A DNA stretch of 64,000 nt from Lytechinus pictus (Eukaryota). Every line of letters begins with the position of its first letter. The first letter of the stretch is position 1. The translations under genes were made by a program, and so were the position numbers. The notes under the pieces were generated by a model, which was not told where the DNA came from, searched no databases, and saw nothing but the letters and a program-made list of their open reading frames with translations. The stretch covers positions 42,596,001 through 42,660,000 of the forward strand of contig NC_087251.1 in the NCBI RefSeq assembly GCF_037042905.1, written 5' to 3'. Below are positions 1 to 64,000 of this stretch, piece after piece.

Positions 1-2648
1 ACAGAGTCGGTCAACATAAGCTCTACCTAAGAGTTGACTCAAGTGCAAGTACTAACACTATCACGGTACGTGCCGCCAAGGCAATATAAAGTTCAAAGTG
101 GGAATCATTAGTGAAATAAACACCAGTAAAACTTGTAGGTTATGGTGAGATTCCAATTAAATGTAAAGGTACACTAGACATAAAATGTTACAGTCTAAAA
201 ATGGTTAAAACAGACATTTTATGTAGCAGATGTCAAGGTTTCAGCTACCCTAGGGTTGTAAGGTTGCACTGACCTTGGAATTATCACAATTCACTCTATG
301 CACAATTATGACACACCTACACCTAACCCCAAACAAACATCTATTACAAGTGATAAGGATCTCAAACAAGCATTTCCAGAGCAATTCGATGCTATTGGTG
401 GTTTCAAAGGAAAAGCGATGCTTCATGTCAAGGACATCGCTAAACCTACCATAGACGCACCACGCAAGTGCAGCACACTTGAAGGACAAGATCAAGGCTG
501 AACTGGACAAGATGGAGCAGCAAGAAGTCACCAGGAAAATCGACTACCACGCCGATTGGTGCATGACCATTGTTGTGAAGAAAGACGGTTCTATCAGAAT
601 TTGTCTTGACCCAAGGAGGTTAACAACGCCTTGAAGAGATGCCCACACAAGGTATCAACCTTAGAGGAGGTCCAACTTACCTTTGAAGGACCGTACTTCT
701 CCAAGTTAGACACAAAAAGGCTGGTTACTGGTCACTTCACCTGACTGAGGAATGCCAAGACCTCACCACATTCCGAACACCATCTGGAAGGTCCAAAGAT
801 TACCATTTGGTTATGCAATAGCCAAGACATCTTCCAGCAGCACATGGATAGGATTGTCCAGAATGTGCCAGGCTGCACATGCATTGCAGATGACATAGCT
901 ATTGTAGGGAGAACGGAGGAGGAACACGACAAGAATCTGTACTTGTTCAAGGAGACAGCAAAGCAAGAAGGCTTAGTGTTCAACAGCTCCAAGTGCACAA
1001 TCACGAAAGAAGCTTTCAACTTCTTTGGCTCCAAGTGCACTAGATCATATATCTACCCAGATCCTAGCAAGGTAGAAGCCAACACATTACCCAAGTACTA
1101 TTACCCAAGGACAAAGAGGATGTTCAGAAATGCCTAATATTGTTCAAATACCTAGCAGCATACATTCCTAATTTCTCGGAGAAGTCAGCACCACTTCGAT
1201 AACTTCTTCACAATGAAGTACCGTTCATCTGGGACGATGATCATGAACATTCCTTGAACAGCATGAAATGCGCAGTATCATCAGGTGCATGTATAAAATT
1301 CTATAACCCAGAGAAAGAGACAACTGTCGAGGTAGATGCATCAATAAAAGATCTAGGAGCATGCCTACTTCAGGAAGGTAACCTGTTGCGTTTGCATCCA
1401 AAGTCTTTCCACTGCACATTCCAACTACTCAAACATAGAGAGGGAAATCTTAGTCCTAGTGTTTGGTATCAAACGCTTCCATACATATCTGTTCGGGAAG
1501 GAATTCACAGTCATAACCAATCACAGACCACTGGAAATTATATGGAAAAATCCTCTTCGAAGTGCACCACCACATCTACAGCAATCTCTTATCAAAGTCC
1601 AAGGAAATAGGTGTCAAGTCAATTACCGACCTGGAAAAGACATGATTCTTTCCGATACGTTGAGTCGACTTTCTAATCCCAAGGAAGCATGCGATGTACC
1701 GCTAGATGTCAGAGTTAAATCCATCTGCTCTGAGGTCAAAGATTCGCATACTATGCGATCGACTTATTACTCTTCGGACAACACAAGAGGACAGAACTTC
1801 AGAGAGAAACGGCTAATGATCCAACTCTCAGATCATTATGGCAGGTAATTACTCAGGGTTGGCCTGAAACAATCCAAGAGTTACCGAAATCCATGAGGCA
1901 GTATTGGTCGTACAGAGATAACATCGGATTATCACATGGAGTTCTCTTCAAGGGAAGTCAAGTCATCGTACCGAAGTGCCTGAGGAATGATATCCTTAGA
2001 CAGCTTCACCTAGGACACATGGGAATCGAAAGTACCAGACAACTTGCTCGTGAGACAGTGTTCTTGCCAAACATCAATAAGGACATCGCCCAGTTGATAA
2101 AGCAGTGTGAAACATGCGAGAAACATCAAGCAAGGCAGCAGAAGTGGAATATCAAGCACATTACTTCTTCTCCACACTATCCAAGATCAAACGGATTAGC
2201 TCAGAGGATGGTTCGTACAGTCAAGAATCTGTTGACAAAATGTTATCAGACTGACCAAGACAGTCAACTAGCAATGATGAACCTGGGAGCAACACCAGTC
2301 GAAAGTAACTTGAGATCACCAGCAGAAATGTTATTTGGTAGACCCATCAGAGCCACATTGCCAAGATACTATTTCTCGAGAGATTCTGCTACCACTGATT
2401 TTCTCTTGAATAGGCAAGACAAGATGAAGGAAGTGCATTATCGACATGCAAGTTCTGATCTACCACCTCTGCATGTAGGACAGCCAGTGGGAGTTCTACA
2501 TCCAAGAGACCACACTTGGATACCAGCTAAAGTATCCAAAGTCTGTGAGGAACCCAGGTCTTACGAAGTATCAAAGCCAAACGGAGGAATCTTGAGAAGA
2601 AACAGATCACACGTGAGGGAAATTCCATCCACCATCCCCACTCCAAAG
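1..2648 (+). mobile_element. Degenerate Ty3/Gypsy pol (PR-RT-RH-IN), frameshifted, with an internal integrase deletion
   Basis: Protease-like LRVDSSASTNTI at ~30-63; RT CIADDIAIVG in ORF 844-1137; RNase H VDASIKDLGACL and FTVITNHRPL; integrase H2C2 (LHLGHMG...CETC) joined directly to SSPHYPRSNGLAQR in ORF 1893-2762. Confidence 0.93.
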
Positions 2649-2740
2649 CAGGGCTCGAAATTAGCGGTTGCCCGGGTGACATTGGCAACCAAAACTGCCA
2701 TCATGGTTGCCCAGATGGCAACCAAGAAAATTCCGGATAT
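2649..2740. mobile_element. Probable left end of a hAT-like DNA transposon truncating the Gypsy pol
   Basis: Integrase similarity stops at CAGGGCTCGAAATT, followed by repeated GGTTGCC/GGCAACC motifs; the matching right end was not found. Confidence 0.45.
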
Positions 2741-3712
2741 TTTCTATTCTCAAAGAGAATAAAAATCTGAATTTTGCAGCAAGCAAAAATGCTTTTCCAG
2801 TTCAAAGTTTACAACTTCTGGATCAGGAATATATCTTTCAAGATCACATTGGCACAAAGTTTTAGCTAAAAAAGATCTCCCGAATCTAGCACATGAGCCT
2901 GCCAATGAGTTCCAAGATTGACTGCCTGTCTGTCAAAGTTGGCTAAGTCCTCCCTAAGAACCATAAAGCTTACATTTTCACATGATATAAGTGGATTGTT
3001 GCAAGTGGTAAAATGCAATTTACAGGAGGCCTTTCCCTGATACTGATTCGTCACCACATTTTCTACTTTTGCGTTTTGGCATGGTTAATATGCTATTGTT
3101 AGTTCACCAATACAAGTCTAAATCTACCATCTTGCACCTAAAAGTGAAAATAGTAAATAGATTAATAACACAACCATACACATCTCATTGTACCAAAAAG
3201 ACATTCCATTTATCATTTTTGGCACTTTAATGTATTCATTCATTTTTGTCAATCAGCAAGATCAAATTTAAAAATTGAGCAATGGGTTGTCTCGAATGAA
3301 TATGTATGACCTGCCACTTGTGATTAGACCCGTGCAACCTGTAAATAGATACAACTTACTCATTATCCACCCTAGAGTCCTAATTCGATTCATATTCCAT
3401 GGTCGAGGGGGTAAAAAAATGTTGATACAGGCTAGAGTGAATTATAAGCCCTCCAGCGTACCTGGCTGCAAGGATCAAACCTCGGTTTTTATTTACCGAA
3501 AGATTTGGTCACCTATCATCCCAAATCACATACTAGCAAACAACCTCACATACCCCAAGCATCCTTTTTTAAAGTGAAGAGAGCTATGATGTAGTCAAAG
3601 TACACATAAGTAATTGCACTGCACAATAATCATTCCCGTTTAAAGTTGTTTATTACAACTATATCATTTCGCTCCAAATGCTATTCATTTCCATGAAAAG
3701 TTTAACAATGAA

Positions 3713-3907
3713 TGTAACGCCCCGGTATCGCCATGGGTTAATAAGGCACAACTTAATATAAAAGAAGTAAATAAACTAGACAACTTTGAGGTTACGTACG
3801 TGTAACTGTCTTTGATAACCATGGCCAAGAGACCAACACAAGGTGGCGCGCTTACACTTTGCAATTGCAACATCGAATCATCACGAAAACTACATACTGG
3901 CGTGACT
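3713..3907 (-). repeat. 3' LTR
   Basis: Plus-strand ends TGTAACGCC...GGCGTGACT form an imperfect inverted pair; abuts the minus-strand polypurine tract AAAAGAGGAGGAAAGGAAAAGG. Confidence 0.8.
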
Positions 3908-5308
3908 GCCTTTTCCTTTCCTCCTCTTTTACGATATAATCTGTATAACAAATATATTATGATTCTTAATTAGCTCACTATTAAATAAAAAGGGTAGATC
4001 TTCGCTGGTGTAAGACTCTGAGAAACCTAGACACCAATGTATCATAATAAGTTGAATATTATTAAACTAACATTTTAACACAACAAAGGTCACAATTCAA
4101 ATAACATCAACTGGCATCACCACTTCCCATCTCTTTTCATCAAAAATGGGGAAAAGACATTTCTGGGCCTTCAAAAGGGGTAAACAATAAATCATTATCC
4201 CTATCTAGGCATCAAATTATTACGAGCAAAAAATCGACCCTAATCTACTCCGAAACACTAGGCTCAATTAATGCTGTGCACTAAAAAACTATTTTCGACA
4301 CAAATTAAACAACCATAAATCTGCACAAAAAGGATGCATATGGGCAAATGGTTCAAATAATGAAATAAATACAATCTATCAGTGCAACGTATCCACATAA
4401 CAGATAAATTAAATACACAGTTCGACAGCCTCATCCTAAATATAAAATATCTGTGTATCATAAAAAGGACGGCACAAAAAGTACCGAATCATGAGTAGTT
4501 CCATACCATCTCAATAAAAGCAGAAAAACTTCCAAAAAGGAAAATGGATCGAAAACAAAATACAATAACGTACCCAAAACTTATGACTGTTTAACTACAT
4601 AAAATTGACACACTCATTATTATTACTAGGCATAGTGCAAAATACACATGAATATACAATGATTGAAAACAAGGGCATATAGATCATTATTCATCACCAG
4701 TATGGCATCATAAAAACATTTTTTTTTAAATACATCCATAAAATCAACGACACTTATAACTGGCAAAATCACTCACCCAAAATACGCCACACAAATCAAT
4801 GACTAACATCATAAAGCGGTTTATTGTGATCAACTAAAATCACACATCAAAATGCAATCCTGCAACATAAAAATTCCTGCAAAGGAATATAATGAAACAT
4901 TTCGACATAAAATCATAATCAAAATCACTATCAATAATATACAGAAAGCACTTTAAAGCATGTTGATCGAAGCGAAATATACCTGCAAATAAACATAAAA
5001 CAAATCATCATGGTAATTGGTAAATAAAATCAATTAGGCATCAGTTGATAACACAAAAGTCAAATCCGAATCAAGTGATGAAACTCCTGTTAGTCTATTC
5101 CACATGATCACATGGGAAAATTGGGAGTCCAATCAAAATAAAAACATATTGTTCACATCTGTAATGGTCACTATCCGACACATAGAGGTACGACCCTGTA
5201 AATTCTTGAGAAAACTAGCAGAGCGGAACTGGGCTTAGGTAACAAATGTCTCTGTACCATCGATAGTTAGGTGATGGAGTCCTAAACCGCGAAGCTCTTC
5301 CACTGGGA

Positions 5309-5530
5309 GAGACAGACCAGCAGGACCATGCCCTGGGTTAGCATGGGGCCGGTCTGGCGGACGAGTGCGACGACAACCTCCAGGGACCAGGACAGACAGA
5401 CCAGCAGCTAGGACCATGCCCTGGACTAGCATGTGGCTGATCTGGCGGACGAGCACAACCTTCAGGGACAGACAGATCAGCAGGACCATGCATGCTCTGG
5501 AATAGCATGGGGCTGACCTGGAGGGCGAGT
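5309..5530. repeat. Three ~80-bp imperfect tandem repeats inside the LTR element
   Basis: Recurring GACAGACCAGCAGGACCATGCCCTGG...TAGCATG.GGC. Confidence 0.75.
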
Positions 5531-5914
5531 ATGGCACGTGACATCGGTCCAAATGGAACGAACATGGCTATAATACTGACTGAGATGCTAGTCGAGTACT
5601 GACAGTCAGTAGTAGCTGACGCTGGCAGGATGGACGATTGAAAGATCTGCAAGACCTACCCATCCACGACACATGGTACTCGCGCCGGACATCGGACAAC
5701 ATGCACAGTGGAGCTACTGCTGCTGAAGCTAGTCGGGCACGAAGACTTAGCGGTTTTGCCGGTGGTATCCCTGTAGCGGTTACTCGCGTCGAAGGTCAGC
5801 AACGAATAGGCCGATGGTGTAACGGACGCGCTATCAACACTTCCGGGAGTGTCAAACCTTTGATCAAGAGGCAGCACGGTACCTCCACGGTTGCTAGCAA
5901 TGCAGCGATCCAGT

Positions 5915-6058
5915 AGCATATCAGGCAACATGTTAGGCAAAGTTGTCACATCAGGCAAAGTCAAGGTATAGGCGTAACTGTAATATCAGACAAAGTCAAG
6001 GTAGGGGAAACTGTCACATCCGGCAAAGTCAAGTTAGACATAACTGTCACATCAAACA
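5915..6058. repeat. ~33-bp tandem repeats (about 4 copies)
   Basis: Recurring TGTCACATCAGGCAAAGTCAAG. Confidence 0.75.
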
Positions 6059-7531
6059 AGGAGTGAGAACCATAGTTCCGACTAAGATCCAAATTAAGGG
6101 ACTCTGTGAAACTGTAGATCACATTGAATCGGCAACAATCCCAAAGTACCAAAGACTGAAAGTCATCAGCAGAAAGTGGAGAGCAACTCGATCTATTCGG
6201 AGTAGTAAAGGCAACATTGCCATGCCAACAATCAATGTAATGAAGTGCAGACGTTCTGAAATCACGCAAACGCGAAACTGGATGAGAACATGAACTGCTT
6301 TCATGAGTGTCTGCAACTCTACACTCATGGAACAATGAAGGCTCACTGGCCTTGATGTCATAACCAGTTACTTCACCGATATTACTACGTCATTTTTCTT
6401 TGTTTCATTTGCACCCGTTATGTGATCAATAGGCACATCATTTCCATAACCACACCAACATAGGCTTCATATCCATTTTCCTCATTACATTGTTTTACAT
6501 CAATTATGTTAGAGTCATGACCCACCATCACTACTCTTGTATCCATCTACATTGTATGGTTTCAATTCACATTTGTCAATTTCAAGCACCTTACCATTAC
6601 TAGTCTCATCTCTTCGATCTTCATTACAAGATTTACAATCATCACATTGATATTCATTCAACTCGCTATCACTTGTCTCATATCCATCATCTCCTTTGTG
6701 TATGTTAGTGTTTACTGGTGTGACTGTGGTCCCTAATGTAACATGATTATCAATCTCATGACCATCATCCATTTCACTCCCATTCATCTCATGCTCCCGA
6801 TCAATGAGAATGTGATTTTTAATTGAATGTATGCCAGCGAGATCAACATCATGAAAACATGGCAGAGCTGCTCGAGATGTCAAACCATAGCAGAAAGTAG
6901 TACCGTCTCCAAACCTGATCAACCGCTTGGAGGGGCGAACCAAAATATCGTTCTGCACCATGAATAGCCCCAGCAACAATACTGCGAGAACCACGCAGGT
7001 AGTCATCATGGACTACCACACCATCAAACCAAAGCTCACAATCATCATACGATAATGTGAACTGAGTCACACCCACAATGTGGGTCTGATCAATCAGACT
7101 AGGTAATGAAATTCCATCAACAAAATAATCATCAAAACCAAAATCATCAACTAGAATCTCAACACCAATATCATCCGCTACAGATTCAGTGATTAAATTG
7201 AGCTGTGATCCGCTCTTCAATTCAATATTAATCCGCGGATTATCAATTGTACGGGCACAAAAACAAGGTTTATTCAATATCTAATTATATGATATATAAT
7301 ATATAAATATATAATATCCTGCCTGGTGGCAGGAAACTGGCGCAACCCTGGTTGCGACGACCTGCTAGCCGAACGCCAGCTCGACGCATCGTGAACGGCT
7401 GCCGCGGCGGTCAACGCGGCCCTGGCCATGGTATATGTGGGACTACACAAATTTATATTATATAGCCCCAATTTATAGGGTTAAATTAACTTGGGAAGGT
7501 TTATTTATACTCGATGGGTGGATACAATCCA

Positions 7532-7541
7532 GCTGCCACCA
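7532..7541 (-). promoter_or_regulatory. Primer-binding site, tRNA-Leu type
   Basis: Minus strand TGGTGGCAGC lies directly after the 5' LTR copy and is complementary to a tRNA 3' end GCUGCCACCA. Confidence 0.65.
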
Positions 7542-7628
7542 CGCCATGGGTTAATAAGGCACAACTTAATGTAAAAGAAGTAATTAAATAAACTAGACAA
7601 CTTTGAGGTTACGTGTAACTGTCTTTAA

Positions 7629-7974
7629 ATAAGGAGCTTTCTATTTGCACGTGGACTGGTGAACTGCGACGAAAGTACGTCATAATAGTCTGCTTTGTGT
7701 TTACGGTATACAGAACCACTGGAGTATATCACCACGGGGCTTCAATCAATGGGCAAGTATGAAATTGCTTGTTTACTACGTTTCGAACGAGCGTGATCTG
7801 AGCGAAATCCACGTTCGTCATCATGAAGTTGACGTGTCAGGAATGGCTTGCACATGCTCAGTGTCTTCCAATCATGTGCTCGACTGACTTTGTATACCAT
7901 CAACACAAAGCAGACTATTATGACGTACTTTCGTCGCAGTTCACTAGTCGACGTGCAAATAGAAAGCTCCTTAT
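7629..7974. mobile_element. MITE with ~80-bp TIRs inserted in the 5' LTR (TTAA or TA TSD)
   Basis: ATAAGGAGCTTTCTATTTGCACGT...ACGTGCAAATAGAAAGCTCCTTAT flanked by TTAA on both sides; absent from the other LTR copy (empty site near 3810). Confidence 0.9.
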
Positions 7975-8074
7975 TTAATAACCATGGCCAAGAGACCAAC
8001 ACAATGTGGCGCGCTTACACTTTGCAATTGCAACATCGAATCGTCATTAAAATGCGAAAACAATATACTAGCGC

Positions 8075-10324
8075 TGCCATAGGTAACTCGTGAGCCATTT
8101 TCAGAATATCCGTGCGGTAACAAGGAGGAAATACTACCTGGTGAATTATACACCAATTATCATCAGCTGTTACGTCTGCGGGGAGGTCTCCACTTCCTCA
8201 TCAAAATGTCATCTTTGACATAAAAGCACTCAGGAACCTTATCAGCCTCAGCCTCATGCAGAACATGCTTTCTGTGACAAGCTTTTCAATTCTGGGTATG
8301 CCTGTTGTGCCTGTACAAGGGAGGATTTACTAAACAAACTATCATTGTTAGCAACAGAGCCTTCAACACTATCCCCATTCAAATCCTTGAAAAAGGTTTC
8401 AGCTAACCAGACATCAGTCATCTCTACTACATCAGTAGATTCCACATCGTCCTTTTCAGCTCTACGAGTCTGAGACCTAGTAACAACACAATCCGAGAAA
8501 ATCCCTGGAAAATCTTCCTGCAACAATTCAGTTTCAGCTTCCTCAACGGGTTTCTCCGAAACCACTGGAGATGCAACAAATCTATCTCCAGCCAAGTCGT
8601 TACCTAACAAGAAATTAACACCTTCCATGGGTAATTCTGGAACGACACCAACAGTCACAGGACCACTAACTAGGTCACACTTTAAGTCGACCTTATGCAA
8701 AGGAACCGACATGAAGTTTGGGCCAATACCTTGAATTAAGCCTTTGGCATTCTCTGAACTCTCCGGAGGAAGAGCCAAATCCCCTGGCACCATCAGGGAC
8801 TGTGCAGCCCCTGTATCCCTAAGGATCACCACTGACCTACCAGCAGCACCGGCCAGTCGAACAAGGGGATACCTCACCATCATACAAAAAGCTTCTAAAG
8901 GTTTCATCAACCTGTTTGACTTTATCAGCAAATACTAGAGAAACACTCTCAACATCTCGATTGGGCTCTGATGGGACAAACTCCATCGAGGGAACACTTG
9001 TTTGCTTGACAAAACCAACATGATTCTTTCAAATTTCCCGATTTATGACAATGAGTACAAACTTTGGAACTACGACTCTCAGACCTTTTGGTTGTTTCTG
9101 TGCCCCAACTAGCCTGATTCTTGTTAGTGTCTTTGTCCTTGCTAGCATATTTTCCCTCACCAGGTTTATTGTGGGATTCAAATGACCCTTTACCTTTCTT
9201 TTTCCAATAATTCTTGAAAGGAGGCCTATCTCCACTACCCTTATGTGCGACCTCAAATTCATCAGCTTCTATGGCTGCTTTACTGACTTCAGTAACTCTA
9301 TGGTCATCTAAGTGAGATTTAATGCCAAAAGGAAGACTCTTTTTGAATTTATCTAGGAGGACAACTTCCCTAAGGTGAACAAAATCTTTGTCAACTTTCT
9401 GTGATCTATACCACTTATCGAACATCATCTCTTGTTTCCTAGAAAATTCAACATACGTCTGGCCTGATTGTCTTCGCATGTTCCTAAACTTATGTCTGTA
9501 CGCTTCTGGTACTAACTCATATGCATTGAGAATTGATACTTTCACTGTAGCATAGTCACATGATTGCATTTCAGAGAGTGATAGACTTTTGCAGCCTTTC
9601 CAATAAAAACGTTTTGGAGGAGAAGAGTCCAGTATTCCTCAGGCCAATTCAGTCTCTTGGCCACTTTTTCAAATGACACAAAATATTATCAACTCCCTCT
9701 TCATCAAATTTTGGCACAAGGCGACTGTTTTTCGCCACATCAAAGCCTTTGGGAGATTTATCTTTAACAGAGTTAGTATTAGTATTTGCATGAGCTAACT
9801 CCATTTCTTTCAATTTCAACTTGTACTCCAATCTCATTTTCTCCATGTCAATGTTTTCTCTGATTCTTTCCTTTTCAAGGTTTTCTTTGATTCTTTCCTT
9901 TTCCAATTCAATTTTTGCCAGTTGGATCTGAGCATCCTCTGACATATTGATTGAAGTTTCAGACTCCTCTGTAAGCTTCATGTGACTAGCTAACAAGTCA
10001 ATTATCTCTGCCTTCTTTAAACCTGGGGCTAGAGATACACCCAAATGATCACAAACTGTTATCAAATCATCTTTCTTCAGTGACTTCAAATGATCATATG
10101 ACAATTCTGTCATTGCAAGAAATTCTTCAACATCAAATGTAGCCATAGTGAATACACATAAATACAAGCAAGTAATAACACAGTACAGTATATTCTAGAA
10201 CTTTCCAAAAATTTCCAAAATGTTTCGAATTCAAATTTGGATTTGTTTCATATTGACTTTCGTCTCAAATTGGGGTTCGATTTCAAATTGGCTTTCGTTT
10301 CCCGGACAAGTCCCCAATATTATT
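8075..10324 (-). mobile_element. Gypsy (Gmr1-like) internal region: gag, CCHC knuckle, protease and start of integrase; degenerate and truncated
   Basis: gag LVPKFDEE, AYELVPEAYRHKFR; knuckle CTHCHKSGNLKESC; protease ILRDTGAAQSL; then VPECFYVKDDILMRKWRP and HQVVFPPCYRTDILKMAHELPMA down to ~8075. Confidence 0.9.
10299..10316 (-). promoter_or_regulatory. Primer-binding site, tRNA-Pro type
   Basis: TGGGGACTTGTCCGGGAA matches the canonical TGGGGGCTCGTCCGGGAT at 15/18 positions, 8 nt from the LTR end. Confidence 0.8.
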
Positions 10325-12371
10325 TGTTACGATACTGCAACAAATAACAAGTAAAAAAATTGAATTTCTTTTTTATTTTATTCCAGGAAATAATTAACCA
10401 TATATACAAACAAATCAAGAAATGATAAGGGTTTTACGTCTCTTGAAATCAGTTCTAGTGTTATTCCAAATTTATGATCCAAATGATAAAATCCCAGTTG
10501 GCTGGCGAAAATTCACAATGATGACGATGATGAAACTGATGTTGAAGCCCGATGAATAACAAGAGTCACTGTAACGAGTTGAAATGTCCGTAAAGACGAT
10601 GTTGACGATGATTAACAGTCAATTTCAGCAATCCAAAGCGTTCATTGAACAGGTTGATGATGTTGATGATCTCGATGAGAACTGAGAATTCCTCTCTCAA
10701 AATAAGTGCAAACAGTTCATTGATGGCGGGCAAATAATTCCACAGAAGATAGATATTCCAGGTGGAAATAAACTCGGCTCTGACATAAAGTCTGGCGTGA
10801 AACTCTGAGTTCTGATCTGATGTGATGAAGTGATCTGATATGATCAAGTGATCTAATATCAGGGGCGGATCCAGCTTTTTATAAAGGGGGGGTTGGGGTG
10901 GTATGCGAGGGAGCGTAGCGACCGAGTCCAAGCGAGCGGAGCGAGCGAGGGGGGAGGGTGTGGGAGGGGGGTGTCCCCCCTCCCACAGTAGGGAAAATTT
11001 TTGAAAATCTGTGTGTGAAAATGGCGTTTTCTTGCATTACAAGTTTAAAAAAAAAGATAAGATTTAAAAAAATGGTCCCCGGTTTTTTTTTGGGGGGGGT
11101 TGCAACCCCCCCAACCCCCCCTCTAGATCCGCTTCTGAATATGATATGATGAAGTCCTTGTAGAAACTGCAGCTTATGTATGCACATTTCAACTATTCTA
11201 GATCATTCTAGTATTCACTATTCTAGAGGCTTCTATATAGTATTCACTATTATGGAAGGTTCTAGTATTGTCTTTAAAAAACATTTTCCTTTCAGGAGCA
11301 GTCAAATTCCAGAAGACTCTTGAATGACCTCATTGAAATCAATACACAGCTAATCCTGTTGTTCATTTCCACTAACACTGGAATCCTATTGTTTGCTTTT
11401 CCCTATTCAAAAATAAAACTCCTTGGCCTTTAAATAGGCAAGAGACCTGCAGAACAAAAGCTTTTTACAAACACGTTCTCGAATGTTCTTTATCATTCTT
11501 GGCTATGGATATCCTTAAAGAGGAAATAACTAAATAAATGAACATAATTGCTCTTACAATTCTTCTTATATATAACATAAGCATCAACAGAATATATAGA
11601 TAGTATTAATTCATCAGCATCCTAGAAAAATTGACATAAATTCACTCCTGAAAAATACTGAAATACAACCATTCGATCACGGCAATATATTTGTGATAAT
11701 TATTTAAAGCCGGAAATTGTTAAAAACTCACAACGTACAATTATGCCTATTATTAAAGTTACAGAAAACAAGCTTTTCATTATTGCAACAAAATTTGTAT
11801 CAAAAATTCAGACCAAAATAACCTTTTAGATTGCAGAATTTAATATTTCTCTTTTTTTAAAGCTGAAATATACTGATAAAATATAAAATAGACTCACCAC
11901 CATTGTCGGTAGGAAAACTCCAAAATAAAACTGAGGGTCATTTCTTCCTTGCTCCTCAGAAAACAACCTCTCTCAAAGAGTAACAAAATGAAAGTTAAGT
12001 GATCCTACTCTCTGTGCACAGCAATTAGGTGCACTGTACAATCAATGGACCTCGGGCGGGTCTTGGAATGTTAAGTGTTTATTCCAACTGTTACTAGAAC
12101 CTGGAACCTACAAGCTGAATACATTATAGCCCTTCCTATTCAAAATAATTAAACACATAGGTTGATATTACACAACTCAATCGATAACACTGCCATCACA
12201 AGGCCAAAATGAGTAATTTATCATTACTTTTTAAATTTAGATTTTCTTTATTTAAGCACATTTTTCAGGATTACAACATTTATCAATTTTTCCTTTTAAC
12301 ATTTTCTATGTTAAATAAACAAATTTTAGAATTTGGCTTTAGTTAAAAAATAAATAGAATTGCTTGTGACA
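10325..12371 (-). repeat. Putative 5' LTR of the Gmr1-like element (~2 kb including a MITE)
   Basis: TGTTAC at 10325 next to the PBS; GTGACA at 12366-12371 where an unrelated repeat begins; no second copy in the window to confirm the far end. Confidence 0.55.
10860..11137. mobile_element. CAGGGGCGGATC-type MITE with 5-bp TSD
   Basis: CAGGGGCGGATC...GATCCGCTTCTG, flanked by AATAT on both sides. Confidence 0.8.
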
Positions 12372-14040
12372 CTGGCAAATCCAAGATGGCGCCCAAAATG
12401 GACATAATTCATTTCATATCCTCCTGGGACATAATCACGTTGATGTCTAGACATTTTTTTTCAATGGTTTGAAGACATTGGGACAAGGGACAAGGAGATT
12501 GAGTGGTCTAGTATGTTCAAAAATCCGAGATGGCTTTCAAAAATGTAGTCTAAAATTGCTGTTGCTACTTAATAAAACTGACATAGTTTGCTCAATATCC
12601 AGAAATATGATTTTTGTGTCTATAACATGGTTAAATGGGTCAAATAATACATTGGGATAAGTTACAAGGAAAGTCAGTGGTCTGTTATGTGCAAAAATCC
12701 GCGATGGATTCCAAAAATTGATTCTGAAATGGCTGCTAATACTCAATGCGGACATAGCTCATTTAATTTTGGCCTGGGAGATGTGATTTTGATGTCTAAA
12801 CCACTGGTTTCAAGGGTCAAATAATACATTAGGATAAGTTACTAGGACAGTCAGTGGTCTGGTATGAGCAAAAATCGAAGATGGCTTTCAAAAATTGATT
12901 CTAAATTGACTGCTGTTACTTAAAGCGGGCATAGCTTAATTCATATCGGCCTGGGAGATGCGATTTTGGTGTCTAAACCATTGGTTTCAAGGGTCAAAAT
13001 AATACATTAGGACAAATTTTAAGGACAGTCAGTGCTCATGGTCTGATATCACCAAAAATCCAATATGGCTTCAAAAAATTGATTGTAAAATGGCTGCAGA
13101 TACTTAATAGTGACATAGCTCATTTTATATCTGCCTGTGAGATATGATTTCGGTGTCTAAACTATGGTTTCAAGGGTCAAATTATAGGACAAGTTACAGT
13201 GACAGTCAGTGGTCTAGATGTCCAAAATTCCAAGATGGCTTTTAAAAATTGAGTAAAAAAAAAATTGATGTTACTTATAAAAGGACATATTTTGTTCAAT
13301 ATCTTTCTAAAGAATATGAGTTTGGTGTCTAAGCCATGGTCTAGAGGGTCAAGTAATACACTAGGGTAAGTTACAAGACCAGTCAGTAATAGTCTGTATG
13401 TTAAAAAATCCAAGATGTCTTTTTAAAAATGGGGTGTAAAATGACTGTTGTAACTTAAAAGTATACATAGTTATTTTAAATACACCTTGGAGGTATGAAT
13501 TTGGTGTCTGCACTAGAGTCTAAAGGGTCAAGTAATACATTGGTTTACGTTGATAGGACAGTCAGGTGTCAGGTATGTCCCAAAGTCGGAGATGGCTTTA
13601 AAATGGGGATCTTGAATGACTGTTGTTACTTGGGAATATTATTTTGGTGTCTACACTAGGGCTTCAAGGGTAAAAAAATACTTTAGGAATGGTTACCATG
13701 ATATGCAATTATCCATTTTGCCTTAAAATCCTAGTTGGTTAAAAAAAATGGGTTCTAAAGTGACTGCTGTTACTTAAAAGTGAACATAGTTCATACAAAA
13801 TCCACCTGTGAGAAATAATCTTCGTGCCTACACTTAAATGCACGGGGATAAGTTACCATATTGTTTCATGAGCTGGCAACAGCATCCATTTTGATGGAAT
13901 TTTAGAATCCACCATGGATTCTTTTACAAAATGGAACACTAAGCATCCTTGTTACTTGTCCGAATGTATCATTCGACCCTTCATACCACAATTTAGACAC
14001 CATCATTATTTCTTACAGATAGATGATTGTAGAACTCTGA
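12372..14040. repeat. Diverged ~175-bp tandem array (about 9 units) ending in an inverted unit
   Basis: CAAGATGGC-like motif at ~12382, 12527, 12700, 12878, 13061, 13231, 13411, 13588, 13731, with GTCTAAAC...AAGGGTCAAATAATACATT in each unit; reverse-complement unit at ~13880-14040. Confidence 0.85.
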
Positions 14041-14129
14041 CCATTATTGAGTGATATGATTTGTTTCAGATGCCCTTTTTGAAGACCCTTTTGGATTTAT
14101 TTTTCTTGCCAGTTCACGAAATGTAAAAG

Positions 14130-16506
14130 AGATGCAAGAAATACATGGAAAATTATAAATGAAGTATTGAATAAACATGAAAAGAAAAATGCTGTATCTA
14201 AGATAAAAATCGATAATAGAATTATTGATAATGTACAAGAAATTTCCGATCACTTTAATAACTTTTTTGTAGAGATTGGCCCAAATTTAGCCAGTAAGAT
14301 ACCAGACAGTAACAAAAGTTTTCATGAATATTTACCTAATCCTAACCCAAATTCTATGTTTTTTGCCCCGGTGGATGAAAGTGAAATTCTTGATATAGTT
14401 AATAATTTACATAGCAAACAGAGTTGTGGACATGACGGTTTTGATAATGCCATAACGAAAAATATTATTTCTTGTATTATTGAACCTTTTACTTATATTT
14501 GTAATTTGTCTTTGAGAACTGGTGTTTTTCCAAATAGAATGAAATTAGCCAAGATAATACCGATTTTTAAAAAAGGTGATCCTCTTTTAATATCAAACTA
14601 CAGACCCATATCATTATTATCAACTTTTTCAAAAATATTAGAAAAGATAGTTTTTTCACGTACAATTGACTTTTTGAATAATAACGAAATTCTAACTTGT
14701 TGTCAGTTTGGTTTTAGAAAACATCATAATACATCTCATGCTATCTTGTCCCTAATCAACAAAGTAGCTAACTCTTTTGACAAAGGCTCCCATACGATAG
14801 GAATGTTTTTAGATTTTTCTAAAGCGTTCGACACAATAGATCACCAAATTCTTTTATATAAACTGTCACATTATGGTATTAGAGGTATTGTGTTAGACTG
14901 GTTCCGTAATTATTTACACGAACGCCAACAATATGTTAGCATTGAAAATCATGCGTCACAATTGAGAAATATTAATTGTGGTGTCCCTCAGGGTTCCATA
15001 CTTGGCCCGCTGCTTTTCATACTTTATATCAACGACTTTAACAGATCCTCGGACTTATTTTCATTTATTATGTATGCAGATGATACCAATCTTTTTCTTT
15101 CACACTCAAACATAGAAACTCTTTATCAGATAGTCAACTCCGAATTAAACTTTGTGTCAACATGGGTTAAGGCCAACAAATTATCCCTAAATCTAGAGAA
15201 AACTAATTTCATGCTATTTAGCAACACATTTAATGAACTACCTTATCCAATTCTAATGGATAACATACAAATAAAACAGGCAACTACAACAAAATTTTTA
15301 GGAACATTCATTGATGACAAACTTTCATGGAAATATCACATTAATAATATATGTAAGGTAATATCTAGAAATGTTGGTGTAATAAATAAGCTCAAATGGG
15401 TATTCCCCCCTAACATTCTGAAATCTTTATATTCAACATTAGTTTTACCCCACTTGAATTACGGAATACTCGCCTGGGGAAATAGTGCAACATATATGTT
15501 AAATAAAGTATTACTCTTACAAAAAAAAGCTATGCGGATCATAAATCAGGTTGATTTTAGACATCATACAGACGGTCTTTTCCAATCAAACAATACTCTA
15601 AAAATTTACGATATTTATCGATTGAATCTTGCGATTCTTATGTATCAGTATAACAACCAAGGGTTACCCTCCATTTTTAACAACATATTTCGAGTAAATA
15701 ATGAAATTCACCGTTACCCAACTAGACAAATCAATTTGTATCATCTGCCAAGGACTCGTACAGCATTTACACAAAACACTTTTATATTTACTGCCCCCAA
15801 ATTTTGGAATTCCCTTCCCCTAAATACGAGAGAGAGCTTAAGTATAGGTACATTTAAATTTAAGGTTAAAAAATCACTACTTGCCCCCTACTCACAACAA
15901 ACCTCAATTACTTGATAATCATACAGATCCCACCTCCCCCCGACCCCTTTCCCCTACTCGCTCTTTCTTATTTGTCTTTTCCTTATCGTTTTTCTTGTCC
16001 CCCGTCCATTGTTCTGTTTGTTTTGTTTTGTTTTGTTTGTTTGTTTTTTGTTATATCATCCATGACCATGACCATGCATTTATCTTCCATATGTTCAGCG
16101 ATTTTCCTACTATTTATGTTCCCTTATTTCGAATGATCATTTACCAAGTTTACATTATATTACGTTATTTACATTATTTACGAATTCGAGAGATCAGCGT
16201 CCAACAAGCCTAGCTTCTCAGCTGGTCTCTCTTTTCATTTCACCCCTTTTTTTTTTTTAACATACACAAGAATACTCAAGCTTTTAAGAATGTTAAGTTT
16301 TATAAAATGAGGATATATAAGTATCGTATTTTGTTCGTATAATTACCAAATCTTTGCAAATGTATAAGGTCGTTACTTATGTTCATTTTTGTAATTGTAT
16401 TTATGTATTTGTATTTATGTATTTTTGACTTGTATGTGAAAAAATGGAAAGAAAAGAAATGAAATAAATCAATAAATCTAAATCTAAAATCTAAAAATCT
16501 AAAAAT
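14130..16506 (+). mobile_element. 5'-truncated CR1/L2-group LINE (Crack/Daphne-like) with 3' UTR and microsatellite tail
   Basis: RT ORF followed by an AT-rich UTR, AATAAA and an (AAATCT)n tail at ~16463-16506. Confidence 0.92.
14167..15915 (+). CDS. LINE ORF2 reverse transcriptase and C-terminal domain (uninterrupted, 582 aa)
   Basis: NYRPISLL, QFGFR, FLDFSKAFDT, GVPQGSILGP, YADD, KFLG motifs. Confidence 0.93.
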   Translation: MNKHEKKNAVSKIKIDNRIIDNVQEISDHFNNFFVEIGPNLASKIPDSNKSFHEYLPNPNPNSMFFAPVDESEILDIVNNLHSKQSCGHDGFDNAITKNIISCIIEPFTYICNLSLRTGVFPNRMKLAKIIPIFKKGDPLLISNYRPISLLSTFSKILEKIVFSRTIDFLNNNEILTCCQFGFRKHHNTSHAILSLINKVANSFDKGSHTIGMFLDFSKAFDTIDHQILLYKLSHYGIRGIVLDWFRNYLHERQQYVSIENHASQLRNINCGVPQGSILGPLLFILYINDFNRSSDLFSFIMYADDTNLFLSHSNIETLYQIVNSELNFVSTWVKANKLSLNLEKTNFMLFSNTFNELPYPILMDNIQIKQATTTKFLGTFIDDKLSWKYHINNICKVISRNVGVINKLKWVFPPNILKSLYSTLVLPHLNYGILAWGNSATYMLNKVLLLQKKAMRIINQVDFRHHTDGLFQSNNTLKIYDIYRLNLAILMYQYNNQGLPSIFNNIFRVNNEIHRYPTRQINLYHLPRTRTAFTQNTFIFTAPKFWNSLPLNTRESLSIGTFKFKVKKSLLAPYSQQTSIT

Positions 16507-16529
16507 TTTAAGGCAAACTTAACAAATGC

Positions 16530-17022
16530 CTATCAATGTAACCAGTCCAAACATATTATTTTAACCATAAAACCGTAGTGATTTGCAAATGAAGGAGTTG
16601 ATGGTGTCACTCACTCACTATTTCTTTTGTTTTTTATTGTTTGAATTATACAATATTTCATTTTTTATGAATTTGACCATTAGGACCCCCTTGCTTGAAC
16701 CACAAAATGTTTAAAAAAAATGAATTCCACTTGTTCAGGGAGGAATGAAACTTTGTTTCATATGACAATGACAAGAAAATCAAAATATTTCATATTTCAT
16801 ATCATAAAATACAAAAGAAATAGTGAGTGGGTGATGTCATCGGTCCCCTCATTTGCATACCGAACAGGATGTGCATATAACTCTTGAGAAATGAAGCGAA
16901 ACTTTAAAATGTCATAATTTTCTTATTTTACATCTGATTTTGATGAAGTTTTCAGCGTTATTCATGTTTGATTTTTCTCTATTTATTCAAATCAACTTTT
17001 TTCTGGGGTGGACTTGACCTTT
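16530..17022. mobile_element. Partial Kolobok-like MITE (same family as 51231 and 60405)
   Basis: Right end GGGGTGGACTTGACCTTT and internal ATTTGCAT blocks shared with the other copies. Confidence 0.7.
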
Positions 17023-17108
17023 CACCAAATATTAAACTTGGAATCTTTGGAATGTCGTCGACAAAAACATATAAACTCCATGGTTTTCAAAATCATTCAT
17101 GATCTCAG

Positions 17109-17194
17109 TCAGGGGCGTCGATCCATTTTTCAGATGGGGAGGGGGGGGGGGCAAAATCATGAATCAACGTTCCAAAGGCGCTCGATCGTACAAA

Positions 17195-17237
<43 letters not shown>

Positions 17238-19610
17238 CATATGTATATATGACTCATGGATACAGACATGTATCTCACCAACAAATCAATGCGAGCGCGA
17301 AGCGCGAGCTGAAATTTTTAGTATACTGACCTTAAAACAGGAAAAGCGTACCTGTTTAGGACTGTTTGTATAGTAACTCATGAGGAGGATACATATCTCA
17401 ATACACAGATAATGCGAGTGCCGAGAGCAAGCTGAAATTTCTTTATATTCTGACCTGAAAGCTTGATATTCTAAGCATTTTTGGTACCAATGATTTAGAT
17501 TGGTATCTAAAAGAACAATTTTTTTTTGATATTTCGATCTGAAAAAATGACAGTTTAATGGACGTTTTTTTGAAGAACAAGATATATATCCAACAAAGAT
17601 TATTGCAAATCGAAGCGGGAGTTCTTTTGAGATTTAGAATTGAAAAAGGGACATTCTATTCACCTATTTAATAATGAAAAGTATGGGTTTTGCTACAGAA
17701 ATGATGCGAGCGCGAAGCGCGAGCTGAAATTTTTTATATTAATATGAAAAGCGAACATTTTGAGCACAATTTTAAATATAGAACGAGTTGTGTATCTCAA
17801 TCTCGCTTGTTGAACACTACAATCTTATTTTATTTTTGCACATCCGGAATTATTGGGGGGGGGGGCAAAATGGGTGAAAAGGAGAAAAAGAGGGAGAAAG
17901 AAAGAGAAACGTATTGGGGGAAAAGAAATTATTGTATATTATATTATATCATATTATGTGATAATAAGAAATATTTTGTTCATAACATTATGAAACATAA
18001 TAGGGCCTAAGTGTTCATCATTTCCGGTGGTCGCATTGTCTGTTTGATGTGATTATAATCCTGTTGTATTAAGATATCTCGTTTTCAAGTCAATATACAC
18101 CAAATATATTTCCTCGCACTAGTTATTCATATGATTGTTTCATGTAGTGACATATGCTTATTTTTCATGACTTCCTAAAGTGATTGCCCATTTTTTAGGT
18201 TTGAATATAAAACATATCCAGTCCGTATTTACGTTCACTTTAGTGGATTTGTGAGCTATGTCTGCCTTTCATGAATTTCTAAAGTCAGTCCTGAAAATGT
18301 TCACTTTTCTGGTCTGGATGTCAAAAATTTTCAGCTCGCGCTCGCATCATTTGGTTAGTGAAATACATGGTCTGGGCGAATTTCTACAAACAAGCCGTAA
18401 AATGCCCCTCTTCAGTTCTGAATTTCAAAAATTTTCAGCACGCCCTTCGTGCTTGCAATATTTGATTAGTTAGATACGTATCATGTTCATGATTACAATG
18501 ACTACAAGTGATTCATGTGTTTAGGTGTAATTCTAATAAAATCAGCAAGCGCTTGGCGCTCGCATTAGAAGACTATGGTGTGGTCAGTATCGAATTCATT
18601 ATCAGGAGGGGGCTGACTAAAAAAGGGTATTGTATGGACTAGTGAAACGCAAATATACGCATACCACCATCCACCTGCGCATAGCGCTATAGGCCTACAT
18701 GTAGAGAGTGAAGTGATCGGGCTGAAAAATAGCACATTCTCAAGGTCTTTTGCAGATAATTTGAAATACAAATTTGATTACATTTCATTGTTTTTCATGA
18801 CATTTTAACAAAGAAATTGTATTTTCTCACTGTTACTTAGAATGTACCATCAATATATTAAAAATTCAGCGCGCGAAGCACGTACATGCGTGCGCTGCCC
18901 CTGGACTCCAGCAGGGACCCCAAAGGTGGATCCAGCGCCCTAGTCACTAAATCTCGCGCTTTACACTCTATTTTGTGAAACATGCAAAATAAATCTTCTT
19001 CCCCCTCTGTCCCAATCTTTTCTTTTGCCACTCATCACTTTTAAAATCCTTGTCATGCTTGTACTGCCACTGCTCAGGGGCTCCCTTTATTTAGGTAATA
19101 TAAAACAAATATAAAACATGGGCATGCCCGGTGATTTTTAAAAGAATACACTTTTTTTTCCTGGGGGAGGGAATTTGAAAAACAAATCCTGTGTGAAATT
19201 TCATGATTTAGTGAACACTTTTAGTGAGTTCTGAGAAAATCTACAGTAAAAAGGGTAGGTTTTCTTTTTTTTTCTTTTCCTTTTTTTTTTTGGGGGGGGG
19301 GGGGGGGCGGGACAACAACTCTGCCCCTGATGCGTATGACCATGTTATTGATTTATCATATGCTCCTTCTTCCAAGGGAAATTTGTATAGGCGGTATCGC
19401 CTTGAAATTATTGTTCACCCGTTCCGAGTAACAAAACACAATATTTCTTTATTAGAATGTCATGAACCGATGAAATTTCGTTAATTTTTTTTAAAGTGAC
19501 AACTCTTCCTCATAATGAATGAATTCGCTCGCTCACTACTCTTTATAAACTTAGTCCAATACGCAATGTCTCGCCCCCTCAAATTTTGTGGCTCATCACG
19601 CCACTGCCAG
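17109..19610. repeat. Cluster of non-autonomous DNA-transposon fragments and microsatellites
   Basis: CAGGGGCGTCGATCC start; repeated GCGAGCGCGAAGCGCGAGCTGAAATTTT in both orientations; (CA)n(TA)n; ACGCCACTG end near 19606. Confidence 0.55.
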
Positions 19611-19653
19611 ATGACAGGTCCTTTGTATATTTGGGTTAATAATAATCATATCT

Positions 19654-19813
19654 GGGAAGCGTTTCATGAAAGGACTTTTGGATGTTTTATCTGACAAGTC
19701 CTATGCATTTATCAGACACTTACCATTATAACAGTGCCTCTCAGCGAATCAAAATCAAGGGAAGTTGTCAGATCTGACAACTTGTCGGACAAAATTGTTG
19801 GTGAATGCTCTCC
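19654..19813. mobile_element. Small Harbinger-like MITE
   Basis: GGGAAGCGTTTCATGAA...TGAATGCTCTCC imperfect TIRs with internal CTGACAA/TTGTCAG repeats. Confidence 0.55.
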
Positions 19814-20354
19814 ATGGCTCAGAGTACGATACCATAAATATTCCACGAGTTTGGGAATATTGCTCGAATCATACATGAGTGCGATATTGGCCCTAATACT
19901 AGTAAGTGGAAACCTCTGGGGTAGCAATTTCCTGCGCAACGTCAAATTATGTACTCTGACATTGCACAGGCAAGACGAAATGTAGGTTTCAATGCACCCC
20001 TAAAGGCCCGGTATATTGACTTTTCCTGATTATAGCTTTTAAGCAAATCATTAAAATAATCAGTGGCTTTGGAATACATTTTTTCATTCATTCTCTTTAG
20101 TTCAATGTAATTACTCTTTTCACCTTTTCTTATTCATTTAGGAACTTGCATTATTAAAGGAGGCTTGGATCTATCTTGAACGATAGATCAACTCGTTAGT
20201 GAGGTGATAGCTCATTATCCTCAACATAATGCTGAGCTAGCAAAGACTGGAATCGAGTTTTATCCATGACCTTGTGAAGGGAAACACTGTCGCTGACCTT
20301 GAGAAAACACATGGCCAAGGAATCTTTGGTTATCATTCAAAAGGTAATAGTTTT

Positions 20355-20565
20355 AACGATGATGGTGATCGTAATGGTGGTGATGATAATGATGATACCG
20401 GTACTAATAATAAATTGTTATGATCGTGATGATGATCATGATATTCATAATGTTTAATGATTAGGATGATAACGATGCTTGTGATCATGATGATGATTTT
20501 GATTGATGATGATAGTGATGATTATGATGATGATGGTGGTAGTGTTGGTGTTGATGATGACGATA
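20355..20565. repeat. Degenerate (GAT)n microsatellite
   Basis: Direct reading. Confidence 0.85.
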
Positions 20566-20808
20566 TCACATGAAGGAAGTCTCATCGATAGTCAATACCA
20601 TTCTTTCAATCCCGCCGCAAGGACAATCAATAATTTCTTAAAATCGGTGATTCGTTGGCCGCTTAAAGATTTATAAAAGAGACACAATTTGTACTTAATG
20701 TTACTGTTGATCTTTCTTCTAATGCCTCTTAAATAGTTCCGTCCTATCTCGAAAAAATGGTATCCCCCATTCATTATAAATTGATTCCTTGACATTTGAT
20801 TTTTTTAG

Positions 20809-21993
20809 GGGAGTGCTGCGCCTTCGGACACTGTGGAGGTCAAGGAGGAGGTGAAGCCCCCGAAGGATTCCTACAACCAAATACAGATAGAAGTCGAAGC
20901 CATGTCACCCGTGTTACGTGACCCGGTCCAGCCCGAGCAGGACATCTTTTCACAGCTAAAACATGTAAAAGGTATAAAAATAGGTCACCTAAACTGCAAT
21001 TCCCTCCGTAACAAGCTCGATGAGCTGAAACTCCTTCTGCTTTGTCGGGCAATATTTGATGTGATGACCCTGAGCGAAACCTGGTTTGGTGAAAACGACG
21101 CAAACGAAAGTTTCAACGTTCCTGGATACACAATTATGTCAAGGAAGGATGGGGCTCCTAAGTTTACCGGTAGGCCACGCGGTGGTGTTTTGATATATGT
21201 GAAAGACAGTCTTTCAAGATTGGTCAGAGAGTGTGACACCAAGATGGAGGAAGGATTAGAGGCATGCTGCATCGATATCCAGCTTGGCGGGAGTAATGAT
21301 GTAGGGCAAGGTTCAGACCAAATCAACATGTGCTTGAAGAAGAATATTCTGAGAATCATTACTGTGTACGTGCCACCAGGAACGAGGGGTCAGGTTTCCC
21401 TCTTGAAAAAACTGCAAAGCAGTTTGAATAGTTTGAAGGCAACAGATAGTTGCAAGTCTACAGATTGTTGCTGTAAAACAAACTATGTGATACTAGGTGA
21501 TTTAAACTGCGATAGAAAAACTCTTTCGTCGTGCAAATCCATGAAATCTGTGAAAGGGAAGAAACTACAAACGCTCGATGAAATTGAAAACAGCCACCAT
21601 TTGTCACAAATGATTAAACATCCTACACGGGTTCAATGCAAGAAGAAGAGAGGTCAGCCCACATATTATGAGAGGACAGAATCGTTGATCGATTTTGTCC
21701 TCTCAGATATACTTGCTGTCTCATCGGGAGTAATACATAGTGCTATAAGTGACCACTATATGGTTTACTGTGCCTATGAACCTGATAAGAAAGATCTCTT
21801 CAAGTCAACACCGTTGCTAACATTTGAGGAGTTTTCTCAACTTACCAAGAGTGACATTGACGAAGAAGTATATGGAATGATTCTTGCCCGTGACATTGCC
21901 AAGGAAAGGGGTGTTTGGGATGCGTGCAAAGAGTGGAAAAAGGCCATCAAAAGAGCAATGAATGAAAACAAAAAAGAACGGAAGCAAAAATAA
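20809..21993 (+). CDS. Stand-alone apurinic-like (EEP/APE) endonuclease of LINE type; probable terminal coding exon
   Basis: Motifs GHLNCNSL, LSETW, GGVLIYVK, VYVPP, GDLNCD, PTR, LIDFV, SDH; frame opens right after TTTTTTTAG (AG at 20807-20808) in phase 0; stops at 21993 after a Lys-rich tail; no RT follows. Confidence 0.85.
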   Translation, partial: GSAAPSDTVEVKEEVKPPKDSYNQIQIEVEAMSPVLRDPVQPEQDIFSQLKHVKGIKIGHLNCNSLRNKLDELKLLLLCRAIFDVMTLSETWFGENDANESFNVPGYTIMSRKDGAPKFTGRPRGGVLIYVKDSLSRLVRECDTKMEEGLEACCIDIQLGGSNDVGQGSDQINMCLKKNILRIITVYVPPGTRGQVSLLKKLQSSLNSLKATDSCKSTDCCCKTNYVILGDLNCDRKTLSSCKSMKSVKGKKLQTLDEIENSHHLSQMIKHPTRVQCKKKRGQPTYYERTESLIDFVLSDILAVSSGVIHSAISDHYMVYCAYEPDKKDLFKSTPLLTFEEFSQLTKSDIDEEVYGMILARDIAKERGVWDACKEWKKAIKRAMNENKKERKQK

Positions 21994-22169
21994 AAAAGGG
22001 GTTGAAGTTAAAATGACTCGTGTAAAACCGAAAACATAAGGTGTAATGACCAGATATAACGCTTGAAATAATGAGTACCGGCATATCATATTGGCTATTG
22101 TTAGCTGATCTCAATGAAAGATATGAGATGATCTATTATGATGATCAAAGTGGCAAATAGAAGTTATTT

Positions 22170-24200
22170 TCCGCACCTAGAAATTTTCTTTCCGGTGAAG
22201 TTTTTTTCTTGATTTGTGTTTCCTAGAATAAATTCAGCTTGGTTGCCCAAACGGCAACTTTGGGCAACTTTGCTAATTTGCATAAATCCAAAATGGCCAC
22301 CAAATATACAAATTAAAAACTGAACTTTTGAACCCCTTGCCACAGAGTGATGAAGAATACCACTTTTAAGGGCCTCTAAGGATTTGTAGTATCCATTTCT
22401 ATTATCATTTTTGCCATATAAGGTGATCTTCAGGCCAAATTTAGGATGGCCGCCAGACGCCATCTTGAAAAATTAAATTTAAACCGATTGCCTCAGCATG
22501 ATGAATAATATATCTTTTAAGGGTTTTCAGGTGTGCCGAATCCGTATTTGTTATCTATTTTGCAATATCAGGTCATCTTCGGATTAAATCCAAGATGGCC
22601 GCAAGGTCGATGCCATCTTGAGATATTAACTTTTGATCCCTTGCCCCAGAATAATGGGAAATACTTTTGGGAGAATTTTGTGGTGTGTAGAACCCATTTA
22701 TATTCTTAATTTTAGAACAAAGGATCATCTTCAGGTCTAATTCAAGATGGCCACCAGATATCATCTTGAAAACTTGAGCTTTTGAATAACTTATCCCTGA
22801 CTACTATATAATACATGTAATATCTTAAATTTTATAAGAGGGGTTTATGTGGTGTGTAGAAATTTTCTCGAACAAGTTCGAAAAGTTAACTTGATTCCCA
22901 CTCGTCATCAAGGTATTCAGGGACACCCACTTCCTCGTCTTCACTCAAAAACCTCTTCCTTGACATTGTCCATCTCGACACTTTCGATCATTTTCCCATG
23001 TTGGCACTCCCTTAGATCTGATCACATCCATCCAATGACGTTTGAGTCAATATACAGATGGTAGAAAGAAGAGCGTTCTTATCGACAAGTACAAAGACAC
23101 CACTGTCAATGATCATGAGAGAATGCGAGGGGCTGGTGAAGTTACGAGTTCTCCATCACTAAGAGAGATGTCATCATGAAGAACAAGAACAACAAACGGA
23201 GTCTGGCAAGCGTGTTGAGTACCTTCAGTCTAGGGATCATACGACAGTGGAGACACTTGACGATGGTATGATTGCTCATGAGATAGATGTCACCATGATC
23301 TTCCAAGTCTTGCAGACAGCTATGGTCAGACGGTGATTTGTGTGCTTAGCGATGAAGATTTTGTCCTGCTTCATATCAGGTGAGGCTTATAGTGCAAGGT
23401 ACAAATTGAGCAGTGGGATAGTATAGTGCTGGATATTAATGCAACCTGTGTTGACCTGGGACCAAAATGTTTGCAGTTGCTTGGTGTTCTTGTCCTCAGT
23501 GGATGCGACACGAAATCATCATCAAGAAGAGCGTTCTTATCGACAAGTACAAAGACACCACTGTCAATGATCATGAGAGAATGCGAGGGGCTGGTGAAGT
23601 TACGAGTTCTCCATCACTAAGAGAGATGTCATCATGAAGAACAAGAACAACAAACGGAGTCTGGCAAGCGTGTTGAGTACCTTCAGTCTAGGGATCATAC
23701 GACAGTGGAGACACTTGACGATGGTATGATTGCTCATGAGGTAGATGTCACCATGATCTTCCAAGTCTTGCAGACAGCTATGGTCAGACGGTGATTTGTG
23801 TGCTTAGCGATGACACAGACGATTTTGTCCTGCTTCATATCAGGTGAGGCTTATAGTGCAAGGTACAAATTGAGCAGTGGGATAGTATAGTGCTGGATAT
23901 TAATGCAACCTGTGTTGACCTGGGACCAAAATGTTTGCAGTTGCTTGGTGTTCTTGTCCTCAGTGGATGCGACACGAAATCATCCATACGGCAAAGGAAA
24001 GATAAGTGCACTAAACACACTACTTGTCGGGGATTTTCTATAGGTTTGGCTACTATTCTTGGAGAGGTATTGACCACTCCCATAGATCTGATGGAAGCAG
24101 CAAAACCCTTCTGTCTTGCTCTGTATGGTCATCAACCAGACGTGTCTAGAGCCTATGGAGTCAGCGTTCGTCGCCTTCAGCATGAACAGGAAGAAAAAGT
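22170..24200 (+). mobile_element. Degenerate Academ-like DNA transposon: subterminal repeats plus XPG/FEN-type nuclease remnant
   Basis: ~160-bp repeats carrying CAAGATGGC/GCCATCTTG (22260-22790); translated fragments HEVDVTMI, VICVLSDDTDDFVLL, LSGCDT, PYGKGKISAL. Confidence 0.65.
23066..23983. repeat. Near-identical 458-bp tandem duplication
   Basis: AAGAAGAGCGTTCTTATCGACAAG at 23066 and 23524; the copies differ by a few small changes. Confidence 0.92.
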
Positions 24201-24769
24201 AATGGCCCAGTATTAGTTTTAAAATTGTCACTATGCTACTCGGTGTCCAGCAAATATCACATTTGGTAGACACCGAGTTGCATAGTGACTATTATTAAAT
24301 TCCTTTGAAAGTAGAAATAAGAGGTATTAGCTACCTGACTATATTATCAAGTGTAGGTCAAACTACTTGCCGTAATTTGACTTGTAGGACCAAATGTAAA
24401 TATCCCGATGCTACACGGCGTTATACACTGTTTTGCTAAATAACTTAATGAAAAATTAAGCTAAATGACCCCCAAAGTCCCAGTAAAATATATGGTTTTA
24501 TAATACAAATGTAAAGCCTACAAACAATAAATGTATAGTATAATTAGTACTGAGTTATGCTGAAATGTCACGTTTTGTGCCCCAACTTCATGGAAAGACC
24601 CGTATATATACATGTATATCAAAATAATTTATGATCTATTTTCGGTATGTAGATAAAACATATATATGTTTCATTATATTGCATTATGCAATACTTTCAT
24701 TACGTTAAATTTTAATACTTTATTTCTCTTTGTGTCTATATTATATATTTTTCCCCTTCAATTATATGG

Positions 24770-26160
24770 AAAATGTATTATGCGATTATTGATGTATTAT
24801 TGGGCAGGGGTAAGAAGCATTTGATCCCATCAGAGATGTTCCATGAAGGCTCATATTTATTGTCTAGTAAGCATAAGGCTGAATGTTTTAACAAATATTT
24901 CATTGGATTGCCTGCGAAAATAAGTAGAGAAATACCGACAGTACCACAGTCTTTTCATGAGTATTTAAAGCCAAACATTGATAATACTTCTCTGTTTCTT
25001 AGACCAACTTCTGTCACTGAAATCATTAATTTTGTTTCATCACTTAAGTCATCAAAGTCAAGCGGTTCTGATGATATTGCCCCTAGGGTTGTTAAGGAAT
25101 GTATTCATTATTTTGTTGAACCATTATGTGTTATTTTTAATAATCCTTTGTCACATGGGATAGTCCCATCGAAGTTAAAGGTGGCTAAGGTTCTTCCTGT
25201 TTTCAAAAAGATGACATGGAGAATATTGTTAATTACAGACCTATAGCTCTTTTGCCAATATTTTCTAAGCTCTTGGGGAAGATTGTTTACAAGCGATTGA
25301 ACGGGTTTTTGTTGGCAAGAAACATTCTGATCCCTCAGCAACATGGTTTCCGAAAACACTTCTCTACTAGCATGGGTGTTTTCAATTTATTAAAGACTAT
25401 TATAAAATCATTTGATGATGGTAATTTTTGCCTTGGAATTTTCCTTGATTTGTCCAAGGCATTTGACACGATTGACCATGTCATCCTTTTAAGTAAACTT
25501 GGTCACTATGGAGTACGCGGAGTAGCACTGGCTTGGTTCCAAAGCTATTTACAAGATCGTACACAATATGTCATGGTTGATGGTGTTAAATCGCAATCTG
25601 GTAATATTCACTATGGTGTGCCCAGGGTTCGGTACTTGGTCCTTTGTTATTTTTAATCTATGTCAATGATATCATTAACTCATCAAATGTGTTTTTGTAT
25701 TCTCTGTTTGATGATGACACAAGTTTACTATTGTCTAATAGAAACGTTGCTACTCTTATTTCAGTTGCAAATGTAGAAATTAAAAAGTTACTTGCATGGT
25801 TCTGTTGTAATAAACTTTTGCTAAATGTTAAGAAAACTAAATGTATTATTTTTCGATCACGAGGCAAAATTATTCCAGACGATGTCAATATTCTTGATGT
25901 TGGGGGCCACAATGTTGCTCGTAGTGAGCATATTCAATTTCTAGAAGTAATTATTGATGAGCATTTGACTTGGAAACCCCATTTAGAATCAGTGTGTACA
26001 AAGGTTTCTCGAGGTGTAGGTGTTATATGTAGGTTAAGGTGTGTTTTACCTGGGTCTATTCTAAGAATCTTATACACCAGCATTATGCTTCCCTATCTGA
26101 CTTACTGCAATGTTGCATGGGGTAATACTTTTATGACTTACATTGACAATATATTTATAT
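24770..26160 (+). mobile_element. Degenerate CR1/L2-group LINE RT fragment
   Basis: NYRPIALLP, FLDLSKAFDT, LFDDDT across three frameshifted ORFs. Confidence 0.9.
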
Positions 26161-28736
26161 AAACTTTATTTTAAAAATCCTTCAAATTATCGGATAAAGG
26201 TATACAAAAAATGCGGAATCTTCTAACCAATAAAATTAAATCTCGTAAAATTGAATATTACAAAGATCAGTTTGACTGTGCCAAAGGCAATATGAAGAAA
26301 ACATGGAATGTGATCAATAGAGCTATGGGTAAAGAACATAAAGGCGTTTATATACGCAAAGTTATTGTTGACGGAGATTATTCAAAATATCAGGGAAAAA
26401 GTTTAAATCTGTAACTTCAGAAGTTACATATTCATACTTGTTCCCTGACATTTTGAATAACTATTTTGTAAATATTGGATTCAAGTTAAATAATAGTTTT
26501 ACAAACTCATCTAGTCAAGATGTCACCACTCATATTAAGGGTAATGACAAGTCAATGAATTGTAATCCAATAACCATAGGAGAAATTATTGAATTTGTAA
26601 AAAAAAAAAAAAAACAAGTCAAATGTGGGCCATGATGGTATTGATATGAGAGTGGTAAAAAAAATATTTATTTTTTTGTGTCAACCTTTATGTGCAATAT
26701 TTAATGCTTGCCTTGAGTCAGGGATTTTTCCGACATAAATGAAATTGGTCGGGTTATTCCCATTTTTAAAGGTGGTTGTCGTGAAATACTTACAAACTAT
26801 CGCCCAATTTATATCTTACCTGTCTTTTCAAAGATTTTTGAGAAATGTATATATGTTAGATTACTGAATTTTATCAATGAGTGCAATATTATTAGTCCGA
26901 ACCAACATGGATTTCGGGTGGATATTCCACATCTTCAGCATTACTTGATTTTATTCAAAGTATTACTAGAGTTATTGAAATAAAAGGTGTATCAATTGGC
27001 TTATTTTTGGATTTACAGAAAGCGTTTAACACACTTGATCACAGAATACTCATGAAAAAATTATTCAAACATGGAATAAGGGGAAACATTTGGAATCTTT
27101 TAAACAATTATTTAAGTCATAGACAACAATTTGTAACTTTAAATAGTCAACAATCAAACTATAAGGACTTAAGGTGTGGAGTACCCCAAGGTTCTATCCT
27201 CGGGCCCCTTTTATTTACTTTGTATATAAATGATAAGTGCAATGTATCTTCGAAATTGAAATATATTTTATTTGCCGACGATACAAATATTTTTATGTCA
27301 CATGATAATATTGATGTTCTGCAAATGCAATTTGATAATGAATTTAAAAAGGTTACGTTTTGGTTGACCATCAACAAATTATCTATAAATATTTCTAAAA
27401 CACAGTATATGGTTTTTACAAATGAAAAAAATATACATTGACAATCTGCAGGTGCAATTAGCAAATTTTAGTGTAGCAAAGGCATCGCAAGTCAAATTTG
27501 TTGGTATTATAATTGATCATAAATTGATATGGGTTCCTCATATTGATTTGATTTGTAATAGAATTTCCCAAATCATAAGCATTTTGCACAGATTACGCAA
27601 TTTTCCAATTACTGTTTTTTACGAAATATTTATCACGCACTTGTTGCACCTTTTTTTAAGTTACAGTATTCTTGCCTGGGGTAATGCTTCTTTTCACACC
27701 TGGATAGAATTTCTAAACTTCAAAAACGTGCAATAAGAATTGTTAATCATTCGTCTTTTTATGCTCATACAGAACCAATTTTTAAGTCTCAGAGGATTTT
27801 GAAATGTTAGGACTTTTACAATTATGAGACTGCAATTTTCATGTACGGTACAAGTGTTATAAATATCTTTTGCCTAAGTCAATATGTAATTATTTTGTTT
27901 TAAATCGTAATGTACATATTTATACAACCGGTTAAACTTCGTAATTCTTTATTCCGGAAGTTTGTAATTCCGAAACACGCAAATTGCCTATACCTCGATG
28001 TTCGTTAATCCGAAAACGTAAAAGGGTTCATTAATCCGAACATTTGTGGCGTTATTCCGAAGGTTCGATAATCCGATAACGAATTAAGGTTCGATGTTCC
28101 GAAGGTTTGTTAGTCCGAAAATGAAATAAGGTTAGTTAATCATTTAGTTTTCGGACTAACGAACCTTCGGAATTACGAACCTCACTTCGTTTTCGGACTA
28201 ACGAACCTTCGGAAATACGAACCTTCGGAATAACGAAGCTTCGGAATATCCGAACCTCCGAAATAACGAAGTTTCGGAATTACGAATGTATGCGTATACA
28301 ACCAGGGGCAATAATGATTTTCATATACCTAAAGTAAGAACAAAATTACTTCAAAACTCTTTTTTTTTTTTTATAGGGAACCATTAATTTGGAATACTTT
28401 ATCAAAGGATCTTAAGGATAGTTGCTCTCTTAATGTTTTTAGGAGAAATTGTAAATATAAAATCATCACAACTTATTCATTTTTTACGAAATTATTATTC
28501 TGATTGTTTGTTTGGGTTAGTTAGGTAATTCTTTCCCCTTTTCTACTTTAATTGTTCAAATAATGTATTATTTTATTTGGGTCGGCCGTACATAAGGTTA
28601 ACTTCTTTTTGGCTTCTACCCTTTCAATATAATACTTCATTTATGTCCATGTCTGATTTATTTCATGTTTGTACTATTTGTATTGTTATTATACTGAGAA
28701 AAATAAATTGAATTGAATTGAGTTGAATTGAATTGA
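26161..28736 (+). mobile_element. Degenerate CR1/L2-group LINE with 3' UTR and (AATTG)n tail
   Basis: KTWNVIN, GVPQGSILGP, LFADDTN fragments; AATAAA followed by (AATTG)n at ~28700-28736. Confidence 0.9.
27929..28294. mobile_element. Foldback-like MITE built from short repeats, 8-9-bp TSD
   Basis: TATACAAC(C) at 27921 and 28295; internal TTCGGAATTACGAACC repeats in opposite orientation in the two halves. Confidence 0.88.
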
Positions 28737-29120
28737 CAAACTAAAAGTTTTACAACAGAAAATCATAAGGCTCATCACCAATTCGACTTTCAGACACCCT
28801 AGTAAACCTTTATCCCTTCAGCAAAAATTGTTCCCTTTTGACGTGTTAGTTGCATTTAATTGTCTGATTTTGATGTTTGATCTTCATTTTTGCCCCCAAA
28901 TTTGCCAACTAATAGACTTATTTCCCCTTAACTCTCAGATACACATTCACAATACACGTCAACATAACTTTATCCACCGACCTTATGTAAGAACTAATGT
29001 ATCCTTAAATTCTTTCATAACAACCTGTATCAAGGAGTGGAACAGGTTACCTTCAGATATTAGGAACTGTACAACTCTTTCCTTCACGATTTGGTAAACA
29101 TATTTACTAAGCCATTTTCA
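28737..29120 (+). mobile_element. LINE ORF2 C-terminal fragment
   Basis: KLKVLQQKIIRLI, HIHNTRQ, KEWNRLPSDIR. Confidence 0.75.
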
Positions 29121-29636
29121 ATGAAATTTACCTGAGAATTGATACAAAAATGTGTTTATCAAACAATCATAATGTAAATTATTAAAAAGGTGTTTTGAAA
29201 TGGATTTTAATGTTACCCTTGTAGGATTATGACGTCATTGGCATCTGGATTCATTCATTGCAGTCTTGCGTTACTTTGGCGCAAGTAAAAATTTACATCA
29301 CTGTAAAGAATACCTCTTGGTCATCCACGCGTGCAGATATACCTCATGAATATAATATCAAATTATTTGGGAAAAGATACTCTTATCAGCCGTATATAAT
29401 GATTATGCGTTAATGACATATTTTTCCTTAAATTTGGGACTTGTGAGGTGTCAATGTTTTTTTTACGCATAATGTATATTAAATTAATTTCTGATCTATG
29501 TTCGATAAGTAGATAAAACCTATGTTTCATTATATTACATTATATTATATTACATATTATATTACATTATGTTATACTTTCATTATTTTAAATGTCAATA
29601 CTTTATTTATCTTTGTATATATTACGTATAGATTAT

Positions 29637-29849
29637 CAGGGGCGGATCCAGGATTTTGCAAAGGGGGGGGGCACATTTTCCCGAGGAATATTTGCCAAGA
29701 AAAAAAAAGGGTTTTCAACCTAAAATAATGACATTTCGAAAAAAAAAATGTCTTCTGTTTTAACAGCATTTTTACATTACAAATTTCATTTGTGCCTCTA
29801 AAAAGGGGGAACACGAGCCGGCTTTGACCCCCCCCCCTGGATCCGCCAG
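29637..29849. mobile_element. CAGGGGCGGATCC-type MITE
   Basis: CAGGGGCGGATCCAGG...CCTGGATCCGCCAG; TSD not clear. Confidence 0.75.
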
Positions 29850-30093
29850 TTATAAAGCAGAATGGTAATATTTGTTCATAAATTTAATGAAGATGGAGAT
29901 GATAAGGATGAAGATGGTGGTGACAATGATGAAGATGAATGCCATAGAGATAGTGATGGTGATGATGTTCATGGTGGAGTATTTGGTGATGATTCAATCA
30001 AAGGAAGAGTGATTTAATGATTAACTGAAATTCTGACACAGAAAATTTACTTCAAATATTCTGATGATAACATGGATTTAACGTTTGCCTTGA

Positions 30094-30692
30094 AGGGAGT
30101 GTCCGGGCTAAAAATATTTATATCTTAATAAAACGAGTAAAATTCAAAGAGCAAATTGCTGAAAATTTCATCAAAATCGGATAACAAATAAAGAAGTTAT
30201 TGAATTCTAAAGTTTATAAATATTCTGTGAAAACAGTTATATGCATATCGTCATTAATATTCATTTGGTGGGCTGATGTCACATCCCCACTTTCTTTTTT
30301 TATGTTATTACATGAAATCATAAATGTTTCACTTTTCATACATGTGTAAATGATGTGTCACTGTTATGATGAAATAAGTTGTGGCAATAAATAACTAATG
30401 CACTTAATCAGTTGTCAATCCAATTGTTTTAGTTCTTGGTTCACAAATTTTTAATACACCTAATTTCATAGAAATTAGAAAAGAACAAGTGGGGATATGA
30501 CATTATCAGCCTACCTAATGAATATTGATAAAGACATGCCTAGAAAATAATGTTTCACCGGAATAATGTAAATCTTTAAAATTCAATAACTTTGTTATTT
30601 ATTATCCGATTTTCTCCAAATTTTCAGCAGTTTGCTTTGTGAATTTTACTATATTTATTGAGATAGTAATATCTCCAGCCTGGACCATCCCT
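30094..30692. mobile_element. Kolobok-like MITE
   Basis: TTGA|AGGGAGTGTCCGGGCT...AGCCTGGACCATCCCT|TTAA with long imperfect TIRs. Confidence 0.8.
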
Positions 30693-30959
30693 TTAAATTA
30701 ATAAAGAGAAAACCATCATTATAGACTCCGGTAGAGAGGTAAAAAAATCGGGACCGTGGTGTCTTATGGATTTATGTGCAATAAGCAATTTGGGATCGAT
30801 TGAATGAAAATTTGAAGAGTTACGTGTAGGGTGAAGAAGCATGTTATTTACCTGAACATCAGCAGTAAGCTTTGAAGGGAATTTTATGCCAAATACTGTT
30901 AGAGTTTAGTGTCTTTAGTTTCGTATGGAAAAATTGGTTTTGTAAGTGATAGATATTGC

Positions 30960-32270
30960 GAATTAGTACAAATTCTAATGGTTTTTCCCCTTAATAAGTA
31001 TGTTGTATTAATTTTAGTTTTTGCACAGGTTGCCCAAACTACATTGCACTATGATATATAAGGTAATGTTAATAAATTGTACAGCGTGACGAGGGTAGTA
31101 TTATGTGGAATAATGTTTTTCATTTTGTAAAGTACACCGACGTTTCTTGAAATACTACATTTCGAAGTTATACAACGTATGTGTTCGTTCCAATTTAGAT
31201 TGTATCTTTTTTTCTTTTTAAAGGTATATTGTCTGTGCTTATATTGTAAGGAAATTCAGTAATATGTGAATTTGTATGTTCAACATACATAAAGTTTGTT
31301 TTATATATATTAAGTGAAAGCTTATTACACTTAAACCACAAAGACAGTTTTGGCAATTCACGATTAATTGTACATACTAAAGTTTATAAGCTATTATGTG
31401 AACAAATTATGTTTCTGTCATCAGCAAATAATGCAAATGATAACTAAGGCTTTACAGTAGTCAATCATTAATATATATTCAAAAAAGCAAGGGGCCCAAG
31501 ATTGATCCTTGTGGAACTCCGTATTTTTTTGATTGTTTTTTCTTAGGTCCATGAATACTAAAATAATGTTCTTTACAAGCCATTGCATTTGTAATTTTAT
31601 CATATTGACATGATATATGTATTAAAGCCTGGTCCGTTGAATGTCCATTCCTGAATCTATATTGGTTTTCATTCAGAAAATGTAATTTTTAGGGAATCAG
31701 GACATTTGCCGATGGTGATCGATATATTACTCAAAGGAGTAAACATCTTTTTAAAAAAAGGAGAGGCAATACTATAATGTGTTTAACAAAAAAGTGATTA
31801 TTCTATCATGCCCTTGAGATTTGCTTGATTTGAGATGTTTTGTTATTTCAATTATTTCCTGAACATTTCTTGGTTTAAAGAATAACAGAGAATTAGTGGG
31901 TGTGGGAAGAAATTTTGCAAAATTTTGATTTGGTCTATAAAGTTGATTTGCCAACATTCACGATTTCGCCTAATAAAATTGTAGTTTTGCAAATTGAATA
32001 TGTAAGGTGAAGTATTGTGAAGCCATGTTTCTGTGACACCAATAATGGAAAATCTGAAATTACTTAGAGTAAGAAGTAATGATTGATTCCAGTGATTCAA
32101 TTTTTTGGGGGGTTAAAACTTCAAACATTTATGAGTAGCAAACTGAAATTGTTTCCATGTCTTTAAATTTAGAAGTAAATTCTTCAGTTGAGTAGTACTA
32201 TAAAATGATGTACTGGGTAATGTTTACATTGAAAATATAAAAAATATCCATGTCACGATTAAAGAGGAAC
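30960..32270 (-). mobile_element. Heavily deleted LINE remnant (APE and RT fragments)
   Basis: FSIIGVTETWL, LKSSKSQGHD, and GVPQG-/FADD-like nucleotide remnants on the minus strand. Confidence 0.75.
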
Positions 32271-32409
32271 ATTTTATATTACCCCCAAAATGAGATTATA
32301 AGTATTATTGATTTGCATGTAAATTTTCTCCATCAGATTTGTATGATGTTGGTGGTAAAGGTGATGAGATGATTTCTTTTTTAAATAAAGTATTAATGTA
32401 GAGTAGATA

Positions 32410-32443
32410 ATGCTGTTGGAGGTGATGATGATGCTGATGATGG

Positions 32444-32478
<35 letters not shown>

Positions 32479-32568
32479 GTGATGCTGCTGCTGCTGCTTA
32501 TGATGATGATGCTGATGGTGACGATGATGATGCTGCTGCTGCTGATGATGATGACGATGATGATGATG
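32410..32568. repeat. (GAT)n/(GCT)n microsatellite
   Basis: Direct reading. Confidence 0.95.
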
Positions 32569-32827
32569 AAACTGGTTTTGGTCATTGGAGGATTGGAATT
32601 CTACAACCAAATATAGGTAATGAATTTTCATAACAGAAATTCAATGAACACTCAAATTTATGAGTATCTCCGCCCTGTTTATGTATAACTAAATGAACCC
32701 TTTAATCACAGGCTTAATAGTGCCACAATACCAAACATCGATCAAAATATAGACTAAATAAATCTATACAGTAATTTGCTTGGTCATCGTTATCACGATC
32801 CGTCTTAAGAAGTAAAAATCAATGCTA

Positions 32828-33030
32828 TATTATTACCCCGGTTTAGCTCGAGCTACCATCACCGGCAGTCAATGCATGCAATGGTAGCCCATTCACCATG
32901 TTCACCTCACCTGGGTCGAGTGCAGCACAGTGTGGATAAATTTCTTGCTGAAGGAAAACACGCCATGGCTGTATGATTCCAACCCACGACCCTCTGTTTG
33001 AAGGACGAGAGTCAGAGCCACTAGACCAGC
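32828..33030 (-). mobile_element. tRNA-derived SINE, partial
   Basis: Minus strand GGTCTAGTGG (A box)...GGGTTGGAATC (B box); body shared with the copy at 51010-51230. Confidence 0.75.
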
Positions 33031-33342
33031 CCCCCCCTAATAATAGTCACGCGTTTTTCCAAATTTGGTACATGTAATGTCGTCTGGTAAATAAAACGTA
33101 TTGGGACGGTTTGCGAAAAGGCCAAAGGGTGACAATCATTACATAATGGCTTGTACAATGTGCCATGTTGCACGTACTCATGTAATAATGATTGCACTCA
33201 CATAATGACACAGTTGCACTAATCGGCAGAAGTAATTTGTCAATGACAATGGATGCTATAGAATTCAACACGTTTAACATACTTGGTTTCAATGAAAATT
33301 TATGAAGGCTATGGTTGTCGTATCCGTGAGAATTGTTTTTAA

Positions 33343-34100
33343 AGGCCCCCTCACACCTAACCGAATTGCCTGAAGTATGCCTCGCGATGGCTGGCGAAAG
33401 GCATTTTTTATTATCGTTTTCAATGGTAACTGAGATATTTACCCTTCGTGTTTGGGTTCGTACATCTTCTGTACTAACAGCTGCAATTATTCAAATTCGC
33501 GCGGAAATTTTGAACGTTTTAAAATTTCCCGACGAATCGAAATATCGTTGGTCTTCTGTATGAATTCGCATATCTTAATTAGACTGCGGTAATCGTTCGT
33601 TTATCGTTCGTGTGTTATTGTCGCGCATAGTCCCTCTTCGCGCTTTTGCCAATTTGAAAGTGGACCGATCTTGAAAGAACCCTTAACGAAGCAACACGAT
33701 GATACAACTTACAAGAACGCCCGATATATTCCCTCGATCGTCTTCGTTTCTAATTGCAAGCAGAGGTGAACCGAAAAATCGATATCCTTCGCATGTCATA
33801 TTTATCCTTCGCTTACCGTTCGTTAATAAAATTTGACAATAGTTGCTGATCGCATGATTTGATGGAAATTTTATTTGAATTCGTTGAATTCGCGTGCATT
33901 TCGTTCATTTTTCCCATTCGTCACCCTTCGTCCGTCTACATTCGGTCAGGTGTGAGGCAGAGGCCGCAGAACGGTTTTCAAAGTGGGAGGGGGGCTGACC
34001 ATGCAAAAAATCACAATCCTATGGTAATTTTTACGTTTTTGTACACGGTTTTGGAAAAAAGTGGGGGGGGGGCCGCTTCCACGGCCCCTGTGAGGCGGCT
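33343..34100. mobile_element. Harbinger-like MITE with a second MITE inserted in its right TIR
   Basis: GGCCCCCTCACACCTAACCGAAT...ATTCGGTCAGGTGTGAGG[insert]CGGCT, flanked by TTAA/TAA. Confidence 0.8.
33958..34090. mobile_element. CAG...CTG mini-MITE with 5-bp TSD
   Basis: CAGAGGCCGCAGAA...TTCCACGGCCCCTG flanked by TGAGG on both sides. Confidence 0.85.
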
Positions 34101-34177
34101 TTAAATTCGAATGTCTTGATGCCCTGTCTAGTGAAGCGGGTAATGTATGGAAAGCGTGAGCATGATAAGGAGTTTAA

Positions 34178-34896
34178 AAGGATGGTCCAGGCTGGAGATA
34201 TTTATATTTCAATAAATAGAGTAAAATTCACAAAGCAAAACGTTGAAAATTTGATCAAAATCGGAAAACAAATAACGAAGTTATTGAATTTTAAAGATTT
34301 GCATTATTCCGGTCAAACGGTTCTAGGTATGTCTTCATGAATATTCACTATAGGTGGGCTGATGATGTCATATCCCAACTTGTTCTTTTGTATTCTATTT
34401 TATCTACCAAGAACTAAAACAATTGGATTGACAACTGATTGTTTCATCATAATGGAGACACATCATTTACACATGTATAAAAAAAAATGAAACAGTTATG
34501 ATTTCATAACATAGGAAAAGGGAAAGTGGGGATGTGACATCATCAGCCCACCTAATGAATATTCATAACGATGTGCAGCCACAAATATTGAAAGATCCAT
34601 ATTAAGTTTCAAATGTATATAATTTAGATGAATATATATATATATACATTGTGTTACATGTTTCTTTATTACATTTCAATTGTTATAACTGTATTTATGA
34701 TGGATTTTGTCTACTGTTTTATTGGAAATGAGAAAAAATAAAACTGAAACTGAACTGTTTTCACAAAAAATATTAATAAACTTAAAAATTCAATAACTTT
34801 ATTTGTTATCCGATTTTGATGAAATTTTCAGCATTTTGCTTTGTGAATTTTACTTTATTTATCTAGATATAAATATTTTCAGCCCGGATCATCTCT
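34178..34896. mobile_element. Kolobok-like MITE carrying a LINE 3'-tail insertion
   Basis: TTAA flanks; inverted relative to 30094-30692; extra segment ~34580-34755 ending AATAAAACTGAAACTGAACTG. Confidence 0.8.
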
Positions 34897-35783
34897 TTAA
34901 TCAAGGAACTGATAAATGGCAATGGAGTGCACCGTCTCATTGCAACCGATATAAAAACATTCAAAAGTGTACAGTCCAGTAAACCGGCCGGCCGGTTCTA
35001 CCTGAGGTGGGCGTTGCGAGTTTTCGCAAACCTCTGGAACGCGACATTATAGGGTCCAGTAACACAAAAGTTAAAGATTAACCATAGGCTCGATTTTCAA
35101 GATTGATTGTATACATTACATAAATAGAATCGAACGTAGAAAACGGTTCTACAATCATTGCTACGCTTTGTGTTACAGGCCCTATAGATCTGCTTTTCGT
35201 GTGCAAAATTCTTTCATGCGATACCAGCATGTCATTCCAAATTGTTGACATCCCGCTTCTTGCATGTACGACTGCATGGTCATCATAGCAATATGCCTGC
35301 CTGAGCTCGCGGCGTGGCTGTAGGCTACTATCATGACTACCATGACCCCAACTGGCTGGAGACATGCAAAATGCAGATTATGAGATGACATGAATGAGAA
35401 AGTGGTTTTTCAAACAAATCGAGTACATATTGAGTGAGGAAAAACTTACTGAATTCAGACCTAGATATAAATCATTACAGTCCATCGAATATCGATGTTG
35501 CAATGTGGATTATCGGTGGATCACTGGAAATTGATTTCATGCGTCAGATCACCTCTCCAGCTAAACGATTTCGCATGCGCTGATATGTACACAGCATATG
35601 CAATATCCCTCTGAAACCCATCAGACTTTGCGTTTCCCCCCCTTTCCTTGCTTCTCAAACGATATGCCTCTAGCACACAATGTAATGGGCATTATGTTTT
35701 ACTTTCCCCCGAAATGGGTGATTAGATTAAAATTTTCGGGGGACCACTTCCATTGACGAGTGGATACCAGGCGCGACCACGGG

Positions 35784-36990
35784 CCCAGGTAACAAGCCAA
35801 CGTTGGCTCTACGTTAGAAACTTGAAAGTCGTTGGACGTTGGAAAAACTTGATGGATTTACGTTGAATCGACGTTGGAAACTAGTTTGATGGAAAGATGA
35901 TGGACAATCAACAATGACACGACGTTGGCAACGTTGGAAACTTATTAGTTGGAGAGTTGTTGGACAGTCGACAATGTCACAACGTTGGAAACACGTTTGA
36001 TTGGATAGTTGTTGAACAGTCAGCAAAGGCACAACGTTGGTAACGTTGGAATTAGTTCGATGGAAAGTTGTTGAACAACCGATAATGGCACAACGTTGAC
36101 AAAGTTGAAAACTTGTTTGTTGGAGATTTGTTGGACGGTCGACAATGGCACAACGTTGGAAAATGGTAGGTTGGAGATCGGTTGGAGAGTCGATGATGAC
36201 ACAACGTTGGCAAGGTTGGAAACTAGTTCGATGGAAAGTTGTTGATCAAACGACAATGGCACAACGTTGACAAAATTGGAAACTGGTTTGATGGAGATTT
36301 GTTGGATAGTCGACGATGACACAACGTTGGAAACTAGTGTGTTGGAGATTTGTTGGACAATAATTTACACTGGCACAACGTTGGAAACTGGTAGGTTGGA
36401 GATCAGTTGGATAGTCGACGATGACACAACGTTGGCAAGGTTGGAAACTTGTTCGATGGAAAGTTGTTGATCAACCGACAATGGCACAACGTTGACAAAG
36501 TTGGAAACTGGTTTGATGGAGATTTGTTGGATAGTTGACGATGGCACAACGTTGGAAACTAGTGTGTTGGAGATTTGTTGGACGGTCGACAATGGCACAA
36601 TGTTGGAAAATGGTAGGTTGGAGATGAGTTGGATAGTCGACAATGACACAACGTTGACAAAGCTGGAAACTAGTTAGATGGAGAGTTGTTGAACAACGGA
36701 CAATGGCACAACGTTGACAACGTTGGAAACTAGTTTATTGGAGATTTGTTGGACAGTCGATAATGGCACAACGTTGGAAACATGTTTGATTAGATAGTTA
36801 CTGAACAGCCGACAATGGCACAATGTTGACAATGTTGGAAACTAGTTCGATGGAGAGTTGTTGAACAACCGACAATGACACAACGTTGACAACATTGGAA
36901 ACTAGATTATTGGAGAGTTGTTGACAGTTAACATTGACACAATGTTGGAAACTATAGTTTGGTTGATATTTGTCTGACAGTCAACATAAT
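35784..36990. repeat. Array of ~20 units of 51 or 60 bp with CAACGTTG palindromes; probable EnSpm/CACTA-like subterminal region
   Basis: Begins CCCAGGTAACAA; CACAACGTTG recurs mostly at 51/60-bp spacing. Confidence 0.85.
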
Positions 36991-37114
36991 ATTCCGGCAT
37001 AATATACACAGTGTTGAGAACAGAACTGGTTCATTGGAGAATTGATATACAGACGACAACTACTCGCATAAAATCCAATGGGGCCGGGGGGGGGCTCAAG
37101 TAAGTTTGCTTGTC

Positions 37115-40100
37115 TATTCAATTCAATTCAAATAAACGTTTATTTTCTTCCATTTCAAAACATTTTTCATAAACATTAGTTCATACAAAAATCAAATTGT
37201 TATGAGGAATATAAATATGTATATGTTTGGTATAAAGAAGAAGGCGTATACCCTAAAAGCCGAGGCTTGTGACGGGATACGCCTATAGACAGAAATACAA
37301 TACAAAATACAATACAAAAGAAAGGGCAGAGAAAAGAAGAGAAGGAAAGGGAACGAGAGAGGGAGACGGGCATGAATTACTGTATAAAATAGAATGCTCA
37401 ACAAATGTATCAGTGGGGGCAAAATATAAATGCTGGAACAACAATTGTCCATGGTTCATGTTAACTTAAAGTCAAAAGGAAACGTAAGTTGGAAAATATT
37501 CATATATAAAATGACAGAAGAAGTTTTTTCATTTTATACTTAAAGCTAGTTGACGATAGAGATTGTTTTATGTAATCTGGTATTTCGTTCCATATTTTGG
37601 GGCCAGTATAACGAATGTTGTGTTTAAAGATTATTTTTCTATGTTTGGGAATGAATATTTGATTATTTGAGCGGGTATCAAAATTATGTATGTTGGAAAC
37701 ATGCGTAAACAAATCACGAAATTTGTGTGGAATTTAAGAATTTAAACACCTGTAGAGAAACTGACATTGTTGAAGTTTATTGATGTCGTCTAAATTCAAC
37801 AATTTTAGGGAATGATACAAATTTCTAGTATTTGCTAGTGGTATATTGTAATCTGGAGAAATAATACGCACAATTTTATTTTGAAGGGAACATAATTTCT
37901 TAAGATGGGTTTGGTATGTGTTCGCCCAGACCAAATTGCAGTAATAAAAATATGGCAGGATTAAAGAGCAATATAATGTACGCAATACAGTTTTAGGCAA
38001 GTAAAAACTTAGGCGATGTATTATTCCAATATTTTTTGCAACTTTGTTCTCAATTTCATTTATGTGATGTATCCATGTTAAATTACTTTCAATAATAACG
38101 CCAAGAAACCTTGTATTTTCAACTCTGGGAATAATTTGGTTGTTAAGTTTCACCATAATCAATACGCCTTGTGGAGTTACGGAATATAATGTAATTGCAT
38201 TTTTTATAATAATAATAATAATATTCCGCATTTATATAGCGCTTAACACATCGGAACGACGTCTCTAAGCGCTTTACAGATATATCATTACCCCGGTCAT
38301 CGGATCCTTGCATGCCCGCATACAATGTATGCACCTTCTCCACTCCCTGGGGAGCATTCCAACAAGAGTTCTAAGACTCAATTGCTAGGCATACTAGGCT
38401 TTCGCATCCTACCGGGTACCCATTTAACACCTGGGTGGAGAGTGGCAAATTGTGGATTGACGCCTTGCCAAAGGACGCTAGGCCATGGTGGGATTCGAAC
38501 ACACGACCCTCTGATTACAAGGCGAGAGTCAGAACCGCTACACCACGGCGCTTCCACGTTATAGTTAATGGTAAGCTTGTTTGCACAAAACCATTTACAA
38601 ACATTTGTTTGTTCAGTATTTACAGTTTCACACAAGTGATGAAGATTTCTATCAGAATAAACAATATTGGTATCGTCGGCGTACATGATAAAGGAAAGGA
38701 GATTTGACGAACGATAAATGTCATTAATAAATAGAATAAACAAAAGTGGGCCAAGCAATGACCCTTGTGGTACTCCACATTTAATTGTCTTAAATTCAGA
38801 CTGAACGGAGTTATAAACGGTGCATTGTTTACGATTTGAGAGGTAACTAGAAAAAAGGTCGAGGGCAGTTCCACGAATACCATAGTTAGTTTTGATAAAA
38901 GTATATTATGATTAATTGTGTCAAACGCCTTTGACAAGTCAATAAATATCCCTATTGCGAATGAGTCGTGCTCAAAGGAGTCAATTATGGTATTTGTTAA
39001 TTCGAGAAGAGCTAGTTCTGTTGAGTGGTCACTACGAAATCCGTATTGAGATTCAAAAAGACACTTGTTATTTTCAAGAAAATTATAGGCCCTTTTATAA
39101 ATAATCTTTTCCAATATTTTAGAAAATATAGAGAGCACTGATATGGGTCTATAATTACCGATCTGCGTTTTGTCACCAGCTTTAAAAATTGGAGAAACTC
39201 GCGCAATTTTCATTTTTTCAGGAAATACCCCAGAGGTTAACGATAGATTGAATATATGACATAAAGGTTCGCTAATTAGTTCGATTACAAGTTTAACAAT
39301 CTTAGGTGAGCATTCATCAAGACCTGGGGCTTTATTGTTATCGAAACGCATGACAATGTTACATATTTCACGTTGGCTTACCGGATTTAAAAACAAAGAT
39401 TTTGAATTTGGTTCAGATAGATAAGTTCTGAAATCTGTATTTTGAGGAGTGATATTAGCTAGCTTTGGACCGATTTCAACGAAAAAATTATTAAAAGCAT
39501 TTGCTATTTGGAACGGGTCTGACGACCGACCTTCGTCACAAACTATGGTGTTGGAGGTTGATTTTTTTTCTTTTATTTAATATTGATTTGATCATTTGCC
39601 ATGTATATACGATTTATATTATTTTATATTCTTCAAATTTAGATTTATAATAATGTTTTTTAGCCTGCCGTTTCAAACAGTTAACTAGTTTAAGAGAATC
39701 TTTGTATTTAAGTTCGTTTCTAACTGTTGGTTTATGAATATATTTTTTATATAGATTGTTTTTATGTCGAATAGATTGAAGCAAACCATCGGTCATCCAG
39801 CATTTCAGTTTAATTTTCTTACTAGGTGTTCTTTTTAATGGAAAATTGTTATTATACAATGTAGTAAATTTGGTTATGAATATATAATATGATTCATTAG
39901 CATCCTGCATATTAAAAATTTCATCCCAATTTGAATTTTCGATTTCGTTTTAAAATTTCGCAATATTTTGTGTTGTAAAAGTCCTACGGAGTACGTTATG
40001 ATTTGTCGATTTAATTTTACTAACATTCATGTAAGTTATATGAAATATTGGTAAGTGATCTGACACTTCAGAGTATATCACTCCACCTTTACTATCTAAG

Positions 40101-40690
40101 TCAAATTGATTTGTCAAAAAAATTATCTAAAAGGGTGGCACTTGTCTTAGTAATTCCTGTGGGCCTGTGAATTAAAGGGAGAAAAAAATTACTGAAAAGA
40201 CAGTTCACAAAGTTCTTACTTTGAGGATTTGAGTTGTGTTTTAAAATATCTATATTTAAGTCGCCCGTCAAAAATACCCTTTTATTATATCAAATGTAAA
40301 TTTCAAAGAGTTAAGACAGCTTGAAATGTCATCAAAAGAATTTAAAAGACTTCTAACATTAAAGTAAATGCTTGAAAATTTACCGCTGCTCGGGACACCA
40401 ATATTTTCAAAGTTTGTATTAAATTCTTCATAACAATAGTACCGAGAGTCATTTGAACTCTCAGTATAGAATTGGAAGTCTGGGTCAACATCGTCATTTG
40501 GGACAATGCTTTCATGTGCTAAAAAAGGATCAAAACGTAAATGAGAAATTCTATCAAAATTGTCTTCTAAGGGTTCATCAGCCTATATTACATCATCGAG
40601 CTCGTTATCATTCAACTGGTTGAAAGGAAATAAGTGTTCAAGACAGTGTTTACAACAAGAAAAATATTCGTTCCAGTCATGGTTCCGACA
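37115..40690 (-). mobile_element. Near-complete but degenerate LINE ORF2 (APE with deletion, RT) plus 3' UTR
   Basis: N-terminal C..C...FPFNQL, FNVRSL, NYRPISVL, DLSKAFDT, MYADDTN, KIWNEIP; (TTGAA)n tail at ~37117. Confidence 0.92.
38209..38558 (-). mobile_element. Full-length tRNA-derived SINE inserted in the LINE RT
   Basis: A box TGGTGTAGCGG, B box GTTCGAATCC, core CCACCCAGGTGTTAAATGGGTACC, GCGCTATATAAAT plus (ATT)n tail; TTATA repeated on both flanks; removal restores LTINYKKCNYI. Confidence 0.92.
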
Positions 40691-41851
40691 CATTTGCTTA
40701 CACATGTAACAATAATTTATATGCGATTTAGGTCACTGAATTCTTGTATAGGTTCACTCGTCATCAAAGTAAAAATTTGTCGCTTTATCATGTAGGAATT
40801 TCAATCCAGACTGATACCTAATTTGACAAATGTCATTAATATATATTAGGTTACATACTATGTGTATTGTAGCTTTGGCTTTGGGAAAGATAACAAAACC
40901 TATGCAAATTGTTGTTGCAAATTGAATGAGTGCGAACAAAATAAATACATATTGAACGTTAATTGCACGTCGTTTGGTATACACGGTAAAGTCATGCCCA
41001 CAAGAAGGTTGGAGGAAGAGAATAAAGTTAGTAGAAAAGGAAATATGTGAAGAAGAAGAATTTGCCCTTATAATTAAGCTAATTTGGTACGAAATTATAA
41101 ACATCATGGATATAAAATCGGTAGAAAAATTCATCGTATAACCACTAATAACCACTATAAGGAGCCAATTATAAGGGGAAAAAATGATTAAGTGGATGCG
41201 TCTGCATCAAAAAGTAATATGCATTACGACATGAATTATTCAAAATAAATTGCTATGAATGCTATCATATCTCTTTCCTTATACACATTTTGTGAGTAAA
41301 AATAAATACCATAAATCTGATTTTTTTAAAATACATTTTTCGTGGTCTTGTCATAAATAAAGACATGAGTTCTTCTTGAGAAATTAAAAATAGTTGGACA
41401 AGATAAACTTTAGACAATGAAAACTATAAAAATAGATTGAATCAAAAGACGAGACTACCTGCATACACCATAGTTTGATGATTTTTTTTTTTATATAGAA
41501 AGACAATGAGACAAGTATAAAACGCAAATACATGCAGTTACCTTTCCATCCATATCTTTTTTTACATAACTGATATGTGCATCTATATTCTGTAATTTCC
41601 AAAAATCTTGACAGTGCAATGTTGCAATATAAAATTAAATACTTCATATTCTTTAAAATTGTGATAAAGAAACTTCGTCTAACAGTAAAATGACCCTTAA
41701 GCAGATTCTTGTTTTATCTTATTCTTTTTGTTTTCAAGCTATAGGTACATCAATTTGCTTACAATAGTTTTGTTTCATAGATCAAAGTTGCACATCTGAG
41801 CAGAAAAAAAAAATCATCAAACTCCGTTTAGTCAGGTGTGTTTACATAAGC

Positions 41852-41896
<45 letters not shown>

Positions 41897-44829
41897 ATTA
41901 TGTAAATCATTCAAAAACTCATTAGGCCTGAATATTGCTCAAAAACAATATTAGAATACATGGGCATTAAATATCAGTCAGTACAGTCAATTAAATATCA
42001 TTATTAAAGTGGATTGATATGTATTTACAAAAAATGAACCTATAGAAACCATGATAAGGGATGCGCATGCCCAATAAAATCTTGAACATGGGAATGCATA
42101 TAGGCCTTTTAATAATAATGTAAACATTTTCATTCAGAGTGATGTAACAAAATTTCTTACATCTAAAAGACAGGGCACACATTGTACATACAATATCTCA
42201 CTATCTGAGATCAAATCCAACATCATGATTCGAGACACCCTCAATCTCAATCCTGACATAATAACAAATAGAGGCCAATGTTCATCACTCGCCAGAATGG
42301 AAAGGATACTCCAAGTGTCCAAGGTTTACTTAGATGATGTTGTTATGATTATTATCAGCAAAAAATAAATAAACACTGTACAAAGAGGCAGAACCATGGG
42401 TACAATTACTAATCACCGTGATTACTTAATTGACTTAATCAAACAATGGCTTAAGTTATACTTTTTTTTTTAGCTATATATTCCTCAGAATTGTTAATTA
42501 AAAGGTCATTTTACTATATATAATACAATATAAATCTTACAGGTCAACAATCATGAGAAATAATCACCATAGAGCAACGGCCATAGCTGTACAAGTAGTT
42601 TTTATGTTCAGATATGTGTATAACATGGAGTTCTACCTGAGATGTACAGTCTTAGCACTAAAGAAAATTGTTCATCCTTTTTTCATATAGGTGTGATAAA
42701 TACTGTAATGGTGGTGATCTCTTTTCCTCTTTAAAAAAAAAATCAGAGGTAATTATCAAGATACAGAAGAGTCATGTCAAGGATTGATCTCAATACCAGG
42801 TATTATTCAATGTAAATGCCCATGGACAGGATGGAGCTGACGTATCAATCAATAAAAAAAGATCTTAGTTTAAAAAAAAAACTTATTGAAAGACAGTAAA
42901 GAGAGCATATAGGCAATGACCTTATATGGTACTTGTTCTATCTTTTCTTGATTATCATATAGAGTCATTAATACAAGACTAAGTAAATATGCGTATTATT
43001 ATAAAGGTATCATAATATAGGGCAGAGCCCACGCTCTCTGTGCACTTGTCTTATTTTTTATTATTTTTAATATAATACTGTGCATTATCGGATCTTACTG
43101 AGTAAAGGTTAGAATAAAAATATATCAAAATTGCAAATAGGCAAGTGACAGCCTGACAGATATTGATATGATGAATTACTAGAATGCCTTTACTAGCAAC
43201 AGACTACAGAGATGATAAAGTTAGTAAATTGCATTAGGACAAGTATTCAACATGTTCAATGAAAGGAATATTCGGACGCCAACGTCAGTAACATGGCCAA
43301 AGGGGGGGGGTCAATATTGGGATCAAGTTCAAGGCCTATGCTAAAAAGGTACGCCTACTGAAGTGAATCAATTGGAAGAAATTGAGTTCTCACTCATTTG
43401 TATAAAATAGATTGGTTTAAGGCAAGCTTCATAGAATGTTGAATAATTATGATAGTCATATAAGCAAAGCCAGTGAGATGTGGTGTAGCTTTTAGCATTT
43501 AAATGAAAGAATCTCAATTTGATATACCATTTCACATGCTCAAATGAAAACAAATATTATTGACAACTAAAGTCTAGTTGGTGATGCATAATAATTTTAA
43601 AAAGCAAAGGTCTAGTGTATAAAGGATGTAGGTTTACCCAGCAAAATGTTGAAGTATCAAAAGTTCCAAAATACAAGAGTGATACATAATTATCATAAGT
43701 TAGTGACCAACATCCAAAAAAGGCATGGTCACTGGCGGGGTTGTCACGTACGGTATGTGGTGGGCTAAGAAGTAGAAAATGTACATTTTCATATGCCGTT
43801 ACATTGATTAGTGCGTAAATCTACCTTATTAGCAAATTTCATGTAATAACAAGCTGTAAACATAAACGAGACCATTACTACTCCTGAGTCTAAGGTATAT
43901 TTAATATAATTGTTTAAAGATGCCTATATAAAGTATGTCAACTAGGAGCTTGTTTCGCTTAGTTTGATTTATATCTTTGCTTATTTAAAGGGTTTTCTCT
44001 AAAATGAAGGAAGAGTTTTCTCATGGACCTAGGTCCATGGTGTTACCCTATTAAAGATATTATGCATTGGGTTATTGAAAAACAAAGCAAAAGTGTATTA
44101 ATTGGAAAAGACAGATTCAACTCCTGCAATTAGAAAGCCATGACCTTTGACGATCCCATATAGTTGACAAGTCAAGAATCCACCGAATAAATGCAATGCT
44201 AATGAGGTTTGTAATTACCACACATATCATGCATACCATGGTTCAAACATTTTTGTTGAATCTATGCGTTATCCTAAATGGCCAGTATACATCTTTTGAG
44301 TTCAGATATTCAGTTTACATAACATCCTATGTTATGAAAAGACTCATCAAAATATAGGCCTAGTGTTTGAAAGTTATCACTTGATTAGCTTATGAGAGAC
44401 TAAGATTGATGACAAAAGGTATTCAAGAGCACCAAATGCACTGATATTGAAAATAACGCAAAAGCACTGATTTAGGCCAACTTATGACTCAGAGATATGT
44501 GAAGTAGGGATTCATAATAACTAATTTGGCAAAGAGTCATATTACAGAGCAAAGAAAATGCCATCATGGTATAGTCTATGTTCTGTAAGTAATGTTTTAT
44601 ACATAAAGTGTCATACGGAATATGAAAGTAGATACGTTAATCGGAGAGAAAGCGTTGACTTCTCACCAGTTGTTATTATAAAGCAAAGACAAGTGCCATC
44701 GATCAGGAAATATTTTTGTACTTTAACTTATAGTTTATACATTTGTAGATGAACACACACGGCATAGTGGTGAGTAAAATACAATATAGTGATTGAAGGC
44801 ATAGATTTCTCACCAGTTTCACGGAGTTT

Positions 44830-45680
44830 ACTCTGTGTATATGTCCCACGGAGCTCCGGCTTTACCCTTGTCCCGTGTTTCTAGTTGAAGCTTTGTACCG
44901 ATGAGGCGAACTCTGGTAGATTACCCTTGTCTTTGCGTAGTGCATATAAGCAAATTTCTCAAGTTGAAATCGCTTGGCCTTGAGATGTGGGGGGAGATCC
45001 GTGCGGATAGTGAATCCAGGCCGGACGAGAATTTTTGTCGCGAACCTTGCTCTCGAAAGCTTGTAGGACTTCGTCGCGGTCATCCAAACCTAGCAATTAT
45101 CGGGTCCGGCGTTGGCGTTCTTGGCCGCTTCCTGGGTAGGGCCTGCGTGGGAGCTGATGCGCGTTCACAAAATACATTCACCTTCTCTGGAGAGAATCCT
45201 AGCGTAGAAATGGCGACGCGAATATCATGTAAAGCATTCTTTGATGTCTTGGGCGCTCCTGGTGTTGATTTGATTCCGTAGAACAGCAAGTTGAGTTTCC
45301 GCTCATGTATTTCAAGACTATAGTAATTGCATCTGTTAGCTTGGTCTCCGACTCATGGGCGTTCTCATCCATTATAGGGACCACATTCTCCAAATGCGCG
45401 ATTCGCGCCGTCGTATCCTCTGCAAATTTTTGTAGATCCGTGGTAGTTTTTCGCACAGCTCCTATTTCTGCTCTCAAGTTAGAAATTCCGTCATTCATAA
45501 TATTCAATTTCTCCATGATTTTATTCATTGACCCGTCAAAGCCGTTACGTAGCTTATCAATGGACTCCTCTGTTGCATACTCACGACGGCCACTTTGTTC
45601 GTTGGTTTCATCGTCGGAAGAAGGCTTATTCGATCCGCAAGGAATATGCCTTAGCATTAGTAGATTTGGTGTTATTAGAT
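44830..45680 (-). mobile_element. Frameshifted LINE ORF1-like remnant (coiled coil plus RRM-type region)
   Basis: Heptad region ISNLRAEIGAVRKTTTDLQKF, then ERKLNLLFYGI, PDPIIARF, IRTDLPPHLKAKR. Confidence 0.75.
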
Positions 45681-46619
45681 ACTTTGCTCATGATTCTGTT
45701 GTGAAAAAGCGTTATTTGAAGAAGATGCAGATGGATTTTGTTGTGTATTTTCTAAGCTCCTAAAATTTCGTGCTACATGCTCAGTGCGCCCTCTCTACTC
45801 TCTGGTCACTTTCTTCAGAATTGATGATAATGCAAGCCATCAAGGCAGATATGTATATATTTACGATCTTGTTTACATTGAATACCATTTCCTAATTACA
45901 TTACACCATTGTTTTTGTTCATAAAATCGAATATTGATTAGCGTTTAATTACTACCATAGCACACCTTCCCATTACCTAGCCTGCCAATTGAAATTAGAA
46001 AAATTGACGGAAGCATGTCTGTCCAAACTCCATTACACCATATTGTAGCTTACCTTATAATTTGAGTTAAAGAGTGTCCAAATTGTCTAAAAGTTGTTTT
46101 AATCATTCAATGCTAATTGTATATGTATTTATTTGCTTAATAAAAATGCATTTTAGAATTTAATTTTGTTTCATCTATTGTAGATTTGTTATTCTTGTAT
46201 ATCTTTTTTGTGTGAAGTTACTATTCTGAAGTGTCTCCCTGACAAAATTGAGAATTACATATAGTTAAAAGAATTATTCAAATTCAAATTCAAATTAATG
46301 TTTTATGTAAGTTTTGCACTTTCTACTCTGATAAATGAAGCAACGTGTTGACTACTAACAATGAGAGAAGGACATTGCGTTCTTGGCCACTCCCCCCCCC
46401 CCCCCCGTAAGGGATGAAAGGAGAAGAAAGTGAAGGGAAAGCAATATAAAGGGGGGGAGAGCAAGAAGAAAAAAAGAGCGAAAGAAGAAGAAATATGAAA
46501 GAAACGAAAAAGAGTGAGGGGGAATAATTAGATAGGGGCAGTGTGATCTTGATTTATTATTTTTTTTTGGGGGGGGGGCATAATGGTCTTAATCTTAACC
46601 TTGAGGAGGCTAGCTCAAT

Positions 46620-46835
46620 TATTGACCCGAAAATAAGGGGGCGCCAAATTGACCTAAAATAATGATGGGACCCAAAATTATCTTTAGGTAAGGGGCACCA
46701 ATTCGATTTTAAACTCAGGACGCCAAAATGGTACTTAAACTAAGGGGGTGCCAAGTTTATCTTAAACTTTGGGACGCTATATTGATCTTAACTTCGGGGC
46801 CCCCAGATTGAGCCGAAAATAAGGAATGCCAAATT
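46620..46835. repeat. ~32-bp minisatellite (about 7 units)
   Basis: Recurring GGGGCGCCAAATTGACC... Confidence 0.7.
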
Positions 46836-47464
46836 CAAGCTTTCCGATTATTTTGAGGTATGCATCGTTTTCATTATACGTTTTAACGTATGCTTAGCGC
46901 TTGCATTATTTATAGTACTGATCCTATTTATGATATTTTCAAATGCTTATCTATTTTTCAGTTCTGAATATGAAAAAAACTCAGTTCGCACCGCCAATAT
47001 TTGTTTCCTTAGTTCAACTTCCTCTTCATGAATTTCAACAAAAGCTCCCAAAATATTCCCTTTAAAGTCATTTGATAAAAAGTTCAGCTTTGCGCTTCAC
47101 GTTCGCATTATTATTCAAAAATTTAGATCTTTATCGTGATTAAGTCCTTGGAATATTCCGCATTTAGCAGTGGCGTATTGAGCCCAAAATTTTGAAGGGG
47201 CTAGATTTGGCGTATCGGGGAAAATATATAAAAGGACAAAAGGTGCGAGCGAGCAAAAGTTTCGACATTTAAAAAAAATCAAATTTTGTGATAGATTTTG
47301 ACTTAATAATCAGAAAATAATATCATATTTTACCCTTCTCTCTTTCCTTTTTTTTTCTTGGTCGTGAATTTTTCATGTATTTACGTAAGTCCACTTACGC
47401 ACATGAGCTCATTTTAATATTGGCATAATAAAGTGCTGACAAAGTCCACACTTCTTATCATTCT

Positions 47465-48305
47465 TAAATTATCCGGGCTGAAATGATCATATCTAAATAA
47501 ATATCGTAAAATTTCATAGAGCAAAACGCCGAAAATTTCATCAGAATCTGATAAAAATAACACAGGAATTTAATTTCAAAGTTAGGCAATATTTTGTGGA
47601 AACAGCCGTCATATAATACGCTAGGCGGGCTGGATGAGTGTACCACTTTCCCTTTTCTTATGTTATTACATTAAATCATAATTATTTCATAGTTTTATTA
47701 TTGAGTGTATGCAAGGAATCCCTTGTAATAGGTTGCAGCAGTGATTTTTTTGTACATGAGCCAATCTATTTTTTTATTCTTTGGTTGGAGATAAAAATCT
47801 GAATATATACTTTCATATAATACAAAAAAATGGGGATATGACATCATCAGCTTGCTCCTTACATATTTATGAAAACATGCATGGAACTGTTAATACCAAA
47901 ATAACGCAAAATCTAAAAATGTCATAACTCTGTTAGCCCTTGTTAGATTTGATGAAATTTTCATTGTTTTGATTTGTTTGTTAGATTATACTTTATTTGT
48001 TCAAATCATATTATTTTTACCCCATAAACATTCTATTTAGTGATGGAAATTACTATATGCATCTGTGAAGAAAGAAATATGTTTAGGTGCATGTGAGGGT
48101 GAGTGGATGATGTCATCAGTTCCCCAATGTGCGTATATACTGACTAGGATGAGCATATACAATTAAGCAAAACTTAAATAGCACGGTATGTCATAACTTT
48201 CTTATTTTACATCCGATCAAATTGATGAAATTTTCAGTGTTAGGCTTGTTGGATTTTTCTCTCTTTATTCAAATCAACTTTTTGTTGGCGTGGACTTGTC
48301 CTTCA
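47465..48305. mobile_element. Two adjacent decayed Kolobok-like MITE copies
   Basis: CCGGGCTGAAA...GAAAATTTCATCA left arm; right end GTGGACTTGTCCTT at ~48303. Confidence 0.6.
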
Positions 48306-48403
48306 ATAAAAGGCTGAATTATTGTAATTATCTAATGGAAGTGAGCATATCAGCCCCGTGCCCCGGCCATTAAATACCAACCAACCCGTTCGCAGCGCAA
48401 AAC

Positions 48404-48669
48404 CATAGGCGGTGGAAGCGGGGGGGGGGGGACGTGGGGGGACCTGTCCCCCCAAAAATTGAGGTGGGGGACGGTCCCCTCCCCTGATTTTTTTGTTGAA
48501 AACATTTTTTTTTTTTGCTAGTCAATTTTGTTTCCTGCGCCCCCCTTAAACTCAGGTGAACCCCCCCTAAAATTTTTGTGGTCCCCCTAAAATTTAGGTT
48601 GCTAACCTTTTCTTTTTTCTCAAAATTTCAGGTGGACCCCCCTAAATTTTTTGCCTTCCGCCGCCAATG
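48404..48669. mobile_element. hAT-type MITE, 8-bp TSD
   Basis: CATAGGCGGTGGAAG...CTTCCGCCGCCAATG flanked by CGCAAAAC and CGGAAAAC. Confidence 0.82.
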
Positions 48670-48702
48670 CGGAAAACACATAATTATACTCTTGAAGACA
48701 AT

Positions 48703-48919
48703 GGCCCGAATTCTCGAAAGGTGGCTAACTGAGCCCATGGGCTAAATCGCGTCATTTGACGTCATTTAGCCCACCGTGCTAAATATTTAGCCCGGTCGGC
48801 TAACTTAGCCGGGGGTGCTAACTAGCCCACGCTTTGTGAAATGCTCGGTGAGCTAAGTTAGCCCACGGGGGATAGTTAGCCCAGTGGGCTAAGTTAGCCA
48901 CCCTTCGAGAATTCGGGCC
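48703..48919. mobile_element. Harbinger-like MITE
   Basis: GGCCCGAATTCTCGAA...TTCGAGAATTCGGGCC perfect TIRs; internal GGCTAA/TTAGCC repeats. Confidence 0.88.
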
Positions 48920-50924
48920 ATTAAGGCCAGGTTTGAAAGCTAATTCAGTATATGTATCTTAGTAATTTATAACCGAAATAATCCATTGTTTGTAATTCAT
49001 CAAGAAAAGTTTCAAAGCGGTTTTTTTTTCTGATGGTCAAAGTAGTTTATAAAAATTTATAAATAATATCGTATTTATGTACATTTCATATACCCAATAC
49101 AGCGAGGTTGTTCCTGTCTTATTATTTCAATAAATCATAACAAGCTAAAATCAAACTGTGATTTTTGACAAGCAAATAGAGAACATCAAGAACAGAAAAA
49201 AGTGTTATCACTCCTGAACATGCTACCTACCCCCCCCCCCCCACAACCACCGCCAAAGATGACACGCAGAAAAAAAACTCCCTCACTTCCAAAATGGGAC
49301 ACATCTGGGGGCCTTATTAAATACGATACGGTTTGTGTTAAAATTTTGATCAAAAGAGGGGAATGGGGGCAAGTGCGCCCCTCAGTGTTCCCTGCTTCCG
49401 TTGATTGAATTTTAGGCTCCATTTCTTAAAACAATATTTTACTCACGAATTAACGCGCCAACTATTTGGGTTTGCATCAAAATGAGAACAGGCAGGATTC
49501 AAGTATTGCGAAATGTTTATGCGTCATTTATTAATCATAATCTTATTGATTATTTTGTGTTAAAATAACGATGATTCTTTTTGTTAAGTGTTTCTTGCCC
49601 GTTTCTTGTTTTGAATTATCACAATTATAAAATGGGGAAGTTTAATATCATGTTAAAATGGTTAAGCTATAGCCTGATCTGCAGTTATATTTTTGTTTTT
49701 GTATATAGTGCGAACGGGACATAGTCCACCGATCTACATGTAGGCCTATGATATAATTATGCTTCCTACAAATCGTTTTACAATCTGTTGACACTATTTA
49801 ATTATACTACTTTGCTTGTCACGATCATTTGGGGTCATCGGTTAACAGTAAATCTCGCTTTAAAGTTAAATCAGTGTGGGTTTAAGGTTCAGTGAACATC
49901 AATAGCTTTCTGTTTCACTTGCTATTGTGTATAGTTTTGTTGTTTTCATTTGCTGTGTGGCTAAATTTTGTTCATGTCGGTGCATAGTTATATACAGTTA
50001 CGTCGCTTTTTTGACAGCGTTAAAACTACTTCATTTTCTGCACTCTTGTCCTGAATTATTTCCAAGTAAGAGGCCAATTGCTTTCTCTAAAAGTTTTGAA
50101 GCTGAGTTTGGAAGCAGTGAGTATGTTCTGGTAGATTATATAATGTTTATTAACGTTATTTAGCGGAGTATACTATATATAACTGTTGCTAGTGCAATTG
50201 TTAATATAGGCCTCGCGTATTGTGTTTGTCTTCGTTCAAAACGTATACTGGCTTGGCGCCATATAGGCCAATATCTTTAGGATTTTGTCTCCTTAGTCTG
50301 TGGGAATCTTGAATATGAATCATTCAGGGCCGTACAAAACAATGATCGGCAATATTTATAATAGAACAATTAATATTGGTACAATGCATAGGCCTATATA
50401 TATATATATATATATATATATTGGCTTCCGCCGCCAATGTATATGCCTCTCTACATGATGTAGGCCTATATGGTAGGCCCACTTTTTGAGTCCCACTAAA
50501 TGGAGGGACTCTAGATACGTTTATGTCGCTAAAGTAAATTAAGATTATGATGTAAAATTGTACTCACTTAAGGCAGAACATCATGTAAAATATATTAATA
50601 TTGGTATTCTATTTATGTTTTTTGTTTTTAATTTTGTTATCATATGCCAATCTATTGTAAATATTGTGATTCTTAATGTTTTCTTTAAAAAAAGAAATAC
50701 TGTTTAATCAAAAAGTTGTCCTGTATTAAAAAGGGGGCCGCGGGCAACTGAAAAATGGAACTGGGGTATTTACCATGCTTATATACATAGAGACTGCTAT
50801 CTAGCTTTCACTAGATTGCCGCACTCGCTTGGATATAAATACTATGATTTTAAAAGACAAACAAATCAGTGCAACAAGAAATGTATAAATGTGCCTTAAT
50901 GCCTGTTTTGCTCGCTTGTCAGAT

Positions 50925-51010
50925 AATAATAATAATGATAATAATAATTATAATGATGATGATGATGATGGTGATGATGATGGTGATGATGATAATAATA
51001 ATGATAATGA
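50925..51010. repeat. (ATA)n/(ATG)n microsatellite
   Basis: Direct reading; lies at the SINE tail. Confidence 0.9.
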
Positions 51011-51230
51011 TATGGACTATTATTTTATATAGCGCAGCTACCATATATAGTCTATTTATTATTACCCGGCTGTAGCCCAGCCGCCATACAGGCGCTGAAG
51101 CATTATTCGAGGAATTTCTTCATACCCTTCACCTCATCACCTGGGTTGAGTGCAGCACAATGTAGGTAAATTTCTTGCTGAAGGAAAACACGCCATCGTT
51201 GGGAATCGAATCTACGTCCCTCAGGTTGAA
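51010..51230 (-). mobile_element. tRNA-derived SINE cut by a Kolobok-like MITE
   Basis: Shares TTCACCTCA...CCTGGGT.GAGTGCAGCACA.TGT...TTTCTTGCTGAAGGAAAACACGCC with the copy at 32828-33030. Confidence 0.75.
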
Positions 51231-51852
51231 AGGACAAGTCCACCCCAACAAAAAGTTGATTTGAATAAAAAAGCGAAAAATCCGACAAGTATAACATTGA
51301 AAATGTCATTAAAACGGTAAAATCGGATGCAAAATAAGAAAGTTATGAAATTTTAAATCTTTCCTGAATTTCACAAAACTGTTACTCAGTATATGCACAT
51401 CCTGGTCGGTATGCAAATGAGGTGACTGATGATGTCATCAACTCACTACTTCTTTTGTAATATGTTATATGAAATATAGAACATTCTAATTTTCTCCTCA
51501 TTGTCAAGTAAAACAACGATTAATACCTTTCTGAAAATGTGGAATTAGTAATATTGTTTAATACTATATGGTTCAGTCAAGTTGGTCCTTATTGTCAAAT
51601 CTGTACAAAATTATATATTGTATACAAGATTCAACAATAAAAGAAAAGAAATAGTGAGTGAAGGACATCATCAACTGTCTCATTTGCATGTCACTGATTA
51701 TTGTGCATATCACTGTTTTGTGAAAAATAAGTGAAACTTAAATGTCATAACTTCCTTGTTTTACATCCGATTTTGACGAAATCTTTAGCATTATGCTAAT
51801 TTGATTTTTCTCTATTTATTCAAATCAACATTTCTCTGGGTGGACTTCACAT
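51231..51852. mobile_element. Kolobok-like MITE
   Basis: AGGACAAGTCCACCCC...GGGTGGACTT; collinear with 60405-61000. Confidence 0.82.
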
Positions 51853-52418
51853 TTATGGGGGTTCAAAATAACAAATAAAAAAAAACGGCTCGCCGCTTCG
51901 CGGCTTGCGGGTGATGGTCATTCTGGTCACCCCCGGCCTTGAAAAAAAGCTGGACCCGCCCCTGCATGGTTTCAAGTCATAAAGAATCGCATCAAATTAT
52001 TTCTTGACTTCCACGTGGTTGATGGTTCTGTTATCTCACACTAGTTCATGAATAAAATTATTTTCAATTTTTTTTTTCGTTTAGCGGTCCAATTCTTCAA
52101 ATCCCTGAATAGAAAATTGTACAAGCTAGCCAGCTTTCATTTCCTTGGTATACAAGACAGCATTCTGTTGATAAATTACCTGAAGACATGCCTGCTTCTT
52201 TGATACTTTCTAAAAATTAAATTGTTATTTCTTCCAGTATAAGTGCTGCCTCAAGATGATGAAGATAAGCGCAAGATAATTGTACTTGAGATCCTTTATT
52301 CTGTCTTGTATTTCTTGCTATCTATGTTCTTCTTTCTTTCATTGTGCACGGCGCAGAGTGGATTTTGGTGCATTATATATCATAATTTTATTAGTATTAA
52401 ATGTACTATTGTTGCGTA

Positions 52419-52661
52419 CACTCTTAAAAAAGGTTGGGCAAAAAAGGGCCCAATTTTTTACCCTCACTGGGCAACATACTTTTCACACAACTTTTTGTTA
52501 AAATCAGTTCAAATTGGGTAATAAAAAATAATAATTGGGTAATAAATTTGCTCCATTGGATAATAATTGCCCAGAATATATATATACTTGTCTATATATA
52601 TATTTACCAACATACATTACCCAACACAGTGGACAGTATGTTGCCCAACATTTTAAGTGTG
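52419..52661. mobile_element. CACT-ended MITE with TA flanks
   Basis: TA|CACTCTTAAAA..GTTGGGC...GCCCAACATTTTAAGTGTG|TA. Confidence 0.78.
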
Positions 52662-52926
52662 TATAAGCCTAATGCTCGTATAACAACTTGATACCATCAT
52701 GAAGCGTGATGGCCATTAATTAAAAAAAAAAAAAAAAAAACACGGTAAACTTGTACGATCCCAAACAATGGGGTGATTCCAAGTTCAGTGTTGACCTTTT
52801 GGTATTGGTGTTAGGTCAATTTTTACACGAGTATAACACTGAACATATAATGAAGATGGTCCTGAAAAGTCACTCACTAGTTGCTGAGATGTCAATAATG
52901 TGATCTGGTTCAGTTTTACCCTGGAC

Positions 52927-53472
52927 CCCGGGGGGGCCACTTCCATTCACGAGTGGATACCATGCGCGACCATGGGGTCTCGAAAAGCACCCTAAACACG
53001 TAATTTCCATATTCTAAAAATGCACCCCTTAACAAGTATTGGCGTCTAAAACCCTACCCTTAACAAGTATTGGAAATAAAACGATACTCTTGGCAAATAT
53101 TTCCTGAAATGAACCCCTAAACAAGTACAGGAATGTTTTATTGTTACGGGTCCTTCGGTCTTCGTCTTTAATTTATTTGGTTTAGTACGACCCCACCTTC
53201 TACACCTCGCGCAAATCGGACTCTAAACACGAAGTGTTGGGGCATCCTTTATAAAACATTTTAATTTTGTTTTATCATCCCTGCATATTCGACCCTAAAC
53301 ACGTAATTTTCCTAGCGAAATAGATACCCTTTTTTCATTATTTTTGTGATTTTGACACCCTTATCACGTTACGTAAGTAACGTGCCCTATCGTGAAAAAG
53401 ACATCCTTTTTACGTGTTTTTTTGGTCGCGCATGGTATCCATGCACTCGTCAATGTAAGTGGCCCCCCCGGG
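52927..53472. mobile_element. CCCGGGGG-ended MITE with perfect 8-bp TSD
   Basis: ~45-bp TIRs; CCCTGGAC on both flanks; internal ACCCTAAACACG repeats; a partial left end of the same family at ~35736-35783. Confidence 0.9.
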
Positions 53473-54780
53473 CCCTGGACCTACTACGCAGGTCCATGGT
53501 TTTACAAACTCTCAGAATAGGTTTTGGAGCTATAGGGGGAAGCAATCCAAATTGTGCTTCCAACACCAACGCCAACACCGGACTTGAAATCACCCATTAA
53601 ATCAGCAACCTCCATACCAGCAAGTGGCTAAAACAGTCTTTCGGATTTGAAATCAAGTTGCATATAGGAACAGCAACATGAGCAATATCAGACTTAAAGT
53701 TTTAGCCCGGGGTTTTAGCATGATAGTAAAAGTGAGAATGAAATGAAGCATGTAGTATGATTGTCGGCCCCACTTATTTTCATATTTATTTATCATTTTT
53801 TTAGGGGGGCAAAATAGGCCCTACATCCCAATGAAAAATGCACTATTATTATATAGTCAAGCGACGCATCTGCTAAACTAAAAGCTTCAGTCTCTGTATT
53901 TTGATTGTTCCGCTGAACTGCGTTGGTTCCACCATGGATAGGTCCATGGTTCCACTCATGGAGATGATAGTAAAATGTCAGAAATTGTTAAATAAATCCC
54001 CATGTAGAAACGACGGTATTCCTGTCTACGCATCTGCTTGCATGTCAGTGATTTCAATGATTTTTTTAGTGTATGCTTATTATTTTATTTTATTTATTTT
54101 TTCTAATGTTCTAAATTTATTCGAATCAACAAATCGATCTTGGATTTTAATTGGGATTTGAATAAGCTAAGTATTTATCGATGCTACTACTATTCAGTAC
54201 TGAAGTAGGCTACATGTAGTTTGTTTCCTACCATAACATAATGTTTTTTTTCTCTTCTGATTATGCCCTCACTGCATAGGGAGGGGGGATGAAACGATAA
54301 AAGAAATAATGTATAGTTTTCTGAATAGGCCTAGCTGTTGTGTCAATTAAAATCAATAGATTTTCATATAAAAAAGGTGACAATATTTACTTGCTCGCTC
54401 GAGACTTTAATGAGACTTTATCACAATATGCCATGCTGTACCCCCTCGTATTTTTTTGTTTTGCTTATTGTACCCGGAGGTATATAGGCCTATTCGTGAG
54501 GGATTTAAATTCAAAAGTTAGCAGAATTAAATTACCCCAGAATTTCAGGAAGATCTCAATGAATGTTCGGGATTATCCCCCCCCCCCCAAAAAAAAAAAA
54601 AAAAAAAAAAAAAAACCCGGTATTGCTTATAGGCCCCCTAAAATAATATCAAACCCTTCCTTTCCCGAAAAACTAGGAATCAACATGCGGGTGGCGATGG
54701 CCGGGGGGGGGGAGGAATGATCGCCTACCTGGGGACGGGGGGGGGTTACGCCATTGACGATGATAGGATGATACTGGTAG

Positions 54781-55066
54781 TGACGCAAAACCTCATCCAG
54801 TCACGTGACTTTATGTTTATGTTATACTCACTCACTGAGTGACTATACTACAGGTATAATTATATTCCGCCAAACTCGCATGCATGCACAAGTAAAGTAC
54901 AGTGGCACACACCCAACTCCGTTTTGTTTATTATTATTAACCAGTCAGGCGAATATAGTAAATGTATTGAAAACCAGGATATTGTTGGGTTTTCTGTGCT
55001 ATAAAGTACTTGACAACCTTACCTCTTTTCTCGTTCGTTTGAATACTATGATTCAGGGAAGATGCG
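54781..55066 (+). promoter_or_regulatory. Candidate promoter and non-coding first exon of the downstream gene
   Basis: TGACGCAA (54781), palindrome AGTCACGTGACT (54799-54810), splice donor G|GTAAGT at 55066/55067. Confidence 0.45.
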
Positions 55067-56985
55067 GTAAGTACAGAAAATTCTAGTCATGCATGCATGT
55101 CATTTGTCATTGAGCGAATGTGTGCATTTTATTACTGTACATGCGCATGCATGCATAAGTGCAGAGTAGTAGAATTTAGTATTTAGATTATGTGAAAGAT
55201 ATTCCTGATATGATTGAATCTTTTTTAAAGTTTATTTAAAAATTGTATATTGTATAGTAATTATATAGTAGCAATTGATCAGTGACGTAGTTTTGCTAAT
55301 TTACTATGATCATGATCATGATGAGCATGTACTGCATCATAATAATACTAACCTCGTACTAGTAGTAGTGTGTGAGTAGTACTGCATAGCATACTGGCAA
55401 TTTTAGTGGTACACTGGTAGTAGTACGGCCATAGCTACTCGCCATGTGCAAGCAAATTGTGAACATGATGATAGATTACATGTATATTTATGCATTATTT
55501 AGTGAGTATGATGATTTTTCCTTATGACACTTGACATTCCAGTAATAGAATCATACTTCACCTTATTTTGTCATGGATTATTTATTTAATTATATATTTA
55601 TTTATCTATTTATTTATTCATTAGTATTATTATTTTTTTTTTTTGGGGGGGGTGGGTGGTTGGTGTGCGCCAGAGCCTGCAAGCCCGGGAGTCCCCTCCC
55701 ACCAAATATATGCCAACTGGCCAATGACAATGATATCTAGTTCAATGACAAGATAAAAAAAACAGTCCTGAAATTAAAATAACAAAATTTATGGGATATG
55801 GGGACACTTTATTGTAATAAACAATAAAATTTAGGAATCACTTAGCCAAACATATTCTTCTTGACCTCCATTTGATCACATGAATATTCAAAGTGGCTGA
55901 TTTTACTCCTAGGAATTCAAAGAATTAAATTCAAAGATTGAAAATAAATAGATTTAGATGTACTACTCAATAATAATGAAAATTCATAGAGATGATATTG
56001 GTGTTATTGTTTTCAATTATTGAATTCACTGTTAATTACATGTATAACCAATGATAGTCGTACACTACAGACAATGACAAAATACTTTTACTAGGTAATT
56101 TAATAGCATGTGAATCATGATATCATTGGCATCAATTTGCATCATGATTTTGGACTTTCCTACCTAAAGAAGCTACCATGATGCAAATGAAGAAGATCAG
56201 AGATTTTTATCATGATCATAGTTTATGTAGTAATTAGCTGTATTAAGGACCGAATCCCTTCCAAATTCCCCCTCCAGTGTCCAGTGAGATATCATATCTT
56301 TAGGGAGTTCTCTTTAGGACCATAATTATCCAGTATCAATGTAAACTCCCGTGTTTAAATTTAAAGAGTGATAAACAAGCCAAGATGCTTGTGCCACTCA
56401 GGGAAATGTAAAATCTGTACACATCCATTATACCTCTAGATCTGTGGCCCATTGCAGAAAAAAGGTTTGCAATCAAAAGCAAGTATAAAATTCACAGGCA
56501 ACTAGATTTTCATCCAAACGAATGCGCTTGATGTTTTTACCTTACGTGTACACACAACTATTTCCGCGATTTGTTTTTTCAGTTGTAGATTATAATTTAC
56601 AAATCTCTACAGTTAAACACACTTTTACTATATGAACCTTACAGTACATGTAGTTGTTTAAACAGGTGTATGTAATCTTAAACAACAAAATTTGATTTTA
56701 AATGTGTAATTCTCAATAAATAAACATGACTTTTTAAGCTGTTAAACAAAGTTAGGTTCACAAGTAAACAACATTGTATAGAATGTTAAACTGCATTTTT
56801 ACTGTGTAAGAGTGCAAGTCTCTCATTTTGGGGGAGTGATTCGTCATGTCTGGGATATAGCTCTGGTAAATGTAAATTGATCAACTTCTTTTAGAATGAA
56901 ACATAATAACATATATGCATGTGTGTCTCACTCTTCTGTGCAGCTCCATTTTTGCCGTGTGTCTGATGCCTGACCAACTGTCACC

Positions 56986-57196
56986 ATGTCATTAGCGAAA
57001 CCAGCAAACCTGAATATCAAGCAGATGCCTGATGAGAATCCGTATGAACTTTCACCCGTTGCGTTCGATGCTGATTCTATAGAGATGAGGAATCAACTGA
57101 AATTCACCCAGCTCCCGCAGGATCCACCGGCAGTCCCTCCCGCTCCAGCTCCAAGACAAAGAACAGAGGAAACTAACTTATCAACAGGGCAAGCAA
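56986..57196 (+). CDS. First coding exon of an unidentified host gene (Pro-rich, disordered N-terminus)
   Basis: Acceptor CTCTTCTGTGCAG ends at 56943; GTCACCATG start context; donor AA|GTAAGC at 57197 (phase 1); MSLAKPANLN...ENPYEL...PPAVPPAPAPR. Confidence 0.75.
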
Positions 57197-59248
57197 GTAA
57201 GCATCCAGTTTTGTGTTTAATGATTCACCTTTCATTTCATGTTGCCCTGGGTGAAGGGGTGGTGGGAGGCTTTAGCCCATAGGGCCCTGGGAAGCGGGGG
57301 TTATGTATGTGTTATACACCATAGGCAGCACCCCCCCCCCCTGGAAATCAGGTTGAGATGCTAAAAAGTAGAAATTATACTAAAATCACCTTCATTTTGG
57401 AGCAAGAACCTTTTTTTTCCCTCCAAATCAGCATCCTCTCTTCAAAAATCGTTCCCATGGCCTAGCTGCTAGCCCTCCGTTTTTATCCAAAACTGTTTTA
57501 ATAACCAAAATGTCAAAGCGATCATCTGATTTGTTGTTTTGTCAGCCCCTCCTTCACTTGTTCTGCAGCCCTTGTGATAAACCTGGGCCCTTGGTTAGTT
57601 TTACAGTTTATATATATGTACTACCAGGTCAAACAAGTTAATAAGCCTGTGATTTAAAATCATAAGTAACATAGGGATGTATTTTTAGTGGCCAGACCCC
57701 TTCCATACACTTTGCATTTCCCTAAGGAATAGGACAAAGCTGATGAAAAGCAATATCAATAATGCATTCATAAAGTAAAGGGATCTACAATTTTACTTAT
57801 AAGATACAGAAAATGAGGGTATTCCAAGTAAGCAGCAATGTCTACAGTATGACTATATTATCTATATACCCTTGCAAGATCCTTCGCAAATATGTGCAGA
57901 TAGGATACCATACATACAGTTATTGTGTGAAGAACAAAGATAACCTACATGTTAGGTAGGTCAGTGACATCGCTTAAGCAGTTTGCTATTTTTCAAATGA
58001 CCAGTTTAAGGTGAACTAGACAAATAAACCTTCAAGCCAGGGCATTTGAACTGTTTAGTTACTCCTGAATACAAACAGAATATTATGTATTCATGGTCAA
58101 GGATGTGATCTGGCTACTATCCAAGGAAAAGAAGTGTGTAAATCATTACAATGGATTGTAGTTACTCATTAACTAATTCTGTCTCTGGTGGCTAACCAAA
58201 CTGTTGTATCACATGATTTGGCAAAATATTTGTGTTTTAGAAGCTGGTTTGATTACAGGCAAATTTCAAGGCCAGCTTGTCTTTCAGACTAATCAGGATA
58301 CATGTAGCTTTTCATTGACAAAGCTATTCATAATTTTCTGTATGAAAAGAAGAAGAGATGCTTGTATTGTATAATATATTGCATTTCAAAACATAAACTG
58401 CATGCACATGCTTGACACATTTGAAAACCACATAGATGTATTTAATGCATCATGTGTTTACTATTTTAATTTGCAGAGGATGTACATGTACGGTATGATT
58501 AGCTTAGATAGTGCTTTGCTACCAGCAGCATAATTATAATGATGCAAATATGTTGAGGGGCCAGACAGGGCATATATGTGGAGAAATTTTCTGATAAACT
58601 GTGAGGGAGCAAAATGAGTGAGCAAAAAAAGGGAACTTTTATATAATTTTGTGATGTATTTTGACATATTCAGAAATTGATATCATATTTCACCATTTAT
58701 CCTTTCCTTCTCTCTCTCTCTCTCTCTCTTTACCGCTGATCTGTATACCAGTGTTTGCTACCTTAATGTATGCTAGCTCTGTCCTTCTTGGTCTTATTTT
58801 TCCCCTCATAGACTAGTATTCACCTTTTTTTATATACAAAACGGGCTAGGGGAAAGCAGGGCTAGACTGACCTTCGTGCCCACTGTAGTCTGCCTATATC
58901 ACATGTTTCTCTGTTTTGCAATGATTGTAAAGAAATAAAATAGAAGCATTATTACAGAAGTTAGTATCATATTGCAGTTTGGGAGTAATATGAACAGGGT
59001 TTTTGACTGCTGTGAGCTCATAGGAACAAAATTTCTTATTTATATTTTCTGGCATTTCCCATCCGTCAATTTGATTTCTTGAATTAGAGAGGGTCCTTTC
59101 ATTTTAAATTTAAAAAATCTAGCTACCTTGAGAGGAAGATTTTTGGCATTCCCAGCAGTGCTTCAGGAAGGAATTATTCATTGTATACTACATCCGGAGG
59201 AATACCAAATGAAGCAGCTTACATAGCGATTATGATAATGGAACCAAA

Positions 59249-59841
59249 GGGGCTTTCACACTGACTCGGTCATCAAAATACCCATAAATACTATGAGAAC
59301 TTGTTGAAGCCACAAAACAGAGATAATTATATTCAGCATTATTGTTGAGCTTGCGCATTACATTCCCAGTGGCAGTAGCCTTTAGGCAAGTACTCTCTCA
59401 CTGCTTGCTGCTGAACTGGTTAAGGCAGTGTGCGTTTTAAGTAGTGATCGCCGTACCGAGCTGTTTTTGTGCAGGTCCATTTAGGATGCGTTGAGGAAAA
59501 GAACAACACCGAGTGCCCTGGCTAAAGGCTAAAGTAGCAGAGCCTGGCGAATCAAAATCACTCGCTCAGCAAAACAACCAAAGTGCCCTACAGCACCCGC
59601 ACTGCAATGCACTGAATGGGAAAGTTCTTGTAATTTGCCTTCACGCTGTGAGAATACCTGCAACCTTTGGTTTGCAAGTTCTCATTAACAAGTACCTACT
59701 ATTTGGTAAGGGTTTTCTTTTGAGAATATTATGAGTCAGTTCACTTTCACACTGCCCAGAATAACAGTTATTTTAAGATTGGGTTACCTGTAGATCAGAG
59801 AATACCAGGTTTTTGGTTTTCCAAGTCGGTCTGAAAGCACC
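59249..59841. mobile_element. Harbinger-like MITE (intronic)
   Basis: GGGGCTTTCACACTGACT...AGTCGGTCTGAAAGCACC with AAA flanks. Confidence 0.6.
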
Positions 59842-60404
59842 AAAAGGAAGATCACTCTGAAGCAATCTGTTTCCTGGCAGGAAGATCCTAAGGTCTACAG
59901 GTCAACAACAATATCATGACCAAAGACACAAAATCGTATCTCACAATTTACTTTTACCAAAAAAACAAAATGTATTGAGTTTAGTCATATGACAAAAGAC
60001 CACAAAAACAATTGCATTATGTTACTGAGATTCATCATAATTTGACACCTATTCAATTGTGAATAGGAATAATATTCAATCTTAGATTGTGGAATTTGGT
60101 CTCTACGTACTTTTATATTTAAAGTACATGTTTTTTTTAATCAGAAACAGAGAGTTTGAAAGGAAGGAAGGAAGATGTGTGAGCTTGTGTGTGTAAGGGA
60201 GAGAGAGAGAAAAAAAGGGGGGGGGAGCTAACTGATACAGTACTTAATTACTGCACATGTCTGTCTAATATATAAGAATAATATACAACAGTTATAAAGC
60301 GCCTTATATGGACGTTTCAAAGCGCTAAGTAAGAAAGAATGCACAAGATATTTGAAGTAAAAGAACAACGAGGAAACTGAAAGTGAAAACATTACATACA
60401 TTAA

Positions 60405-61000
60405 AGGACAAGCCCACCCCAACAAAAAGTGGATTTGAATAGAAAGCGAGAAATCCATCAAGCACAACACTGAAAATTTCATCAAAATTGGATGTAAAAT
60501 GAGAAAAATATTTTAATTTTTGCTTAATATCACAAAACAGTTATATGCACATTCTGATCAGTATGCAAATGAGGAGACTGATGATGTCATCCACTCACTA
60601 TATCTTTTGTATTTTATTATATGAAATATTCTTATTTTCTCATTGTCAAGTGAAACAACAATTATTAATTCCTCCCTGAACATGTGGAATTAGCATTGTT
60701 TAATACTATATGTTTCAGTCAAGTTGGTCCTTAATGTAATATCTGTAAAAAATGAAATATTATATAATTCAAAGTAAAACAATAAAAAACAAAAGAAACA
60801 GTGAGTGAAGTGCATCATCGACTGTCTCATTTGCATATATACTGAGTTGGGCATATAACTGTTTTGTGAAAAATAAGCGAAACTTTGAAATGTCATAACT
60901 TTATTATTTCACATCAGATTTTGATGAAATTTTCAGCATTATGCTAGTTTGTTTTTCTCTATTCATTCAAATCAACATTTTTCTGAGGTGAACTTGACTT
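60405..61000. mobile_element. Kolobok-like MITE (intronic), TTAA TSD
   Basis: TTAA|AGGACAAGCCCACCCC...GAGGTGAACTTGACTT|TTAA. Confidence 0.88.
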
Positions 61001-63437
61001 TTAATTATACATACGAATACAGAGATAATCAGTAAATACAACTTAAATACAACAGGTCGATAATGGATAATTGATTTACATGTAAGCCTATTTAGTCTCT
61101 GGTAATGGCTCATTAATTTGAATTAGAAAAGAGTATCAACATCTACAAACTTTCCAATCTTACAGAATGTGTAGTGGCCCTTGAATCTTTTTTCAGCTGT
61201 TGACTCTGTAAAATTTTAGTTTGGATGTTTATGGTATTTTTTCTCCAAAAATCATTTCGAATAATTATCATACAAATTAAGTGATTGGATGTCAGAAAGC
61301 TACATACACAGAGATCATATCCTGAACTTGGGCAGGTCTTATGATGACAGTGACAGATGTCCAAAATTCAAAACTGATAAAAAATCTGACTTTTCCTTGA
61401 GCAGTACCATCAGATTTAGATGTTAGTTGGTACTGCAGTGTACCTTGTACTTAACATAAACATTTTTTTTCCCTCACCAACATATGGCAAGTGTCATGCT
61501 TCAAACAGATTACTGGTATATCTATACTAGTTTGTTTGTGGGTTTTTTTTTTATATGAATATCTACAACAAGAAAATATATTTTCAAATTTCTTAACTCT
61601 TTTCGCAAAGTTAGGTAATGGTAGTGAGAAAAACTGTTGTACAGTTATTTTTTTTTTGGTGCATTTTGGGACATCTCTTCCTATTAAATATAAATACTTC
61701 ACAAAGTTTTAGACCAAATTTAGCCTAATCTAGATCAATAAAATGTACACAACAATAGCAATAAATTCATCAAGAAAATACAGAGAAGAAATTTTACATG
61801 CACTGCTTTGAAGAGCAAATGTTGGTTTGTGTATACATGTACATGCAGTGATGTGGTAGCAATAACAAGTAGTATAAATCCCGTACGTTAACACGTTGGC
61901 CGCTGCGAACTGTGGCTTTATGGGAATACGTCACGTTGAAGCTTTCAAATTTTGTGTTTTCACAAAGTGACGATTGTGTTTGAAGCTCATTTTAAAAATC
62001 ATGCAAATGAAATTAAAAAATGTAGAAAAATGTTTGGTATAATTTCTGTCATAATATTTAATTCATTCACCTTATAAAGTGGTTGAAAGTCCTGAAAATC
62101 TGAAGGCTATTGACTTAAAAACTTACTTCTTTTGGCTGCAGTGCACTTTCATCTTCAGACACTTTGTGAAAACAAGGATAGTTTTTTTGAGTTGTGAAAT
62201 GTGTGGTAATTAACTCTGATCATAATACATAAATATCTACCCAAATGAAACACAGACTTTTTTTGGTTAAAAAGTTAAATGCCCCAGCCCCCCCCCCAAA
62301 AAAAAAAATAGAGAGAAGTGTGTTAACCTCATAAAAGTGAATCATTTCCCAGTAGCAGAATAGAGGATGTTATAATGAGTGTTGTATGGTCATTATGGGT
62401 ATAGGAATACATCCTCTTTTAAGCAGGCCTTTGTGCTAAGAAACTATGAAAAAAGACAATTATACTTCTTCCAAATTGAAGTAAAATGATATGAGTATTG
62501 CATGTTATTATTTTTCTATTTATCAGGGGTGCACCTGCCTGGTACTGTGGCCCTTGCGTGTAATGCCTATTTTTTTATTTATTCATCCATTTTTTTTGCT
62601 GTTGGACATGTGAAATTACCAATGATAAAACCAGAATACAGCTTGCACTGTCACAATGATGAGTTGAACAGCACATAGTTTGCCACATTATAAGGAAGTC
62701 TACATGACACCATTTGTTATTTTTCATGAGTTTCTTTCATGCCAATTTCCTATAGCTATTAGACTTCCATTTTATATTTATAAAAGGAATAGTGCGTGTC
62801 CTTGAAAGGTGTATCTGTATGTTGCATTGAATTTGCAGTATCCACTATCCATTCTTCCTACCTACGATCTGATACATGTATACCACCAAATGTGGATCAC
62901 CAATTCAGACTATATAATTACCCTGTATCTGCCAAATATAGAAAGAGAAGAAAAAAACATAGCTAATATCCTTGAATCATTAACATACATGATTCTTATC
63001 CAATGGACCATGTTTCACATTTACATTCTTGTCACACTGTGACCAAATTGAGGCAATTGAATTATGCATAATGATCACTCTTTTAAGATAAGCATATACT
63101 TGATCTGTAATTGCCCAAAGTGGCTGCATGGACTATAGGGATTCACTATTTATTGTCATTTTTTGCCTTTGAATCCAGTTAAGTATTCAATGTCTAGTAT
63201 CGTAACGGAAGATCGTATAGGGCCTACTCGCCCGTCAAAGTTGAGTGTTCAGTGGTCAATTATACAAACAATCAAGCTTATTCACCAATGTTGTAAGAAA
63301 AATACAAGAGAAATGGACCAATTGCTAACCGTATTGAACTTCATCAAGTAAACAGAATTCACTTCATCTTATTCTTAAGAAAAGGTTTTTCTCTGTCTAT
63401 GGTTTATCTTTTTTTTCCTTTTTATTTTGTATTACAG

Positions 63438-63678
63438 CTTCACCTTCGTATAAGAATCCACCTGCCTACAATGGAAGGTCTCATCACCACGGTCACCACT
63501 TCTACGAAGAAGTCAATCGGTCGTCCCTGCAGAGGCAAAATAGCAAGCCTTCGGTATACGGTTCACCCAACAGTCTTCCGACTTCACACACAGAAGCAGA
63601 TCAAGCTATTCTCTTCCAACAATCAAGTACTACAAACTCACTAGCTCAACTCACAGAATCGATTGAAAGGAAACCACG
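63438..63678 (+). CDS. Next coding exon of the same host gene
   Basis: Acceptor TTTTATTTTGTATTACAG, donor CG|GTATGT; open in the phase set by the previous exon: TSPSYKNPPAYNGRSHHHGHHFYEEVNR...IERKP. Confidence 0.78.
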
Positions 63679-64000
63679 GTATGTATTACCATTAGACTGA
63701 GAATCTGCTGTTTTGGAGGCGTCTTTTGACGTTTTCTGAATTTTCTCAGTTCTCCACCTACACAGACAGAAGTCTCCCATAGGACTCGTGATGATGGTGG
63801 TTTGCGCAACGCTTAATTCGAGCTTCTAGGGGGAAAAGGGTGCGCTACCTCATTCTCTTCGATTATTGCTTAAATTCCAGAAAGTGAATAAAGAGTACCT
63901 TTTGATGAATATCCCATCAGTTTCAACTTGGAATAGTTTGGAATAGTAGCAAATTAGGGGCACTTACCAGAACTAAAGACAGGCTTCATTGACAAAATTG

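Follow-up and report, generated by a model that had tools for sequence, protein, structure and literature searches.

A LINE-type endonuclease exon in Lytechinus pictus, its probable sea-urchin gene family, and the truncation of the window copy

The endonuclease exon and its surroundings

The window analysed here, a 64,000-nucleotide stretch of the Lytechinus pictus genome, holds just one frame of at least 394 amino acids, which lies open from stop to stop on the + strand (window ORF listing) and forms the terminal coding exon of Table 1. The upstream limit of the frame is a TAG (20806-20808) belonging to the ttttttt-ag at the end of intron 2, and the TTTTTTTAG acceptor lies directly 5′ of the 394 codons. 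The NCBI model LOC129265719 (405 aa) has this same segment as its last exon, at 100% identity, and the junction in its product XP_063957584.1, where MAKESLVIIQK is followed by GSAAPSD..., fits acceptor use at 20809. An earlier, sequence-only reading of this DNA had described an uninterrupted frame bounded by an acceptor TAG at 20809, and both the ORF listing and the NCBI model confirm it. Intron 2 also contains a minisatellite, rich in GAT/ATG (~20354-20568), which is repeated at many genomic loci.

Within the exon, residues 1-42 make up a disordered leader, residues ~43-325 a predicted APE/EEP endonuclease fold, and residues 339-393 a Lys-rich helical tail. The features that had been picked out earlier, a ~45-aa leader, the Cys-rich insert DSCKSTDCCCK, the basic KKKRG and the Lys-rich end, are all readable; the Cys-rich insert sits immediately before the GDLN strand and is 10-12 aa shorter than that of the paralogues. 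The motifs HLN, SETW, VYVPP, GDLN, ID and SDH are present as claimed, and the frame matches PF14529 (Exo_endo_phos_2) above the cutoff (30.9 bits vs 27.4, residues 182-319), with PF03372 remaining below it (20.9 bits vs 24.5, residues 61-138); a paralogous L. pictus protein (P0002) is above the cutoff for both Pfam families. Nine residues at positions that vary hardly or not at all across 44 aligned sequences are all retained in the window frame (N62, E90, Y187, D231, N233, D295, S314, D315 and H316). We take the catalytic and metal-binding roles of these N, E, Y, D-x-N, D and S-D-H positions to be those assigned in L1-EN and APE1.

The AF2 model of the endonuclease (pLDDT 84.7, pTM 0.82) predicts a four-layer alpha/beta sandwich. 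Its best matches in the PDB are structures of the human LINE-1 ORF2p endonuclease, 1vyb_B (E 3.9e-11, TM-target 0.65) and 2v0r_A (TM-target 0.70), followed by APE1 and TRAS1-EN (1wdu_B, 6.2e-9) (Foldseek). By sequence, no PDB match was obtained with either the family profile (E≤0.01) or the single domain (E≤10).

At the 3′ end of the exon, AATAAA (21989-21994) overlaps the stop TAA (21991-21993), and no poly(A) or microsatellite tail is seen beyond it. RVT_1 is absent from the frame itself (Pfam), and no reverse transcriptase (RT) occurs in + strand frames of at least 60 aa from 21994 to 24715 (window ORF listing), in agreement with the claim that none follows the endonuclease; the nearest RVT_1 pieces downstream lie at 25189-27438. 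The RT at 24.7-27.4 kb, on the same strand, was considered as the missing half of the window element and rejected, since homology with the paralogues stops at ~22145 and the family stop and tail precede the RT. The sequence-only reading had also counted two other APE regions in the window, but a search with six queries from LINE APE domains gave just one (40125-40289, − strand, 55 aa). The window is rich in fragments of LINE and LTR retroelements.

Table 1. Coordinates of the endonuclease locus (positions are those of the window)
Feature	Position	Strand	Description
Duplicated unit	19954..22145	+	DNA homology with paralogous loci C7:42.54 Mb and C21:14.42 Mb (blastn)
Family exon 2 remnant	20142..20343	+	Second half of the N-terminal domain; acceptor ag 20140-20141 and donor gt 20344-20345 both kept
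First coding segment of LOC129265719	20311..20343	+	ATG...CAAAAG = MAKESLVIIQK, 11 codons, ending at the old exon 2 donor
Intron 2	20344..20808	+	Ends in ttttttt-ag acceptor 20800-20808
Terminal coding exon	20809..21993	+	394 codons plus TAA
Endonuclease domain proper	20935..21783	+	From conserved residues, alignment and AF2 model
N62	20992		Conserved residue
E90	21076		Conserved residue
Y187	21367		Conserved residue
D231/N233	21499/21505		Conserved residues
D295	21691		Conserved residue
S314-D315-H316	21748-21756		Conserved residues
3′ end	21989..22016	+	AATAAA over TAA; 2-nt insertion ~21990; old stop TGA 22014-22016

Relatives of the exon in sea urchins

The exon lies in a duplicated unit of DNA that occurs at three loci only in the 812-Mb L. 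pictus genome, and that runs from the 3′ end of intron 1 through exons 2 and 3, with intron 2 between them, into ~150 nt of 3′ flank. In blastn, the window aligns with the C7 paralogue over 20030-22145 and with the C21 copy over 19954-20382 and 21292-22051; the C21 locus itself shows local duplications. The window copy, at C7:42.614-42.619 Mb, and the C7 paralogue are ~80-92% identical. Of 106 six-frame matches in the L. pictus genome, only the window and two others are at least 71% identical, and the remaining 103 are LINE ORF2s at no more than 45% identity. No intronless family copy was found in this genome. Low copy number, named earlier as a sign that would favour domestication, is borne out by the three loci, with no near-identical copies running into an RT.

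Annotated relatives are LOC129265718 (535 aa) and LOC129282926 in L. pictus, LOC121418282 and LOC121418283 in L. variegatus, LOC100887867 (545 aa, 54% identical) and LOC115927413 in Strongylocentrotus purpuratus, and XP_072166780.1 (516 aa, 40% identical) in Diadema setosum; the N-terminal domain, APE domain and tail are common to the Lytechinus, Strongylocentrotus and Diadema proteins. A search for orthologues in related species had been advised, and L. variegatus, S. purpuratus and D. setosum supply annotated relatives. Orthology in the other urchins was judged from annotated proteins, and among those of L. variegatus the tree topology gives no orthologue of the window copy. A search of 1.84 billion representative proteins returned six at E≤1e-30, the next best standing at 2.9e-16. 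All family members are annotated merely as "uncharacterized protein", and a literature search found no paper on the family.

Full-length members have three exons. The first two encode an N-terminal domain of ~115 aa, encountered in this family alone, and the third a disordered linker followed by the endonuclease and by a helical tail rich in Lys. The leader, Cys-rich insert and basic insert are common to the whole family and not peculiar to the window copy. RT is missing from the proteins of the family in all four species. A tree built from 88 APE domains places the nine members of the family in a single clade (support 0.998), which lies among LINEs. RVT_1 was detected in 16 of the 27 non-family matches scanned (26 of at least 600 aa, plus P0115) and helicase or Rep in none of them; three family proteins (P0002, P0006 and P0009) lack Rep, helicase and transposase domains alike. 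The three L. pictus paralogues differ in state, one being intact, one 5′-truncated and one truncated in exon 3.

The N-terminal domain has no Pfam match. Its AF2 model, built from seven sequences (pLDDT 63.4, pTM 0.51), was compared with the PDB, and nearly all of the 50 best representatives are UBL, RA, FERM-F0 or SAP18 domains; the best Z of 7.8 (4a6q_A, 107 residues aligned, rmsd 4.4) is under the trust level of 8. A beta-grasp, ubiquitin-like fold may be proposed from this model with low confidence. Outside the family, the ESM Atlas gave unnamed clusters only, and profile searches with the N-terminal domain against longer and near-length proteins returned family members only, plus an ENA fragment (P0159); since the Diadema member was itself missed by a word-based search, distant relatives of the domain could be missed too.

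Exons 1, 2 and 3 of the C7 paralogue have GT-AG borders, and contigs from two runs (X1 and X2) join all three of its exons in order. The runs come from one study and are guessed to be RNA (shares 0.08 and 0.06). Spliced transcripts, which the sequence-only reading had named as a test, are thus seen for the C7 paralogue at the homologous junction, with which the window acceptor at 20809 agrees. For the window copy itself, no contig at least 95% alike on exon 3 was present in these two small-share runs, a result that is uninformative on expression either way. Two 161-nt contigs of low depth are near-exact to the window, one in the intron (20610-20769) and the other in the 3′ flank (22079-22238).

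Damage and constraint in the window copy

The reading of the frame as an exonised, host-recruited endonuclease forming the last exon of a chimeric gene holds for the family but not for the window locus, which lacks exon 1 and has a disrupted exon 2. No match to exon 1 was found in the window by tblastn (E<1) or by blastn with a word size of 7, and the only places that carry it in the L. pictus genome are C7:42549664 and two places on C21. A collinear block at 17864-18580, common to the window and intron 1 of the paralogue, was tried as a duplicated intron 1 and rejected as a high-copy repeat (3497 first-look candidates). In the exon 2 remnant, a TGA at 20177-20179 replaces the Trp of the paralogues' LDRSW, and a 32-nt deletion (~20260) and a frameshifting 1-nt insertion (~20325) follow. 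The corresponding ATG is out of frame in the paralogue, and it is this insertion that brings the ATG at 20311 into frame in the window, so that only 11 codons, from a fortuitous ATG, stand ahead of the endonuclease exon.

Exon 3 is also altered. The 2-nt insertion near its end shifts the frame and removes the last eight residues of the tail, and the normal final codons of the family (..K K G L K L K) and their TGA are still legible in the +2 frame. The Lys-rich end overlapped by AATAAA, which had been listed as a distinguishing feature, is therefore present but is the product of an insertion that truncates the normal family tail. The window copy also has L in GDLN, where the F of GDFN is otherwise invariant.

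Mismatches against the C7 paralogue amount to 19/204 (9.3%) in the exon 2 remnant and 34/182 (18.7%) in the adjacent intron (p=0.011). That the remnant is less diverged than the intron beside it suggests that the loss was recent. However, homology with the paralogues begins just 110-190 nt before exon 2, and the window copy may thus have lacked exon 1 from birth; in that case the low divergence of exon 2 needs another cause, which may be gene conversion or small numbers.

Several measures bear on selection in exon 3. Between the window exon and the C7 paralogue dN/dS is 0.61 (390 codons; p=0.005 against 1), and by branch it is 0.60 for the window and 0.26 for the paralogue, a 2.3-fold difference. 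A value well below 1 had been named as support for domestication, and the 0.6 obtained for the window copy is not of that kind. For the family, the value of the C7 branch and the 40% identity kept as far as Diadema speak for purifying selection. Replacements on the window branch fall at 4 of 70 family-conserved sites vs 34 of 169 variable sites (p=0.006), and 67 of the 71 columns invariant in the other members are retained. All six indels in the exon are in frame, compared with four of 20 in the flanks (p=0.0009), and in neutral simulation the chance of the frame remaining open is 0.0004-0.019. From these sequence comparisons, purifying selection is judged to have acted on the endonuclease exon of the window copy through most of its past, with modest constraint; the signals are whole-branch averages, and the present-day function of the copy cannot follow from them.

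Origin of the family, alternatives and known systems

We consider it quite probable that the window frame is the terminal exon of a gene of this host family, in which a LINE APE endonuclease was captured without its RT, and that the window copy has since been truncated. Domestication therefore applies to the sea-urchin family and not to the window locus as a working chimeric gene. It is proposed that the family ancestor took the APE endonuclease from the ORF2 of a non-LTR retrotransposon, leaving the RT behind. The window copy would then be a divergent duplicate born within the Lytechinus lineage, placed head-to-head ~66-73 kb from the intact paralogue, which would subsequently have lost the N-terminal domain and the end of the tail. 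Translation from the in-frame ATG, 11 codons ahead of the former exon 2 donor, could still yield a 405-aa protein without that domain. Judged by fold and residues, the family protein may nick DNA in a Mg2+-dependent way or act as a phosphodiesterase, much as L1-EN/APE1 do, the N-terminal domain may serve in protein-protein docking or regulation, and the basic tail in nucleic-acid binding or nuclear targeting. Without an RT, priming of reverse transcription by the family protein would be impossible.

As to the present state of the window copy, a recently disabled duplicate heading to a pseudogene seems somewhat likelier to us than a working truncated enzyme. The latter, to which we would give a little under an even chance, is a neo-functionalised gene of 405 aa, starting at the ATG at 20311 and spliced 20343^20809, whose truncated form is itself under selection. 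It would explain why the 394-codon frame is intact with all nine catalytic or nearly invariant residues, why most family-invariant residues are kept, the indels are in frame and dN/dS is below 1, and it is consistent with the confident fold prediction, with the preservation of donor and acceptor, with the insertion that creates an in-frame ATG, and with the NCBI prediction of exactly this product. These signals, however, also cover a period in which the gene was perhaps still complete, and exon 2 looks constrained until recently. The tail is cut by a frameshift, the Cys-rich loop is shorter, the invariant F of GDFN is replaced, dN/dS exceeds that of the paralogue, and a computational gene model is no proof of expression.

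Two further explanations concern the nature of the element itself. The exon could be an ordinary decayed or 3′-deleted LINE with a frame and an acceptor that arose by chance, as the wealth of LINE and LTR fragments in the window and the Pfam label "Endonuclease-reverse transcriptase" might suggest, but near-identical copies are lacking, the closest LINE ORF2s are distant, and the family forms its own clade. Moreover, exon 2, the intron and the acceptor are common to two paralogues and to annotated three-exon genes in four species, and the homologous junction is spliced in paralogue transcripts, which leaves this explanation with hardly any probability. The family could also be a low-copy mobile element or its cargo, such as an endonuclease of Helentron origin or a gene of a large DNA transposon. 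Helentrons, according to PMC4067079, are present in sea urchins and contain a CR1-like APE domain, and the copies do lie on two chromosomes, with local duplications at C21. The absence of Rep, helicase and transposase domains from the family proteins, and of helicase or Rep (with frequent RVT_1) from the scanned non-family matches, makes such an origin quite improbable, as do the restriction to three loci, an architecture kept between Lytechinus and Diadema at 40% identity, and homology between copies that stops close to the gene.

The domesticated host family is best placed beside the few LINE-derived host genes already described, of which PMC12129022 names only L1TD1, the ruminant BCNT-p97 and a few ORF1p fusion exons. 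BCNT-p97/CFDP2, the one case known to derive from a LINE endonuclease, carries an RTE-1 endonuclease domain in a duplicated ruminant Bcnt gene, and its molecular function is given there as not known (PMC12129022, citing Iwashita et al. 2006). Compared by that description, the sea-urchin family is alike in being a host gene with an intact LINE ORF2 endonuclease and no RT, and differs in LINE source, in lineage and in partner, which is here an urchin-specific N-terminal domain with a helical tail. In L1TD1 and in the L1 ORF1p-fusion exons (Lyosin and others), a LINE protein likewise serves as a host coding exon (PMC12129022), but these derive from the non-enzymatic ORF1p and the sea-urchin family from the enzymatic ORF2p endonuclease. 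In Helentrons, as described in PMC4067079, a CR1-like LINE endonuclease was captured without RT and fused to Rep/helicase within a mobile element, sea urchins included. The sea-urchin family, in contrast, has no Rep/helicase, and its nearest relatives are APE-RT proteins.

Among the nucleases, the family shares with L1-EN (1VYB/2V0R) and TRAS1-EN (1WDU) the same predicted fold, the N/E/Y/D-N/D/S-D-H set and PF14529. Unlike the endonuclease of LINE ORF2p, it has no RT or ORF1, is low in copy and is spliced, and it adds the Cys-rich insert that precedes the GD(F/L)N strand, the basic insert, the N-terminal domain and the helical tail. The cellular EEP nucleases (APE1/ExoIII, TDP2 and Nocturnin) have the same superfamily fold and are among the structural matches, but the family nests among LINE endonucleases, with L1-EN as its best match and the LINE-specific PF14529. 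The family spans Echinacea and Diadematoida, and we take it on this ground to be much older than the ruminant BCNT-p97. It would represent a separate recruitment of a LINE endonuclease, far earlier than that one, in which the catalytic residues are all intact.

A bolder and rather doubtful proposal is that the family is a host enzyme older than the Diadematoida/Echinacea split, combining ubiquitin-like docking with a competent LINE endonuclease, and that the window copy is a lineage-specific isoform which has shed the regulatory domain to become a free-standing nuclease. If this were true, the enzyme would be a domesticated DNA-nicking activity, whose tasks might include defending the genome against LINEs, repair or programmed nicking. 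L. pictus serves as a genetic model in the laboratory, and since CRISPR knockouts and embryo assays are practicable in these animals, the host use of a retrotransposon nicking enzyme is open to experiment, with the three L. pictus paralogues, in their different states, offering a natural dissection of the domains.

The open frame and its endonuclease

The sequence-only reading had described an uninterrupted frame of about 394 codons that opens at a splice acceptor, and such a frame is present (Table), with 394 codons, a TAA end, and a start directly behind the TAG of a ttttttt-ag acceptor. In the 64 kb searched, the only other frame as long is that of a LINE reverse transcriptase (RT). Among ∼5.8 billion proteins, the 405-aa “uncharacterized protein LOC129265719 [Lytechinus pictus]” (XP_063957584.1) is 100% identical to the window frame. 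As this protein consists of MAKESLVIIQK followed by the window frame, the NCBI model splices 20343^20809, which uses exactly the acceptor proposed by the sequence-only reading.

Pfam assigns the window protein to Exo_endo_phos_2 at 30.9 bits, above the 27.4-bit cutoff of this LINE “endonuclease-reverse transcriptase” model, with a second, weaker match to Exo_endo_phos. Every catalytic motif listed from the sequence is present. We aligned the window protein with 10 family members and 33 LINE-like proteins, the latter being shorter proteins hand-picked among the 150 matches listed; across these 44 sequences N62, E90, Y187, D231, N233, D295, S314, D315, and H316 are invariant or nearly so, and the window protein keeps them all. 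The AlphaFold2 model from this alignment is confident (pLDDT 84.7, pTM 0.82) and consists of a disordered leader (residues 1-42), an alpha/beta sandwich (residues about 43-325), and helices (residues 339-393). Among PDB structures it most resembles the human LINE-1 ORF2p endonuclease (1vyb_B, E 3.9e-11; 2v0r_A), with APE1, bacterial AP endonucleases, and TRAS1-EN ranking next. A sequence search of the PDB with the window endonuclease and the family gave zero matches. In agreement with the sequence-only reading, no RT lies behind the frame, and the nearest downstream same-strand RVT_1 fragments begin at 25189. The window protein thus combines a confidently modeled APE/L1-EN fold with the full set of catalytic residues, and it has no RT.

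The window corresponds to C7:42596001-42660000 in the 812-Mb assembly. A six-frame search of the whole L. pictus genome, in which 105 of 1138 first-look candidates were scored, returned at least 106 matches at E<=0.001, and only three among the matches scored are close copies: the window, the C7 paralogue, and the C21 paralogue. The remaining 103 scored matches are at most 45% identical, many inside ∼1000-aa frames. In a DNA search, the unit of exons 2 and 3 was found at the same three loci only, all other whole-genome matches falling within the intron minisatellite. The unit is therefore present at three loci, the window included, and not in the many near-identical copies running into RT that would speak against recruitment by the host.

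A spliced sea-urchin gene family of LINE origin

By tblastn and reading of the DNA, the C7 paralogue (LOC129265718) has three exons. Exon 1 (ATG...GGATATG) is followed by the donor GTGAGT; exon 2, 5.6 kb downstream, is bounded by ...AATAG, then GAAGTTGC ... CAAAAG, then GTAATA; and exon 3 follows the acceptor side TTTTTGCAG, then GCGAGTG.... Contigs from X1 and X2, two public sequencing runs of one study taken by guess to be RNA, align to the window at 90-95% likeness. Their unmatched ends carry two joins, exon 1 onto exon 2 and exon 2 onto the start of exon 3. The contigs also include the 35 nt missing from window exon 2, and they encode two allelic forms of LOC129265718. At window 20970, the X1 and X2 contigs differ in a codon, reading ..LSLLG.. 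or ..LSQLG..; since the former is the nr protein and the latter the assembly, these are allelic variants of LOC129265718. A whole-genome DNA search found no intronless family copy in L. pictus, so the exon-joined contigs are transcripts, which establishes the three-exon structure and use of the homologous acceptor for the C7 paralogue. The proposed splicing into the acceptor thus stands for the homologous junction, while for the window acceptor itself it comes from the NCBI model.

Members of the family include LOC129265718 (535 aa) and LOC129282926 (525 aa in nr, 353 aa in the present assembly) in L. pictus, LOC121418282 (533 aa) and LOC121418283 (524 aa) in L. variegatus, LOC100887867 (545 aa, 54% identical) and LOC115927413 (441 aa) in S. 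purpuratus, and XP_072166780.1 (516 aa, 40% identical) in Diadema setosum, with the unnamed ENA fragments P0009, P0010, P0013, and P0159 as relatives. Full-length members share an N-terminal region of ∼115 aa (M..WKPK.IFLLP..YP...GYG, then ..DR.W...Q....P....L...GI.FA......VH......TV.DL...HG..ILVIL.K), a linker and endonuclease carrying a Cys-rich and a basic insert, and a conserved Lys-rich helical tail (..DID..VY..I..RD.A......W.......IK.AK..NKK). Because Diadema (Diadematoida) and Lytechinus (Echinacea) share this three-part architecture, it is older than their split, well over 150 million years ago. Scores against 1.84 billion representative proteins are bimodal, with 6 at E<=1e-30, the next at 2.9e-16, 35 at <=1e-10, and 1652 at <=1e-3. 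The architecture is conserved long-term, and the family is a spliced host-type gene.

The N-terminal domain has no Pfam family or named Atlas cluster, and two profile searches found no relatives beyond the family. Its AF2 model, built on seven sequences, reaches low-to-moderate confidence (pLDDT 63.4, pTM 0.51) and has the order beta-alpha-beta-alpha-alpha-beta-beta-alpha-beta, and its best 50 matches among 48,161 PDB representatives are nearly all ubiquitin-like (SAP18, kindlin/talin F0, RA domains, UBLs), with a best Z of 7.8, under the tool's advised trust level. A ubiquitin-like docking domain is a lead from this model. The family proteins would be expected to cleave nucleic acids at phosphodiester bonds, DNA nicking like that of L1-EN and APE1 being the most probable activity. 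The N-terminal domain may dock or regulate the enzyme, and the basic helical tail may act in nuclear targeting or nucleic-acid binding. Candidate host uses are repair, interference with LINE integration, and programmed nicking.

We ran a profile of 11 family proteins on 192 sequences (157 stored proteins and 35 long frames from own-genome loci L004-L030), and built an APE tree from the 88 covering the whole endonuclease (251 columns), leaving out P0007 and P0013 for coverage and the truncated P0008. In this tree the nine family members group together as a single clade (support 0.998), which itself lies within the LINE sequences. Sea urchins also contain Helentrons, which carry a CR1-like endonuclease, as passages of one study describe (PMC4067079). 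However, a Pfam scan of 27 non-family matches (P0115 and 26 proteins of 600 aa or more) found RVT_1 behind the endonuclease in 16, a PHD finger before it in several, and a Rep or helicase domain in none, so a Helentron origin is not supported. The closest known case is ruminant BCNT-p97/CFDP2, likewise a LINE endonuclease inside a host gene, described in portions of one article as having an intact RTE-1 endonuclease domain and a function that is unknown; the same portions present LINE-derived host genes as few (PMC12129022). The sea-urchin family is a further case of such recruitment. A literature search found no paper on it, with subscription journals thinly covered, so that absence is unproven.

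Damage and selection in the window copy

Neither tblastn (E<1) nor blastn (word size 7) detected exon 1 in the window, and genome-wide it occurs only in the C7 paralogue and at two places on C21. The exon 2 homologue keeps its acceptor and donor, and a TGA replaces the Trp of (L/I/F)DR(S/T)W that is present in all other members. It also has a 32-nt deletion and a 1-nt insertion, the latter setting ATG 20311, the start chosen by the NCBI model, in frame with the exon 2 donor; the same ATG is out of frame in the C7 paralogue. At the 3′ end, a 2-nt insertion at about 21990 produces the TAA and overlapping AATAAA, and the family's last codons and original TGA can still be read in the +2 frame. Unique to the window copy in the family alignment are three deletions (8 residues of the leader, part of the Cys-rich loop, and 2 residues), two insertions (the 3 residues KHV and a single residue), and L for the otherwise invariant F of GDFN. 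Changes fall in 4 of 71 otherwise invariant columns (L55Q, F243L, L279M, T310S), compared to 0-2 for each other member under the same test. DNA homology with the paralogues begins 110-190 nt before exon 2 and stops about 150 nt past the stop codon. A seemingly collinear upstream block was rejected as a high-copy interspersed repeat (3497 first-look candidates; 40 of 40 scored copies ∼80% identical along almost all 717 nt), of which another copy lies in the C7 paralogue's intron 1.

For exon 3, Nei-Gojobori estimation (own script) gave a dN/dS of 0.61 for the window and C7 (dN 0.133, dS 0.220, 390 codons; Fisher p=0.005 against 1), 0.66 for the window and C21 (232 codons), and 0.50 for C7 and C21. 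Over the 232 shared codons, three-taxon branch ratios are 0.60 for the window (dS 0.20; p=0.015 against 1), 0.26 for C7, and 0.83 for C21. Window-branch replacements affect 4 of 70 sites conserved also outside Lytechinus compared to 34 of 169 variable sites (p=0.006), and indel events relative to C7 are a net multiple of three in 6 of 6 cases inside the exon and 4 of 20 in the flanks (p=0.0009). When the C7 exon was randomly substituted in 20,000 simulated trials, it stayed open in 1.9%, 1.1%, 0.24%, and 0.04% at 100, 120, 160, and 220 substitutions. Taken together, the ratios, site bias, in-frame indels, and simulation indicate that selection preserved the exon over much of the period since duplication, although a copy functional until recently and one still functional look alike in all of these statistics.

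The exon 2 remnant differs from C7 at 19 of 204 positions compared to 34 of 182 in the adjacent intron (p=0.011), and is no more diverged than exon 3 (142 of 1145). The simplest reading of these sequences is a once complete gene that lost its 5′ part recently; gene conversion or small numbers could alternatively account for the low exon 2 divergence. In the APE tree, the Lytechinus members of both species other than the window protein together form its sister group; the window protein falls within the S. purpuratus branch, and its own branch is longer. As its synonymous branch is longer too, the window copy is an older duplicate that arose in the Lytechinus lineage; no L. variegatus counterpart was found among annotated proteins. 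It lies head-to-head with LOC129265718, about 66 kb separating exon 1 of the latter and the window exon 2 remnant. The proposed domestication thus holds for the family, which is spliced, low-copy, and conserved; the window copy is a 5′- and 3′-clipped paralogue whose present function is doubtful.

Neighboring features

Features of the window and paralogous loci (coordinates without a chromosome are window positions)
Feature	Location	Strand	Remark
LTR-retroelement pol remnants	1357-2762	+	
LTR-retroelement pol remnants	8952-9638	-	
LINE RT frame	14083-15915	+	intact stretch, 610 aa
Interspersed repeat	17864-18580		
Exon 2 homologue	20142-20343		
Intron 2 minisatellite	20354-20568		GAT/ATG-rich
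Exon 3, open frame	20809-21993	+	
Original family TGA	22014-22016		+2 frame
Repeat downstream of gene	22166-22300		
LINE RT frames	25189-27438	+	in pieces
LINE RT frames	38381-39576	-	in pieces
LINE endonuclease fragment	40125-40289	-	short, upstream of minus-strand RT
C7 paralogue exon 1	C7:42549664		
C7 paralogue exon 3	C7:42541781-42542962	-	77% identical, 420-aa open frame
C21 paralogue exon 3	C21:14424823-14425554	-	71% identical over residues 161-393
Second exon 1 copy	C21:14407632-14407754		about 17 kb from C21 paralogue

The C21 paralogue (LOC129282926; L003/L032) lacks about the first 165 exon 3 codons in the assembly (353-aa P0008), the nr version being full length (P0004, 525 aa), and blocks around the second exon 1 copy are duplicated. 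The discrepancy could be structural polymorphism, local duplication, or an assembly problem. The intron 2 minisatellite, whose translation consists of D, M, and I runs, recurs as tandem arrays at many loci across most chromosomes and accounts for most of 166 DNA matches. Just downstream of the gene, X1/X2 contig depth reaches 555 with many unlike continuations, reflecting an abundant and probably transcribed repeat.

The LTR pol remnants comprise RT-RNase H and an integrase zinc-binding domain, with an additional frame carrying a SCAN domain of retroviral capsid-like fold. Where two further APE regions had been claimed, six LINE endonuclease queries found one, the minus-strand fragment; this and the LINE RT frames are unrelated to the family locus. 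Elsewhere, P0138, a 1010-aa predicted protein, has LINE APE and RT between VWA and anthrax-receptor-type host domains, and is probably a gene model that absorbed an intronic LINE.
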